Positions 1 to 64,000 are shown, counted from the stretch's first letter. The stretch is 64,000 bases of DNA from an uncultured delta proteobacterium (GCA_963843145.1 CAWJJC010000020.1:480001-544000); one strand, 5' to 3'. The notes: generated from the letters alone by a model not told the origin. Numbers and translations are program-made.

Positions 1-2910
1 ATCCTGTTCATGGTTGCCTACTATGCCGAATGGCGGGAAAAGAAGGGCCGGAGCATTGTCACCAACCCCTATGTCTACTCCCTTTCACTGGCCGTTTATT
101 GCACCTCCTGGACCTTTTACGGCAGCGTCGGAGAAGCGGCAACTTCGGGGTTGTCGTTTTTGCCCATCTATTTAGGCCCCACCCTGATGGCCGCTCTCTG
201 GGGGGTGCTGCTCTTGAAAATTATCGGGATCGCCCATAAAAATCGAATAACCACCATCTCCGATTTTTTAGGGTCCCGGTATGGAAACTCCCTTTTTCTC
301 TCCGGTCTGGTCACCGTGGTGACGCTGGTCGGGATCACCCCCTACCTGGGCCTGCAGATGAAGGCCATCATGAATACCTTTACGATTATGGCCGGTGAAC
401 CCCGGGGAAGCATGGCCGCCGGATGGGTGATCACCCTGATCCTGGGCAGCTTCGCCATTATCTTCGGCGCCCGCCGACTGGACTCCTCCGAACGTCACGG
501 CGGCCTGGTTTTTGCCATTGCCTTTGAATCGCTGGTCAAATTGATCGCCTTCCTCCTGGTGGGCCTCTTCGTCACCTTTGGTCTGTTCAACGGGTTCGGC
601 GACATCTTCAACCGGATTCAAAGCTCCAACTTCAGCTATCTGTTGATGATCGGCAGCGGCTCTTCGGTCAGCTTTCAGGAGTGGGCTACCCTGCTCTTTC
701 TTTCCATGATGGCCATCCTCTTTCTTCCGCGGCAATTTCACATCACCGTGGTGGAGAATTCGGACCCTTCCCATATTTCCAAAGCCACCTGGCTGTTCCC
801 CCTCTACCTCCTGCTGATCAACGTCTTCGTCATCCCCGTGGCCTTCGGCGGTCTCCTGCTGGGCGGCAACCAACTGGAGGCCGACAGCTTCGTCCTGACC
901 ATCCCCCTGCGCCAGGGAAGGTCCTACCTGGCCCTTCTGGCCTTTATCGGCGGTTTTTCCGCGGCCACCGGCATGATCATCGTGGAATCGCTGGCCCTGA
1001 GCACCATGGTCATGAACAGCCTGGTCATGCCGGCCATTTTTCGGTACAACCATGTCCGGGGCTTTCCCACCATTATCTTGAACATCAAACGGCTCATCAT
1101 CATCGGGTGTGTATTTTTAGGGTATTTTTTTGCCGTCTTTATTGGGCGCTTTTACACCCTGGTGGAGATCGGGCTGAAGTCGTTTGAAGCCGTGACCATT
1201 TTTGCCCCGCCCCTGATCCTGGGCCTCTACTGGAAGAAGGGCAACCGAAACGGGGCCATCGCCGGGATTGTCGCCGGTTTTGTGATCTGGTTTTATACCC
1301 TGCTCATGCCCGCCTTGATCAAGGCCGAAGTGTTCACCCCGGAAGGATTCCTGGCCGCCACCTTACGCCTGGATCTCCTCAACCCCCATGCCCTCTTCGG
1401 CTTGAAGGGGCTGGACAAGTGGAGCCAATCGCTCTTTTGGGGGCTGCTCTTCAACCTGTCCCTCTACTTGGGGTTTTCCATATTCACCAATCAGCGGGAG
1501 GGAGAAGATCGGCAGGCCCTGCTCTTTGTCGAATCCTATGACCCGGGCTTCGTTTCCCAAAAAAGCCGCTATACTATCCGGCAAATCGAGGAAATTCTAG
1601 GCCAGTATGTGGGCCGCATCGAGGCCCAGGAAATCATCGACCGTTTCATTCGGCAGCAGGGGATCAACCGCGAGGCGATCTCCTCGGAGGAAATCATTCA
1701 CTTGCGGAACGAGGCGGAGCGGGTCCTTTCCGGGGCACTGGGATCCTCCATCGCGACCATTATTTTTGAGGAAAAATCCGTCCTGACCGAAGAGGAACGG
1801 GGCGAGCTTTCCCATTCCATCAAGCAGATCACCGACACCCTGAGGCTTTCCCGCCATGAACTGGCCGAAGCCAACCGCAATCTGGCTTACCTGAAAGAAT
1901 TCAGTGAGAATATTATCGAAAGCGCCCCGGTGGGCATCATCACCGTGGACTCCCTCTCCCGGGTCAAGTACTGGAACCGGGAGATGGAAACCATCACCGG
2001 GATCAAAAAAAGCGTGGCCATCAACCGTTCCATTCAACCCCTGCTGCCCTGGGTCCATCGGGGGGCCTGGGGTCCCGGAAGTCCCCAGGAACTCATCGTC
2101 CAGACCCCGGCCAAGCAGACCATTAAAATCAACCTCAGCCCTTTTAAGGATCCGTCGGGCGGGCTGGTCGTCATGCTGGAGAACATTACCGAAAAAAAGA
2201 AAATGGAGGAGCAGCTCCTGCAGACCTCCAAATTGGCCAGTCTGGGACAGCTCACGGCCGGCATCTCCCATGAAATCGGGAACCCCCTGGCTTCCATCTC
2301 CTCCCTGGTCCAAGAACTGCAATCCATCGAACTGCTCGATCCGGAAGAAATCCTCTTTACCCGCGATTCCTTGAAAACCATCAACAGTCACCTGGAACGA
2401 ATCGCCAAGATCGTGCGCAGTCTGGGCGATTTTGCCCGCATCTCCTCCTCGGAGAAAAAACCGACCAATATTGTAGAAATCCTGGATCAGACCATCAGCC
2501 TGGTGAAATACGATAAACGCTCCCGGAAGGTGGACTTCACCTCCGACATCGACCCCATTCCCTTTCTGCGGGTCAACCCCGATCAGATTCAGCAGGTGTT
2601 TCTGAACATGGTACTCAATGCCATCGATGCCATGCCGGCGGGAGGCCGGTTCAATGTGTCCATCAAGCGGGCCGATCCTTGGGTGGAAATCCGCTTCACC
2701 GATACCGGCCAAGGGATCGAAGAGGCCGTGCTGGATCGAATATTCGACCCCTTCTTTACGACCAAGCCCCTGGGCAAAGGAACGGGATTGGGTTTAAGCA
2801 TCTGTTATGGTATCATCAGGGATCACGACGGGCAAATTTCGGTAAAAAGCAAAAAGGGAATCGGGACTACCTTTGAAATCCGACTCCCCCTGGAGGAATC
2901 CAATGGATGA
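1..2910 (+). CDS. Na+/solute symporter (SLC5)-STAC-PAS histidine kinase, CbrA/CrbS family, no receiver domain; probably 5'-truncated by the window edge
   Basis: N-terminal multi-TM region with YSLSLAVYCTSWTFYGSVG, STAC-like EAERVLSGALG, PAS, H-box SHEIGNPL, G-box GTGLGL. The frame is open from base 1. Confidence 0.9.
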   Translation: MLFMVAYYAEWREKKGRSIVTNPYVYSLSLAVYCTSWTFYGSVGEAATSGLSFLPIYLGPTLMAALWGVLLLKIIGIAHKNRITTISDFLGSRYGNSLFLSGLVTVVTLVGITPYLGLQMKAIMNTFTIMAGEPRGSMAAGWVITLILGSFAIIFGARRLDSSERHGGLVFAIAFESLVKLIAFLLVGLFVTFGLFNGFGDIFNRIQSSNFSYLLMIGSGSSVSFQEWATLLFLSMMAILFLPRQFHITVVENSDPSHISKATWLFPLYLLLINVFVIPVAFGGLLLGGNQLEADSFVLTIPLRQGRSYLALLAFIGGFSAATGMIIVESLALSTMVMNSLVMPAIFRYNHVRGFPTIILNIKRLIIIGCVFLGYFFAVFIGRFYTLVEIGLKSFEAVTIFAPPLILGLYWKKGNRNGAIAGIVAGFVIWFYTLLMPALIKAEVFTPEGFLAATLRLDLLNPHALFGLKGLDKWSQSLFWGLLFNLSLYLGFSIFTNQREGEDRQALLFVESYDPGFVSQKSRYTIRQIEEILGQYVGRIEAQEIIDRFIRQQGINREAISSEEIIHLRNEAERVLSGALGSSIATIIFEEKSVLTEEERGELSHSIKQITDTLRLSRHELAEANRNLAYLKEFSENIIESAPVGIITVDSLSRVKYWNREMETITGIKKSVAINRSIQPLLPWVHRGAWGPGSPQELIVQTPAKQTIKINLSPFKDPSGGLVVMLENITEKKKMEEQLLQTSKLASLGQLTAGISHEIGNPLASISSLVQELQSIELLDPEEILFTRDSLKTINSHLERIAKIVRSLGDFARISSSEKKPTNIVEILDQTISLVKYDKRSRKVDFTSDIDPIPFLRVNPDQIQQVFLNMVLNAIDAMPAGGRFNVSIKRADPWVEIRFTDTGQGIEEAVLDRIFDPFFTTKPLGKGTGLGLSICYGIIRDHDGQISVKSKKGIGTTFEIRLPLEESNG

Positions 2911-4072
2911 ACGACTGTTAATTGTGGAAGATGAAGATACCCTCAGGGAATCGCTCAGCCGGGTCTTTTCCCGGGAGGGGTATCAGGTGGTGGCGGTGAG
3001 CAGCGCCGAGCCGGCGCTGGAACTTTTCGAGGAAGGGTATTTTGACCTGATCATCACCGACATCATTCTGCCGGGAATCACCGGGATCGAACTGCTGAAA
3101 CGGGTCAAGGAGACGGCACCCGAACAGGTGGTCATCATCATGACCGCCTATGCCTCCCTGGAAACCGCCGTCGAAACCCTGCGCAACGGCGCCTACGACT
3201 ACATCGTCAAACCCATCATCCACGAAGAAATCAAGCAGATCGTCAAAAACGCGCTGAAGGTCCGGGCCTTGCAGAAGGAAAACGTCTTTCTCAAGAAGCA
3301 GATGGGCGGGTCCTATGACCTGAGCCGCATCATCGGGCAGCATCCCGAAATCCAGCAGATCGTCGGCCGGATCAAAAAGATCGTGGAGACCCGCAGCAAC
3401 GTCCTGTTCATCGGGGAAGTCGGGACCGGCAAGCGGCTTATCGCTCGGGCCATCCACTTCAACAGCCCCCGGGCCGACAAAACCTTCATGCCCGTCAACC
3501 TCCGGGCCATTCCTTCCCACCTGCTGGAGGAGGAGCTCTTCGGCCGGGTCAAGGACACCTTTCCCGGCTCCAGCCTGGTCATGGGAGGTTTTCTGGAAGA
3601 AGCCAACGGGGGAACGATCTATCTCAACGGCATTGAACTGTTGTCTCCCGACCTGCAGTTGAAACTCCTGAGGGTGTTGGAAGACCAGGAAGTCCGGCCG
3701 GTGGGCGGACCCCAGGGCATCAAGCTGGATCTACTGGTGATCTCCAGCTCTAACCTGGAACTGGAGGACCTGGTCCAGGCCGGGGAATTCCGGGAAGATC
3801 TCTACCAGCGCCTGAAGGTCGTGATCCTCAAAATCCCCCCTTTGCGGGAACGGGAAGAGGATTTGGACCTTCTGGCCCGGTTTTTCATCCAGCGCTATGC
3901 CAAAGAATTCGGCAAAACCGTCAAGGACCTCGCCCCGGAGGTCCTGACCCAATTCAAACGCTATGACTGGCCGGGCAACGTCCGTGAATTGCGTAGCCTT
4001 CTGGAAAGAGCCGTCCTGATCACCCGGGAAGAAGTTATCCGTCCCCATCATTTCTCGATCCCAGCGCCCTGA
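2903..4072 (+). CDS. Degenerate NtrC-family protein: receiver plus AAA+, lacking GAFTGA, Walker B acidic residues and HTH
   Basis: ATG 2903 after GGAGG, overlapping the kinase stop. REC (IVEDE...TDIILPG), Walker A GEVGTGK, DTFPGS in place of GAFTGA, YLNGI in place of FLDEI. The protein ends just after the AAA+ domain. Confidence 0.85.
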   Translation: MDERLLIVEDEDTLRESLSRVFSREGYQVVAVSSAEPALELFEEGYFDLIITDIILPGITGIELLKRVKETAPEQVVIIMTAYASLETAVETLRNGAYDYIVKPIIHEEIKQIVKNALKVRALQKENVFLKKQMGGSYDLSRIIGQHPEIQQIVGRIKKIVETRSNVLFIGEVGTGKRLIARAIHFNSPRADKTFMPVNLRAIPSHLLEEELFGRVKDTFPGSSLVMGGFLEEANGGTIYLNGIELLSPDLQLKLLRVLEDQEVRPVGGPQGIKLDLLVISSSNLELEDLVQAGEFREDLYQRLKVVILKIPPLREREEDLDLLARFFIQRYAKEFGKTVKDLAPEVLTQFKRYDWPGNVRELRSLLERAVLITREEVIRPHHFSIPAP

Positions 4073-4084
4073 ACCCGACGGATT

Positions 4085-5983
4085 ATGATCATTGAAGACG
4101 TCCTCAGTTTTTTAAAAGGGATCCCCCCGTTTCAATTCCTGGAAGAACCCCTCTTAAAAAAAGCGGCCGGGAGCCTGTCCCTGGAATTCTATCCCAAGGA
4201 TACCGTCATCTTGAAACAAAACGGCCCTCCCAGCGATTCTTTGCGGGTAATCAAAAAAGGGGCGGTCAAGGTCCTGATGGGGGACGAGACGGGGGAAGAA
4301 ATCGTCCTGGAATACAAAGGGGAGGGAGATAACTTCGGGTTCCTTTCCCTGATCGGAAAGGATCGCCAGCGGACCACCGTCAAGGCGGTCGAGGACACCC
4401 TCTGCTACATAATGGATGAACAGCGGGTGCGCAAGCTGATAGAAACCAGCCCGCCCTTCAACGAATATTTCATGGCCTACCTCTCCCGGTATGTGGATCG
4501 GACCTATCAGGAGATGCATCAACGGAACGCACTAAACAACGAAAGCGACCGCCTCCTGTTCACCACCTCGTTGGGGAGCATCGCCATTCCGCTGGTCACA
4601 GTATCCGAAAAGACCTCCATTCAGGAGGCGGCGCAGGTGATGGCCCAACACAAAATCAGCTCCCTGATCATCTGCAATAAAAACAACTTGCCCAGCGGGA
4701 TCGTCACCGATCGCGACTTGCGGGAAAAAGTGGTCGCCAAGGGTCGAAACATCGCCGAACCGGTCAAAAACATCGGAAATCTTTCCTTGATCCGGGCGGA
4801 CGGGAGAGATTCCTGCTTCGAGGCCCTGTTGAAAATGATCCAGTATGGCATCCACCATCTGCTGGTGGTGGAGGAGGGCGCCCTGAAGGGCATTGTTACC
4901 AACCATGACCTGATGCTGCTCCAGGGAACGTCTCCGGTTTCCTTTGCCAATGATATTTTGAATCAAGAAACCGTCGAAGGCCTGGTCCCCTTAACACAAA
5001 AAATTTTTAATATCATCCACCTGCTGTTAAAGGAAGACACCCAGGTAGCCCACCTGTCCAATATTATTACCGAGATTTATGACCGCCTTTTCCGCAAGGT
5101 CATGGAGATCGGAGAAAAAAAATTCGGCCCGCCGCCCCTGCCCTATTGTTTTGTGGTCCTGGGCAGTGAAGGCCGCAGGGAACAGATCTTTAAAACCCGG
5201 CAGGACCATTGCCTGATCTATTCTGACCCGGGGACCCCGGGCGCCGAGATCGAGGCCGCCGGATACTTTGCGGATCTCAGCGCTTGGATCCGGGACAGCC
5301 TGACGACTCTGGAAATACCTCCGGGGCCGGGCGGCTATCTGGCCTCCAACCCCAACTGGCGGCAACCGTTTCAAGTCTGGCAAAAAATTTTCCGGGAGTG
5401 GATCGAGGAGGCTTCCCCGGAAAAACTAAGGGAGGCCCTGCCCTTTTTTGACTCCCGCCCCTTGTATGGAAAATTCAGCCTTTTTCTGACCACCCGGGAC
5501 CATATCGTCGCCCTCATCGGCGAGGAAGGGCAGGGTTTTTTGAAAGCTGTTACCGAATTAATCGTTAAAACCCCGCCGCCGGTAGGGTTCATCAAAAACC
5601 GGGTGGTGGAACAGGATGGAACCCAGCAGGAACGGCTCGACTTGCACGAAAAAGGCCTGCGGCCCTTGATCGATCTGGTCAGGCTCTTTGCCCTTTCCAG
5701 GGGCATTCGGGAAACCTCCACGCTGGCCCGGATCCAGGCCCTGAAAGACCGCGAACCGGCCTTCCAAAAACTCAGCGGGGAGCTGGCCCATGCTTTCGAG
5801 TTCATGATGCTGTTTACTATTCATCATCAGTTTCAGCAGATTAAGAAAGGCCAGCGGCCGGACTCCCTGTTAGAACCGACGCATCTGAACAGCCTGGAGA
5901 AAAAGACTCTTCGGGAAGCCTTCCGCTTGATCGGTCGGCTGCAGGCCCTGGCTCAGGCGGCCTTTGGGGTGGAAACCCCCTGA
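4085..5983 (+). CDS. cNMP-binding + CBS pair + DUF294 nucleotidyltransferase-like protein (copy 1)
   Basis: IPPF/cNMP N-terminus, CBS motif GIVTDRDLR, LGSEGRREQ, ASNPNWRQP, FFDSRPLYG. Confidence 0.9.
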   Translation: MIIEDVLSFLKGIPPFQFLEEPLLKKAAGSLSLEFYPKDTVILKQNGPPSDSLRVIKKGAVKVLMGDETGEEIVLEYKGEGDNFGFLSLIGKDRQRTTVKAVEDTLCYIMDEQRVRKLIETSPPFNEYFMAYLSRYVDRTYQEMHQRNALNNESDRLLFTTSLGSIAIPLVTVSEKTSIQEAAQVMAQHKISSLIICNKNNLPSGIVTDRDLREKVVAKGRNIAEPVKNIGNLSLIRADGRDSCFEALLKMIQYGIHHLLVVEEGALKGIVTNHDLMLLQGTSPVSFANDILNQETVEGLVPLTQKIFNIIHLLLKEDTQVAHLSNIITEIYDRLFRKVMEIGEKKFGPPPLPYCFVVLGSEGRREQIFKTRQDHCLIYSDPGTPGAEIEAAGYFADLSAWIRDSLTTLEIPPGPGGYLASNPNWRQPFQVWQKIFREWIEEASPEKLREALPFFDSRPLYGKFSLFLTTRDHIVALIGEEGQGFLKAVTELIVKTPPPVGFIKNRVVEQDGTQQERLDLHEKGLRPLIDLVRLFALSRGIRETSTLARIQALKDREPAFQKLSGELAHAFEFMMLFTIHHQFQQIKKGQRPDSLLEPTHLNSLEKKTLREAFRLIGRLQALAQAAFGVETP

Positions 5984-7329
5984 TGGCCGAGCGAATCCTC
6001 ATTGTTGACGATGAAGCCACCCTGTGCGCGTCCCTGCAGCGGGTTTTCGTCAGGGAAGGGTATGAGGTGGTAACGGCCCACGACGCCGAGGCGGCCCTGG
6101 CCCAATTCGAGGAAGGCGCCTACGACCTGATCATTTCCGATATCCTCCTTCCCGGCATGAACGGCATCGAGTTTCTGCAGGCCGTCAAAAAACGGGCGCC
6201 CGACCTGATCGTCATCGTCATGACCGCCTATGCTTCCATCGAAACTGCCGTCAGCGCCCTGCGCTCCGGGGCCCACGATTATATTCTTAAGCCGGTCATC
6301 CATGACGAAATCAAACGCCTGGTTCGGCTGGCCCTGCACGAAAGGGCCCTTCGGACCGAAAACATCCTGTTAAAAAAACAGATCGAAGACCGCTATGACT
6401 TTGAAAACATCCTAGGCAAAAGTCAGTCTATTCAAGATCTGATCGAACAGGTGAAAAAAATATCGGATTCCCGCAGCAACGTCCTGGTCCTGGGGGAAAC
6501 CGGCACCGGGAAAGAACTGTTTACCCGGGCTATCCATTTCAACAGTTCTCGCAGGAACAAGCCCTTCGTACCCATCAATTGCAGCGCCATTCCCGATAAC
6601 CTCCTGGAATCCGAATTGTTCGGCTACGTCAAAGGCGCCTTTACCGGAGCCACCCAGACCAAGAGAGGCCTGCTGGAAGAAGCGGATGGGGGCACTGTTT
6701 TCCTGGACGAAATCGCCGATCTGGGTTTCTCCCTTCAGGCCAAATTGCTCCGGGTGATCGACGATCACGAAATTCGTCCCCTGGGCAGCACTCAGAGCCG
6801 AAAGGTGGACCTGCGCTTTGTCTCCGCCACCAATAAAGATGTCCGGACAGCCGTGAAGGAAGGGTCTCTGCGGGAGGACCTTTATTACCGCCTGAGCGTG
6901 GTCACCTTTCACTTGCCCCCTCTTCGAGACCGGAAAGAGGATATTCCTATTTTGGCCCGTCGGTTCGTCAAAAAGTATGTCCAGGAACTGGGGAAGCCGG
7001 TCCAGGAAATCGATCCGGTCGCCATTAAAATCTTTAGCGAATACGATTGGCCAGGGAATGTCAGGGAGCTTCAGAATGTCATTGAGCGGGCCGTACTGAT
7101 TTCCGAAGGGAAGAGCATCCTTCCCGAACATCTTCCAGAGGGAATCAGGAAGACCGATTCTTTTATGTTGAAGGCCCTGGATGATTCATTATCTATAGAA
7201 AACTATACCAAAGAATTCATCAAACGACACGAAACCTCCATGAACGAACAAAGACTTGCGGATATGCTGGGGATTACCAGAAAGGCCCTTTGGGAAAAGA
7301 GAAAAAGGTGGGGTCTGGTAAAAAAATAA
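5983..7329 (+). CDS. Sigma-54-dependent response regulator (REC-AAA+-HTH), CbrB-like C-terminus
   Basis: GETGTGKE, ESELFGYVKGAFTGA, FLDEI, WPGNVREL, HTH LADMLGITRKALWEKRKRWG. Confidence 0.93.
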   Translation: MAERILIVDDEATLCASLQRVFVREGYEVVTAHDAEAALAQFEEGAYDLIISDILLPGMNGIEFLQAVKKRAPDLIVIVMTAYASIETAVSALRSGAHDYILKPVIHDEIKRLVRLALHERALRTENILLKKQIEDRYDFENILGKSQSIQDLIEQVKKISDSRSNVLVLGETGTGKELFTRAIHFNSSRRNKPFVPINCSAIPDNLLESELFGYVKGAFTGATQTKRGLLEEADGGTVFLDEIADLGFSLQAKLLRVIDDHEIRPLGSTQSRKVDLRFVSATNKDVRTAVKEGSLREDLYYRLSVVTFHLPPLRDRKEDIPILARRFVKKYVQELGKPVQEIDPVAIKIFSEYDWPGNVRELQNVIERAVLISEGKSILPEHLPEGIRKTDSFMLKALDDSLSIENYTKEFIKRHETSMNEQRLADMLGITRKALWEKRKRWGLVKK

Positions 7330-7330
7330 A

Positions 7331-7444
7331 TGTTACTTTTTTTCCTGAAAAGCTCGGCATTTATTACTTTTGGTAACATAATATAACTTATTATATTTAT
7401 TATGTAATTATTATATGCAATAATTTTCGTAACCATTTGTAACG
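7331..7444. promoter_or_regulatory. Candidate enhancer (UAS) half-sites TGTTAC/GTAAC
   Basis: TGTTAC 7331-7336, GTAACA 7373-7378, GTAACC 7429-7434 and GTAACG 7439-7444, in an AT-rich tract upstream of a sigma-54 promoter. Confidence 0.55.
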
Positions 7445-7565
7445 TTTTTTTTAACAAAATCATGAAAACTATTTCACCAATAGAAGAACCTGCTCAAACC
7501 AATTGAATAGAATATAATAATTAATTCAGTAGGTTATTATATTCAGGGCGCTCTCTTTCCTTCCC

Positions 7566-7581
7566 TGGCATACCTATTGCT
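7566..7581 (+). promoter_or_regulatory. Sigma-54 -24/-12 promoter
   Basis: TGGCATACCTATTGCT fits TGGCA-N6-TTGCW with exact GG-N10-GC spacing. Confidence 0.85.
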
Positions 7582-7591
7582 TCGTTAATAA

Positions 7592-7714
7592 TGAAAAAAT
7601 TAAATTACGTAATCGGGTTTAAAGAGGATCGCACTCTTTAAAGGTTAAATATTTTAACACCGATGGTCGGGCCGCCATCTCCGTCATATTTTATGACGGG
7701 TTGGCGGTTTTTTT
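7592..7714 (+). ncRNA. Putative sigma-54-dependent small RNA or attenuated leader (~120 nt)
   Basis: Bounded by the sigma-54 promoter and an intrinsic terminator. Internal hairpins TTTAAAGAG/CTCTTTAAA (7618-7642), GTTAAA/TTTAAC and CCGA/TCGG. Confidence 0.5.
7671..7714 (+). terminator. Intrinsic terminator
   Basis: GCCGCCA-tct-CCGTCATA-ttt-TATGACGG-gt-TGGCGGT followed by a T-run. Confidence 0.8.
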
Positions 7715-7795
7715 CTTTCCTGAATAAACAACAATAAAAATTTGAATAGATCGATCCCCTGATCTCAGGTGAATATTCCTCCGGGGAAACAGGTC

Positions 7796-9700
7796 ATGGC
7801 AATCGAAGAGGCCCTACAATTCCTCCGGGAAACCCCCCCGTTTCATAATCTGGACGGCGTGGTCCTGCAGGATATCCGGGCCCAAATTACCACGGAAACC
7901 TATCCCCAGGGTACCCCTATAGTTCTCCCGGACAGGCCGGGGGGGGACCATCTTCGAATAATCAAGAAGGGAGCGGTTAAGGTTATCGCCTACTTTGGCT
8001 CAGCGAGCGACGTGGTGACGGACTACCGAGGAGCAGGGGAAATCTTCGGATTTTTGTCCCTGCTGACCGGAGACGAGCTGAAGGCCCAGGTGGTCGCCCT
8101 GGAGGAAACCACATGCTACCTCATCGACCGGAAGATGTTTTTTCAGCTTATTCAGACCCAGCCGGCCTTCGCCGAACAAATGTTCGCCGCCGTTCTGAAA
8201 AAATATGTGGATAAGCCCAACCGGGAAAGGGGAAAGAAGAAACTGCTCTATGGGGGGGCCGACCGCCTTTTTTTTACAACTCCCGTCGGTGAACTGGTTA
8301 CCAGGGACCTGGTTACGGCCTCCGAAGAAATTTCCATCCGGGAGGCCACGGAGATCATGTCCAAGGAGCAGATAAGCTCCTTGGTCCTATTGAATCCCCT
8401 GGGACTGCCATCGGGGATTATAACCATCAAGGACCTGCGGGATAAAGTGGTTTCCAGAGGGCGGGACCTCAATCTGCCGGTCAAAAGGGTCCAGAGCGTT
8501 TCACTGGTCCGGGCCGAAGCCGGCGAGCACTGCATCGAAGCCCTATTTAAGATGATTCATTATAACATCCATCATCTGCTGGTGGTGGACCAGGGTCGTC
8601 TGAAGGGGGTCGTGACCACCCACGATCTGATGAAACTGCAGGGCGCTTCGCCGATTTCTCTGGTCCGAGAGATTGAGGGCCGGCATTCCTTGGAGGACCT
8701 GGCCCCGCTTGGCGGGAAAGTCCGGGACCTGGTGGGGATTTTTTTGAATGACGGCGTCAATCCGGCCCAGATCCTGCGGATTACCACCGAGGTCTATGAC
8801 CGCCTACTCCGGAAGATACTCGAAATAGTCGAAAGGAAACTGGGGACCCCGCCGAGATCTTATTGCTATGGTTCCCTCGACCGGGCCGGCCGTAAGGAGC
8901 AGGGTTTGGAGAACGTTCAACCCTTCGCCCTGATATATTCCGATCCCGCCCCTTCGGAGCCGGAAAAAGAAGCCCGGGAATATTTTGACCGTTTCTTTTA
9001 CCTGACCTCCGAAGCCCTGGGTCGTCTCGGCTTTCAGGTCTCGACACTTGAGGACCCTGAATCCGGAAATCTCGACCGCTGCCGAACGCTAGGATCTTGG
9101 AAGACCGTATTTACCGATTGGATCCATCAGGCAGATGCCCGGTCCGCTGCGGCTGCTCTGCCCTATTTGGATTTCCGGCCCCTGCACGGCGATCTGCGCC
9201 TGGCCGACGATTTACGGCGCTCGATTACCTCCGATTTGTCCCGAAAACGGGAATTCCTGGAGGCCCTGGCCCTGTTCATTCTTAAAAACTCTCCCCCGAT
9301 CAGCGTTTTCCGGAACTTCATTTTGAAAAAAAGCGGAGAGTTCAAAGGATGCTTCGACCTGGAGGAAAAAGGGTTGAGGCCTCTGGTGGACCTGATTCGG
9401 TTTTTCGCTCTGGAAGCCGGGATACCTGAAACCTCCACCCTGGATCGACTTCAAGCCCTGAAGGCGATTTCTCCCTTGGTCAGGGAAAACGGGCAGGAGC
9501 TGGAATACGGCTTTGAATTCCTGACCGGGCTCTGGCTGAAGATTCGGCAGGAACAGATCACCCGGGGACTCCCGCCGCATCCCTACCTGGACCCTAACAA
9601 CCTAAACAGCCTGGAAAAAAAAACGCTGAAAGAAGTGTTCGCCCTGGTCGCCCGACTGCAGGGTCTGCTGCTGGAGAAGGTTCAACCAATTAAATTCTGA
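7796..9700 (+). CDS. cNMP-binding + CBS pair + DUF294-like protein (copy 2, more degenerate)
   Basis: Paralog of 4085-5983 (DRLFFTTP, KDLRDKVV, LNSLEKKTLKE). ATG at 7796; alternative GTG at 7769. Confidence 0.88.
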   Translation: MAIEEALQFLRETPPFHNLDGVVLQDIRAQITTETYPQGTPIVLPDRPGGDHLRIIKKGAVKVIAYFGSASDVVTDYRGAGEIFGFLSLLTGDELKAQVVALEETTCYLIDRKMFFQLIQTQPAFAEQMFAAVLKKYVDKPNRERGKKKLLYGGADRLFFTTPVGELVTRDLVTASEEISIREATEIMSKEQISSLVLLNPLGLPSGIITIKDLRDKVVSRGRDLNLPVKRVQSVSLVRAEAGEHCIEALFKMIHYNIHHLLVVDQGRLKGVVTTHDLMKLQGASPISLVREIEGRHSLEDLAPLGGKVRDLVGIFLNDGVNPAQILRITTEVYDRLLRKILEIVERKLGTPPRSYCYGSLDRAGRKEQGLENVQPFALIYSDPAPSEPEKEAREYFDRFFYLTSEALGRLGFQVSTLEDPESGNLDRCRTLGSWKTVFTDWIHQADARSAAAALPYLDFRPLHGDLRLADDLRRSITSDLSRKREFLEALALFILKNSPPISVFRNFILKKSGEFKGCFDLEEKGLRPLVDLIRFFALEAGIPETSTLDRLQALKAISPLVRENGQELEYGFEFLTGLWLKIRQEQITRGLPPHPYLDPNNLNSLEKKTLKEVFALVARLQGLLLEKVQPIKF

Positions 9701-9704
9701 CCAA

Positions 9705-9752
9705 ACCTTCCCCCTCTCCCCTAGGTGGGGGGAGAGGGCGGGGTGGGGGGGT
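9705..9752. repeat. Palindromic intergenic element (CCCTCTCCCC...GGGGAGAGGG type)
   Basis: CCCTCTCCCC-taggtg-GGGGAGAGGG inverted repeat. Confidence 0.55.
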
Positions 9753-10463
9753 ATGCTCGATTTTTTTAGAAGCAAAAAAACAAAATTTAACGCCGGAGCC
9801 CCTCCGGGGGCCGTGGTTGAAGCCGGACTCCCGATCAATGAAATCCGCGCCGTGGTCCTGGACACCGAACTGACCGGTCTGGACCGAAAACGGGACGCTA
9901 TCGTTTCCATCGGGGCGGTCAAAATGGTCGGGGGCCGGATCGAAATGGGCCACACCTTTTACCAGTTGGTGAACCCCAACAAGGTGATGAAGCCGGAGAG
10001 TGTGGTCGTCCATGAGATCACCCCCTCCGAGGTCGTTGAAAAGCCAGATATCGGCCCGGTCCTGGCAGAATTCCTGACCTTCTGCAACGGAGACATCCTG
10101 ATCGGTCATTATATCAACATGGACCTGGCCTTCATCAACCGGGAGTTAAAGAAGACCTTGGGCCGAACCCTGAAGAATCCGGCCCTGGACACCATGGCCC
10201 TGATGCACTGGTGGCGTTCCAACACCCCCCAGCATGGCCCGAGCTCCTTTACGGCCCAAAATTTTGAGTTGGTGGCCATCGCCAAGGAATTGGCCATACC
10301 GGTCCAGGGGGCGCACAACGCCCTCATGGACGCCTTTATGACCGCGCAGGTTTTTCAACGGTTGCTCCCGAGGCTGGAGCAATCAGGCCTGCGGACCCTG
10401 GGGGAGCTGCTGCGGGCGGGAGATCCGGCCCGCAAGCTGCGGCAGGCCGGGGCGATGATTTGA
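9753..10463 (+). CDS. DEDDh 3'-5' exonuclease (DNA polymerase III epsilon-like)
   Basis: VLDTELTG, GHYINMD, HNALMDA. This is the usual partner of DUF294 proteins. Confidence 0.9.
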   Translation: MLDFFRSKKTKFNAGAPPGAVVEAGLPINEIRAVVLDTELTGLDRKRDAIVSIGAVKMVGGRIEMGHTFYQLVNPNKVMKPESVVVHEITPSEVVEKPDIGPVLAEFLTFCNGDILIGHYINMDLAFINRELKKTLGRTLKNPALDTMALMHWWRSNTPQHGPSSFTAQNFELVAIAKELAIPVQGAHNALMDAFMTAQVFQRLLPRLEQSGLRTLGELLRAGDPARKLRQAGAMI

Positions 10464-10647
10464 TGGAACCCGTCCTTTCCTTTTCCCAGGGGAGGAGAAA
10501 AGGGGACCGTTTAGGCAAACACAGTTAAATGAATCAGCGGAAGGAGGTGAACTGGAGGAGAGAGGAGGGGAAAACTTTTTTGGAGTCAACCGCAAGGCCC
10601 GGTTTAACTAAACAGGGCCGAAAACGCACACCATCAAAGGAGGTTTT

Positions 10648-10905
10648 ATGGCTACAAGAGATTTAAAGGCCTACTGGAAGGAGAATCTTACCTACGTGTT
10701 CATTCTCCTGGCTATCTGGTTTGCTGTGTCCTACCTCTTCGGCATCATCCTGGTCAACCAACTGGGTAGCGTCTACCTGGGCGGTTTCCCGCTGGGGTTC
10801 TGGTTCGCCAACCAGGGATCGGAGGTCATCTTTGTCCTCCTGATCCTGGTTTACGTAAAACTGATGAATGCCCTGGATCGAAAATACGACGTCCATGAAA
10901 AGTAG
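10648..10905 (+). CDS. DUF4212 small membrane protein (symporter-associated)
   Basis: AYWKEN...GGFPLGFWFANQGS. AAGGAGG RBS; directly precedes the symporter. Confidence 0.9.
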   Translation: MATRDLKAYWKENLTYVFILLAIWFAVSYLFGIILVNQLGSVYLGGFPLGFWFANQGSEVIFVLLILVYVKLMNALDRKYDVHEK

Positions 10906-10938
10906 TTTTCCACACTTCGCTATAGAAAGGAGTATCTT

Positions 10939-12723
10939 ATGGGTATATTAGCTTGGACTTGGGTGATTGTCGGCCTGTCATTCGCCCTGTATATATCGAT
11001 CGCCTGGTACGCCAAGGCCAAAACCACCGGCGACTTCTACGTGGCCGAACGGCAGATCCATCCGGTCTTGAACGGGATGGCCACCGGGGCGGACTGGATG
11101 TCCGCGGCCTCCTTCATCTCCATGGCCGGTCTGATTTCCTTCCTCGGCCGGGACGGTTCCATGTACCTCATGGGCTGGACCGGCGGCTATGTCCTCCTGG
11201 CCATGCTTCTGGCCCCTTATCTGCGCAAGTACGGGAAGTTCACCGTACCCATGTTCGTCAAGGAGCGCTATTACTCCGATGCGGCCCGGGTCGTGGCCGT
11301 CTTCTGCGCCATCTTCGTGTCTTTTACTTACGTGGCCGGCCAGATGCGCGGCGTGGGCATTGTCTTCTCCCGCTTTTTGGAAGTGCCGATCAACACGGGC
11401 GTGCTGATCGGCATGGCCATCGTCTTTTTCTACGCCGTCACCGGCGGCATGAAAGGCATCACCTACACCCAGGTGGCCCAGTACTGCGTCTTGATCGTGG
11501 CCTACATGATCCCGGCCATCTTCATCTCCATCATGCTCACCGGTTGGCCCATCCCCCAGATCGGTTACGGCAGCAGCTTAAGCCAGGGCGGGCAGGCGCT
11601 TTTAGGTACCTCGCCGGGATACCTGCTGGATAAGCTGGACGGACTGCAGATAGAACTGGGCTTTAAGGCCTACACCGGCCAGGGGGCCAAGAGTCTGCTC
11701 GACGTCTTCATGATCACCTTCGCCCTGATGGTCGGAACGGCCGGGCTGCCCCACATCATCATCCGCTTTTTCACCACCCCGACGATCAAGGGCGCCCGGG
11801 CCTCGGCCGGCTGGGCCCTCTTCTTCATCGCCCTGCTCTACACCACCGCCCCGGCCGTGGCCGCCTTCGCCCGGACCAACCTGATCCTGACCTTAAACAA
11901 CAAAAACTACGCTGACGCGCCTTCCTGGTTCAAGAACTGGGAGATGACCGGTCTCGTCGCCTGGAAAGACAAGAACGGGGACGGCAAAATCCAGTTCGCC
12001 CCGGGAAACGCCTTTAAGGGCAAAGTGGCTTTTTCCAAGGAAAAAGGCCAATACGGAGAACGGGTAGTTACCACGCCTTTCGATGACAAGAGTAAAAACG
12101 AACTGTACATCGACAACGACATCGTCGTGCTGGCCAACCCGGAAATCGCCAAACTACCAAACTGGGTAGTGGCCCTGGTGGCCGCCGGCGGGCTGGCCGC
12201 GGCCCTGTCCACCGCGGCCGGTTTGCTCCTGGTCATTGCCTCGGCCATCTCCCACGACCTGATCAAGGGCATTATTCGCAAGGACATTTCCGAGAAGGGA
12301 GAACTGACCTGGGCCCGGAGCGCCGCCGGCGCGGCGGTCATCGTTGCCGGCTACTTCGGCATCAACCCCCCCGGCTTCGTGGCTCAGGTGGTGGCCTTTG
12401 CCTTCGGTCTGGCCGCCTCCTCCTTCTTCCCCCTGATCATCATGGGGATCTTCTGGAAGCGGGCCACCAAGGCCGGGGCCATCCTGGGCATGGCCAGCGG
12501 CATCGTCTTTACCGCCATCTACATCATCTACTTCAAGTTCGTCAACCCGGGGGTCAACAATGCCGCTCATTGGTTATGGGGCATCTCTCCGGAAGGCATC
12601 GGCACCATCGGGATGGCCCTTAACTTCATCGTGATGTATGTGGTTTCCCTGATCACCCCCCCGCCTCCGCAGGAGGTCCAGGACATGGTCGAGCGGATCC
12701 GTTATCCGAGGGAGCTGGCCTAA
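10939..12723 (+). CDS. actP: Cation/acetate symporter, ActP-like sodium:solute symporter
   Basis: NGMATGADWMSAASFIS, GTAGLPHIIIRFFT, AALSTAAGLL; located next to acs. Confidence 0.85.
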   Translation: MGILAWTWVIVGLSFALYISIAWYAKAKTTGDFYVAERQIHPVLNGMATGADWMSAASFISMAGLISFLGRDGSMYLMGWTGGYVLLAMLLAPYLRKYGKFTVPMFVKERYYSDAARVVAVFCAIFVSFTYVAGQMRGVGIVFSRFLEVPINTGVLIGMAIVFFYAVTGGMKGITYTQVAQYCVLIVAYMIPAIFISIMLTGWPIPQIGYGSSLSQGGQALLGTSPGYLLDKLDGLQIELGFKAYTGQGAKSLLDVFMITFALMVGTAGLPHIIIRFFTTPTIKGARASAGWALFFIALLYTTAPAVAAFARTNLILTLNNKNYADAPSWFKNWEMTGLVAWKDKNGDGKIQFAPGNAFKGKVAFSKEKGQYGERVVTTPFDDKSKNELYIDNDIVVLANPEIAKLPNWVVALVAAGGLAAALSTAAGLLLVIASAISHDLIKGIIRKDISEKGELTWARSAAGAAVIVAGYFGINPPGFVAQVVAFAFGLAASSFFPLIIMGIFWKRATKAGAILGMASGIVFTAIYIIYFKFVNPGVNNAAHWLWGISPEGIGTIGMALNFIVMYVVSLITPPPPQEVQDMVERIRYPRELA

Positions 12724-12757
12724 GCCAAAACCAAAGATAGCTCTATTTTAATCCCAC

Positions 12758-12800
12758 TCCTTCCTACCCTCCCCCCCGCCCGGAGGGAGGGTAGGAAGGA
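12758..12800. terminator. 16-bp perfect stem-loop after actP
   Basis: TCCTTCCTACCCTCCC / GGGAGGGTAGGAAGGA; there is no clean U-tract. Confidence 0.55.
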
Positions 12801-12869
12801 ATAGTAATTGATAATCAACCATTAACTAATATTTATTAAAAGAGCGATTAAACCAGCCCATCCGGCTCA

Positions 12870-13150
12870 GCCGACATCGGCTGGGTGACCGGGCACAGCA
12901 CCATTGTCTACGGGTCGTTATCCGCCGGGGCCACCAGCCTGATCTTCGAGGGCATCCCCACCTATCCCCAGGCCGGCCGGTTCTAAGACATCGTGGACAC
13001 CCGGTGGCAGACCGAGAACGGGGGGATACTGATCACGCCGTTACCCGGGGCCATGACCTTGAAACCCGGTTTGGCCACCCGTCCCTTTCCCGGGGTCTTC
13101 CCCAAGATCATCCAGGAGGACGGTTCGGCGGCCAAGGCCAACAAGGTGAG
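12870..13150 (+). pseudogene. Relic of an acetyl-CoA synthetase gene
   Basis: Translates as [66 protein letters not shown]. It has an in-frame stop, an internal deletion, and no gene start or end. Confidence 0.85.
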
Positions 13151-13218
13151 CAAGCGAGAAAATTGGCAAGGCTGTAATTGTTAGCCTGAAAAAAATATAA
13201 AAAGGAGTGAAAAAAACT

Positions 13219-15267
13219 ATGGCTGAAAAAGAAGAAAAAGGCGTTGAAGCGTCCGAAGCTGAAATAGCGGTGCATTGGCAGGAAGAAGGGTTGGTTTATC
13301 CTTCGGTGAAGTTCATTGCCCAGGCCAACATGACCGATGAATCGATCTATGATCGTTTTTCATTGGAAAATTTTCCCAACTGTTTCAAAGAATATGCCGA
13401 TATGCTGACCTGGTACAAGTACTGGGACGAAATCCTCGATACCAGTGATGCCCCCTGTTACAAATGGTTTAAGGGCGGCTTGATCAATGCCAGCTACAAC
13501 TGTATTGACCGGCATCTGGCCCAGTATAAGAACAAAACCGCGATCCACTTCGTCCCGGAGCTGGAGAATGAGAAGACCGAGCATGTCACCTACCAGGAGT
13601 TGTATGTCCGGGTGAATGAGTTTGCCGCCATCCTGCAGAATGAATGCGGACTGAAGGCCGGGGACCGGGTCACCCTGCATTTGCCCATGGTGGCCGAACT
13701 ACCCATCACGATGCTGGCCTGCGCCAGACTGGGCGTTATTCATTCTCAGGTCTTCGGCGGGTTCAGCGCCAGGGCCTGCGCCGACCGGATCGTGGACTCG
13801 GGAAGTGAATACCTGATCACGATGGACGCCTATTATCGATCCGGCCAGCTTCAAGAACATAAAGAAAAGGCGGATATTGCCCTGGCCGAGGCGGCCAAAG
13901 ACGGACAGCAGGTCAAAAAGGTCCTGGTCTGGCAGCGCTATCCCGGCAAGTATTCTTCGAAGATCCCGATGGTGGAAGGGCGCGACTTTTTTGTCAATGA
14001 CCTGCTGAAAAAGTATTACGGCGCCCGGATTGAGCCGGTCAAGATGCCCGCGGAAGCGCCGCTGTTTCTCATGTATACCAGCGGCACCACCGGAAAGCCC
14101 AAAGGCGCCCAGCACAGTACCGGGGGTTATCTGGCGTATGTCACCGGCACCTCGAAATACGTTCAGGATATTCATCCGGAAGACGTTTACTGGTGTATGG
14201 CGGACATCGGCTGGATTACGGGCCATTCCTACATTGTTTATGGTCCGCTGGCCTTAGCGGCCTCCACGGTTATTTATGAAGGCGTCCCTACCTATCCGGA
14301 TGCCGGCCGATCCTGGAGGATTGCTCAGGACCTCGACGTGAATATATTCCACACCGCACCGACGGCCATCCGGGCACTAAGAAAGGTCGGTCCTGACGAG
14401 CCGAAGAAATACAATTATCACTTCAAGCATATGACCACCGTGGGTGAGCCGATTGAGCCTGAAGTCTGGAGATGGTATTATAAGGAGGTCGGCAAAGGCG
14501 AGGCGATCATTGTGGATACCTGGTGGCAGACCGAAAACGGCGGTTTCCTGTGCAGCACCCTCCCGGCCATTAAGCCCATGAAGCCCGGCAGTGCCGGCCC
14601 GGGTATGCCCGGTATCCATCCGATCGTTTATGACAATGACGGCAACGTCGTTCCAGCAGGATCAGGCAAGGCCGGCAACATCTGCATCCAAAACCCGTGG
14701 CCCGGCATGTTCCAGACCATCTGGGGAGACCGCGACCGTTTTGTCAAGACTTATTTTGAAAGATACTGCAAAGACCCAAAGAGCAAGCGGTGGCAGGATT
14801 GGCCATATCTGACCGGTGATGCCGCGGTGGTGGCTGAGGACGGTTATGTCCGCATCCTCGGTAGAATTGACGATGTGATCAATGTTTCCGGTCACCGACT
14901 GGGGACCAAGGAGATTGAGTCCGCGGCTTTGACCCACCCGGATGTGGCCGAGGCGGCCGTTGTTCCGGTGAAGCATGAGGTCAAAGGCAAGGAACCGGAT
15001 CTGTATATCGCCTTGAAACCCGGCAGAACAGCCTCTGATGAACTGGCCAAAGCCATATCCCAGTGTATCGTCAAGGAAATCGGTGCCATCGCCAGGCCGA
15101 GAAAGGTATGGATTGTCGCTGACATGCCCAAGACCCGGTCGGGAAAGATCATGCGTCGTGTACTGGGCGCTATTTCCAACCACACGGATGTCGGCGATGT
15201 GATGACCCTGGCCAATCCTGAAATCGTCGAGGCCATTCTGAAGATGAATAAGGAATCCGGAGTGTAA
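13219..15267 (+). CDS. acs: Acetyl-CoA synthetase (AMP-forming)
   Basis: YTSGTTGKPKG, ADIGWITGHSY, DTWWQTE, GRIDDV, PKTRSGKIMRR. Confidence 0.95.
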   Translation: MAEKEEKGVEASEAEIAVHWQEEGLVYPSVKFIAQANMTDESIYDRFSLENFPNCFKEYADMLTWYKYWDEILDTSDAPCYKWFKGGLINASYNCIDRHLAQYKNKTAIHFVPELENEKTEHVTYQELYVRVNEFAAILQNECGLKAGDRVTLHLPMVAELPITMLACARLGVIHSQVFGGFSARACADRIVDSGSEYLITMDAYYRSGQLQEHKEKADIALAEAAKDGQQVKKVLVWQRYPGKYSSKIPMVEGRDFFVNDLLKKYYGARIEPVKMPAEAPLFLMYTSGTTGKPKGAQHSTGGYLAYVTGTSKYVQDIHPEDVYWCMADIGWITGHSYIVYGPLALAASTVIYEGVPTYPDAGRSWRIAQDLDVNIFHTAPTAIRALRKVGPDEPKKYNYHFKHMTTVGEPIEPEVWRWYYKEVGKGEAIIVDTWWQTENGGFLCSTLPAIKPMKPGSAGPGMPGIHPIVYDNDGNVVPAGSGKAGNICIQNPWPGMFQTIWGDRDRFVKTYFERYCKDPKSKRWQDWPYLTGDAAVVAEDGYVRILGRIDDVINVSGHRLGTKEIESAALTHPDVAEAAVVPVKHEVKGKEPDLYIALKPGRTASDELAKAISQCIVKEIGAIARPRKVWIVADMPKTRSGKIMRRVLGAISNHTDVGDVMTLANPEIVEAILKMNKESGV

Positions 15268-15351
15268 GCCGCCGTTCGAAGGGTAACTATTTCTCCGCAG
15301 GGTATAAAGAGTGAAAACATCATTTGTCTTTTGACCCATTTCAGGTTTTTT

Positions 15352-15470
15352 CGTCATGCCGGACTCGATCCGGCATCCAGGGAATTTGAAGCTTGGACGA
15401 ACCCGGATTCCGGCCCTTCGACAAAGCTCATGGCCCTGAGCAAGCCGAAGGGCTTCCGTCGGAATGACGA
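15352..15470. repeat. Nested palindromic (MITE/REP-like) element
   Basis: Outer CGTCATGCCGG...CGGAATGACG with an inner GCCCTTCG...CGAAGGGC palindrome at 15413-15453. Confidence 0.6.
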
Positions 15471-15779
15471 TTTTATTCCTGGCCAGTACATTTTTTCATT
15501 CTTCGGGGTGCCCGTCCCGGGCATGGGGGTTTAGCAGATAACTTTCCTTATCAAAGTCCCCCTTGGAAGAAGGGAGGACGGGCAGGATTTTGAAAAAATG
15601 AAAGCCGGGAGCGTTATTGGCAAAGCGTCTCTCCGCGGGAGGACGATTGTTGGCGGGTACACCACCGTTCGGCAACCGACCTCCCCTTCTCCGGCAGGCC
15701 GGGAGGGTGGATCGATTCACCCTCCCCGGCCTGCTCCTCCAATAAACCGGGTTGGGAATGCTCCCTGAGGAAGGGCCTT

Positions 15780-16334
15780 ATGGTAGATAAATTTCTCATT
15801 AGAAAAGGCGCGGTCATTTTAGTCCTCATCGATATCCAAGAGAAACTGGCCGCCGCCATGAAAAAAAGGGAAACGGTGACGGCCAATTGCCTCCACCTGG
15901 TGGAACTGGCCAAGCTCCTGGGAATCCCTATTCTGCTGACCGAACAATACCCTCGAGGGCTGGGTCCCACCCTGGATGAAATCAAAACGGCCCTGCCGCT
16001 GTACGAGCCCTTTGAGAAAACCGCCTTTGACTGCTGCCGAGAGATCGGTTTCATCGAAAAGGTAGCGGCCTCCGGAAGGCAAAAAATCCTGCTGACCGGC
16101 ATGGAGACCCACATTTGTGTCCTCCAGACCGCGCTGGGTTTGATCCAGGCCGGCTATGCCGTCCAGGTCATCCAGGATGCCTGCTGTTCCCGGACCAAGG
16201 ATAATTTTAAAATCGGCCTGGAATGGCTGCGCGACGCCGGGGCGGTCATCACCGGAACGGAAACGGTTCTATTTCAACTGCTGGAAAAGGCCGGAACCGA
16301 GCCTTTCAAAGTGATTTCGAAAAGAATAAAGTAA
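15780..16334 (+). CDS. Isochorismatase-family cysteine hydrolase
   Basis: LIDIQEKL, TEQYPRGLGPT, EKTAF, GMETHICVLQT. Confidence 0.9.
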   Translation: MVDKFLIRKGAVILVLIDIQEKLAAAMKKRETVTANCLHLVELAKLLGIPILLTEQYPRGLGPTLDEIKTALPLYEPFEKTAFDCCREIGFIEKVAASGRQKILLTGMETHICVLQTALGLIQAGYAVQVIQDACCSRTKDNFKIGLEWLRDAGAVITGTETVLFQLLEKAGTEPFKVISKRIK

Positions 16335-16344
16335 GGAGGTCTAC

Positions 16345-18246
16345 ATGACGTATAAGGAACTGTACCGGGAATCGATTGAAAAACCCGATTCTTTCTGGGG
16401 AAGGGCGGCGGAAGAGATCGTCTGGGATCGGAAATGGGACCAGGTCCTGGACGATTCCCGGAAACCCTTTTACCGCTGGTTTAAAGGGGGCCGGCTGAAC
16501 ACTTGTTTTAATGCCGTCGATGTCCACGTCCAGCAGGGGCGGGGCAGCCAGCCGGCCCTGATCTACGACAGCCCGGTCACCAACACGATTCAAACGACCA
16601 CCTATCAGGAACTTCTGGACCGGGTTTCCCGGATTGCCGGTTTTCTAAAAGCACTGGGGGTCCAAAAAGGGGATACGGTGATCGTCTATATGCCCATGAT
16701 CCCGGAAGCCGTCCTGTCCATGCTGGCCTGTGCCCGCCTGGGGGCCATCCATTCCGTGGTCTTCGGGGGGTTTGCCCCCCGGGAGCTGGCCATCCGCATC
16801 GATGACGCCAAACCTAAGGTCATCCTCTCCGCTTCCTGCGGAATCGAAGGGCAACGGGTCATTCCTTATAAACCCCTGCTGGATGAAGCCATCCAACTGG
16901 CGGAAAGCAAACCGGAGAAATGCGTCATCTTTCAACGCCCCCAGGCCCCGGCCGACCTGCTCCCCGAGCGCGATCTGGAATGGACCCACCTGGAGGCCCA
17001 GGCCCAGCCGGCCGACTGCGTTTCCGTGGAGGCCACCGATCCCTTGTACATCCTTTACACCTCCGGTACCACCGGCAAGCCCAAGGGGGTGGTCCGGGAC
17101 AACGGCGGCCACGCCGTGGCCTTGAAATGGACCATGAAGCATATTTACAACATCGGTCCGGGCGAGGTTTATTGGGCGGCCTCGGACGTGGGTTGGGTGG
17201 TCGGCCACTCCTATATCGTTTACGGGCCCCTCCTCATGGGCGCCACCTCGATTGTCTATGAAGGCAAGCCGGTGGGCACCCCCGACCCCGGCGCCTTCTG
17301 GCGAGTTATCTCCCAGCACGGCGTCAAGGCCCTGTTTACGGCGCCCACGGCTATCCGGGCCATCAAGCGGGAGGATTCCAAAGGCGAATTCCTGAAGAAA
17401 TACGACCTCTCCAAGTTCGAAACCCTTTTTCTGGCCGGCGAACGCCTCGATCCGGACACCTACCACTGGGCCACCGACCTGCTTAAAAAGCCGGTCATCG
17501 ACCACTGGTGGCAAACCGAAACCGGCTGGGCCATCGCCGGGAACTTCCGGGGGCTGGAACTCTTTCCCATCAAACCCGGATCGGCCACTATGCCCATGCC
17601 CGGCTACAACATCAAAATTCTGGAACCCGCCTCCGGTCAGGAACTGGGGCCCAATGAAAACGGGATGATCGTGGTCAAGCTGCCCCTGCCGCCGGCCAAC
17701 CTGCCCACCCTGTGGCAGGACGATCAACGCTTTCTGAACTCCTATATGAACCCCTATCCCGGGTATTACCTTACCGGAGACGGCGGATATTTGGACGAAG
17801 AGGGGTATGTCTTTGTCATGGGCCGGGTTGATGACGTGATCAACGTGGCCGGGCATCGCCTGTCCACCGGCGGGATGGAAGAGGTCCTCTCTCGCCATCC
17901 CGACGTGGCCGAATGCGCGGTCATGGGGGTGGCCGACGACCTGAAAGGCCAGGTACCGGTGGGAATGATCGTTCTCAAGAGCGGGGTCACCCGCCCGCCG
18001 GAGGAAATCGTCGCCGAAGTCATCCAAATGGTCCGAAAGGATATCGGCGCCGTAGCCTCCTTTAAAAAGGCGGTGGTGGTCAAACGCCTGCCCAAGACCC
18101 GTTCCGGCAAGATCCTCCGCGGGACCATGCGCAAGATCGCCGACGGGGAGGAATTCAAAATCCCCTCCACCATCGACGATCCGGTCATCCTGGATGAGAT
18201 CGGCGACTCCCTGAAGTCCATCGGCTATGGAAAGTCCCCCGCTTAG
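16345..18246 (+). CDS. prpE: Propionyl-CoA synthetase
   Basis: YTSGTTGKPKGVVRDNGGHAVAL, ASDVGWVVGHSY, DHWWQTETGW, LPKTRSGKILR. Confidence 0.9.
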   Translation: MTYKELYRESIEKPDSFWGRAAEEIVWDRKWDQVLDDSRKPFYRWFKGGRLNTCFNAVDVHVQQGRGSQPALIYDSPVTNTIQTTTYQELLDRVSRIAGFLKALGVQKGDTVIVYMPMIPEAVLSMLACARLGAIHSVVFGGFAPRELAIRIDDAKPKVILSASCGIEGQRVIPYKPLLDEAIQLAESKPEKCVIFQRPQAPADLLPERDLEWTHLEAQAQPADCVSVEATDPLYILYTSGTTGKPKGVVRDNGGHAVALKWTMKHIYNIGPGEVYWAASDVGWVVGHSYIVYGPLLMGATSIVYEGKPVGTPDPGAFWRVISQHGVKALFTAPTAIRAIKREDSKGEFLKKYDLSKFETLFLAGERLDPDTYHWATDLLKKPVIDHWWQTETGWAIAGNFRGLELFPIKPGSATMPMPGYNIKILEPASGQELGPNENGMIVVKLPLPPANLPTLWQDDQRFLNSYMNPYPGYYLTGDGGYLDEEGYVFVMGRVDDVINVAGHRLSTGGMEEVLSRHPDVAECAVMGVADDLKGQVPVGMIVLKSGVTRPPEEIVAEVIQMVRKDIGAVASFKKAVVVKRLPKTRSGKILRGTMRKIADGEEFKIPSTIDDPVILDEIGDSLKSIGYGKSPA

Positions 18247-18280
18247 AACACCGGCCAAAAAGGTCCCGCCCCAAACTTAA

Positions 18281-18313
18281 ACCGGAAGTCCCCCGCGGGG
18301 GGGGGCTTCCGGT
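18281..18313. terminator. Stem-loop between convergent prpE and treY
   Basis: ACCGGAAG(T)CCCCC...GGGGG(G)CTTCCGGT. Confidence 0.55.
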
Positions 18314-18327
18314 CCCAGAGAGGCACT

Positions 18328-18368
18328 CAATAATAATTAATAGTTAACAATTGATTATTAATTATTAA
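18328..18368 (+). repeat. AT-rich heptamer tandem element (related copy inverted at 45796-45837; weaker copy ~12804-12840)
   Basis: Units of the form NATT(A/G)A(T/C); aligns with the reverse complement of 45796-45837. Confidence 0.55.
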
Positions 18369-18483
18369 TATAAATAACTTAGGATGTGGAACCGCCCCTT
18401 ATATTTTCAGCTTTCGAGGGTGCCCGCTCCTGGATAAAGGGATTTCCCGCGAAAGAAGCCGGCCTTGGTCGGGAACCCGAATA

Positions 18484-21468
18484 TTACAAGACTTCCTCTT
18501 CCTCTCCCGCCGCATCATCCCAGACGGCCCGGCCGTCAAATCCCAATTTTTCGCGGATCCTCCGGCGGACAGGTTTGACCGGCGCCCCGGTCAGCAAGGC
18601 CTGGGGAAGCTGCCCGAAGACCGAAGACAACGACAATATCTTCTTGGAGGAAACCCCTTGAGGCTCCCATTCTTCCCCGGTCAGGACGTTCCGCCAGCGT
18701 CTCGGTCCGCCCTTCGGGAGAACCAGCGCATTCCCTCCCCAGCAGGATTCCCCCAGGGGCAGCCGATCCGGTCCCGAAATTTCCGAAAAAAAACGGCCAG
18801 CCACCGTTATGGTCCAGTCATCTCCCAGAACCCTGGCGAAAGCCGCCACCCGGTCCCGGTGAACCCCCTGTACGGCCAGCGGCAGGTAAGCCCCCGACTG
18901 AAAAAGTTTGGCTTGCGCCCGTCGAAAGCGGAGGGTTTTGGCGGTAATAAACATTTTGATCAACCCGTCTGGCCATTGGTGAAGCAGTTTGCCGGCCAAT
19001 TCCGGTTCACCCCGGGAATCCCGCGCCAGCAGTCGACGAAGGGCGGACCGCCGCAGCTTGAAATCCACCGGCCGCCGGTTATCGGGGTCCACCAGACTGA
19101 AGTCCCAGAGTTCCGTCCCCTGGTAAAAATCGGGGACTCCCGGGGAGGTGGACTTGAGCAGCACCTGGGAGAGGGAATTCAGGGCGCCCCAGAAAGCCAG
19201 CCGCGCTTGCCATTGGAGAAGATCATCCAGAAAGGGGGAGTCCCTGGTATCATCCAAGATGGCCCTTAAAAAAGACACCAGCGCCTGTTCATATTCCAGA
19301 TGAGGGGCAATCCAGCGGGTATGGACCTTGGCCTCCCGGGCGGCCTTTACCAGGTAGGTCTCCAGACGGGTTCGACATTCCGGAACCTCTCGGGGCAGCA
19401 AGGGCCAGACCCCCAGCAGGGTCTGGTAGATAAAAATCTCTTCATTGGGTCCGGGGACCGGCAGACCCCGGATCGACATCTTGATTCCGGCATTCCATTC
19501 GGTCCACTGATTCAGACGCTTTTCCCATTCTTCGGGGATTTCCGAAAGTACCTGAAGCCGTGCCCTGACGTCTTCGCTTCGTTTAGTATCGTGGGTGGAA
19601 GTGGCATTCAAGGTAAATGGACAGGACTGTTGACGCTCCCGGTTGAAACGATGGAAATCATCCAGCCTTTCCGCCTGCGGCCCGCCTCCCACCTCGTTCA
19701 GGGAGAGCAGCGGGTGATAGACATACAGGGCGGTATCTTCCAGCCCTTTGGCCATGATCGGACCGGTGAACTGCTGCCAGCGCATCAGGAAGGAAAGCCA
19801 GGTTTGCCGGCGTTCCTCCCCGACCCCATCCGGATTGTCCAGCGACATAATCCTTTCCAGGAAATCCAGGCCTTTCGCATCCAGGTCCGGAAGACGGCGG
19901 ACCCTCTTAAGCAATTCGGTCAGGATGTGACGGTCGAAAGGGGAAATCTGAAAGTCACGAAGGTACGTCCGATAGACCGGGAGACGGGCGACGCTCTCCT
20001 CCAGGACTTTCAACAAGGCCTTCCGGGATACGTCCCGGGCCTGCCGGTCCCCGTCGGCCAATTGGACCAGCAGATTGGTCAGCGATTCCACCTCCCCGCC
20101 GAACAGGGAACGCAGGATCAGTTTTTTCTTTTCGGCCACGATTTCCTGAAAATCCCGCCGCTCTCCGCTGAAACGGCGGTATATCGATTTCAATTTGGCG
20201 AGACCATCCGGGTGGACCAGGAGGCCGTTCAGTTTCCCCAGAAAATCGTAACCGGAGGTCCCGGCCACCGGCCAGGTCCCGGGCACCCGTTCCTCCCCCA
20301 TCAGGATATTTTCCACCAGGATATAAAAGTCTTTTAATCCCTCACCCTGGCCGGTCAATTGGCGGATTCGTTGCTGCAAGCGCTGTAGATAGCCCTCGGG
20401 ATCATACAACCCGTCTATATGATCGATGCGCAGTCCCGTGATTTTCCCTCCCTCGATCAGGGGCCAGAGGCCGGCATGGGCCGCCTCGAAGACCGCCGGA
20501 TCTTCCACCCGGATTCCGATGAGGTCATTGATGCTGAAAAATCGCCGGTAATTGATCATCTCCAGGGCCACCAGCCAGCAAGCCAGGCGGTAGGGTTGTT
20601 CCCGCAGGAGTCCTTCGAGGAGGTCGAAGCTGGGGGCGTCTCCCGGAATCCCGTTGAACTGACGAAGGTTCTCCTCCAGAAACGCTCGAATTTCCGGAAA
20701 CCCCTGTACCAAGTTCCAGAGCCCCTTTTTAAGGCCCTCGATCTGATGCTGGCGCGCCCGCAGTTTATTCCGCTGGGAGGATTGATAACCGGGCAGTTCT
20801 TTAATCAGGGCGATCAAACCTCGGAGAGCCAAAACGGCGGGATGGCTTTCTCCGGTTGTATGCTCCAGATCCGACAGCCGGTGGGTCAAAATCTGCAGCC
20901 AGGATCGGGGTTCCACCGGAAACTGGTGTTCGTAATAGCGGATGAAAAAACCCCTGGGATCCAGGTCCAGGGAAATCTCCCGACCTTCCAGAACCTGCCC
21001 GTAAGGGGCCCCCAGCACCGGGATCAGCACTTTGCCCTGCATCAGCCCCTGAGGAGGATACCAGTCGATATCAAAAAAGACCGCGTAAGGCGATCCCGGA
21101 CCGCTTTCCAGGACATTCCACCACCAGGGGTTATCCTGGCTCAAGGCCAGGTGATTGGGGACTACGTCCAGGAGCAGCCCCATCCCCCTGGAACTCAGGG
21201 CCTTAGTCAGGGCCTCGAAAGACCGCCGCCCCCCGAGTTCCGGGTTAATCTCCTGGGGGTTGGTCACCGAGTACCCGTGCAGACTTCCCTGGCGCGCTTT
21301 AAACAAAGGCGACGCGTAGAGGTCGGAGATGCCCAGGGCCTCCAGATAGGGCACCAGGTCCCGGGCCTCCGCCAGGGTCCAATCCGGATGGAACTGGACC
21401 CGGTAGGTAGCCGTGGGGATCCTATTCAGCGCGGTAGAATTTTTCAGGGGCAACGACACGGCGGTCAA
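18484..21468 (-). CDS. treY: Malto-oligosyltrehalose synthase
   Basis: PTATYRVQ, HGYSV, DVVPNH, INYRRFF, RIDHIDGL, TSTHDTKRSEDVRAR, PGVPDFYQG. Confidence 0.95.
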   Translation of the reverse strand: MTAVSLPLKNSTALNRIPTATYRVQFHPDWTLAEARDLVPYLEALGISDLYASPLFKARQGSLHGYSVTNPQEINPELGGRRSFEALTKALSSRGMGLLLDVVPNHLALSQDNPWWWNVLESGPGSPYAVFFDIDWYPPQGLMQGKVLIPVLGAPYGQVLEGREISLDLDPRGFFIRYYEHQFPVEPRSWLQILTHRLSDLEHTTGESHPAVLALRGLIALIKELPGYQSSQRNKLRARQHQIEGLKKGLWNLVQGFPEIRAFLEENLRQFNGIPGDAPSFDLLEGLLREQPYRLACWLVALEMINYRRFFSINDLIGIRVEDPAVFEAAHAGLWPLIEGGKITGLRIDHIDGLYDPEGYLQRLQQRIRQLTGQGEGLKDFYILVENILMGEERVPGTWPVAGTSGYDFLGKLNGLLVHPDGLAKLKSIYRRFSGERRDFQEIVAEKKKLILRSLFGGEVESLTNLLVQLADGDRQARDVSRKALLKVLEESVARLPVYRTYLRDFQISPFDRHILTELLKRVRRLPDLDAKGLDFLERIMSLDNPDGVGEERRQTWLSFLMRWQQFTGPIMAKGLEDTALYVYHPLLSLNEVGGGPQAERLDDFHRFNRERQQSCPFTLNATSTHDTKRSEDVRARLQVLSEIPEEWEKRLNQWTEWNAGIKMSIRGLPVPGPNEEIFIYQTLLGVWPLLPREVPECRTRLETYLVKAAREAKVHTRWIAPHLEYEQALVSFLRAILDDTRDSPFLDDLLQWQARLAFWGALNSLSQVLLKSTSPGVPDFYQGTELWDFSLVDPDNRRPVDFKLRRSALRRLLARDSRGEPELAGKLLHQWPDGLIKMFITAKTLRFRRAQAKLFQSGAYLPLAVQGVHRDRVAAFARVLGDDWTITVAGRFFSEISGPDRLPLGESCWGGNALVLPKGGPRRWRNVLTGEEWEPQGVSSKKILSLSSVFGQLPQALLTGAPVKPVRRRIREKLGFDGRAVWDDAAGEEEEVL

Positions 21469-23891
21469 TCCACTCGTACCGAAAGCTTATCCCCGATCCC
21501 CCGAAAAAACTTTACCCAGTTCCGGGCCTTCTTGCGGCCTTGATTGGCCTTCCAGCGCCATTCCGGGTAAACGGTATGCAGGGCTTCATAAAACAAATTT
21601 TGGACCTTCCAGAGTTGTATGGGAAAGGGGAGTCCCCGGGCCAGAGTAACGGCTTCATCGAGTCTGATCAGGCTTTGAAGCTGCCCGGGATTGGCCTGGA
21701 AGTCCCGGGCCAGCCGGATGATTTTTTGTCGCAGGGCATACTCCAGTCCGGTTTGATCCAGACTGATCTGTAACATCCGGGCCTCCTCGAGCTGGGCTTC
21801 AATGGCGTTCACATCCGGCTCCTCAGCATCAATGGCCGCCATTAAATTGGCGTTCAGGACCAGTTCGGCCGTCGCCCGGTAGGCATTCGGCAACGGCGCT
21901 CCCAAATTGACCAAAAACCGCATCAAGGGCCCGTGGTAGTTGTAGATCTGCCGGTAGCTGCCCCGGATTTCCTCCAGTGAGGATTCCATGATCTGGTTCA
22001 GGACCTTCCGCTGCTCATCTCGAAAAAGGGAGCGCAGGGAATAGGTGGATTCCCCGAAATGCCGGTCGATGCCCCGGATGGTTTCGGGAAAATCGGCTCT
22101 GGAAAAGGTCCCGGAAATTTCCCGGACCATCTCCTGGTAGGCTTCCTCTCCCTGGAAGCTCCGGACCCCCCCGGCGATATTGTGGTCACCGAAATGGAAA
22201 ACGGCGAAACTGATCCGGTCCTCATTGCGGGTGATTTCCGAGGTAATCCGGATCCGTCCCAGGCCCAACTTCGCCTTGCCCGCTTCCTGGAAATGAAAGT
22301 CTTCCTGGGCGACCGCATAGGCAAAGATGCGGTTTTGACTTTCATACACCTCAAAAAGGGAGCTGACGGCATAGTGGGCCCCCACCTCCAGCAGGTCCAG
22401 ACGGGCCGGCCGGACCAGGGTCTCATAAATCCGGCGGCCGTCCCGGTGCTCCGGCAAATTGCTTTTGGCCTGCTCGAGTCGCTCCAGAAAACGGCTCTCC
22501 ATATCTGTGCCGAGCACTCCATCGGCCAACTGCAGGACCCGGCCGGCATACTGGATCACCTGGACGGTTTCGAGGCCCGAGAGTTCATCAAAAAACCAGC
22601 CGCAACTGGTGTACATCAGCAGAGCGTAACGCTGCATTTCCAGGAGCCGCAGCAGGTCGACCGTCTCTTCCGGGTTCAGCGGGCGAAGGCTCTGCCGGTT
22701 GATAAAGGCTTGGACGTTTTCCGGAGTACGGTCCAGGATGACCCGGATATAGTCATCCCGGGCGCCCCAGGGATCTTTCAGATAGGTCCCGGCTTTTTCC
22801 TCGTAAGACGGCACCAGAGCCTCCCGGAGCCAGTCCAGGGCATCGCGCAGTGGCGTCCGCCAGGCCTGGTTCCAGCCCGGGTGCATCCCGCTGTTGCAAC
22901 CGCAATCCCGCCACCAGCGCTCCACGCCGTGAATGCAGCTCCAGGAAGAGTTCTCAAATATTTCCACTTCCTGGGTGGCAGGATGTCTTTCCAGATACTC
23001 TCCGTAATTGGTCAGAGTAGCCAGTCCCCGGGATTCGATAAATTCCAGGGCGTAAGCCAGGGCCATCTCCCCGTGGGCGTGGTGATGGCCGAAGGTTTCA
23101 CCGTCGGTGGCTATGTGGACCAGTTGGGGCCAGGAACGTCCTTCACTGAAGGCCCCCACCAGTCGGTGGGCCAGATTTTCTCCCTGTTCCAGCACCCCCT
23201 CGAAAGCCACCCCCCGGGAGATCGGCCCGTCATAAAAAAATAGGGTTATCGTTCTTCCCGAGGGCAAGCGCTGCAGATAAGGCCGGGTCGGGTCGATCCG
23301 TTCCCCGGAAACGTCCTCCCAATGCTTCCCGTCGGCCGGCCGGATGCGGGCCGCCTGGCGGGGAGCTAAAAGGGTAAAACGGATCCCCTCCTCAGCCAGG
23401 ATATCCAGGGTCTCCAGATCCGCTGCCGTTTCCGCCAGCCACATCCCCTCGGGATCCCGACCGAAGCGGTGCTGGAAATCCCGGATCCCCCAGCGCACCT
23501 GGGTCAGCTTATCCCGGCGATTGGCCAGCGGCAGGATCATGTGGTTATAGACCTGGGCCAGGGCCGAACCGTGCCCCGAAAAATGCTCCCGGCTGATCCG
23601 GTCGGCCAGGAGTACCGCGTTATAGATGTCTGGGTCTTTTTCGGCCATCCAGGCCAGGAGGGTCGGCCCGAAGTTAAAACTGATGCGGGAATAATTGTTG
23701 GGAATCTTAATGATCCGGCCTTCCCCGTCCAGGACGCGGGAGGCGGCATTGGGTGCATAACACTCGGCGCTGATCCGCTCGTTCCAGTCGTGGTAGGGAT
23801 AGGCGGAATCCTGCAGCTCGATATCCTCCAGCCAAGGATTTTCCCGGGGTGGTTGATAAAAATGCCCATGGATACAGATATAACGTTCCAT
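21465..23891 (-). CDS. GH57-like glycoside hydrolase with DUF3536 domain
   Basis: CIHGHFYQPPRENPW, GMWLAE, ATDGETFGHH, SSWSCIHGVERW, MYTSCGWFFD. Confidence 0.9.
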   Translation of the reverse strand: MERYICIHGHFYQPPRENPWLEDIELQDSAYPYHDWNERISAECYAPNAASRVLDGEGRIIKIPNNYSRISFNFGPTLLAWMAEKDPDIYNAVLLADRISREHFSGHGSALAQVYNHMILPLANRRDKLTQVRWGIRDFQHRFGRDPEGMWLAETAADLETLDILAEEGIRFTLLAPRQAARIRPADGKHWEDVSGERIDPTRPYLQRLPSGRTITLFFYDGPISRGVAFEGVLEQGENLAHRLVGAFSEGRSWPQLVHIATDGETFGHHHAHGEMALAYALEFIESRGLATLTNYGEYLERHPATQEVEIFENSSWSCIHGVERWWRDCGCNSGMHPGWNQAWRTPLRDALDWLREALVPSYEEKAGTYLKDPWGARDDYIRVILDRTPENVQAFINRQSLRPLNPEETVDLLRLLEMQRYALLMYTSCGWFFDELSGLETVQVIQYAGRVLQLADGVLGTDMESRFLERLEQAKSNLPEHRDGRRIYETLVRPARLDLLEVGAHYAVSSLFEVYESQNRIFAYAVAQEDFHFQEAGKAKLGLGRIRITSEITRNEDRISFAVFHFGDHNIAGGVRSFQGEEAYQEMVREISGTFSRADFPETIRGIDRHFGESTYSLRSLFRDEQRKVLNQIMESSLEEIRGSYRQIYNYHGPLMRFLVNLGAPLPNAYRATAELVLNANLMAAIDAEEPDVNAIEAQLEEARMLQISLDQTGLEYALRQKIIRLARDFQANPGQLQSLIRLDEAVTLARGLPFPIQLWKVQNLFYEALHTVYPEWRWKANQGRKKARNWVKFFRGIGDKLSVRVD

Positions 23892-25759
23892 TACAATAGA
23901 TGACCTTCTTGAAAATAGACTAGGCAGGAGTGGGGTGGGAGCGACAAGGACAGGGTACTCCCGCCGGAAAAACCATCCGGCGAAAAATCCCCCGGTCCCT
24001 TCCAGCGACTTTCGCCGGAAGACAGTATTTTATGCCATTTCCCGTACGGACTTGGCCAAGCCAGCATCCGCTCCTTTTCACCAAAATGTAGGATCACCAG
24101 TATTTCCTTCGCTTCCCGGCCATCCCGGAGAATGAGCACCCGTTCCTCCTCCAGTCCTGTTACCTCTTTGATACCCTGCTCCGGATTTCTCCGATCCAAT
24201 ATTTTTCGGCGGACCCGGATCAGCTCCCGGTAGAATTCCCAAAGGATCCGGTGATCACCCTTTTCCAATAAGTCGAACCGAATCCGGGAATTGAGGAAGG
24301 TCTCTTCCGCCTGGGGGTCGGGGGGTTCCCCCTCCCATTGGAAGCGGGAGAATTCCTCTCTCCGGCCCTGACGGACGGCCTGAATTAAGTCCGGATTCGA
24401 ATGGCTCACAAAATAGAGGAAGGGCGCCGGTTCTCCGTACTCCTCTCCCATGAACAGCAGGGGGATAAAGGGGGACAACATGACGGCGGAGGCGGCCAGT
24501 TTCTGCGCTTCAAAAGAGACCAGGCGGCTTAGGCGCTCCCCCCGCAGCCGGTTTCCCACTTGATCATGGTTCTGGGAAAAAACGAGCAGCCGTCGGGGAG
24601 GGAATTTCCGGGTTGAGGACCCGTGACGGTGTTTACGATATTTCGAATATTGACCGGAATAGACGAACCCTTCACGGTACCCTTTGGCCAGATCTTCCAA
24701 ACGTCCGTAATCCCGGTAATACCCTTGCTGCTCGCCGGTCAGCAGGGCATGGAGCGCGTGGTGGAAGTCATCGTTCCAATGAACGTCCAGGCCGTATCCG
24801 CCGGATTGCTCGGGGCGGAGAAATTTCGCATCATTCAGATCGCTTTCGGCCATCAAGTGGACCCGACGCCCCAGCCTTTCCCCGGTCCGGCGAACCGCAT
24901 CGGAAAGCTCGGCCAGGAAAGGCCGGGGAAAAATATCCAGGATGGCGTGCAGGGCGTCCAGTCGCAGGGCGTCAAGATGAAATTCCTTCAACCAGGTGAG
25001 GGCGTTCTCGATAAAATATCGTCGGACCTCGTCGCTGTAAGGGCCGTCAAAGTTGATGGCTTCTCCCCAGGGGGTCCGGTAGCGCTCGGTGAAATAGGGC
25101 CCGAAGTCCCTCAGATAATTGCCTTCCGGTCCCAGGTGGTTGTACACTACGTCCAGGACCACGGCTATACCCAGGCGATGGGCGGCATTGACCAGCCTTT
25201 TTAATCCCCCCGGTCCGCCATAGGAGTTTTGAACGGCGTAGGGGTAGACTCCGTCGTAGCCCCAATTGCGTACCCCGGGGAACTGGGCCACGGGCATAAG
25301 TTCCAGGGCCGTGATCCCCAAGGCCTTCAGTTTTTCCAGACGGGGGATGACGGCCTCAAAGGTTCCTTCCGGCGTAAAGGTACCGATATGCAGCTCGTAG
25401 AGGATATACTCCGGCAGGTCCAGACCTTTCCAGCCGGCATCTTCCCAGGGAAAAGCCGGATCGACTACTTGAGAAGGCCCGTCCACACCCCGGGGCTGAA
25501 AACGGGAGGCCGGGTCCGGCCGCTCCAGGTTTCCATCCAGTTGGATTTGATAGAGGGCTCCGGAGAAAACTTCTTCGGCGCTGCCTCTGAAATACCCCCA
25601 GGCTCCTTGGTCCAGGATCAGCCGGTCTTCGCGTGGGGCCAACAGGTGAATAGCCACCTGCTTCCGGAAAGGGGCCCAGACCTGGAACTGGCAGCGTCCC
25701 TCCCCCAGGTAGGTGGCCCCCAAAGACTCAAAGATCTTACCCGGCACATTTATGCCCAT
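23891..25759 (-). CDS. treZ: Malto-oligosyltrehalose trehalohydrolase
   Basis: YELHIGTFT, RNWGYDGV, DVVYNHLGPEGNY, LRLDALH, QNHDQVGNR. Confidence 0.95.
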   Translation of the reverse strand: MGINVPGKIFESLGATYLGEGRCQFQVWAPFRKQVAIHLLAPREDRLILDQGAWGYFRGSAEEVFSGALYQIQLDGNLERPDPASRFQPRGVDGPSQVVDPAFPWEDAGWKGLDLPEYILYELHIGTFTPEGTFEAVIPRLEKLKALGITALELMPVAQFPGVRNWGYDGVYPYAVQNSYGGPGGLKRLVNAAHRLGIAVVLDVVYNHLGPEGNYLRDFGPYFTERYRTPWGEAINFDGPYSDEVRRYFIENALTWLKEFHLDALRLDALHAILDIFPRPFLAELSDAVRRTGERLGRRVHLMAESDLNDAKFLRPEQSGGYGLDVHWNDDFHHALHALLTGEQQGYYRDYGRLEDLAKGYREGFVYSGQYSKYRKHRHGSSTRKFPPRRLLVFSQNHDQVGNRLRGERLSRLVSFEAQKLAASAVMLSPFIPLLFMGEEYGEPAPFLYFVSHSNPDLIQAVRQGRREEFSRFQWEGEPPDPQAEETFLNSRIRFDLLEKGDHRILWEFYRELIRVRRKILDRRNPEQGIKEVTGLEEERVLILRDGREAKEILVILHFGEKERMLAWPSPYGKWHKILSSGESRWKGPGDFSPDGFSGGSTLSLSLPPHSCLVYFQEGHLL

Positions 25760-25780
25760 AACCTTGAAGCTCCCCGGGTT

Positions 25781-25917
25781 AAATTCGAAACCCGAAATCC
25801 GAAACTCGAAACAAATTCAAATGACCAAATTTCGAAATTCAAAACGTTTTTGTTTCGGTCATTTGGATTTCGGACCTTTGTATTTGTTTCGGATTTCGTG
25901 TTTCGAATTTCGAGTTT
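25781..25917. repeat. Imperfect inverted-repeat element built from (GAAANNC) heptamers, copy 1
   Basis: AAATTCGAAACCCGAAATCCGAAACTCGAAACAAATTC... pairs with ...GTTTCGGATTTCGTGTTTCGAATTTCGAGTTT; lies between glgB and treZ. Confidence 0.8.
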
Positions 25918-25927
25918 TATAGAATTC

Positions 25928-27877
25928 CTAATCATTTGGTTTGAAGACACAAAGCGCCAGCGGAGGGAGAGTCAGGTTCAAAGAGTAGGGCCGTCCATGA
26001 AAAGGAATCGGAGCCGCCTCCATCCCGCCCATATTTCCCTGCCCGCTGCCGCCGAACTCCTTGGCGTCCCCGTTCAGGAGCTCCCGCCAATATCCCCCCC
26101 GGGGGACCCCGACCCGGTAGTTATATCGGGGAACCGGGGTGAAGTTAGCGGCTACCAGGACCACCTGACGGCCCTCCTCATCCCGGCGTAGAAACGTCAA
26201 GGCGCTATTGTCCGAGTCGTTGCAGTCGACCCACTCAAAGCCCTTAGAGGAAAATTCCTGACTGTGCAGGGCCGGCTCCTCTCGGTACACCCGATTCAAG
26301 GACTTCACCCATTGCTGCAGACCGGCATGAAGCGGATACTCCAACAGATGCCAGTCCAGACTCTCGTCGTGAGTCCATTCCCGCCACTGGCCGAATTCGA
26401 TCCCCATAAAGAGCAGTTTCTTTCCCGGCTGGGTGAACTGGTAGCCCAGCAGCAGCCGCAGGTTGGCGAACTTCTGCCAGTCATCTCCGGGCATCTTCCC
26501 CAGCAGGGAGCCCTTGCCGTGGACCACTTCGTCGTGCGACAGGGGAAGCATGAAATTTTCATTGAAGGCGTAGAGCAGCCGGAACGTCAATTGATTCTGA
26601 TGATACTTCCGGAAATAGGGGTCCCGGGCCATGTACTGCAGGGTATCGTGCATCCAGCCCATGTCCCACTTGAACCCGAATCCCAACCCACCCACATAGG
26701 TCGGCCGGGAGACCATGGGCCAATCCGTGGATTCCTCGGCAATCGTCTGGACCCCGGGAAATTCCTTATAGATGAATTCATTGAATTGCCGGAGAAGGGA
26801 AATGGCCTGCAAATTTTCCCGACCCCCGAATTCATTGGGGATCCACTCCCCCTCCCTGCGGGAATAGTCCAGGTAGAGCATGGAGGCCACGGCATCCACC
26901 CGGATTCCGTCGGCATGGAAGACATCCAGCCAGAACATGGCGCTGCTCATCAGGAAGCTGCGGACCTCGAGGCGGTTGTAGTTGAAGATGAAACTGTCCC
27001 AGTCGGGGTGATGCCCCTGCCGCCGGTCGGCATGCTCGAAGAGGTGGGTCCCGTCGAAGTAAGCCAGCCCGTACTCGTCGGTGGGGAAGTGGGAGGGGAC
27101 CCAGTCCAGAATGACGCCGATGCCGTTTTGATGGAGGTAGTCGATCAGGTACATCAGGTCCTGGGGCCTGCCGAAGCGGCTGGTCGGCGCAAAGTATCCG
27201 GTGCACTGATACCCCCAGGATCCGTAAAAGGGGTGTTCCATAACCGGCATGAACTCCACGTGGGTAAATCCCAGGGCCTTCACGTATTCGGTCAATTGGG
27301 GGGCGAGTTCCCGATAGGTTAAGAAACGATTGCTTTCCCCGGGAATCCTTCTCCAGGAACCCAGGTGCACTTCATACACGGAAATCGGCTGGGTCATGGG
27401 GTTCATCTGTTTCCGCCGTTCCAGCCATTCTCGATCTCCCCAATCGTACCAGAGGTCCCAGACCACGGAACCGGTTTTCGGCGGAATTTCGCAGTAAAAG
27501 GCGAAGGGGTCGGCCTTATCCACCCGGTAATCCTGTCCCCGGGAAGCAATGCGAAATTTATATAAATCGCCGTTTTTCACTTCCGGGAGAAATCCTTCCC
27601 AGATGCCGGAAACTCCATGGGGGTAAAGGTCCTGGGGGTTTTCCCCCCAGCGGTTGAAGTCACCGATGACCTGCACCCGTTCGGCATTCGGGGCCCAAAC
27701 GGCAAAATAGGTTCCCCGGGTTTCCCCGAGGGTCATGGAATGGGCGCCCAAATGTTCATAGAGGCGGTAATGATTTCCCTCGTTGAACAGATACACGTCC
27801 TCTTCCTTCAAGAGGCTGGCTTGATACTCGACCTGGGCCTTGGGTCCGCCGGAAGTGTCGACAATTTCATTGGACAT
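25928..27877 (-). CDS. glgB: 1,4-alpha-glucan branching enzyme
   Basis: VWAPNA, YEVHLGSW, SWGYQ, DWVPSHFP, RVDAVASMLY, AEEST, LSHDEVVHGK. Confidence 0.96.
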   Translation of the reverse strand: MSNEIVDTSGGPKAQVEYQASLLKEEDVYLFNEGNHYRLYEHLGAHSMTLGETRGTYFAVWAPNAERVQVIGDFNRWGENPQDLYPHGVSGIWEGFLPEVKNGDLYKFRIASRGQDYRVDKADPFAFYCEIPPKTGSVVWDLWYDWGDREWLERRKQMNPMTQPISVYEVHLGSWRRIPGESNRFLTYRELAPQLTEYVKALGFTHVEFMPVMEHPFYGSWGYQCTGYFAPTSRFGRPQDLMYLIDYLHQNGIGVILDWVPSHFPTDEYGLAYFDGTHLFEHADRRQGHHPDWDSFIFNYNRLEVRSFLMSSAMFWLDVFHADGIRVDAVASMLYLDYSRREGEWIPNEFGGRENLQAISLLRQFNEFIYKEFPGVQTIAEESTDWPMVSRPTYVGGLGFGFKWDMGWMHDTLQYMARDPYFRKYHQNQLTFRLLYAFNENFMLPLSHDEVVHGKGSLLGKMPGDDWQKFANLRLLLGYQFTQPGKKLLFMGIEFGQWREWTHDESLDWHLLEYPLHAGLQQWVKSLNRVYREEPALHSQEFSSKGFEWVDCNDSDNSALTFLRRDEEGRQVVLVAANFTPVPRYNYRVGVPRGGYWRELLNGDAKEFGGSGQGNMGGMEAAPIPFHGRPYSLNLTLPPLALCVFKPND

Positions 27878-27910
27878 GGTCTTGGGCTCCTTTATTCATT
27901 GGCTGGTATT

Positions 27911-31270
<3,360 letters not shown>

Positions 31271-31282
31271 TGGGCTGATCCT

Positions 31283-33280
31283 TTATAAGTAATAGTCAAA
31301 GTCCCGTTCACTCCGAATCCTTTTTCGCACCCGAAAGATCTGGGCGGGCATCACCCGGGGATCGAGCTCCACGTAATTCCGTTCTCCCTGCCACAGGTAA
31401 CGGGCGTCGCTCAACAGGTCGTGAACCTGGTAGGGTCGATCCCCCTCGACTCCCACTTGCTCCAGGGGGAAATGCACCCACCCGGACTGAACATGATGGG
31501 GATCCAGATTGACTACGGTCAGGATGAGGTTGGAAAAATCCGCCGTGTGCTTGCTGTAGCAGAGCAACTGTTCATTGTCCACGACCTGAAAGCGCAGGGT
31601 CCAATCCTGTTGAAGCGCCTGATTTTCTCGTCGGATCCGGTTCACCCGGGCGATCAGTTCTTTGAAGTTTCCCGCCTGTTCGAGGTTCCAGGAACGGATT
31701 TCATATTTTTCGGAGTTCAGGTATTCTTCGGAACCAAAGTCCCGGGGCTGGTTTTCGCACAATTCAAAGGCCGGACCGTAAATCCCGTAACTGGCCCCCA
31801 GGGTGGCGGCCAGGATCAAACGGATGATAAAGGCCGGTCGACCTCCGAACTGGAGATATTCCGTCAAGATATCCGGCGTATTCGGCCAGAGATTAGGCCG
31901 GAAAAACTCGCGGAGCTCGGTCTGGGTGAGTTGCTGAAAATAGTCCGTAATCTCTCCCTTGGCATTACGCCAGGCAAAATAGGAATAGGACTGGGTGAAA
32001 CCCAGTTTGGCCAGCCGGGACGTGACCTTCGGACGGGTAAAGGCCTCGGCCAGGAAAAGGATGTCCGGAAACTCCTTTTTGATTTCCCTAATCAGCCATT
32101 CCCAGAATAGAAACGGTTTGGTGTGGGGATTGTCGACCCGGAAAATCCGAATCCCTTCCCCGACCCAGAAAAGCACCACGGATTTCAACGCCTCCCACAA
32201 GGCCGGCCAGTCTTCGTTTTCAAAATTGAGAGGATAGATGTCTTCGTATTTCTTCGGCGGGTTTTCGGCATATTGGATCGTCCCGTCCGGCTTCTTTAAG
32301 AACCACTGCGGGTGCTCCTTGACCCAGGGATGGTCCGGGGAACATTGGAAAGCGAGGTCCAGGGCGAGTTCGATCCCCAAGGATTCGGCCTTCTTACTGA
32401 AAGCCCGAAAATCGTCCAGGGTCCCGAGGTCCGGATGGACACTGGTATGCCCCCCCTCCCGGCTCCCGATGGCCCAGGGGCTGCCGGGATCGTCGGACTG
32501 CGCCCCGACCTGATTGTTCTTTCCTTTACGAAAGCTGAACCCGATAGGGTGGATGGGGGGGAGGTAAAGCACATCGAATCCCAAAGAGGCAATGTACGGC
32601 AAACGGGCCTCACAGTCTTTGAACTTCCCGTGAATCCCGGGAGTCGGGCCGCAGGACCGCGGAAATATTTCATACCAGGTGCTGAAGCGGGCCCGTTCCC
32701 GGTCCACAACCACTTCCAGTTCCCGCTCGTACTCCACCGCCAGGGAACAATCCGGATACCGGCTCATCAGGACTTCCAGTTCCCGGCCCAGGATGGCCTC
32801 CATCTTGACCTCCGGGTCAACGCTTCCCTCGATAAGGGCCACGCCCTCCTCCAGCCTCATTCGGTCGGCCCCGGCCGCCCGGGTCGCCGAGCCCCTCACC
32901 AGGGCACTACCCTTCAGGAATTCCAGGGCCAGGTCCTGTCCCGCATCGTAGCGAGTACGCAGGTCTCTTTTCCAGGTCAGGAAAGAATCCACCCAGGCTC
33001 GCAGCGTATAACGGTACCGCCCCGGGGTTTTGACCGTAAACTCCCCCTGCCAGCGGTCGTTGATCAGAAATTCCAGGGAAGCTTCCTGCCAGACCGTATC
33101 GGACTCAAGGCGATACAGAAGAACACCGGCGAGCACCTCATGGCCGTCGGCGAAGACGTCGGCCTCTACCCGGACCGGCTCTCCCACGGTTCTTTTGATG
33201 GGGAACCGCCCGTTTTCCACCTCGGGGCGGACCTTTTCAATCACCACCCTTTGTTTACCGTTAATTGGCTCCAATAGCAT
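31283..33280 (-). CDS. glgE: Alpha-1,4-glucan:maltose-1-phosphate maltosyltransferase
   Basis: WYEIFPRS, YLPPIHPIG, YAENPPKKYEDIYP, RVDNPHTKP, LAEAFTRP, NTPDIL. Confidence 0.95.
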   Translation of the reverse strand: MLLEPINGKQRVVIEKVRPEVENGRFPIKRTVGEPVRVEADVFADGHEVLAGVLLYRLESDTVWQEASLEFLINDRWQGEFTVKTPGRYRYTLRAWVDSFLTWKRDLRTRYDAGQDLALEFLKGSALVRGSATRAAGADRMRLEEGVALIEGSVDPEVKMEAILGRELEVLMSRYPDCSLAVEYERELEVVVDRERARFSTWYEIFPRSCGPTPGIHGKFKDCEARLPYIASLGFDVLYLPPIHPIGFSFRKGKNNQVGAQSDDPGSPWAIGSREGGHTSVHPDLGTLDDFRAFSKKAESLGIELALDLAFQCSPDHPWVKEHPQWFLKKPDGTIQYAENPPKKYEDIYPLNFENEDWPALWEALKSVVLFWVGEGIRIFRVDNPHTKPFLFWEWLIREIKKEFPDILFLAEAFTRPKVTSRLAKLGFTQSYSYFAWRNAKGEITDYFQQLTQTELREFFRPNLWPNTPDILTEYLQFGGRPAFIIRLILAATLGASYGIYGPAFELCENQPRDFGSEEYLNSEKYEIRSWNLEQAGNFKELIARVNRIRRENQALQQDWTLRFQVVDNEQLLCYSKHTADFSNLILTVVNLDPHHVQSGWVHFPLEQVGVEGDRPYQVHDLLSDARYLWQGERNYVELDPRVMPAQIFRVRKRIRSERDFDYYL

Positions 33281-33481
33281 TTTTTCTTATCTACCCCCAT
33301 GGGTTGAAAGGGGCCCCTTTTTGATTTCTTGATCTAGGAATTTATTATATAGAAATATTGAAGGGTTGTCAAGCAAGGCCCCCGGACAAGATTTATCATG
33401 GATCTTTCCCAGGAAGGGACCGGCGGGGAATCCGTTTCAAAAAGGGTTGCAATTTCTCCCGCATTCCGTCTAATAGGGGAC

Positions 33482-34720
33482 ATGAAGATTGCTTTGTTGA
33501 CCAACGAATATCCCCCCCAGGTCTATGGAGGGGCCGGCGTCCATGTGGGTCATCTGGTGCGGGAAATGGCCCGGCTGGACTCAGGGAGGCACACCCTGGA
33601 AATTCTGCATTTCGGCGACCAAGACCGGAAGTCGTCCAATATCTCGGTGCGGGGCGTCCAGACGGATTTCCCCTTCACCGCCGCCGATCCGCGGCAGCGC
33701 AAGCTGCTCCAGACCTTACTCAAAAACCTGGTAATGGCCGGCTCCCTTGATCGCGTCGATCTGGTCCATTGCCACACCTGGTATACGCACTGGGGCGGAT
33801 GCCTCCTGAAATTGCTTCTAGGCGTTCCCCTGGTACTGACCACCCATTCCCTGGAGCCCCAACGCCCCTGGAAAGCCGATCAATTGGGGTCAGGGTACCG
33901 GGTCAGCACCTGGATCGAAAAAACCGCCTATCAAAACGCCGACGGGATCATCGCGGTGTCCGGAGAAATGGCTTCGGCGGTAGTCGATATTTACGGCGTT
34001 TCCCCGGAACGGGTACGGATCATCCCCAACGGTATCGATAGCGACGAATTCAAACCGACCTTCAACCCGGAAATACTGATTAGATATGGAATCGACCCTG
34101 CTGAACCGTACATCCTTTTTGTAGGGCGTATCACCCGCCAAAAGGGATGGACTCATCTGCTGGACGCCGCTCCACACCTCCTCCCCGGGACGCAGTTGGT
34201 CCTCTGCGCCGCCTCTCCGGACACCGAAACGGTCACTCGGGCCTTCCAAACTCAACTGGAAGAACTTCGGTCCTCCTCCTCAAGACCCGTTATCTGGATA
34301 CCCCGAATGGTTCCCCAGGAACATTTGGTCTGTCTTTATACCCAGGCGGCCGCTTTCGTCTGCCCCTCCATCTATGAGCCTTTCGGGATCATCAACCTGG
34401 AGGCCATGGCCTGTGAAACCCCGGTGGTAGCTTCCGCCGTGGGAGGAATAAAAGAGGTCGTCATTCACGAAGAAACCGGACTGTTGGTGCCTTTCGAGCC
34501 AATCAACTCCTGCGACCCCCAACCTCGGGATCCGCACCAATTCAGTCTGGATCTGGCCCAAACGATCAACCGGCTCTTGTCCGATCCGGCGATGGCCGGA
34601 AAGATGGGTCAATCCGGTCGTCGCCGGGTGGAACAGGTTTTCAGTTGGAAATCGGTAGCCCGTCAGACCCTTGATTTTTATGAATTCCTGATCACCCAAC
34701 CTGTTTATTGTCCTGCCTGA
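33482..34720 (+). CDS. glgM: GT4 glycosyltransferase, GlgM / actinobacterial GlgA type
   Basis: TNEYPPQVYGGAGVHV, HTWY, HSLEPQRPWK, FVGRITRQKG, YEPFGIINLEAMAC. Confidence 0.8.
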   Translation: MKIALLTNEYPPQVYGGAGVHVGHLVREMARLDSGRHTLEILHFGDQDRKSSNISVRGVQTDFPFTAADPRQRKLLQTLLKNLVMAGSLDRVDLVHCHTWYTHWGGCLLKLLLGVPLVLTTHSLEPQRPWKADQLGSGYRVSTWIEKTAYQNADGIIAVSGEMASAVVDIYGVSPERVRIIPNGIDSDEFKPTFNPEILIRYGIDPAEPYILFVGRITRQKGWTHLLDAAPHLLPGTQLVLCAASPDTETVTRAFQTQLEELRSSSSRPVIWIPRMVPQEHLVCLYTQAAAFVCPSIYEPFGIINLEAMACETPVVASAVGGIKEVVIHEETGLLVPFEPINSCDPQPRDPHQFSLDLAQTINRLLSDPAMAGKMGQSGRRRVEQVFSWKSVARQTLDFYEFLITQPVYCPA

Positions 34721-34777
34721 AATGACAAAGAGTCCTTTTAGGTTGACAAAATCAGAAAAATACGATATGAAAAAAAT

Positions 34778-35089
34778 GTGAAAAGATTTATCATTCCCAA
34801 AACAATTCTTTTGTTCGTGCTGGTCCTTTTTCTGGCCGAATACCTGAACCCTTCGGCAATCGGTGTGCGAGCCGATTATAAACCGGCGCCGACCGGTTCG
34901 TCCCATTCGGCTAACCCGGCCCCTTCCAGTAGCGAAGGACCTTCGACCACCCCTCATTTCATGATCAAAGCTGAAGCCTATCGGCCCGGCGAAAATTTTC
35001 CGAGCCAGGTTCTTTTTTCATCGGCCTTATCTATCACCGAACAAACCAACCAGAAAGAAATTTTTCATCCACCGGCCTTTACCCTTTAG
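34778..35089 (+). CDS. Small protein with N-terminal signal/TM and C-terminal IFHPP; candidate leader peptide
   Basis: Hydrophobic N-terminus, P/S-rich linker, ends EIFHPPAFTL. TTGACA at 34743 lies upstream. Confidence 0.5.
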   Translation: MKRFIIPKTILLFVLVLFLAEYLNPSAIGVRADYKPAPTGSSHSANPAPSSSEGPSTTPHFMIKAEAYRPGENFPSQVLFSSALSITEQTNQKEIFHPPAFTL

Positions 35090-35211
35090 CGCTTTCCTCC
35101 CTGTTCCCTGTTGAAGAGTCCGACTTCTGTCGGGCCTCTTCGCTGACTTTCTTATCCAACTCTGCTGACGACTTTCTAACGAACGTCCATCGTTCCAGGA
35201 GGGTTAGGCTT

Positions 35212-35475
35212 ATGAAACCATTTTCTTTGGCGGCCTTGTGCATTGGTACCTTGGTCCTGGGGGTAGCCATGGTCTTGCTGGCCATGGTTTTACTGAAAAT
35301 CATGCCCCAAGGGCTGGTCGTTTTGATTTTCGCGGTCCTGGGTCTGGTTATCGTCAAGTTGTTCATTGGAATCCTGAGCCGTGGTCTGGCGGTCCGTCCC
35401 GAATCCGTCAACTCTCAATCTAGTCGAGAACAACCCGAAAAGGAGGTGAGCCAACCCATTCAAGTTTCTGGTTAA
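35212..35475 (+). CDS. Small two-TM hypothetical membrane protein
   Basis: AGGAGG upstream; two hydrophobic segments. Confidence 0.5.
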   Translation: MKPFSLAALCIGTLVLGVAMVLLAMVLLKIMPQGLVVLIFAVLGLVIVKLFIGILSRGLAVRPESVNSQSSREQPEKEVSQPIQVSG

Positions 35476-35538
35476 GGGTGTTGTTTGTCCACTTGGCAAC
35501 CACAAACGCAATCCGGTATTTACGGAAAGGAGGCTTTT

Positions 35539-35967
35539 ATGGGTTTTTTCGATAAATTCAAGAGCAAAGTCCCGGAATATGCCGCCTTGGACCAATCCAG
35601 TCCGGCGGCTCAGTTCCTGGGCGCCATGAAGAATCCGCTGGAAACCTTTGCCGCCCAGGTATCGGATCCTTTGGAAATTGTCCCTTCGGGAGACACCGCT
35701 TACGTCTTCGTCGGTAAGCCGCCCAAGGCCTTCGGGCTGGTTTGGATTCAAGGGGGACAGGTCCAAAATCTAAAAAAGGTCGTGGCCGAGAAGGGGATCC
35801 CGGCAACTACTTTCCAGCTTATCTCGGATGACCTGCGGGGGGCCTACGAACGCAGCGAGAGCGCTTCCCGGTACTCAACCAGCCTGGCCGGGAAGAATGT
35901 GGTGGTAACCCCCTCCGAACCCCTGGCCCGCGAGGTTCATCAGATAATCCAGGGACTGGGCGTCTGA
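35539..35967 (+). CDS. Hypothetical protein (142 aa)
   Basis: AAGGAGG RBS, MGFFDKFK start, host-like codon use; followed by a stem-loop and T-run (~35978-36048). Confidence 0.75.
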   Translation: MGFFDKFKSKVPEYAALDQSSPAAQFLGAMKNPLETFAAQVSDPLEIVPSGDTAYVFVGKPPKAFGLVWIQGGQVQNLKKVVAEKGIPATTFQLISDDLRGAYERSESASRYSTSLAGKNVVVTPSEPLAREVHQIIQGLGV

Positions 35968-36314
35968 AACGCCTATTCACTGCCGAGGCGCGAAGGAAGC
36001 GGGAAAAGGTTCCTTCATTGTACCCTCCGCGCTTCGGCGGTGTTTTTTTCCCTAACCTCTTTCTGACCTGGCATTGTCCTCATCCGCCGGCCTAACGGGA
36101 TCCCTTGTCCCCACGTTTGACCAACCTGTTCCCGCCGAGTGAACGTTGATCTCCATCACGGGAATGTCCTCCAGCCTGCCTTGGGACAGGACCCCAACGT
36201 ATCTTATTCTTCGATCCACGAGCAGAGGATAGAAACACGCGCTCCATTCGGGTTTTTCGCCGGGGCGGGTTCCCTTTTTCGGGAAGGATTTTTAAACCGC
36301 AGCAAGAGGGCCCA

Positions 36315-36354
36315 TTGATTTAAGTCAAATACTTGGCAGCGATTAGTGTATAAT
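36315..36354 (+). promoter_or_regulatory. Crp/Fnr-type box and -10 element upstream of hdrC
   Basis: TTGAT-TTAA-GTCAA (36315-36328) and TATAAT (36349-36354). Confidence 0.55.
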
Positions 36355-36364
36355 ATAAGCTAAG

Positions 36365-37009
36365 ATGAACACCACCACCTCCTCCCACGAAACCCAAACC
36401 TCGCCCTCCCAGAGGCCCGAGAAACCCAGAACGCTCCTGGCCGGCCGGGGCGATCATTTCCTGCCCCGAGTGGAAGGGGACACCGGAGCGAACATCTCGG
36501 CCTGCTATCAATGCGAGCGCTGCACCAACGCCTGCCCGGTAAGCCATTACATGGATATCAAACCCCATCAGGTGATCCGCCATGTTCAACTCGGGTGGCG
36601 GGAACAATTGCTGGGGTCCTCCACCATCTGGGTATGCCTGTCCTGCGAGATGTGCTCCACCTACTGTCCCAATGAGGTGGCGGTTTCCGCGGTGATCAGC
36701 CACCTGCGTAATCTGGCCTTCCATTCTTCCATCCGTCCCCAGGAGAAGCTGCTGGCCATATTCCACCAGACTTTCCTGGAGGAGCTCCGGAAATTCGGCC
36801 GGGTCAACGAACTCTGGCTCATGCAGACCTTCAACCGCCAGCCCCAGGTTTTGAGGGAGAAAATAAAGGCCGGCACCTTAAAGGAGGAAATCCTCCTGGG
36901 ACTGGCGCTCTGGCGTAAAGGCAAACTCCATTTGATCCCCCGGCGCTCGAAAGCCATGGCGGAGATCAAAGCAGTCTACCGCCGGCAGCGGGGAGAGGTT
37001 GCCCGATGA
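36365..37009 (+). CDS. hdrC: Heterodisulfide reductase subunit C-like
   Basis: CYQCERCTNACP and IWVCLSCEMCSTYCP. Confidence 0.9.
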   Translation: MNTTTSSHETQTSPSQRPEKPRTLLAGRGDHFLPRVEGDTGANISACYQCERCTNACPVSHYMDIKPHQVIRHVQLGWREQLLGSSTIWVCLSCEMCSTYCPNEVAVSAVISHLRNLAFHSSIRPQEKLLAIFHQTFLEELRKFGRVNELWLMQTFNRQPQVLREKIKAGTLKEEILLGLALWRKGKLHLIPRRSKAMAEIKAVYRRQRGEVAR

Positions 37010-37848
37010 AACTGTCCTTTTATCCCGGATGTTCGCTGGAAGGGATGGCCAATGACTACGCCCGCTCCATTACGGCGGTGTTTCAACACCTGGACATCGA
37101 CCTGGTAGAGATCGACGATTGGTCCTGCTGCGGCGCCACGGCCGCCCACAGCCTGGATGAGATGATGGCGGTGGTCCTGCCGGCCCGGAACCTGGCCCTG
37201 GCCGAAAAACAAGGCCTGGACATCCTCTCCCCCTGCGCCAACTGCTTCAACCGCCTGCGGTTCTCCCAGAAAATGGTCCTGGAAAAAGCCGTCGATATCC
37301 CCTGGGAGGTCACCGGAGATCTCAGGATCCACGACATGACCCGTTTTCTGGCGCAGCCGGAAAGGATTCAACAGATTGAAAAAAAGGTGCTCCGGCCGCT
37401 GGCCGGTCTCCAGGTTGTCTGCTACTACGGATGCCAGATGGTCCGGCCGCCCCGGATCACCGGCTTCAGCGACTTCGAAAATCCCCTGACCCTCGACCGG
37501 ATTGCCACGGCCCTCGGCGCCCAGGTCAAGGACTGGTCCTATAAATCGACCTGTTGCGGCGCCAGTATCGGCATCGGGCGCAAGGACATCCAGGATACAC
37601 TCACCGCCCGTCTGTTGGACAAGGCCCGCCAGGCCGGGGCCGAGGCGATCGTGGTTTCCTGTCCCCTCTGCCAGGCCAACCTGGATATCATCCAGCGCCG
37701 CAGCAAAACCCAGGTGCTCCCCGTCTTCTACTTCACGGAACTGCTCCGGTTGGCCTTCGAAGGCGGGGAAAGGGCCGGCGGCTGGTTTAAGATGCACTTT
37801 GCGAACCCGGTGCCGCTTTTGGAGGGGAAAGGATTTTTAAAGACTTGA
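37006..37848 (+). CDS. hdrB: Heterodisulfide reductase subunit B-like
   Basis: FYPGCSL, WSCCGA, YYGCQ, TCCGA, SCPLCQANLD (two CCG domains). Confidence 0.92.
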   Translation: MKLSFYPGCSLEGMANDYARSITAVFQHLDIDLVEIDDWSCCGATAAHSLDEMMAVVLPARNLALAEKQGLDILSPCANCFNRLRFSQKMVLEKAVDIPWEVTGDLRIHDMTRFLAQPERIQQIEKKVLRPLAGLQVVCYYGCQMVRPPRITGFSDFENPLTLDRIATALGAQVKDWSYKSTCCGASIGIGRKDIQDTLTARLLDKARQAGAEAIVVSCPLCQANLDIIQRRSKTQVLPVFYFTELLRLAFEGGERAGGWFKMHFANPVPLLEGKGFLKT

Positions 37849-37870
37849 ATTGGAAATGCTATAGAAAGCT

Positions 37871-38102
37871 AAACTCAAAATTCGAAGCACGAAATCCGAA
37901 ACAAATCCAAATGATCGAAATTCAAAACAATCTTTTCTCCTGGTTCAGCAGAGGGAAATAGCTGATGCGGAACAAAATCGGGGGAAACGGGAGATTTTTT
38001 CACCGATGCCCAATCCACTCTCGTAAGGGCATATGTTTTGATCATTCGAATTTTGGTCATTTGAATTTGTTTCGGGTTTCGAATTTCGAGTTTCGGATTT
38101 AG
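37871..38102. repeat. Heptamer inverted-repeat element, copy 2, with ~105-bp spacer
   Basis: Arms 37871-37928 and ~38035-38102 are homologous to 25781-25917; lies between hdrB and hdrA. Confidence 0.8.
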
Positions 38103-38131
38103 CGACTCTATTCTTATTATGTGAGCGTATC

Positions 38132-41100
38132 TTGACCGAGAGTGAATTTAACAAACCTGTTGGTAAGGTCCTCGTGGTCGGCGGCGGCATCGGCGGGATC
38201 CAGTGCGCGCTCGACCTGGCGGATACCGGTTTTTATGTCCATCTGCTGGAGAACTCCCTCACGCTCGGCGGCACCATGGCCCAATTGGACAAGACCTTTC
38301 CGACCAATGACTGCTCCACCTGCATGTTTTCCCCCAAGCTGGTCCAGGCGGCCGGTCATCCGAACATCGACATTTTGACCCGCAGCCGGCTGCTCGGACT
38401 CGAGGGGGAACCCGGCCGCTTCACGGCCCGCGTCGAGAAGCAGCCCCGATACATCAACGAAAAAAAATGTATCGCCTGCGGCCAGTGCGCCGAAAAATGC
38501 CCCCAAAAAGTTCCCGACGAATTCAATGAGGGCCTGGGAAAACGCAAGGCGGCTTTTCTGGCCTTTCCCCAGGCTGTGCCTCTGAAATATGCCCTCGATC
38601 CCGAACACTGCCTCTATCTGACCAAAGGTAAATGCGGACTCTGTCAAAAAATCTGCCCGACCCAGGCCGTCGAATTCGAGCAACAACCTCAAATTCTTTC
38701 TCTTCCGGCCGGCGCGGTAGTAATCGCCACCGGTTTCGAATTGGCGCTGACGGCCAAACAGGGCCTGTTCGGGTATGGCCGCTACCCCAATGTCGTTACC
38801 TCCCTGCAGTACGAGCGGATGCTCTCCGCCACCGGACCCACCGAAGGCCATTTGCGGCGCCCGTCGGACGGGCGGATCCCGACTCGTATAGCCTGGATCC
38901 AATGCGTCATGTCCCGGGACGCCTCCCTCAACCGACCCTTCTGTTCCTCGGTCTGCTGCCTGCATGCGGCCAAACAGGCCGTCATGACTCGCAGTCACCT
39001 GCCGGAAAGCGAAACGACCATCTATTTTCTCGATGTGCGCGCCCAGGGTAAGGGGTTCGATGAATATGTCGACCGGGCCCGCCACGAATTCGGGGTCCGC
39101 TACCGGCGTTCTCTGGTATCTCAGGTCGCCTGGAACCCGGAAAACGATAACCTGGTGATTGAGACCTTCGACCACCATCAAGACCGCAAAATCGAGGAAG
39201 AGGTCGACCTGGTCGTGCTATCCAGCGGTTTCCAGCCGACCCCGGCCTTTACCGACCTGGCCGGCCGCCTGGGAATCATCCCCTCGGCCTACGGTTTTTT
39301 GAAGACCCCCTTTGACGATCCGGCGGCCACCAGCCGACCGGGGGTGTTTGTCTGCGGCGGAATCGAAACCCCCAAAGACATCCCGGAAACGGTTATCCAG
39401 GCCGGCGCCGCCGCCGCCGAGGCCTCGGTCCTCCTGGCCGGAGCTCGCCATGTGGAAACCGCGGCGGAACCGACATTTGCCGAGCGCCCCCTCGAAGACG
39501 AACCCCGTATTGGCGTACTGGTCTGCCATTGCGGGTCCAACATCGCCGGGGTGGTGGACATCCCCCGGGTTTTGGAGCAGGTAAAAAAGATGCCCCAGGT
39601 GGTCTGGGCCGTTGATTATCTATTCAGTTGCTCCACCGAAACCCAACCCCGCATCCTGGAGCTGATCGCGCAGCACCGTCTCAATCGGCTGGTGGTGGCC
39701 GCCTGCTCACCCAAAACCCACGAACCCCTGTTTCAGAACACCCTGCGTCAGGCCGGATTGAACCCCTACCTCTTCGAAATGGCCAACATCCGCAATCACT
39801 GCTCCTGGGTCCACCCCCAGGAACCGGAGAAAGCCACCCGCAAATCGATAGAGCTCATCCGGGCCGCCGTCGGCCGAGCGATTCACCTGGAACCCCTCCA
39901 GGAGAGCGTCTACCCGGTAGTCAACCGGGGCTTGGTCCTCGGCGGAGGTCTGGCCGGGATGACCGCGGCGCTGACCCTGGCCGACCAGGGATTTCCGGTG
40001 ACCCTGGTGGAAAAGGGACCCAGCCTCGGGGGAGTGGCCCGACTCCTGACCGAAACCCTGGAGGGAGATTCTCCGGCCGGGCTCATCCGCTTTCTTCAAG
40101 AACGGGTCCGCCATCATCCTCGAATAGAGACCCGCCTGGAGGCCCAACTGGTCAGCCACGGGGGCCAGGTGGGGGCTTTCGAAGGGGCGATCGAAAACGG
40201 CGACGGCCGTGCGCTGGTCCGCTACGGGGCCGTGGTAGTGGCCACCGGCGGGCAGCCCTACGAACCCCAAGAGCATTTGTACGGGCAGGACGAGCGGGTC
40301 TGCACTCAGGTAGAGCTCTCCCGGCGCCTGGCCGAAAACCCCTCCTGGGCCGGTGAATTAAAACGGGTGGTGATGATCCAGTGCGTCGGTTCGCGCAGTG
40401 AATCGTTTCCGGCCTGCAGTCGGGTCTGTTGCGCGGCGGCCGTCAAAAACAGTCTCCGCCTCAAGGAGTTAAACCCCGGGGCGGCGGTGATCGTCCTCTA
40501 CCGTGACCTGCGGACCTTCGGCTTCATGGAGCTTTACTACATGAAGGCCCGTAAAGCCGGCGTACTTTTTTTTCGCTTCATCCCTCAGGAAGGCCCCGAG
40601 GTCTTTTTAGAGGACGGACGACTGACCGTTGATTTCACCGACCGCAGCGCCCACCGGGATTTTCGGGTGGAGCCGGACCTGGTCGTGCTCAGCGCCGGTA
40701 TCCGGCCTGCGGAAGACTCTCGGGACCTGGACCGACTGCTCAAGCTGCCCCGCACCACCGAAGGCTTTTTCCTGGAGGCCCACGTGAAGCTGCGACCCAC
40801 GGAGTTCGCCACTCCGGGCATTTTCCTGGCCGGACTGGCCCACAGTCCCCGGTTCATCAAGGAGTCGGTGATCATGGCCAAGGGGGCGGCCCAGCAGGCG
40901 GTGAAGATCCTCTCCCGGAAAGAGATGTCCATTTCCGCCGCCGTGGCCGTGGTGGACCCCGACCGCTGCGCGGCCTGCCTGGTCTGCGTCCGCGTTTGTC
41001 CCTTCGGGGCGCCCTTCATCAACGCCAACCACGTCTCGGAAATACCCCCCCCTGCCTGTCGGGGCTGTGGGATCTGCGTCTGCGAATGCCCGGCTCAGGC

Positions 41101-41194
41101 CATTGCCTTGCGGCACACCCGAGACGAACAGCTTAACGCCGCCATCGATGGACTCGTCGAACAGGCGCTGGCCGGGATTCCTGACAGCGATTAA
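38132..41194 (+). CDS. hdrA: Heterodisulfide reductase subunit A-like, ~1020 aa two-module type, Cys form
   Basis: [41 protein letters not shown], second GGGLAG module, [12 protein letters not shown]-terminal ferredoxin. TTG start. Confidence 0.92.
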   Translation: MTESEFNKPVGKVLVVGGGIGGIQCALDLADTGFYVHLLENSLTLGGTMAQLDKTFPTNDCSTCMFSPKLVQAAGHPNIDILTRSRLLGLEGEPGRFTARVEKQPRYINEKKCIACGQCAEKCPQKVPDEFNEGLGKRKAAFLAFPQAVPLKYALDPEHCLYLTKGKCGLCQKICPTQAVEFEQQPQILSLPAGAVVIATGFELALTAKQGLFGYGRYPNVVTSLQYERMLSATGPTEGHLRRPSDGRIPTRIAWIQCVMSRDASLNRPFCSSVCCLHAAKQAVMTRSHLPESETTIYFLDVRAQGKGFDEYVDRARHEFGVRYRRSLVSQVAWNPENDNLVIETFDHHQDRKIEEEVDLVVLSSGFQPTPAFTDLAGRLGIIPSAYGFLKTPFDDPAATSRPGVFVCGGIETPKDIPETVIQAGAAAAEASVLLAGARHVETAAEPTFAERPLEDEPRIGVLVCHCGSNIAGVVDIPRVLEQVKKMPQVVWAVDYLFSCSTETQPRILELIAQHRLNRLVVAACSPKTHEPLFQNTLRQAGLNPYLFEMANIRNHCSWVHPQEPEKATRKSIELIRAAVGRAIHLEPLQESVYPVVNRGLVLGGGLAGMTAALTLADQGFPVTLVEKGPSLGGVARLLTETLEGDSPAGLIRFLQERVRHHPRIETRLEAQLVSHGGQVGAFEGAIENGDGRALVRYGAVVVATGGQPYEPQEHLYGQDERVCTQVELSRRLAENPSWAGELKRVVMIQCVGSRSESFPACSRVCCAAAVKNSLRLKELNPGAAVIVLYRDLRTFGFMELYYMKARKAGVLFFRFIPQEGPEVFLEDGRLTVDFTDRSAHRDFRVEPDLVVLSAGIRPAEDSRDLDRLLKLPRTTEGFFLEAHVKLRPTEFATPGIFLAGLAHSPRFIKESVIMAKGAAQQAVKILSRKEMSISAAVAVVDPDRCAACLVCVRVCPFGAPFINANHVSEIPPPACRGCGICVCECPAQAIALRHTRDEQLNAAIDGLVEQALAGIPDSD

Positions 41195-41281
41195 TCGTTG
41201 CAATTTATCCGCTTTCTAATTAAAAATTAAGTTAGCGGCTTACATCCCTGGTTCTGAAAATTTGTCTCTATCAGAGGACAA

Positions 41282-42769
41282 ATGATGCGTTCCGAATCCG
41301 AAATTGCGGTTCTTTTAAAGGCCGTGGACGCCTTCCAAAGGCGCCTGATCGTGATTTCCCCGGAGTTTAAGATCCTGGCCTACAACCGGCCCTTGGCGGA
41401 CGACAACGATTCACGGGTGATCGGCCGGCTTTGCCATGAATTGTTTTACGATCGTCCGGAACCCTGCGTGAACTGTGGTGTCCTGAAGGCCAAGGAAACC
41501 GGTCGGCCGACCCTGCATCCCAAGCCGGAAGAATTTGCCGACTTGGAAAAAATGCCCTGCTTTTATGCCTATCCGATTATAACCGCCGGGAAAGTCGAAG
41601 CTTTCGTGAGCCTGGACTTCGACCTGCCGGTTCGCGGGAAGATCGAAGACAAGCTGCAAAGTTCGAATGCCCTGTTGCGCAACCTGATCCTCAGCGCCGT
41701 GGACGGGGTCATCGCCGCCGACAAGAAAGGCAAGATTTTGATTTTTAACAACATGTCGGCCGAAATTTTCGGATACAGCATTGAGGAAGCCCTGCAAAGC
41801 CTGGATATCCGGGACATCTATCCCGATCAGCGGGCCCATGAGGTCATGAAGATGCTGCGCAGCGACCAATACGGCGGACAGGGGAAATTGTGTTCCTACG
41901 AGGTGGACGTAGTCCACAAGAGCGGCGAACGAATCCCCATCAACCTAAATGCCTCCATCGTCTACGAAGGCGAACGGGAGGTGGCCACTATCGGCTTTTT
42001 TCATGACCTGCGGGAAATCCAGCGCATGAAAGCCGAGCTGGAAAAAACACAGTTGCAATTGCTCCAGTCGGAAAAAATGGCCTCTCTCGGCAAACTGGCC
42101 GCCGGGGTGGCCCATCAGCTCAACAACCCCCTGGCCGGGATCACCCTCTACACCCGGTTGGTCCTGGAAGATTATCCCCTGGAGGCGGGCGCCCGGAAAG
42201 ACCTCCTCCGGGTACTGGAGGATGCCGAACGCTGTCGGGACACCGTCAAGGAACTGCTGGAGTTCACTCGCCAGACGCGCCACCTCATGCGGCCCCAAGA
42301 CATCAACCGGGCCATTTCCCGAACGCTCTTTCTTTTGGAAAATCAGGCGCTCTTTCAAAATATCATTATTGAAAAGGTCCTGGATCCGGCCCTGCCTCCG
42401 GTTCACAGCGACATCCAGCAATTGAACCACCTATTTATGAATATTATCCTGAACGCCGCCCAGGCCATGGAGGGGAAGGGGGAACTGAGCGTCAAGACCC
42501 TTTTTCTTCCCCAAACCGGACGGGTGCTGATCGAAATAGTCGATACCGGGCCGGGCATCCCCGAAAACATCCTGCCGCACATCTTCGATCCCTTCTTCAC
42601 CACCAAGCAGGAGGGGGAAGGCACCGGACTGGGATTGAGCCTGGTCTACGGGATCGTGGAAGCGCACGGGGGGCAAATCAAGGCTCGGAACCTTCCGGGT
42701 GGCGGGGCCGCTTTTATCATCGAACTGCCGATTCAATCCAAGGACGAAGAGGGGGACCAGGGTGAATAA
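41282..42769 (+). CDS. PAS-domain sensor histidine kinase
   Basis: N-terminal C..PCVNC PAS-like segment, PAS, GVAHQLNNPL, GTGLGL. Confidence 0.9.
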   Translation: MMRSESEIAVLLKAVDAFQRRLIVISPEFKILAYNRPLADDNDSRVIGRLCHELFYDRPEPCVNCGVLKAKETGRPTLHPKPEEFADLEKMPCFYAYPIITAGKVEAFVSLDFDLPVRGKIEDKLQSSNALLRNLILSAVDGVIAADKKGKILIFNNMSAEIFGYSIEEALQSLDIRDIYPDQRAHEVMKMLRSDQYGGQGKLCSYEVDVVHKSGERIPINLNASIVYEGEREVATIGFFHDLREIQRMKAELEKTQLQLLQSEKMASLGKLAAGVAHQLNNPLAGITLYTRLVLEDYPLEAGARKDLLRVLEDAERCRDTVKELLEFTRQTRHLMRPQDINRAISRTLFLLENQALFQNIIIEKVLDPALPPVHSDIQQLNHLFMNIILNAAQAMEGKGELSVKTLFLPQTGRVLIEIVDTGPGIPENILPHIFDPFFTTKQEGEGTGLGLSLVYGIVEAHGGQIKARNLPGGGAAFIIELPIQSKDEEGDQGE

Positions 42770-44246
42770 AGAGGTCGAGACGATCCGGGTGCTGGTGGTG
42801 GACGATGAACGGGATATTCGGGAGGGTTCGGAACGCATTCTGAGCCGCCTCGGTTTTCAACTGAAGACCGCGGCCCGAGGGGATGAGGCCCTCCGGATTT
42901 TCGAGCAGGCGCGACCGGCCATCGTGCTGCTCGATCTGAAGATGCCCGGCCTGGACGGCATGGAGGTCCTGCAACGGCTTCGGGAACTGGACCCCGCCAT
43001 CCTGGTAATCGTCATCACCGGATACGCTACCGTCGAAACGGCCATTGAAGCCATGAAGCAGGGGGCCTACGACTTTATCCCCAAGCCTTTCGAGCCGGAT
43101 CAACTGCGCATCGTCGTCAACCGAGCGGCGGAAAAGGTCCGTCTGACCCGGGAAACCCGGAAACTCGCATTGGAAAAGGCCCGTACCCTGTCGGATCTGG
43201 ACACCGAGAAGAGCCGCCTCCGGACCATCATCGAATCCCTGCCCGACGGCGTCCTGGTTACCAACACCGGCGGGCAAGTCGTGCTGATCAATCCATCCTG
43301 CCGGCAGATGTTGAAACTGGAGCGGGACAGCGCCCCGGGTCGACCCATTCAAGACTACCTGCCGGATGAGGCCCTGTGCCGACTGCTGATGGAGATATCC
43401 AAAGGAAAACATGTGGATTACGGGGATATCCCCGAACAGGAATTCGCCCTGGCCGACGGGACTTATTTGCGGGCTGTCGCCCAGCCGGTATTGGGGGACC
43501 GCAAGGAATGCCTGGGTGCGATCGTCACCTTCCTCGACATTACCAGCCTGAAGGTGCTGGACCGGCTCAAGTCGGAATTCGTGGCCAAGGTGTCCCATGA
43601 ACTGCGCTCGCCCCTGTCCACCATCCACGAACAGCTTGCCCTGGTGATCGGCGAACTGGTGGGCACCGAACCCCAACAGCACCTGCTGAACCGGGCCAAG
43701 GAAAAAACTCAGGCCTTAATCACCTTCATCGGCGACCTGCTCGACCTGTCGCGCATCGAGGAGGGGCTCATCTGCCGGGAGCCGAAACCGGTCCGGCTGG
43801 AGGAACTGCTGAAAAACATCGTGGATTTCCTGGCCGTGCGGGCCGAGGCCCGGAAACAGTCCCTGACCCTCCTGGTGTCGGCCAAAGACCTGCCGGAAAT
43901 CGAGGCCGATCCGGTCGCCCTGGAGAGTATTTTCGGCAACCTGATCACCAACGCTCTCACCTACACCCCGGAGGGCGGCCGCATTCGGGTGGAACTGGAC
44001 CGGGCCGGCATCAACCTCCGAGTAAAGGTTGTGGACAACGGCTTGGGAATTGCTGAAAAACACCTCGACAAAATATTCGATCGTTTCTACCGGGTTAAAG
44101 ACGAGAAAACCCGCTTTATCACCGGAACCGGACTCGGGTTGCCCATCGTCAAGGGTCTGGTGGATTCGCTGGGCGGGATCATCGAGGTGGCCAGCAACCC
44201 AGGAGAGGGATCGACCTTTACGATCCTGTTGCCGGTCCGACCATAG
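42762..44246 (+). CDS. Hybrid receiver-PAS-histidine kinase
   Basis: GTG start overlapping the upstream stop; VLVVDDE, DLKMPG, VSHELRSPL, GTGLGL. Confidence 0.9.
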   Translation: MNKEVETIRVLVVDDERDIREGSERILSRLGFQLKTAARGDEALRIFEQARPAIVLLDLKMPGLDGMEVLQRLRELDPAILVIVITGYATVETAIEAMKQGAYDFIPKPFEPDQLRIVVNRAAEKVRLTRETRKLALEKARTLSDLDTEKSRLRTIIESLPDGVLVTNTGGQVVLINPSCRQMLKLERDSAPGRPIQDYLPDEALCRLLMEISKGKHVDYGDIPEQEFALADGTYLRAVAQPVLGDRKECLGAIVTFLDITSLKVLDRLKSEFVAKVSHELRSPLSTIHEQLALVIGELVGTEPQQHLLNRAKEKTQALITFIGDLLDLSRIEEGLICREPKPVRLEELLKNIVDFLAVRAEARKQSLTLLVSAKDLPEIEADPVALESIFGNLITNALTYTPEGGRIRVELDRAGINLRVKVVDNGLGIAEKHLDKIFDRFYRVKDEKTRFITGTGLGLPIVKGLVDSLGGIIEVASNPGEGSTFTILLPVRP

Positions 44247-44254
44247 GGGGTTTT

Positions 44255-44289
44255 AAAGGATGAACGTCGAACATGGAACGTTCATCTTT
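44255..44289. terminator. Stem-loop between convergent genes
   Basis: AAGGATGAACGT...ACGTTCATCTTT. Confidence 0.5.
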
Positions 44290-44301
44290 GTATTTATTCA
44301 G

Positions 44302-45123
44302 TTAGTCTTCATCTTCGTTTAACGCCTTGATAAACTCCTCCGGGGGAACCTGCAACCCGGTCCACAGGGCAAAGGCCCTCCGCGCCTGCTGGGCCAAGGC
44401 CGGCAGACCGTCCAGGAAACGGATGCCTCTGGAATTCGCCATTTCCTCCCAAAAATTATTCGGTCGGCCGTAGTTAAGGTCAAAAACCAGTTGGCAGCCG
44501 GGGACTTCGAGGCGCTGGATCAGGCCGGCCATTTCCGGGGATTCAGCGGGGCTGGAAACGGCGGTGGCGTTAACCACAAGATCCACCGGCAGCGGCCGGT
44601 CGGATAATAACCCCAGGTCCAGCGGCTCTCCACCTAAGGCTTCCGTCAGAGACCTGGTTTTTTCCAACCGGCGGCCGGTAACATAAATGGCGGCGGCCCG
44701 CAACCAGTTTAAAATAAATACTACTGCCCGGGCGGCCCCGCCGGTTCCCAAAACCAGCGCGGTTTTTCCATCCACTTCGAATCCCGCCTCGCCCAGGGCT
44801 TCCATGATGCCGATGGCGTTGGTGTTGTACCCCTTCAATCGGTCACCGTCCCGGACAATAGTGTTGACTGCGCCGATGATATTCGCCCCCTCGGAAAGGA
44901 CGTCCAGCAGGGGCAGGACCGCTTCCTTGTAGGGCACGGTGATGTTGGCGCCCGCCAGATGAAGGATCCGGATGCTGTTGATCGCCTCTCCCAGGTCGCG
45001 CGGCTTGACCACGAAGGGCACATAGGTCCCCTTGATCCCCTGGCGCTTCAGCACCCGGGTAAATATGGCCGGGGATTTCAACTGAACCGCCCGTTCGTCA
45101 CTGATGATACAGTAGACTTTCAT
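44302..45123 (-). CDS. Shikimate dehydrogenase-like (AroE family), divergent active site
   Basis: GANITVPYK, GAVNT, GTGGAARA, DLNY; NTD is replaced by NTN. Confidence 0.8.
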   Translation of the reverse strand: MKVYCIISDERAVQLKSPAIFTRVLKRQGIKGTYVPFVVKPRDLGEAINSIRILHLAGANITVPYKEAVLPLLDVLSEGANIIGAVNTIVRDGDRLKGYNTNAIGIMEALGEAGFEVDGKTALVLGTGGAARAVVFILNWLRAAAIYVTGRRLEKTRSLTEALGGEPLDLGLLSDRPLPVDLVVNATAVSSPAESPEMAGLIQRLEVPGCQLVFDLNYGRPNNFWEEMANSRGIRFLDGLPALAQQARRAFALWTGLQVPPEEFIKALNEDED

Positions 45124-45257
45124 CGAAGAAAAAGCCTAATTATTAGGTTAATAGGTTGGGTGGAGAAAAGCCAAACCCTTCGGATCATCTGTGGAGTTAT
45201 TTTCGTACTAAACCCCCATGCCCGCGGACGGACACCCGCAAAGCATGAAAATATCGG

Positions 45258-45347
45258 GTAGGGGAGGCTTCAGCCTCCCCGGTTGGGCGACTAAAGTCGC
45301 CCCTACCCAGACCTATCCGTAGGGGAGACGGGCCGGTCGCCCTTACG
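45258..45347. repeat. Two GTAGGG...CCC(C/T)TAC REP-like palindromes
   Basis: GTAGGGGAGGC...GTCGCCCCTAC (45258-45306) and CGTAGGGGAGAC...GTCGCCCTTACG (45318-45347). Confidence 0.65.
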
Positions 45348-45352
45348 CCTGG

Positions 45353-45742
45353 CTACAGCTTCAGCAACCGCTTCAGACTCTTGGTAATCTCCTCGGCCGA
45401 GGCCGGCTTACTGATATAGTCGTCCGCCTCGGTCTCCAGGCCGTCCCGGTGGGTGTAGCGCGTGGAGGTCACGTGGGAAGCCACGGCCGTCAGCAGGATA
45501 ACGGGGATATCGCGGGTTTGCTCATCCTCCTTGAGCTCTTTGCAGACCTGGTACCCGTCCTTCTCGGGCATCATTACATCCAGCACGATGGCATCCGGCG
45601 GATTGGCCCGGACTTTCTCCAGGCCCTCCACCCCGTTATAGGCCACCTCGACCGTAAAGCCTTCCTTTTCCAAGTTTTTCTGTACAATGGTAGCGAAATC
45701 CGGTTCGTCATCAACCACCAACACTCTTTTATTCAGGTTCAT
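45353..45742 (-). CDS. Single-domain response regulator
   Basis: VLVVDDE, LDVMMP, LLTA, YISKP; AGGAGG RBS. Confidence 0.9.
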   Translation of the reverse strand: MNLNKRVLVVDDEPDFATIVQKNLEKEGFTVEVAYNGVEGLEKVRANPPDAIVLDVMMPEKDGYQVCKELKEDEQTRDIPVILLTAVASHVTSTRYTHRDGLETEADDYISKPASAEEITKSLKRLLKL

Positions 45743-45865
45743 AACTACCTCCTTGTCTCGGGCACCAACGGGTGCGTTGCTTGGGCCTAGGTGCCTTAAT
45801 GATTAATAATCAATGGTTAATAATTAATTGGTAATTGTTCAAACCTTCCGCCCCGATTCCACCTG

Positions 45866-46798
45866 TCAAATTACGCTCGGCCGAGGATACAGCCCCGCCC
45901 GTTCAACGATTTCCGGAACTTTCTCTTCCCATTCGATGGCCATGATGTGAAATCCGGCTACCCCCTTCACCTCTCTCAGGCGCTCGATGGACTCCACGCA
46001 GATCTTAATCCCCTCTTCGGCCTGCTTGTCCTTGGGGGTGTCGGCCAGGCGCTTGACGATTTCATCCGGGACATCCATCCCCGGGACCCGGTTCTTCATG
46101 TAGCGGGCCATCCCGACTGACTTCATCGGGGTCAAGCCGGCCAGGATAGACGCTTGCTCGGTTAATCCCCGATCCCGCGCCTTGCCGATCCAGTCTTCGA
46201 ACTTGTCGAGATTGTAGATGCACTGGGTTTGAATAAACTCGACTCCGGCGGCAATTTTCTTGGCCAGCCGGGGCACGCGGATCTCGTACGGGTCAGCAAA
46301 AGGGTTTTCCGCCGCGCCGACAAACATCCGCGGCGGCCGGGCGATGGCATCGCCGCCCAGAAATTTTCCCTCGTCGCGCATGAGACGGACGGTCTGAATC
46401 AATTGCATCGAGTCTAGGTCATATACGTTCTGTCCCCTGGCGCAGTCACCGAAGCTCTGGTGGTCGCCGGACAGGCAGAGGATGTTGAAGATATCAAAGG
46501 AAGCCGCACCCAGGATGTCGCTCTGGAGGGCGATCCGGTTCCGATCCCGGGTTACCATCTGCAGCACCGGCTCCAGCCCCATCAGTTTCAGGCGGATGCA
46601 GGCGGCCAGACTACAGAGGCGGGTCATGGAGGTCTGGTTGTCCGTCACGTTGACGGCATCCACGTGATTCTTGATCATTTCGGCCTTACGGATGATCACT
46701 TCCGGATCGCTGCCCCGGGGGGGCCCCACTTCCGACGTGACGGCCAACTGTCCGGAAGCCAAAATTTTTTCCAGTTTACTGGGTGTCTTGACTGTCAT
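45866..46798 (-). CDS. metF: Methylenetetrahydrofolate reductase
   Basis: SEVGPPRG, NVTDNQ, RDRNRIALQSD, LSGD, FIQTQ, GFHIMA. Confidence 0.9.
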   Translation of the reverse strand: MTVKTPSKLEKILASGQLAVTSEVGPPRGSDPEVIIRKAEMIKNHVDAVNVTDNQTSMTRLCSLAACIRLKLMGLEPVLQMVTRDRNRIALQSDILGAASFDIFNILCLSGDHQSFGDCARGQNVYDLDSMQLIQTVRLMRDEGKFLGGDAIARPPRMFVGAAENPFADPYEIRVPRLAKKIAAGVEFIQTQCIYNLDKFEDWIGKARDRGLTEQASILAGLTPMKSVGMARYMKNRVPGMDVPDEIVKRLADTPKDKQAEEGIKICVESIERLREVKGVAGFHIMAIEWEEKVPEIVERAGLYPRPSVI

Positions 46799-47463
46799 AA
46801 CTTCAAATCCTCCCGCACCACTTTTCGCGGTCCGCCCGCCCGGTCGGTGGACCAGTCTTTAATAGGGACTATTTTTTCATAGTCATCCATCCGCCCCAGC
46901 GCCTTCAGTCGGTCGATAATCAATTGCCAGCCGCAGGGCACCTCCTGATGGATTTCACATTTTCCGGCGCTGGATCCGCCGCAGGGCCCGTTCAGGATCC
47001 GCTTGGCGCAGCGGGATACCGGACAGATGCCCCCGGTAATCGCCAACAGGCACTGACCGCAGCCCTGGCAGCGTTCCGACCATACACCCCGGGCTTCGTT
47101 GGCCCCCATGAAGAGCGTGTTTACGCCGGGATAGACCGGCTTGGTCTGGTATTTCTCGGCGGTGAACTGTACGCCCACCCCGCAGGCGATGGACACCACC
47201 ACCTCATACAGGTCGATGACCCCACGGATTTCCTCCAGGTACTCGTGGTCGCACTGCCGCTCCAGCGTCCGTTCTCCGATATTGACTTCCCGGCCTTGCT
47301 GGAGAAAATGCATGCGGAGCGCGGAAGCCAGCAGGCCCACTTCTTTTTTTCCTCCGGCCTCGCAGACGGTTACACATTCATTGCACCCCAGAACCAGAAT
47401 GCTTTGGCAGTCCCTGACGGTATCAATAATCTCTTCGATCGGCTTTTTTTCGGCTACAATCAT
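46795..47463 (-). CDS. metV: MetV (Fe-S/Zn accessory subunit of MTHFR)
   Basis: Start MIVAEKKP overlaps the mvhD stop; GCNECVTVC, RQCD, ACGVG, CQGCGQC, CPVSRCAKRILNGPCGG. Confidence 0.9.
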   Translation of the reverse strand: MIVAEKKPIEEIIDTVRDCQSILVLGCNECVTVCEAGGKKEVGLLASALRMHFLQQGREVNIGERTLERQCDHEYLEEIRGVIDLYEVVVSIACGVGVQFTAEKYQTKPVYPGVNTLFMGANEARGVWSERCQGCGQCLLAITGGICPVSRCAKRILNGPCGGSSAGKCEIHQEVPCGWQLIIDRLKALGRMDDYEKIVPIKDWSTDRAGGPRKVVREDLKL

Positions 47464-47909
47464 CGCTGGCTTCCTCCATTCTTTCTTTTCTCCAGGACCG
47501 TCCGGATCGGGTTCGGACCCGCGGCCAGAATCCGGGCCTGCATCTCCTCGGCAAACCGGGCGAAGCTGGGACCGTCGCTGGAAGACAGGTTGTACATCTG
47601 CAACCGCTGCCCCCCGATTCCGATGGAGTCTAAAACTTTTTGGGTTTGGGCCACCCGGGCCTTGGCCCGGAAATTTCCCGTGTTGTAATGGCAGTCCCCC
47701 TCCCGGCATCCGACCACGTAGACCCCGTCGGCCCCTTTTTCGAAGGGTCGCAGGAGATGCAGCGTGTCCACTTTGCCGGTGCAGGGAACGCGGATAATCT
47801 TGATGGCCGTCGGGTAACTGAGCCGCATCGAACCTGCCAGGTCCGCCGCTGTGTACCCTCAGTAATTGCAGCAAAAAGCCACAATGATCGGATCAAAGTC
47901 TGAACTCAT
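47460..47909 (-). CDS. mvhD: MvhD-like [2Fe-2S] protein, predicted selenoprotein (in-frame UGA at codon 17)
   Basis: [33 protein letters not shown]...PCTGKVD...GADGV...GCREGDCHY. The TGA at 47861-47859 sits at a conserved Cys position; ATGA overlaps at both ends. Confidence 0.9.
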
Positions 47910-50900
47910 AGGCTCCCCTCCATTAAGGCGTCGATCTTGCACAAGAGCTGGTCGTCTTCGTACCAGTTGAGTTCAATGACCTTGGCCGGGCATTCCGCGG
48001 CGCAGATGCCGCAACCCTGACACAAGGCCTCATCGATTTCACTGACCCCGTCGGCATTGATCCTCGGCACGGAGTAAGGGCAGGACCGCACGCAAACCAG
48101 GCAAGCCGCGCAGAGTTCGGTATTGACCCGGGCGGTTACGGCCGAGAGGGTCAATTGTTTTTGGGACAGGAAGGTCGTGGCCCGGGAGGCTGCCGCCAAA
48201 GCCTGGGCGATGGTTTCATCCAGCAGTTTCGGGCTGTGGGCCGTGCCGCAGACGAAGATCCCTTCCGTGGCCATGTCCACCGGACGCAGCTTGACATGAG
48301 CTTCCATGAAGTAGCCTTCGGCGGTACGAGCCAGCTTGACGATCGAGGCCAGCTCTTCGGTATCGGCGGCTCGCATGCCGGCGCTGAGTGCCAGCAAATC
48401 GACCTCCACCTGCAGATCGCGGCCCAGGATGAGGTCCCGGAAGGTCAAGACCAGACCGGCGGCGGACCGTTCGGCCCGGGGCGGATTCTCGGGATCGAAG
48501 CGGAAGAAATAGACCCCTTTCTCCCGGGCTTCCTTGTAGTAATCCTCCAGCAACCCGTAGGTACGCATGTCCCGGTAGAGGAGGTAAACATCGGCTTCGG
48601 GATTGAGCTTTTTTATCTTGAGGGCGTTTTTGACCGCGCTCTGGCAACAGATTCGCGAGCAATTCGGGTTTTCCTCGTTCCGCGAGCCGATGCACTGGAT
48701 CATGGCCACCCGGTTCAAGTCCGCGGCGCCCCGGTCTTTCAAGCGCTTGGCCAGGTCCACCTGGGTCATGACTTTATCGCTTTGACCGAAGTGATATTCC
48801 CGCGGCTGATATTCCACGGCCCCGGTGGCGACGATCGTCACCCCGTGTTTGATCTTGCGTTCGTACATCCCGGGACCGACCAGCACCTCGGTGGTGAAAT
48901 TGCCCTTGAACCCGGTAAAACCGACGATCAGGGAGCGGGTCAGGACCTGAATCAGGGGATGGGTGGTTACCTGCCGGATCAGGTCCTGCAGATAGGCCTG
49001 CACGTCGTCTCCCTCGATGGTGAAGGTCAGGCGGTTGGCCATGCCTCCCAACTGCTCTTCTTTTTCGACCAGAACGACTTCATAGCCCTGGTCGGCCAGA
49101 CCGAGGGCGGCGTTCATTCCGGCCACCCCGCCGCCGACCACCACGGCCCTTGGGTTAACCGAGATGACCTTCTCCCCCAAAGGCTGGAGCGTCGCGGCCC
49201 GCGAGACGGCCATGCGGATCAGTTGACAGGCCTTGTGGGTGGCTTCTTCGGGGTCGTCCGCATGGACCCAGGAATCCTGGTTGCGGATGTTGGCCATTTC
49301 CAGCAGGTATTTGTTCAAGCCGCTCCCTTCGAGGGTATCCATGAAGATGCCCTCGTGGGTTTTCGGGGTGCAGGCGGCCACCACCACCCGGTTGAGCCGC
49401 TGTTCCCGAATGACTTCTTTCATCCGCACCAGGGAATCCTGGCTGCAGGAAAAGAGATTCTGGCCGGCGTAGACTACTTGAGGCAGGGTGCGGGCGTATT
49501 CCTCGGCCGCGGCCACGTCCACCACCCCGGCGATGTTGATGCCGCAGTTGCAGACAAAAACGCCGATCCGCGGCTCCTCGGCGGAAACGTCAATCTGTTC
49601 GGGCAATTCCACCCGCCGGGTGCGGGTATGGCGAGCGGCGGCCAGCTTTCCCCCCGCCAGGCAGGCGGCGGCGCTGGCTTCCATGACCGAACTGGGGATA
49701 TCCTTCGGTCCCTGGAAGACCCCGCAGGCATAGACGCCCGGGCGGGAAGTCTCCAGGGGCGAAAAGGTCGGTTTCACGGCGAAGCCGTAGCCGTCCAGGT
49801 CGACCCCGAGCCGCCCAGCCAGCTCCCGGGAGGAAGGGGGCACCTGGAGCCCTACGGACAGGACGATCATATCAAAGACTTCCTCCCGCAGTTCGCCGGT
49901 TTCGTCGGCATAGCGGACCCGCAGATCGCCCCGTTCATTGATTTCGTCGAAGGAATGAATCCGCGCCTTGACGAAACGGACGCCGGCCCGGTCTCGGGCC
50001 CGCAGATAATACTTTTCGTAGTCCTTGCCGAAAGTGCGGATATCCATATTGAAGATGGTGCATTCCAAACCGCCCGGGGCGTGCTCCTTGGCCATCATGG
50101 CATCCTTGATGGCGTACATGCAGCAGACCGAGGAACAGTAGCCGTTGCCGCACTGGTTGGTGTCCCGGGAGCCGACGCACTGGAACCAGGCGATTTTTTT
50201 CGGCTCCTGCTGATCGGAGGGGCGGATCAGGTGCCCCATCGTCGGTCCGGAAGCGCTTAGGAGTCCGCTCAAATTCCAGGCTGGTCATAACGTTGGGATT
50301 GCTGCGGTATTGAAAATAGCTCCTCCAGCCGCGGGGAATCATAGGGCCGGCTCCCCGTGGCTAAAATAACCGATCCGATTTCGATTTCTTTTTCCACCAT
50401 CTGCTGGTCGTGGTCCACGGCCCCGGCCAGGCAGGCGTTCACGCACTGGTAGCATTCGGAACAGATCCCGCAGGCCAGACACCGTTCGGCTTCCCGTCGG
50501 CTTTGATCCTCCCGGTAGCCCAACTGAACCTCATTAAAGTTTTGAATCCGCCGGTCGGCCGGGGCGTGGTCCATGGCCGTGCGGGCGATCCGGGTTCGGC
50601 CCGCGAGCGGCACGTCGGACACCCCTTCCCAGCGCGCCGGCCGACCCTGGTACAGGTCCTGCCCCCGAAGAAACCGGTCGATGGACAGGGCCGCTTCCTT
50701 TCCGGCCCCGATGGCCTCAACCACGGTCCGCGGCCCGGTAACGGCATCGCCCCCGGCAAAAATATCCGGGTCGCCGGACTGCAGGGTCATCGGATCCACC
50801 CGGAGGGTACCCCAGTCGCTGAGGGAGCAGGCGCATTCTTCCGTCAGACAGGCCCAATCGGATTCCTGGCCGATAGCCGGGATAACGGCATCGACCTCCA

Positions 50901-52386
50901 GCGTGAACTCGCTGCCGGAAATCGGTTCCGGACGCCGCCGGCCGCTGCGGTCCGGCTCGCCGAGCCGCATTCGCAGGCATTCGATGGCCTTGACCCGGCC
51001 GCCTGCGGCGATAACCCGGACCGGATTGGTCAGGGTCAGGATCTCGATTCCTTCTTCCCGGCACTCTTCGATCTCTTCGGCATTGGCCGGCATCTCGTCC
51101 AGGCTGCGCCGGTAGACAATAAAGGGCCGGGCGCTGCCGGTGCGCCGGGCAGTGCGCACCGCATCCATGGCCACGTTGCCGCCGCCGATGACGGCTACCC
51201 GATCGCCCAGATTGACCCGCTTGCCGAGATTGACTTCCCGCAGGAATTCGATCCCCGGATAAACCCCCTTCAAGTCTTCGCCTTCAATTCCCAAGGCCTT
51301 GCACAAATGGGAACCGATCCCCAGGAAAAAGGCCTTATACCCCTGCCGACGCAGCTCACCGATAGTAAAGTCCCTGCCGATCTCCACGCCGGTTTTGAAC
51401 TCGACGCCCAGGGCCCGAATGGTCTCTATTTCGGCCTCGATGATGGAACGGGGCAGCCGGTAGGCGGGAATGCCCACGGTGAGCATGCCCCCGAGAACGG
51501 GCAGCTTTTCAAACACCGTGACCGAATACCCCTCGAGGGCCAGGAAATAGGCGCAGGTCAAACCGGCCGGTCCGGCGCCGATGACGGCCACTTTCTCCGA
51601 CCGGGGGTCTTTTTTCGGCGGCAGGAACGGTACACCGCTCTCCTGGTCCCAATCGGCCAGAAACCGGTGCAGATTCATGATCGCCAGAGGTTCGTCGACC
51701 GCCTGGCGGGTACAGGCCCCCTCACAGGGATGGTGGCAGACGCGGCCGCAGACCCCGGGGAAGGGGTGATCTTTCTTGAACAGCTCTACGGCTTCCCGAT
51801 ATTTGCCAGCGTTGGTCAGGGCGATGTATCCCTGAACGCTCACGTGGGCCGGGCAGGTCGCCCGGCAGGGGGCGGTGCCGCGCTTGGTGATGGCGTAGCC
51901 GCCGGGGATGGCCTGAGCGTACTTCTTAAAGGCCGCCTTTCGCCGGGAAAGGCCCTGGTCATACTCGTTGGGCAGCTCGATGGGGCAGACTTTGGCGCAC
52001 TCCCCGCAACTGGTGCACTTGGAAAGGTCCACGAAGCGGGGTTGCTGCCGGAGTTGGGCTTTGAAATTTCCAGGTTTTCCTTCCAATCCCAGTACCTCGG
52101 TATTGGTCAGAAGTTCGATGTTCAGGTGCCGGCCGACCTCGACCAGTTTGGGCGAGATAATTCACATGGCGCAGTCGTTGGTGGGAAAGGTCTTGTCCAA
52201 CTGCGACATCAATCCCCCGATGGCCGATGAATTTTCCACCAGGTAGACGTAGTATCCGGAGTTGGCCAGGTCCAGCGCGGACTGCATCCCGGCGATACCC
52301 CCGCCAACCACCATCACCGCTCCGACGGGATCCGGGCGTTCACTATCCGGGACCGCCGTCAATCCTCTTTGATCCTTTGATTCCAT
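47906..52386 (-). CDS. HdrL-type large HdrA with GltD-like pyridine-nucleotide domain insert, predicted selenoprotein; two +1 frameshifts near 50265-50315
   Basis: Three track ORFs join into one gene. [19 protein letters not shown] (TGA 52164-52162) is in frame with 50269..52086, which carries [16 protein letters not shown] and GGGNVAMD. The C-terminal HdrA modules are in 47906..50272. Confidence 0.85.
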
Positions 52387-52398
52387 AGGTCCTTGCCT

Positions 52399-53268
52399 CT
52401 AAAATTTTTCGATGATTTCCGGCAACTTGTGCTCCCACCCCAGGGTGGAAAGATAAACACCGCTGTACCCTTGTCTCTTGAGATCCGCCACCGTATCCGC
52501 CGCAATCTGGACGCATTCCCGCACCTTATCCGGGGCGGCCGCAATCCGGTCGACGATGGCCTCCGGCATGTAAACATGCGGCAGGTTTTTGGCGATATAG
52601 CGGGCCATCCCCAGGGACTTGAGGAGCAACACCGTAGGAAAGAGCACGACGCTGCGGCGGTCGATCCTTTTTTGGTACGGTTCAAGAAGGGCGGGGTCGA
52701 AAATGGGCGTAGTGATAAAGAACCGCGCACCGACCGCGGCCCGTTTCAGGATCTCCTCCAGCTCCACTTCCGTCGATTTTCCTTTGGATCCCGCTTCGGC
52801 GGTGGTGCCGATCAAAAAATCCGGCGCACCGGATAGTTCGATGCCGGCCATGTCCCGCCCCTCCCGGAGTCGGTCGATGACCCCGATCAGGGTGATCAGA
52901 TCGATGTCGTAAACGGAACGGGCCTGGTGGTGATCCCCGTAGCTGGGGTCCTCTCCGGCGACGGCCATGACGGTAGTGATCCCCAGGGCGTAAGCCGCCA
53001 GCAGATCACCCTGAAGAGCCAGACGGTTGCGGTCCCGGCAGCAGATCTGGAAGATCGTCGGCAGACCTTCGTTTTGCAAAACCATCGCCCCGCCCAGGGA
53101 CCCCATACGCATGACGGCATTGCTCATTTCCGGCACGACGAAGGCATCGACCCCATCTTTAACCCTTTTGGCATTGGTCACCATCTCGGAGACGTCCACC
53201 CCTTTTGGCGGTTCCATTTCTGCCAAAACGACAAATTCCCCTTCCTCGATTTTGTGCTTTAAACGCAT
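52399..53268 (-). CDS. Divergent MetF-like (MTHFR family) protein
   Basis: AEMEPPKG, CRDRNRLALQGDL, GARFFIT, LGWE; clear paralog of 45866-46798. Confidence 0.85.
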   Translation of the reverse strand: MRLKHKIEEGEFVVLAEMEPPKGVDVSEMVTNAKRVKDGVDAFVVPEMSNAVMRMGSLGGAMVLQNEGLPTIFQICCRDRNRLALQGDLLAAYALGITTVMAVAGEDPSYGDHHQARSVYDIDLITLIGVIDRLREGRDMAGIELSGAPDFLIGTTAEAGSKGKSTEVELEEILKRAAVGARFFITTPIFDPALLEPYQKRIDRRSVVLFPTVLLLKSLGMARYIAKNLPHVYMPEAIVDRIAAAPDKVRECVQIAADTVADLKRQGYSGVYLSTLGWEHKLPEIIEKF

Positions 53269-53339
53269 CGGCCTGCCTCCGAAGCCAAAAATTTTCCAAA
53301 TTTTTGGCTGAAATAAAATATCCAGCTTAAAATTTAATT

Positions 53340-53355
53340 GGCAACAAATATGCCA
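53340..53355 (-). promoter_or_regulatory. Sigma-54 -24/-12 promoter for the metF'-hdrL operon
   Basis: Minus strand reads TGGCATATTTGTTGCC (GG-N10-GC), ~70 bp upstream of the ATG. Confidence 0.75.
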
Positions 53356-53454
53356 CTATCCAGGCAAGGAGGAGTACGAAATATTTATCTAACTAATTCA
53401 ACATGTTAAAAAAATATCGGTCAGCTTTGGTTAGCCGTTGAAAAATTTATTGGA

Positions 53455-53549
53455 CTATGCCATTATGGCCTAGGCGCTTTCAATTTTATTTAATATCAAA
53501 AGGTTAACATATCTATTCCATTATGGCCTATTCCATTATGGCCTAGGCG
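53455..53549. promoter_or_regulatory. Triple direct repeat (candidate UAS) with IHF-consensus site
   Basis: CTAT(G/T)CCATTATGGC at 53455, 53513 and 53528; TATCAA-AAGG-TTA at 53494-53506. Confidence 0.6.
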
Positions 53550-53615
53550 GGAGAGTGAAAGCCCTCTCCCGCCGACCAGAAAGTCGTTTTTTTGCTTTTT
53601 GCAAGGTTATAAAAT

Positions 53616-54989
53616 ATGACCGGACGGATATTGATCGTCGACGATGATTGGGACTTCCTCGAATTGATGAAGGCACGGTTGACCGGGGCCGGGTTTCAAC
53701 ACGTGCGAATCGAAGACGACCCTTTGAAAGCGGCAGTCTTGATTCAAACCGGAGAAGTGTTCGACATCGCCCTGATCGACATGACCATGCCGGAGATGAA
53801 CGGGCTGGAGTTGCTGGACCTGGTCAAAAACAACAGCCCCCGGACCGAATGCATCATGGTTACGGCCGTGAACGATGTGCGCATAGCCGTTCGCTGCCTT
53901 AGAAAAGGGGCCTACGATTATCTGGTCAAGCCGATCAGCGAAGAGGATCTCGTTTTTTCACTCAGGCGGACCCTCGAAAAAAAAAGGCTTCTGGAGATTC
54001 TGGACCTGGAAAAAAGCAGGGCCTTGCCGGTTTTGTCTCATCCCGAAGCCTTTCAGGCCATCATCACCCGGTCACCGGGGATGCTGCGGCTGCTGAAAGA
54101 GGCCGAGCTGCATAGCGGCAGCGAGGTGCCCATTCTCATTACGGGGGAAAGCGGCACCGGCAAGGAACTTCTGGCCCGGGCCATTCACGCCGTCAGTCCG
54201 CGTGCCCGGTATCCGTTCATGCCGGTCAACATGGCAGCGGTCAGCGCCACCCTGTTTGAAGCCGAATTTTTTGGTCACACCCGGGGCGCCTTTACCGGCG
54301 CGGAGAAGGAACGGCTGGGCTACCTGAAACATGCCAATCATGGAACGTTGTTTTTGGATGAAATCGGCAATCTACCCCAGGAGATGCAGGGCAAGCTGTT
54401 GCGGGTTCTTCAGGATGGTGAATACACCCCGGTGGGCTCCAGCCTCAGCCAAAAGGTGGACGTACGCATCGTGGCCGCCACCAATGAAGATCTGGAAGAA
54501 TTGATATCCAAGAAACTTTTTCGCAAGGACCTATACTACCGGATCCGGGGTGGATGGCTGCACCTGCCGCCACTCCGGGAAAGGCCGGAAGACATCCCCC
54601 TGTTGGTGGACCATTTTCTAGATGAATTCTGCCCCCCGGCCCTGCGCTGCCGGATCGATGAAGAGGCCCTCGCCCTTCTCCGGCAATACCCCTATCCGGG
54701 GAACATTCGGGAACTACGCTCCGTCATCCAATCCGCCGTCAATCTTGCCCAAGGCGGGGCCATCACCTCCGGCCTGCTGCCGGCCCCGTTCCGGGAAAAT
54801 CAAAAACCGCGGCCTGCCAGTCCCCCGGACGATGATCTTGCCGCCGGCCTAACCCTGGCCGACATGGAAAAGGCCTATCTCCTCAAGGTCTACCGGCAGT
54901 TGAAACAAAACAAATCCCAAACCGCCCGCCGGTTGGGAATCGGTCTGAACACCCTGCGAAGGAAATTGAAGGATTTCGGGGTCACCTGA
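53616..54989 (+). CDS. Sigma-54-dependent response regulator (NtrC family)
   Basis: REC, GESGTGKE, GAFTGA, FLDEI, PGNIREL, HTH NKSQTARRLGIGLNTLRRKL. Confidence 0.95.
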   Translation: MTGRILIVDDDWDFLELMKARLTGAGFQHVRIEDDPLKAAVLIQTGEVFDIALIDMTMPEMNGLELLDLVKNNSPRTECIMVTAVNDVRIAVRCLRKGAYDYLVKPISEEDLVFSLRRTLEKKRLLEILDLEKSRALPVLSHPEAFQAIITRSPGMLRLLKEAELHSGSEVPILITGESGTGKELLARAIHAVSPRARYPFMPVNMAAVSATLFEAEFFGHTRGAFTGAEKERLGYLKHANHGTLFLDEIGNLPQEMQGKLLRVLQDGEYTPVGSSLSQKVDVRIVAATNEDLEELISKKLFRKDLYYRIRGGWLHLPPLRERPEDIPLLVDHFLDEFCPPALRCRIDEEALALLRQYPYPGNIRELRSVIQSAVNLAQGGAITSGLLPAPFRENQKPRPASPPDDDLAAGLTLADMEKAYLLKVYRQLKQNKSQTARRLGIGLNTLRRKLKDFGVT

Positions 54990-55134
54990 TCGGCGGGTTT
55001 AATACAAAAGTAAAAGTCAGAACAAGTGGATACGGTATGGGACCAATGGTCAACGACTCTCTGATCGTCGCCCTGATGGAGGAAACAGGAATTATTTATT
55101 TGGCAACTAGCGATGCCAGTATTCAGTTGTATAA

Positions 55135-55191
55135 AATAGCTTCCTGTACTCCTTCTATTAAAAATTTACCAAAACTGCCAGATTTCGAACG
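55135..55191 (+). repeat. Bipartite motif A (second copy 60103-60159)
   Basis: AATAGCTTCCTGTA-N26-CTGCCAGATTTC(G/A)AACG, same spacer length in both copies. Confidence 0.75.
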
Positions 55192-55566
55192 CTATTCGTT
55201 AACGAGGTGGTGAGAGACTCAACCTCCCGTAGGACTTCGTTTTTTTAAGAAGTCTCCCCTTACCGTCTCGGTTCTTCAAGCTCCCCGGCTTTGGCAAAGG
55301 TTTTAGGGATCCGCCACCCGGAAACCCCACAAAAATAAAGTCTTTTCAATCAAAAAATACACTGTTTACCTTATTGCTATCTTTTAATTGATATCGTTAC
55401 GTAAGATCTTAGGGGCATGAAATCCAAGATTTTTCAAGGGATAGCTTAAAAGTCTAATTCCCTTGTGCCTCAATTTGGGACGTCGTTCCGAAATGTTCCC
55501 ACCTGTTAGTCAAACCAAATGATCAGCCGGTAGGTTTTGAATTGAACGGAGCGAAAAGGAGAGAAG

Positions 55567-56821
55567 ATGAAAATCAAGAATTTCAGATTCCCGACGCTTT
55601 TAACGACTGGATTGATGCTGGCCTTGCTTTGGTCCGCGCCTGTCCAGGCCGATGGTGTGGTCACCAATTGCAGCGACGACGTCCAGTTCAGCAAGCTAAT
55701 GTCCGGCGGCGGGACCGTTACGTTTAGCTGCGGTACGGCACTGATCAACCTGAACAGCACCCAGATCATCCCCCCTGCCGCCAATACGACGATTGACGGC
55801 GGCGGGCAGATCACGCTGAGCGGGCAGAACGCGCGGCAGTTGTTTGTTGTCAGCACCGGGGCCTCGCTGACGCTGTGCGATATTGTGCTGACGAACGGCT
55901 TTAGCGGCGGTGACGCCGGGGCGATCTTGAATGACATAGGCGGAGTGTTAATCCTGGAGAACAGCGCCATCCGGGACAGCAACGCCGGCCTTAGTGGCGG
56001 CGCGATAGTCAGCTACGGACCGCTGACCATTACCAACAGCCGCTTGGAAGGCAACCGGGCGCTCAACGGCGGTGCTTTGTATCCGCGTTTTGCCGGTGCA
56101 GCAACGAAGATCGTCAACAGTGTGCTGCGGGATAACCACGCCACGGACACGACCACCAATGGCTGGGGCGGGGCCATCCTGGCCTGGGATGGGGCGCGGG
56201 TGACGATTGAGGGCAGCGAGATCTTCAGCAACAGTGCGCAATATGGCGGTGGTATCTACAACAACCTCCTCAACTCGTCGGTCACTCTCAACGGAAGCAC
56301 ACTTCATGACAACACGGGGCGGCATCTACAACTTCGGCGCCACGGCGACGCTGACCAACGTCACGCTTAGCGGCAACTGGGCAACCTACCACGGCGGCGG
56401 CATATACCATTATGGCGGTACTGGTCAGACGATCACACTCAAGAACACCATCGTCGCAAAAGGCAGTTCGGGTGAAAACCGCGACATAGAACCTGGCAGT
56501 GTGACGAGCATCACATCGAACAACTACAATCTCTCCAGCGATGATTCGTGCACGCTGTACTTTAATCAGGGTCACGACCAGAACAATCAGTCCGCACAAC
56601 TCGGACCGCTCGCAAACAGCGGCGGATCCACACTGACACAATTGCCGCTGCCGCCTATCAAGAACGGCATCGGTCCGATTGATAATGGCACACGCCCTAA
56701 CGGATCGTTTGACCAACGCGGCGTGTCGCGACCACAAGGCGCGGCGTGTGATATCGGCGCCGTGGGGTACCGCACGGGTGAAGAGTTGCTGAAACTGTAT
56801 CTGCCGCTGATTGTGCGATAA
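55567..56821 (+). pseudogene. Secreted Pmp-repeat/beta-helix (choice-of-anchor Q-like) protein 1, frameshifted near 56317
   Basis: Signal peptide, GGAI repeats, LGPLANSGG...DQRG...CDIGA, C-terminus LYLPLIVR; split over two frames. Confidence 0.8.
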
Positions 56822-56835
56822 ATTCACCCGGTGTT

Positions 56836-56869
56836 ACTGGGAATCGGCAATGCCGGTTCCCAGTTTTTT
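56836..56869 (+). terminator. Intrinsic terminator
   Basis: ACTGGGAATCGGC-aat-GCCGGTTCCCAGT followed by a T-run. Confidence 0.8.
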
Positions 56870-56934
56870 ACGCCGGTTAGTGTTCCACGCGGACGTGGAG
56901 TATAATAAACCATTTCACCGAGGGGGAAAACAAA

Positions 56935-57024
56935 ATGAATCTACATCACTTGCTCCATGCGCCGGGAAGGCGATGGATGATTCTGTTGACATTTGCTATC
57001 TCGGCGCTCGCCGAATCCGACTGA
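56935..57024 (+). pseudogene. Orphan signal-peptide-like mini-ORF (29 aa)
   Basis: TATAAT at 56901, GAGGGGG RBS, MNLHHLLHAPGRRWMILLTFAISALAESD*. Confidence 0.4.
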
Positions 57025-57085
57025 GATGCTCGTGGTGCATAACCTCGGAACGCAGTAAACGTGTGAACAATTTCAGGAGGGATAA

Positions 57086-58864
57086 ATGAACACACACATC
57101 TTTCGATTTCTTTTCAGCAGAAGATCTGCGTTGATGATCGCATTGTTGCTGTTCCTAAAACCGACACCGGCGCTGGCTGGCGGCGTCGTCGGCAGCGGAA
57201 CGCCGGGCAGTTGCACCGAATCGGCGCTCGACAGCGCTTTAGCCGGCGGCGGGAGTGTAACTTTTAACTGCGGCGGAGCGGCGTCCATTCTCATTCAAAG
57301 TGTCAAGGTCATTAGCCAGACCACGACGATTGATGGCGGCAGTCAAATCACGCTGACTGGCAATCTCACCACACGCCTGTTCACGAATAGCGCGACTTTG
57401 ACGCTGCAAAATATCATCCTCGACCGCGCTGGCAGCACGGGCTCGGATGGCGGCGCGATTACCAACAGCGGCACGTTGAATTTGCAGAACAGCACGATTC
57501 AGAATAGCCAGACCGATAACAATCACAGCGGCGGCGCGATTTTCAGTTCAGGTCCGGTGAACATCAGCAACAGCACCTTGAAGAATAACACCGGCGGCAG
57601 CGCGGGGGCGATGTTCATAAATAGTGCGCTTGCAGTCGCGCGAATCAGTAACAGTACGTTCAGCAACAACAAAACGACAAATACGATCACCGGCTTTGGC
57701 GGCGCCATCTGGGTGGGCGAGCAAGCGCAAGTCTCCATCACGGGCGGCGCGATCATCAGCAACTCGGCTCAATATGGCGGCGGCCTGTACCTATCCGCAA
57801 ACGCGACGGTCACACTCTCGTCCGCGGGCGCACCGGCGATTGTCGCTGGCAATTCAGCGACGACTTCCGGCGGTGGTGTCGACAACAGTGGTGGCCATGT
57901 GACGCTGACGAACGTCACGTTCAGCGGTAATTCGGCTGGATATGGCGGCGGTCTGACCAACGACCAGGTTAGCGGCATGGCGACCCTGACCAACGTAACG
58001 CTCAGCAGTAATTCCGCCGCCGTTGGCGGGGGCGGCATTTACAACAACCATGGCACGGCGATGTTGGCGAACGTCATCATCATCGGCAACGTGGTGACCA
58101 ACACTTTCGGCTCACCAACGTACGGCGGCGGCATTGAGAATTACGGCACGCTGACGCTGACCAACTCCACGCTGAGCGGCAACCTCGCAACCGGCAACTT
58201 CGGTGGGTTGTCTTTTGGCGGCGGCTTATACAACAACTTCTACACCAGCCAGGACACGGCGACAGTGATTAACTCCACCCTGAGCGGTAACTCAGCCTAT
58301 GCCGGCGGCGGCATTCTCAACGTTGGCACCCTCACGCTGACCAACTCCACCCTTAGTGCCAACTCGGCGACCACTACCGGCGGCGGCATTGAGAACTACC
58401 AAGGCACGGCGATGGTGATTAACGTCACGCTCAGCGGCAACTCGGCCAATACCGGCGGCGGCATCTTCCAACAGAGCCAGGCTCCCACTCAGACTATCAC
58501 TTTGAAGAACACAATATTGGTGAGCGGGCCGTCAGGCGCCAACTGCTACGAAGATCCATCGAGCATTGGTAGCCTCCTGTCGAATGGGTACAATCTCACC
58601 AGTGAGGGAACCTGCGCGCCGTATATCCACAACACCGGCGATGTGAACAACGAGAATCCCAATCTCGGACCGCTGGCCAATAATGGGGGGCCCACCTTGA
58701 CCCATATGCCCCAGGCCGGCAGTCCAGCCATTGACCACGGGTCCGAATGCCCGGCCTTCGACCAGCGCGGCGCCGCCCGGCCGGTGGGTCCGGCCTGCGA
58801 CATCGGCGCGGTCGAGTATGGAGTGCTCCTGCCAAGGCTGTATCTGCCGCTGATCTTAAAATAA
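57086..58864 (+). CDS. Secreted Pmp-repeat/beta-helix (choice-of-anchor Q-like) protein 2
   Basis: Signal peptide (…PALA), GGGI/TLSGN repeats, LGPLANNGGPTLTH, DQRG, CDIGAVEY, C-terminus LYLPLILK. Confidence 0.88.
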   Translation: MNTHIFRFLFSRRSALMIALLLFLKPTPALAGGVVGSGTPGSCTESALDSALAGGGSVTFNCGGAASILIQSVKVISQTTTIDGGSQITLTGNLTTRLFTNSATLTLQNIILDRAGSTGSDGGAITNSGTLNLQNSTIQNSQTDNNHSGGAIFSSGPVNISNSTLKNNTGGSAGAMFINSALAVARISNSTFSNNKTTNTITGFGGAIWVGEQAQVSITGGAIISNSAQYGGGLYLSANATVTLSSAGAPAIVAGNSATTSGGGVDNSGGHVTLTNVTFSGNSAGYGGGLTNDQVSGMATLTNVTLSSNSAAVGGGGIYNNHGTAMLANVIIIGNVVTNTFGSPTYGGGIENYGTLTLTNSTLSGNLATGNFGGLSFGGGLYNNFYTSQDTATVINSTLSGNSAYAGGGILNVGTLTLTNSTLSANSATTTGGGIENYQGTAMVINVTLSGNSANTGGGIFQQSQAPTQTITLKNTILVSGPSGANCYEDPSSIGSLLSNGYNLTSEGTCAPYIHNTGDVNNENPNLGPLANNGGPTLTHMPQAGSPAIDHGSECPAFDQRGAARPVGPACDIGAVEYGVLLPRLYLPLILK

Positions 58865-58927
58865 TTAAGCCAGGTCCGTTGCAAGGGCGATATAACGACA
58901 GACTATTTTCGAATAGATTTCGAACCA

Positions 58928-58974
58928 TAATCCTTAAATCTGGTGGATAATAAAAATCAGCAGTAGTAGGTGAA
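58928..58974 (+). repeat. Bipartite motif B (second copy 62107-62153)
   Basis: TAATCCTT-N21-TCA(G/A)CAGTAGTAGGTGAA, same spacer length in both copies. Confidence 0.75.
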
Positions 58975-59160
58975 TTCAATGAGGCCAGAAATATTATTTA
59001 AAATAAGGTAGTTATGGATTGGCCTCCGAGGATACATTCTCATTTCTTAGATTATTTTCAGGTCCCTTTTCCGACCATCCGGCAGACTTTTTATTTGCCT
59101 TTGAACTCTTCATAATGGGGGGACCCCCATTAATCTCCAATCCTACCAAGGAGGTACCGT

Positions 59161-60001
59161 ATGAAGACCAAAGAGGCCATTTCCTTGTTCCAAACTTATC
59201 AGAGGTCCAGTCATCGGAAAAGGACCCTCCAGAGCTATCTGCCGATGCTCAACCAGTTCAAGGCCCTGTACGGGGAAACGGTATTTGAAAATCTCGGGTC
59301 TGATGAGGTTATACCGCTTTCTGGAAAGCCTGACCCAGGGCCTGGCCCGATCAACCCGGAGACTCCGGTATGCCCAGCTCAAATCCTTTTTCAATTTTGT
59401 CATCAACCGGTGCGATCTGGACATAAAAAATCCTTGCAACACGTCGCTGCTCTCCAAGACCTTCCGGACCCCGAAACAGAGCCCCAGGAGAATTTTCGAA
59501 AAAGAGGCGATCCATGAGATTATCTACAACACCAAAAACCTCCGAGACCGGTTGATCCTGGAACTCCAGGCTCGCTGTGGGCTTCGGGTCGGGGAGTCTT
59601 TAAAGATCAAGGTATCGTATATCTCGGAGAGGAAAATAGTCCTCCGGGAGCCGGAGTCCGGGAAAGATGCCGAGGTGGCCTATATGCCGGAGCCGATTGC
59701 CAAGCGTTTGGAGGAATATGTCCGAACCCAAAAACTGGGGCCGGATGATCGTCTTTTCCCGGTTTCTTATTCAACGGTCAGGTCATTGATCAAAAGCCTT
59801 GGGTCCCAGCTTAAAATTTCGATCAGGCCCCATGACCTCCGGCGGCATTCGGCCACTTATGCCAGTCGAAATGGGGTCCCCTTGGAGATTGTTTCCAAGG
59901 TGATTTTGAGGCACCAGGACCTGAAGACCACCCAGGCCTATTTGGGCAGGGTGAGCGAGACGGAAGCCATCCGGTGGATGGACATCATTCACGGGAAGTA
60001 G
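59161..60001 (+). mobile_element. Tyrosine recombinase/integrase (~280 aa) with +1 frameshift near 59308
   Basis: AAGGAGG RBS; CGLRVGE, PHDLRRH, LRHQDLKTTQAY. The N-terminus is in ORF 59161 and the rest in ORF 59285. Confidence 0.85.
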
Positions 60002-60383
60002 GCAGGTTAACCTGTTGATTACCATTATAAATATGGAGGTTTTGGGGGTGTTTTTGAGGCGGCCTGGTGGAGGTTTTTAGGGAGACCGGGGGCTATCCGA
60101 ACAATAGCTTCCTGTAGTTTTGTTTTAGAATTATGGCCTGACCTGCCAGATTTCAAACGAAAATTATTAGTCATCACCCAAATAGACACGGTGAAGGTAT
60201 CCCCAGCTTTTTTCCACGAGCCTATCCCTACCAGGATCAATAAAATACTCTTTTTGCCTTATTGACATTGAGTCTTTCCCGATCAATAATTCATTAATAT
60301 TATGAAGATACTAATATTTCCAGGTTAGGGGTCCTGCTGTAAGTTTGAATAAACCACTATTGAGCGATGGAGGCCTGTCAGCG

Positions 60384-61985
60384 ATGAAATTCATTCGAAT
60401 CCTGATCCTCTGGATTGTTAGCCTATTTCCAGCTTTTATAATAGTTCCTTCATCTCAAGCGGTCGATGCCGTGGTCGGGGGGGCCTGTACGGATACAGAA
60501 TTCAATACGGCTTTGAACACCGTTCAAAGCACGGGAGGCGGAACGATTACCTTCAACTGCGGCACGTCGCCGGTCATCATTACCGTAACCGGGGCCAAGC
60601 CCATCAGCAGCCAAACGACCATTGACGGTGGATCCCTGATCACTCTCAGCGGCGCGAATGCCTCTCGGGTTTTCTTGGTGAATCCGGGCATATCGCTAAC
60701 GTTAAATAACCTGACCGTCACCAAGGGTTTGAGCAGTAGCGATGACGGCGGTGCGATTCGTAACGAGGGTACACTGAACATTAATAACTGTAAATTCATC
60801 AACAACCAAACCGGCTCGGCGTGGAGCGGCGGAGCCATCGTCAGTTATGGACCGCTGAATATTGCCGATAGCGAATTCGCGAACAACTCGGCCGGGAACG
60901 GTGGCGCGCTTTACCCTCGCTACGCGCCTGCCGTAACCACCATTACCCGCAGTACTTTTCACGACAACGTGGCTATAAACACGACCAACGGCTGGGGCGG
61001 GGCGATCCTGGCCTGGGATGGCGCGCCGGTGACGATTGAGGGCAGCGACATCTTCAACAACAGTAGTGCTAATTTTGGGGGGGGTATCTACATCTCCCCC
61101 AATTCGTCGGTCACTTTCAACGGAAGCACGCTTCACGACAACACGGCCGGATTCACCGGCGGTGGTGTCTACAACAACAACGGCACGGCGACCCTGACCA
61201 ACGTCACTCTCAGCGGCAACTCGACCAGTCTGGGCAGCGGCGGCGGAATCGGCAACAATAATAACGGCACGGCGACCCTGACCAACGTCACCCTCAGCGG
61301 CAACTCGGTCTCTTTTGGCGGGGGCGGATTTTCCAACTTAAACAACGGCACGGCGACCCTGACCAACGTCACCCTCAGCGGCAACTCGGCCGGATACGCC
61401 GGCGGTGGTGTCTACAACAACAACGGCACGGCGACCCTGACCAACGTCACTCTCAGCGGCAACTCGGTCTCTTATCACGGCGGCGGATTCTACAACATAG
61501 ACGGCACGGCGACCCTGACCAACGTCACCCTCAGCGGCAACTCGGCCCCTTATGGCGGCGGTATCTACCAAATCGGTTCCCTCAGTGGCCAGATCGTGAA
61601 GCTGAAGAATTCCATCGTAGCCAACAGCCCTGAGGGTGGAAACTGTTTTCAAAGTCCAAGCAGTTCGACCAACATCACATCAAGCGGTTTCAATCTTTCC
61701 AGCGACAACTCCTGCACGTCATATTTCACTCAAGCCGGCGATCAAAATAACAAACCCGCGCAGCTCGGTCCTTTGGCGAACAACGGCGGATTTACGCTGA
61801 CGCATCTGCCGCTGCCCCCCATCGCAGGAGGCACCGGTCCGATTGATAATGGCTCTTGCCTGGTCGGGTCATTTGACCAGCGCGGCGTGATGCGCCCTCA
61901 AGGATCTGCATGTGATATCGGCGCGGTGGAGTACCGCCAGGGGGAGCTAACACCGTGGTTGTACCTACCGCTGATCGAGAGATAG
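60384..61985 (+). CDS. Secreted Pmp-repeat/beta-helix (choice-of-anchor Q-like) protein 3
   Basis: GGAGG RBS, signal peptide, five GTATLTNVTLSGNS repeats, CDIGAVEY, C-terminus LYLPLIER. Confidence 0.88.
   Translation: MKFIRILILWIVSLFPAFIIVPSSQAVDAVVGGACTDTEFNTALNTVQSTGGGTITFNCGTSPVIITVTGAKPISSQTTIDGGSLITLSGANASRVFLVNPGISLTLNNLTVTKGLSSSDDGGAIRNEGTLNINNCKFINNQTGSAWSGGAIVSYGPLNIADSEFANNSAGNGGALYPRYAPAVTTITRSTFHDNVAINTTNGWGGAILAWDGAPVTIEGSDIFNNSSANFGGGIYISPNSSVTFNGSTLHDNTAGFTGGGVYNNNGTATLTNVTLSGNSTSLGSGGGIGNNNNGTATLTNVTLSGNSVSFGGGGFSNLNNGTATLTNVTLSGNSAGYAGGGVYNNNGTATLTNVTLSGNSVSYHGGGFYNIDGTATLTNVTLSGNSAPYGGGIYQIGSLSGQIVKLKNSIVANSPEGGNCFQSPSSSTNITSSGFNLSSDNSCTSYFTQAGDQNNKPAQLGPLANNGGFTLTHLPLPPIAGGTGPIDNGSCLVGSFDQRGVMRPQGSACDIGAVEYRQGELTPWLYLPLIER
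61181..61544 (+). repeat. Five near-identical 43-bp in-frame coding repeats
   Basis: CGGCACGGCGACCCTGACCAACGTCAC(T/C)CTCAGCGGCAACTCG at 61181, 61265, 61346, 61424 and 61502. Confidence 0.9.
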
Positions 61986-62341
61986 AAATCCGTTTTCTTT
62001 TTAGCACATGAAGAAAATATTCCGAGTCCCCCCAAGGGGTACCAATTTGAAGCCTGCCCCGTGTTTTACTGCTGGTTAGCCGGTTTGGCTGAACACCTTC
62101 AATCGGTAATCCTTTATTCTTCAAGCTTATGGTGTTCAACAGTAGTAGGTGAAAGCACCTCCTATTGAACAAAACCCTCCACGAAAAATTCGAGGCCAGG
62201 AATGGAGCGGTCCGGTAATAATCCTGGGGACAGTTCCCCACCCAACAAAAGGGCGTCGTACAGGTCCGGATTGATCTCTTTGGTCAGACGCCGGGGAGCG
62301 CGGAGCCAGACCGGAATGCTCTTCTCGCTAAGAGAAGCTAT

Positions 62342-63183
62342 TTAAGATCCCTCCTCCAGCGGTCGGTCATCGAAAACCACCTGTTCAGCGCCGTTGTACA
62401 CCAGGAAGCGTTTGCCTCGGGCCCGGGCGATGATCGTCATGTTCAGGCCTTGGGCCAGTTCCAGACCCATATGGGTGACGCCCGATCGGGACAGGAGCAC
62501 GGGGATACGCATGATCGCGGCCTTCATCACAATCTCCGAGGTCAGGCGTCCGGTGGTATACAGGATCTTGTCCTCCCCCGGGATCCGTTCCAGCCACATC
62601 CGCCCGGAGATGGCGTCGGCGGCATTGTGGCGACCCACATCTTCGAAAAACAGCAGCACCCGGTCCTCCCGGCACAGTCCGCAGCCGTGCACCGATCCGG
62701 CCTGTTTGTAGAGGACGTCACTTTGAGAAACCGCCTTCTTCAAACCATAGAGATGAGATTGGCGCACGGCTAAGGGGGGAGGCGCAGTTCCAGTATCTTG
62801 TCCAGGGTGCAACTGAAGATAGTCCCCTGACCGCAGCCTGTGGTTACCGTCATCTTCGAGATTTTTTCTTTCAGTTCGGATATGCCCTGACCGTGGGTGG
62901 TCCGCAGGAGGGCGATTTCCTTCTCCCAGTCCACGGTCACCGAAGCGATCTCTTCAATCCGCTCAACCAATCGCTGATTGCGTAGGTACCCTAGGGCCAG
63001 TTCCTCCGGATGGGTGCCCAGGGTCATCAGGGTGACGATTTCCTGTCCGTCGATTTTTAGGGTCAGCGGCGTCTCTCCGGGGACCCAGATTTCCCGCCGT
63101 TCCCCCAAATGATTGACCACCGTGGCCCGATGAACCGGCGAGCGGCCGGCCTGCGTCATCTGAGGGCGGTAACTAGCCGTCAA
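62342..63183 (-). CDS. fdhD: Formate dehydrogenase accessory sulfurtransferase FdhD, split by one missing C in a homopolymer near 62775
   Basis: [44 protein letters not shown]. Confidence 0.85.
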
Positions 63184-64000
63184 GGTCTGATCTCCACCTT
63201 GCCAGCCAAAAAACGCTTCACCTCTCCGATCGGCACCTCCTGGCGGTGAAAAATTCCGGCGGCCAGGGCCGACTCAACCTCCGTCCGGGTGAAAACCTCC
63301 AGGAAGTGTTCGGCGCTGCCGGCGCCGCTGGAGGCGATGACCGGAATGGTCACCGCCGCCTTTACGGCGTTGATCAATTCCAGGTCGAAACCCCGGTTGG
63401 TCCCGTCCCGGTCGATGCAGTTGAGCAGGATCTCCCCGGCCCCCAGCTTTTCGCAGACCTGGGCCAAGGTGACCGCGTCCACCTCCCGGCCCTCACGGCC
63501 GCCCTTGATGGTGCACTGGTACCAGCAGTAACGCTCACCCCCGGGGCCTGGAAAGGCCGTCTCGATCACCGGGTGCTTCGTTTCCTCCGGGCCCTTCACG
63601 TAGACCCGTCGTGGGTCGATGGAAATGACTACCGCTTGGTTGCCGTAGACCCGGGAGATCTCTTCGATGGAACTCTTCCCGCCGGCCCGGCCGGCGGCCA
63701 GATATTCCTCGACGATCAGGACGGCGTCGCTGCCGATGGAGACTTTATCGGCCCCGGAACGGAAATACCGGGAAGCCACCTCCAGAGCGGAATACCGCCG
63801 GCCCTGCCGATCAATGTAGTCCCGTATCCCCCCGCCGATGGTCAGCGGAACAAAGACGTTTTCCGAGGTCCGCTCCAAAACCTCCAGCAGGGGCAGGTCT
63901 TCCAGAGGGAAATCCCGAAAGCCGGTGATGTTCAGAAAAGTGATCTCATCGGCCCCTTCCCGGTAATATCGCCGGGCCAGATCCACCGGCCGGCCCAGGT
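63180..64000 (-). CDS. hisF: Imidazole glycerol phosphate synthase cyclase domain (HisF, bifunctional HisHF-type); 5' part outside the window
   Basis: [62 protein letters not shown]. Confidence 0.93.

Follow-up and report, generated by a model that had tools for sequence, protein, structure and literature searches.

The window, a 64-kb stretch of DNA from an uncultured deltaproteobacterium, begins with genes for a sensor kinase and two sigma-54-type response regulators (RR1 and RR2). These are followed by a control region, a short leader and genes for carboxylate uptake and activation (Table 1).

Table 1. Features of the locus, in window coordinates
Feature	Position	Strand	Basis
SLC5-STAC-PAS-HisKA-HATPase sensor kinase, no receiver, CbrA-like architecture	10..2910	+	Pfam, PDB 10ED alignment
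RR1: receiver and degenerate sigma-54 AAA+ domain, no HTH (pseudo-activator)	2903..4072	+	Pfam
cNMP-binding/CBS/DUF294 nucleotidyltransferase, paralogue a	4085..5983	+	Pfam
RR2: intact NtrC-type sigma-54 activator, REC-AAA+-HTH	5983..7329	+	Pfam, NCBIfam, PDB
Box A: TGTTAC + T7 + CC, degenerate third site	7331..7345	+	Alignment
PAL1: TATTAC-N5-GTAACA	7362..7378	+	1 mismatch to TGTTAC-N5-GTAACA
PAL2: CGTAAC-N5-GTAACG	7428..7444	+	66 bp after PAL1
Sigma-54 promoter (-24 GG / -12 GC), TGGCATACCTATTGCT	7566..7581	+	TGGCAY-N5-TTGCW match
nhaA-I-class (Li+-I / Na+-II type) riboswitch aptamer	7615..7680	+	Rfam RF03057
Intrinsic terminator (expression platform) over P2 loop and 3' arm, then T7	7670..7714	+	Folding
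cNMP-binding/CBS/DUF294 nucleotidyltransferase, paralogue b, first gene past the riboswitch	7796..9700	+	Pfam
DEDD (RNase T / DnaQ-like) 3'-5' exonuclease	9753..10463	+	Pfam, NCBIfam
DUF4212, small subunit of Na+/solute symporter	10648..10905	+	PF13937; TIGR03647 above cut-off
VC_2705-family sodium/solute symporter, large subunit	10939..12723	+	TIGR03648
Acetyl-CoA synthetase (acs)	13207..15267	+	TIGR02188, NF001208 above cut-offs

The kinase is composed of SSF, PAS, HisKA and HATPase_c domains, with no receiver detected by Pfam. Its residues 5-585 align with PDB entry 10ED (SLC5-STAC) through the STAC region (E 2.2e-74), an entry that the accessible part of its depositors' preprint describes as the SLC5-STAC structure of Pseudomonas CbrXA. 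The reading frame continues without a stop codon past the window edge, as far as 48 nt upstream. Full-length orthologues with 74-83% identity are encoded in seven related genomes, and one more, split, in G019. The kinase presumably responds to a carboxylate-related signal.

RR1 and DUF294 paralogue a, which both lie between the kinase and RR2, had been overlooked in an earlier, sequence-only reading of this DNA. RR1 contains REC, Sigma54_activat and lid domains, and the DNA-binding domain is absent. All 7/7 orthologues retain Walker A and the Asp of the receiver but have lost the GAFTGA motif and the Walker B Glu, and the HTH is absent from them. RR1 is the nearest paralogue of RR2 in the genome (53% identity), and DUF294 paralogue a keeps the same position in G002, G003, G008, G012 and L053.

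RR2 is a protein of 448 aa, in which Pfam detects REC, the sigma-54 AAA+ domain and the lid. The GAFTGA and Walker A/B motifs, as well as the C-terminal motif LGITRK(A/S)LW(E/Q)KRK(R/K)W, are nearly unchanged across nine orthologue rows (eight distinct); the HTH is nearly invariant, whereas the remaining protein diverges to 70% identity. RR2 is single-copy in a genome with at least 41 activator paralogues. Its top curated models fall short of their cut-offs: AtoC reaches 460 of 714 bits, and NtrC 399 of 558.6 bits. A search that requires shared exact 5-residue words recovered 95 proteins having the C-terminal 64 residues of RR2 in common, of which none bears the CbrB name or originates from Pseudomonas. 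The Pfam domains and the 10ED alignment agree with the sequence-only reading, which had described an SLC5-STAC-PAS kinase without a receiver and a sigma-54 activator at 5983-7329, and the C-terminal sequence that it quoted is present.

The TGTTAC/GTAAC half-sites that the same reading placed right after the activator gene were recovered, with one TGTTAC (7331) and three copies of GTAAC(A) (7373, 7429 and 7439), and the conservation check that it proposed showed sites and promoter kept in 11 loci. The conserved footprint of these loci consists of three TGTWAC-N5-GTAACA-type sites followed by a sigma-54 promoter. An equivalent of PAL1 is present in 11/11 loci, and the PAL1-PAL2 spacing is 64-67 bp in all of them. 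PAL2 has three mismatches to a perfect palindrome; in L053 to L056, its left half commonly reads TGTAAC. Box A was seen in 4/11 loci by regular expression and in 9/11 by alignment; a full palindrome takes its place in L053 and L054. In nine of the 11 loci, the sites begin at most ~300 bp past the RR2 stop codon, mostly tens of bp. The palindrome is not enriched genome-wide (three sites at no more than one mismatch, versus five for a reversed control).

The promoter, described earlier as well formed and borne out at 7566-7581, is the one place in the 64 kb where TGGCAY-N5-TTGCW is matched; 0.09 matches are expected from shuffled sequence, and 9/100 shuffles contained at least one. Its GGCA and TTGC elements are invariant in the 11 aligned loci, and it lies 121-138 bp downstream of PAL2 in every one. 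The intervening DNA is not conserved. The genome encodes rpoN. Transcription is predicted to start at ~7592; in G002 and G003, the promoter is ~14 nt ahead of the start codon.

For the transcript, a match to an established riboswitch family had been overlooked before. With 44.7 bits, the hit to RF03057 clears the gathering score of 37 (E 1.3e-5 for the window, 2.6e-7 for the genome). No second Rfam family exceeds its cut-off in the 64 kb, and the 5.3-Mb genome has no further nhaA-I copy. In the model alignment, both stems (P1, 7619-7626/7634-7641; P2, 7661-7667/7674-7680) and all conserved nucleotides are intact, including GGGU, AGGU and GGUCGGGCCGCC. The departures from the model are a non-standard outermost P2 pair and a 10-nt insertion in the P1-P2 linker.

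The aptamer is joined to a terminator hairpin (7670-7709; -25.3 kcal/mol alone) with a run of seven Ts at 7708-7714. A simple terminator scanner made no call at 7200-7900; its rule permits no bulges, and the stem has two. The fold predicted for the leader 7592-7712 has an energy of -41.6 kcal/mol (z -5.6); 0/200 shuffles were as stable. The 5' arm of the terminator spans the loop and 3' arm of P2, and the two folds are mutually exclusive: the nascent RNA to 7684 folds P1 and P2, whereas in the full leader the terminator is favored by ~10 kcal/mol (-41.9 versus -32.1 kcal/mol with the aptamer enforced). Of the short terminated transcript proposed earlier, the terminator with its hairpin and T7 therefore stands, but the stand-alone small RNA gives way to a riboswitch leader.

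The ten related or paralogous loci with conserved sites and promoter all lack the riboswitch, and 7564-7691 is not spanned by any contig from other samples. Since the riboswitch is confined to one genome, covariation and conservation provide no evidence in its present context. A sample of 27 nhaA-I copies from the phylum includes 20 with a T-run behind the aptamer, and none of the 26 besides that of the window has a sigma-54 promoter or these downstream genes. Nucleotide 7667 is U, giving a U-G closing pair in GGUCGGGCC. By manual assignment from the supplement, it corresponds to position 54 of the Desulfobulbus propionicus construct; the base at this position is U in 23/27 copies and C in 4/27. 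In the accessible part of White et al. 2022 (PMC9646797), a C-to-U mutant of the Na+-specific variant responded to Li+, Na+ and NH4+. Given U instead of the C of that tested variant, the ligand could be Li+, Na+ or both. We infer that the riboswitch is functional and senses a cation of this kind.

The first gene past the leader, DUF294 paralogue b, has an ORF opening with GTG at 7769; homologues align from ATG 7796, with tblastn alignments beginning at residues 8-10. The large symporter subunit scored 845.6 bits against the TIGR03648 cut-off of 320.75, and its substrate is presumably a small monocarboxylate, be it acetate or, for instance, lactate or propionate. The acs gene, set off from the symporter by a 483-bp gap, may belong to the riboswitch-gated transcript. 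A second copy of the segment 13148-15296, with 99.3% DNA identity, lies on contig C28, where the same sites and a sigma-54 promoter precede exo-DUF485-ActP-acs with no activator gene adjoining. The acetate setting proposed earlier was supported, in that the module adjoins carboxylate uptake and activation genes. However, acetate-related genes continue upstream of the window, and the module therefore does not stand at the head of an acetate/propionate locus, as had been claimed.

Taken together, these features suggest that the riboswitch probably gates a sodium-coupled organic-acid uptake operon switched on by a Cbr-like kinase and activator. The CbrA-like kinase and RR2 would start transcription at the sigma-54 promoter, with RR2 binding the three upstream sites, and the first ~120 nt of the RNA would form the nhaA-I-class riboswitch joined to the terminator. 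When the cation is absent, the terminator would form and release an RNA of ~120 nt; when it is bound, P2 would be held closed, the terminator blocked, and the polymerase would read on into DUF294, the exonuclease, DUF4212, the VC_2705-type Na+/solute symporter and perhaps acs. The presence of a VC_2705-family symporter downstream may favor the link to sodium. We thus consider it likely that the Na+/solute symporter operon is under a two-input gate, with a carbon signal arriving via the activator and a cation signal via the riboswitch.

Several other explanations were weighed. The riboswitch-terminator might be a recent, non-functional or leaky passenger, with the operon under the activator and sigma-54 alone, as its presence in a single genome, the 10-nt linker insertion relative to the model and the close relatives of the cassette that work without it (L052, L055) would suggest. 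We regard this as unlikely, since the conserved aptamer nucleotides and both stems are all intact, the terminator overlaps P2 exactly like that of a functional example in the accessible part of PMC9646797, and a constitutive leader terminator of -25 kcal/mol would silence the operon unless relieved. It seems improbable, to a still greater degree, that not RR2 but a different regulator binds the palindromes, either another of the at least 41 activators or RR1 with a partner: the sites lie close behind the RR2 stop codon in nine of 11 loci, the RR2 HTH is near-invariant despite 70% identity in the rest of the protein, and RR1 has no DNA-binding domain. The C28 operon, with the same sites and no adjoining activator gene, and the lack of palindrome enrichment in the genome speak for such a regulator. 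RR2 is thus the presumed binding protein.

The sequence-only reading had assigned a CrcZ-like small RNA to the module. In a true CbrA/CbrB/CrcZ circuit, the ~120-nt RNA would sequester a Crc/Hfq-type repressor, and the architecture of the kinase and activator, the sigma-54 promoter directly behind the activator gene and the occurrence of TGTTAC and GTAACA, the hexamers published for CbrB (PMC6296734), would fit it. Yet the RNA exceeds the curated cut-off of a cis-regulatory riboswitch family, none of the remaining Rfam families, those of sRNAs among them, reaches its own, a gene in the same direction lies downstream, and the RNA is missing from the ten related loci that retain the promoter. 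The repeated A-rich AANAANAA motif that defines CrcZ occurs 0 times in 7592-7712. We consequently rejected a CrcZ-like trans-acting sRNA, which appears very improbable, in favor of a cis-acting nhaA-I-class leader. Some terminated riboswitch RNAs are reported to act in trans too, and a discrete terminated product is predicted here when the activator is on and the cation low. Nevertheless, such a dual use of the ~120-nt product is the hardest of all to credit, as the RNA is not conserved in relatives and there is no evidence for any target.

In agreement with the Cbr-type circuit proposed earlier, a kinase and regulator with the CbrA/CbrB domain architecture are present, the receiver-less SLC5-STAC-PAS kinase being followed by an NtrC-type activator with intact GAFTGA and HTH, whereas the CrcZ-like part of that proposal falls away. 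The control region has a sigma-54 promoter right behind the activator gene, with conserved sites built from TGTTAC and GTAACA. The CbrB subsites F1, R1 and R2 are 20-25 bp apart in the accessible part of PMC6296734, while the hexamers of the window form 17-bp palindromes repeated at ~31 and 64-67 bp. CbrAB is described in the accessible part of PMC8871633 as exclusive to Pseudomonadaceae; the lineage of the window, Thermodesulfobacteriota, supports the earlier claim of a Cbr-like module outside Gammaproteobacteria. Unlike the Cbr system, the window has a degenerate activator and a DUF294 gene between kinase and activator, and its presumed targets are carboxylate uptake genes, with no CrcZ-like RNA.

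The regulators also set the window apart from CrbS/CrbR, as CrbR is of the LuxR type and acts at sigma-70 promoters, whereas those of the window are sigma-54 AAA+ proteins. In the accessible parts of the cited literature, CrbS is described as a receiver-bearing hybrid kinase, unlike the kinase here, which has no Response_reg domain. In Vibrio and Pseudomonas, the SLC5/STAC kinase of CrbS/CrbR (MxtR/ErdR) acts over acs, an acetate symporter and a cNMP-CBS-nucleotidyltransferase gene (PMC5715377, accessible part); likewise, acs, symporter and cNMP-CBS-nucleotidyltransferase genes are among those downstream of the two site-bearing promoters, presumably under their control. RpuS/RpuR of Sinorhizobium fredii, in which an SLC5/STAC kinase controls the pyruvate symporter MctP, offers another parallel, as the kinase of the window would also regulate an SSS-family monocarboxylate symporter. 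However, it belongs to a different lineage, and the accessible part of PMC9100948 describes no sigma-54 regulator or riboswitch for it.

Among nhaA-I riboswitches, the window stands out by its promoter, as the only one of 27 sampled copies driven by sigma-54; a known Li+/Na+ riboswitch class thus sits, unusually, behind such a promoter. Na+/solute symporter operons are not named in Supplementary Table I of PMC9646797, where the rows 'Hypothetical' (171) and 'Other' (52) are not broken down, and the first downstream gene of the window would have been listed as hypothetical. According to the accessible part of that study, terminator-type variants occur only in Deltaproteobacteria, before genes of unknown function, and one of them turns transcription on with Na+. 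The D. propionicus Na+-II variant differs in having C at position 54, giving a C-G pair that closes the P2 loop, in place of the U of the window. It shares with the window a deltaproteobacterial-type lineage and an intrinsic terminator overlapping P2, an overlap that implies ON-with-ligand logic, and the window riboswitch is predicted, from its sequence, to respond to Na+, Li+ or both and to act by ligand-dependent antitermination.

The kinase gene is followed by more than a single gene, namely by RR1 (a degenerate activator-like gene), DUF294a, RR2 (the intact NtrC-type activator) and a gene run that opens with a second DUF294 gene. The kinase frame is open for 48 nt past the window edge, and the homologue alignments begin at the ATG at position 10. 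The alignment with PDB entry 10ED, described in the depositors' preprint as the SLC5-STAC structure of Pseudomonas CbrXA, covers kinase residues 5-585 (E 2.2e-74) and extends past the last membrane helix. With this coverage, the SLC5-STAC-PAS-kinase reading is confirmed against CbrA itself, and the domain matches and the alignment both agree with the sequence-only reading of the protein as an SLC5-STAC-PAS kinase lacking a receiver.

Features of the signalling module and its downstream operon (window positions)
Feature	Position	Strand	Description
Sensor kinase	10-2910	+	966 aa; domain matches to SSF, PAS, HisKA and HATPase_c, no receiver
RR1	2903-4072	+	receiver, sigma-54 AAA+ and lid, without DNA-binding domain
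DUF294a	4085-5983	+	cNMP-binding/CBS/DUF294 nucleotidyltransferase
RR2	5983-7329	+	activator described in the sequence-only reading
Box A	7331-7345		third element of the window
PAL1	7362-7378		palindrome, 1 mismatch
PAL2	7428-7444		palindrome, 3 mismatches
Sigma-54 promoter	7566-7581		TGGCATACCTATTGCT
nhaA-I (RF03057)	7615-7680	+	44.7 bits, cut-off 37
Terminator	7670-7714		hairpin 7670-7709, seven T 7708-7714
Second DUF294 gene, DEDD exonuclease, DUF4212, symporter		+	3' of RR2, past a 439-bp spacer
Acetyl-CoA synthetase, isochorismatase-family gene, second acyl-CoA synthetase			3' of the symporter

The symporter belongs to the VC_2705 family of Na+/solute symporters (TIGR03648, 845.6 bits against a cut-off of 320.75), and the second acyl-CoA synthetase is closest to PrpE, with a score under the PrpE cut-off. 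The module had been placed at the head of an acetate/propionate locus. However, directly 5' of the kinase, in the stretch 4-0.3 kb before the window start (L002:3890-7747), lie another cNMP-CBS-DUF294 gene and a fusion of acetyl-CoA hydrolase/transferase with a GNAT acetyltransferase. With these carboxylate-related genes on its 5' side, the module therefore lies inside a carboxylate locus. The genome contains at least four DUF294 paralogues. Alpha-glucan (GlgE-type) genes begin on the opposite strand at 18.5 kb; this minus-strand cluster (18484-34720) encodes a GlgE-like maltosyltransferase, a trehalose synthase/maltokinase-like fusion, a branching enzyme and a GH57/DUF3536 protein, and a plus-strand GT4 glycosyltransferase lies within the same interval.

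The acetyl-CoA synthetase (acs) stretch at 13148-15296 has a second copy on C28, a contig of the same genome that holds a paralogous locus (L061:5580-7730, minus strand). The two copies share 99.3% DNA identity over 2151 bp, as against 65-78% for the genes flanking them, which suggests recent duplication or gene conversion. The bin measures 5.3 Mb and is 97.9% complete with 6.9% contamination, and a binning effect could also produce such a pair. Same-genus genomes carry DUF485 (YjcH-like) and ActP (L047 10834-12700 in G003) in place of the window's DUF4212 and VC_2705-type symporter. In G003, the ActP gene is broken across two frames, reflecting a frameshift or an assembly error. G019 (C31 134168-137022, L051) has an interrupted kinase orthologue, with two overlapping matches and one TGA, and acs lies directly 3' of RR1 there, without DUF294a or RR2.

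We compared the spacer 3' of RR2 and its equivalents in eleven loci, namely the window, the same-genus genomes G002 and G003, the sister-genus genomes G008 and G012, the public contigs L052-L054, two distinct metagenome contigs, L055 and L056 (over this spacer L057 does not differ from L056), and the C28 locus. All eleven contain two 17-bp palindromes, TGTWAC-N5-GTAACA, which lie 64-67 bp apart with 0-3 mismatches to TGTTAC-N5-GTAACA, and a sigma-54 promoter 121-138 bp past the second palindrome, in which GGCA and TTGC are invariant. The DNA in between shows no conservation. A third element, ~30 bp 5' of the first palindrome, reads TGTTAC-T7-CC in most loci, and L053 and L054 have a complete palindrome there. 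The TGTTAC/GTAAC half-sites noticed earlier are thus real and now better defined, and the conservation of enhancer and promoter, proposed as a check at that time, holds in 11/11 loci. Between PAL2 and the promoter, an IHF site (WATCAR-N4-TTR) occurs in 1/11 loci, that on C28, and is absent from the window, so that IHF involvement is not claimed. Genome-wide, the palindrome is not enriched, with three sites (up to one mismatch) as compared to five for the reversed control. One of the three marks the C28 operon (exo-DUF485-ActP-acs-acs2-DUF294), which carries a sigma-54 promoter of its own and adjoins no activator gene.

RR2 probably binds Box A, PAL1 and PAL2, because in most loci the sites start directly after its stop codon, its C-terminal motif stays nearly unchanged while the overall identity drops to 70%, it occurs once among the 41 or more activator paralogues and RR1 lacks a DNA-binding domain. 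The paralogue count refers to sigma-54 activator AAA+ matches in the genome (E up to 1e-60), in which rpoN is single-copy. The motif, LGITRK(A/S)LW(E/Q)KRK(R/K)W, is near-constant in nine rows of RR2 orthologues (eight distinct), and the RR2 C-terminus is the sequence quoted in the sequence-only reading. Proteins sharing this C-terminus also occur in Smithellaceae, Thermodesulfovibrionales/Nitrospirota, Dissulfurispiraceae and a Chloroflexota MAG; none of 95 is named CbrB, a count from a word-limited method that bears neither way. The near-identical proteins P0004-P0007 share 94-98% identity with RR2 across its last 64 residues.

The receiver aspartate and Walker A are retained in all seven orthologues of RR1, and all seven have lost GAFTGA, the HTH and the Walker B glutamate (in place of DE they have NG, DK/DR or SG). 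GAFTGA, the Walker B glutamate and the HTH are all kept in the RR2 orthologues (9/9 rows). RR1 is the closest paralogue of RR2, with 53% identity as compared to 45% or less for the others. Since RR1 is conserved yet devoid of the features for sigma-54 contact, ATP hydrolysis and DNA binding, we infer that it would most simply act as a modulator. Its two candidate roles are to serve the kinase as a phosphate sink or to poison RR2 rings as a subunit. A receiver-AAA+ protein of this type, without contact loop, catalytic glutamate and DNA-binding domain, represents a candidate modulator.

The promoter, which had been recognized from the sequence alone, carries both invariant elements and is the sole sigma-54 consensus match in 64 kb; in shuffled sequences, 0.09 matches are expected, and at least one match occurred in 9/100 shuffles. 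The leader behind it contains nhaA-I, a Li+/Na+ riboswitch class and the sole Rfam family above cut-off in the window (E 1.2e-7 when a 600-bp region was searched). In the alignment, P1 has 8 bp and P2 has 7 bp with a non-standard outermost pair; the conserved nucleotides GGGU, AGGU and GGUCGGGCCGCC are present, and the linker has a 10-nt insertion. Judged by sequence, the RNA is a member of the nhaA-I class, with Na+ and/or Li+ as candidate cations. The P2 loop and the entire P2 3' arm make up the 5' arm of the terminator hairpin. In folding calculations, RNA extending to 7684 forms P1 and P2 (-20.0 kcal/mol), and the full leader forms the terminator (-41.9 kcal/mol, as compared to -32.1 kcal/mol with the aptamer pairs enforced). 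A simple terminator scanner made no call for this bulged stem. Among contigs from four DNA runs, X1 covers 7413-7563 and X3 covers 7692-7865, and none reaches into 7564-7691, the stretch that includes the aptamer.

The sequence-only reading had taken this RNA for the CrcZ-like small RNA of a Cbr circuit. Its short terminated transcript stands insofar as the terminator is present. However, the AANAANAA motif, a hallmark of CrcZ, does not occur in 7592-7712, the RNA matches RF03057, and a gene in the same direction starts 81 nt past the T-run. For these reasons the CrcZ-like reading is rejected in favor of a riboswitch leader, and the idea of a Cbr circuit with its own small RNA falls with it. 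The earlier observation is confirmed, and its interpretation is partly supported; an attractive but mistaken Cbr-Crc-type reading is hereby corrected.

The window's copy is the only nhaA-I RNA in its genome, whose closest named contigs carry Thermodesulfobacteriota or Desulfobulbaceae MAG labels. The class, order and family of this genome coincide in the genome set used (21 species genomes), and wider nhaA-I searches at these three ranks covered the same 21 genomes each time, with no gain over a search of 61 genomes. The riboswitch is present in 12/61 genomes and in 14/151 of a phylum sample, two overlapping sets. In the 90 nt 5' of the aptamer, none of the 26 other copies has a sigma-54 motif; a TTGAC -35-like box precedes most of them, and none of the nine window proteins was found at these 26 loci (tblastn E up to 1e-5). 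A T-run follows the aptamer in 20/27 copies, the window included, and C occupies the specificity position in 4/27. Pfam matches for 14 downstream ORFs, a list that is indicative only since the automatic choice of the first ORF is crude, comprise NhaB, a P-type cation ATPase, a Na/Ca exchanger, CitMHS, periplasmic binding proteins, a glycosyltransferase, DUF502, an FGE-sulfatase-type protein and a pentapeptide-repeat protein, with 4/14 lacking a match. Tandem riboswitches ~135-155 nt apart, with one terminator each, occur at L004/L014 (G021 C51 29495-29689) and L069/L072 (G141 C68 40110-40325). Sister-genus copies (L005, L006, L008, L009, L011, L013 and L016; family f1) have a conserved TTGACTTAT...TAATAT promoter upstream and a short hydrophobic ORF downstream, starting MNG/MNE-I-(S/W)RRI; farther 3' lie a P-type cation ATPase in L016 and a Na/Ca exchanger in L006.

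The ten other loci with which the window was compared gave no Rfam match (L047-L050 and L052-L054 at the gathering score; L052-L057 and L061 at E up to 0.01). Counted by hand, the promoter and the start codon are 214 nt apart in the window, as compared to ~115 in L055, ~95 in L052 and ~14 in G002 and G003, and the extra length fits a 98-nt aptamer plus terminator. In G003 (L047 ~8136-8167) and G002 (L048 ~8199-8233), the -12 element precedes the start codon of DUF294 by ~14 nt, implying that the sigma-54 transcript would be nearly leaderless. Global MAFFT alignment of the leader with its closest relatives was uninformative on the insertion point, and, for the leader past the terminator, local scores against L055 and L052 stayed within 1.4 sd of those of shuffles. 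Because the leaders are too diverged to map junctions, we claim no exact riboswitch boundaries. The riboswitch is a singular addition, seen in one genome so far, and represents a known class whose regulatory and genetic context is new.

In the mechanism that we propose, the kinase would pass carbon or carboxylate status, a signal suggested by its family, to RR2; even for CbrA the signal is described as unresolved (PMC8871633). RR2 on its three sites would activate sigma-54 polymerase at the promoter. With Na+ and/or Li+ bound, P2 would hold and allow read-through into the DUF294-exo-DUF4212-symporter genes; without cation, transcription would stop at ~7712. The same type of enhancer would drive the ActP operon on C28, and since that operon shares the enhancer and lacks the riboswitch, the latter would limit the Na+-coupled transporter to Na+-containing conditions. 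The neighbouring acs suggests acetate as the substrate of the symporter. However, a fitness study of DUF4212/symporter pairs in Shewanella and Pseudomonas stutzeri indicates lactate and D-alanine instead, and its authors speculate that a nearby cofit gene, cited there as a COG2905 member and described as encoding an RNase T-domain protein, is needed for symporter expression (bioRxiv 10.1101/072470).

Taken together, we tentatively suggest, with a little less than even confidence, that one activator serves two paralogous carboxylate-uptake operons through identical enhancer sites, a newly captured cation riboswitch residing only on the VC_2705/DUF4212 operon. The Na+-dependent transporter would then need a carbon signal for sigma-54 initiation as well as cytoplasmic Na+ for antitermination, with the ActP operon as the fallback, and RR1 would tune RR2 in either of its two candidate roles. 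If true, the two inputs would amount to a natural AND gate of sigma-54 and riboswitch, and the regulon of the Li+/Na+ class would widen from ion export to ion-coupled carbon import. Given a paralogous operon with the same enhancer sites and promoter and no riboswitch, the two-input idea is directly testable in one genome.

A member of this recently defined class is here newly placed between a sigma-54 promoter and a sodium-coupled solute symporter operon. The titles and passages covered on sigma-54/riboswitch pairing, the Desulfovibrio sigma-54 regulome, a 2025 sigma-54 regulon survey and the Na+-II riboswitch contain no description of this arrangement. nhaA-I RNAs have been validated as Li+ riboswitches (White et al. 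2022, PMC9646797), and their rare terminator-type variants were reported in Deltaproteobacteria only, before genes of unknown function; the present setting offers a plausible physiological reason for one such link. In the Desulfobulbus propionicus variant, named Na+-II, Na+ switches transcription on, and C replaces the U of most nhaA-I RNAs; its C-to-U mutant responds to Li+, Na+ and NH4+ (PMC9646797). The window RNA shares the terminator platform of Na+-II but has U (7667) in place of this C.

Among the signalling systems, CrbS/R, CbrA/B and RpuS/R are the only SLC5/STAC members described as characterised in the abstracts covered. The present module is an uncharacterised member of this family, CbrA/CbrB-like by architecture, short of a demonstrated CbrAB orthologue. 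Its branch is found in Thermodesulfobacteriota and, by protein matches, also in Nitrospirota, and the 11-locus comparison defines its enhancer architecture. The sites described for CbrB consist of the same hexamers as F1/R1/R2 subsites 20-25 bp apart (PMC6296734), whereas here the hexamers are arranged as N5 palindromes. The regulon, in turn, resembles that of CrbS/R.
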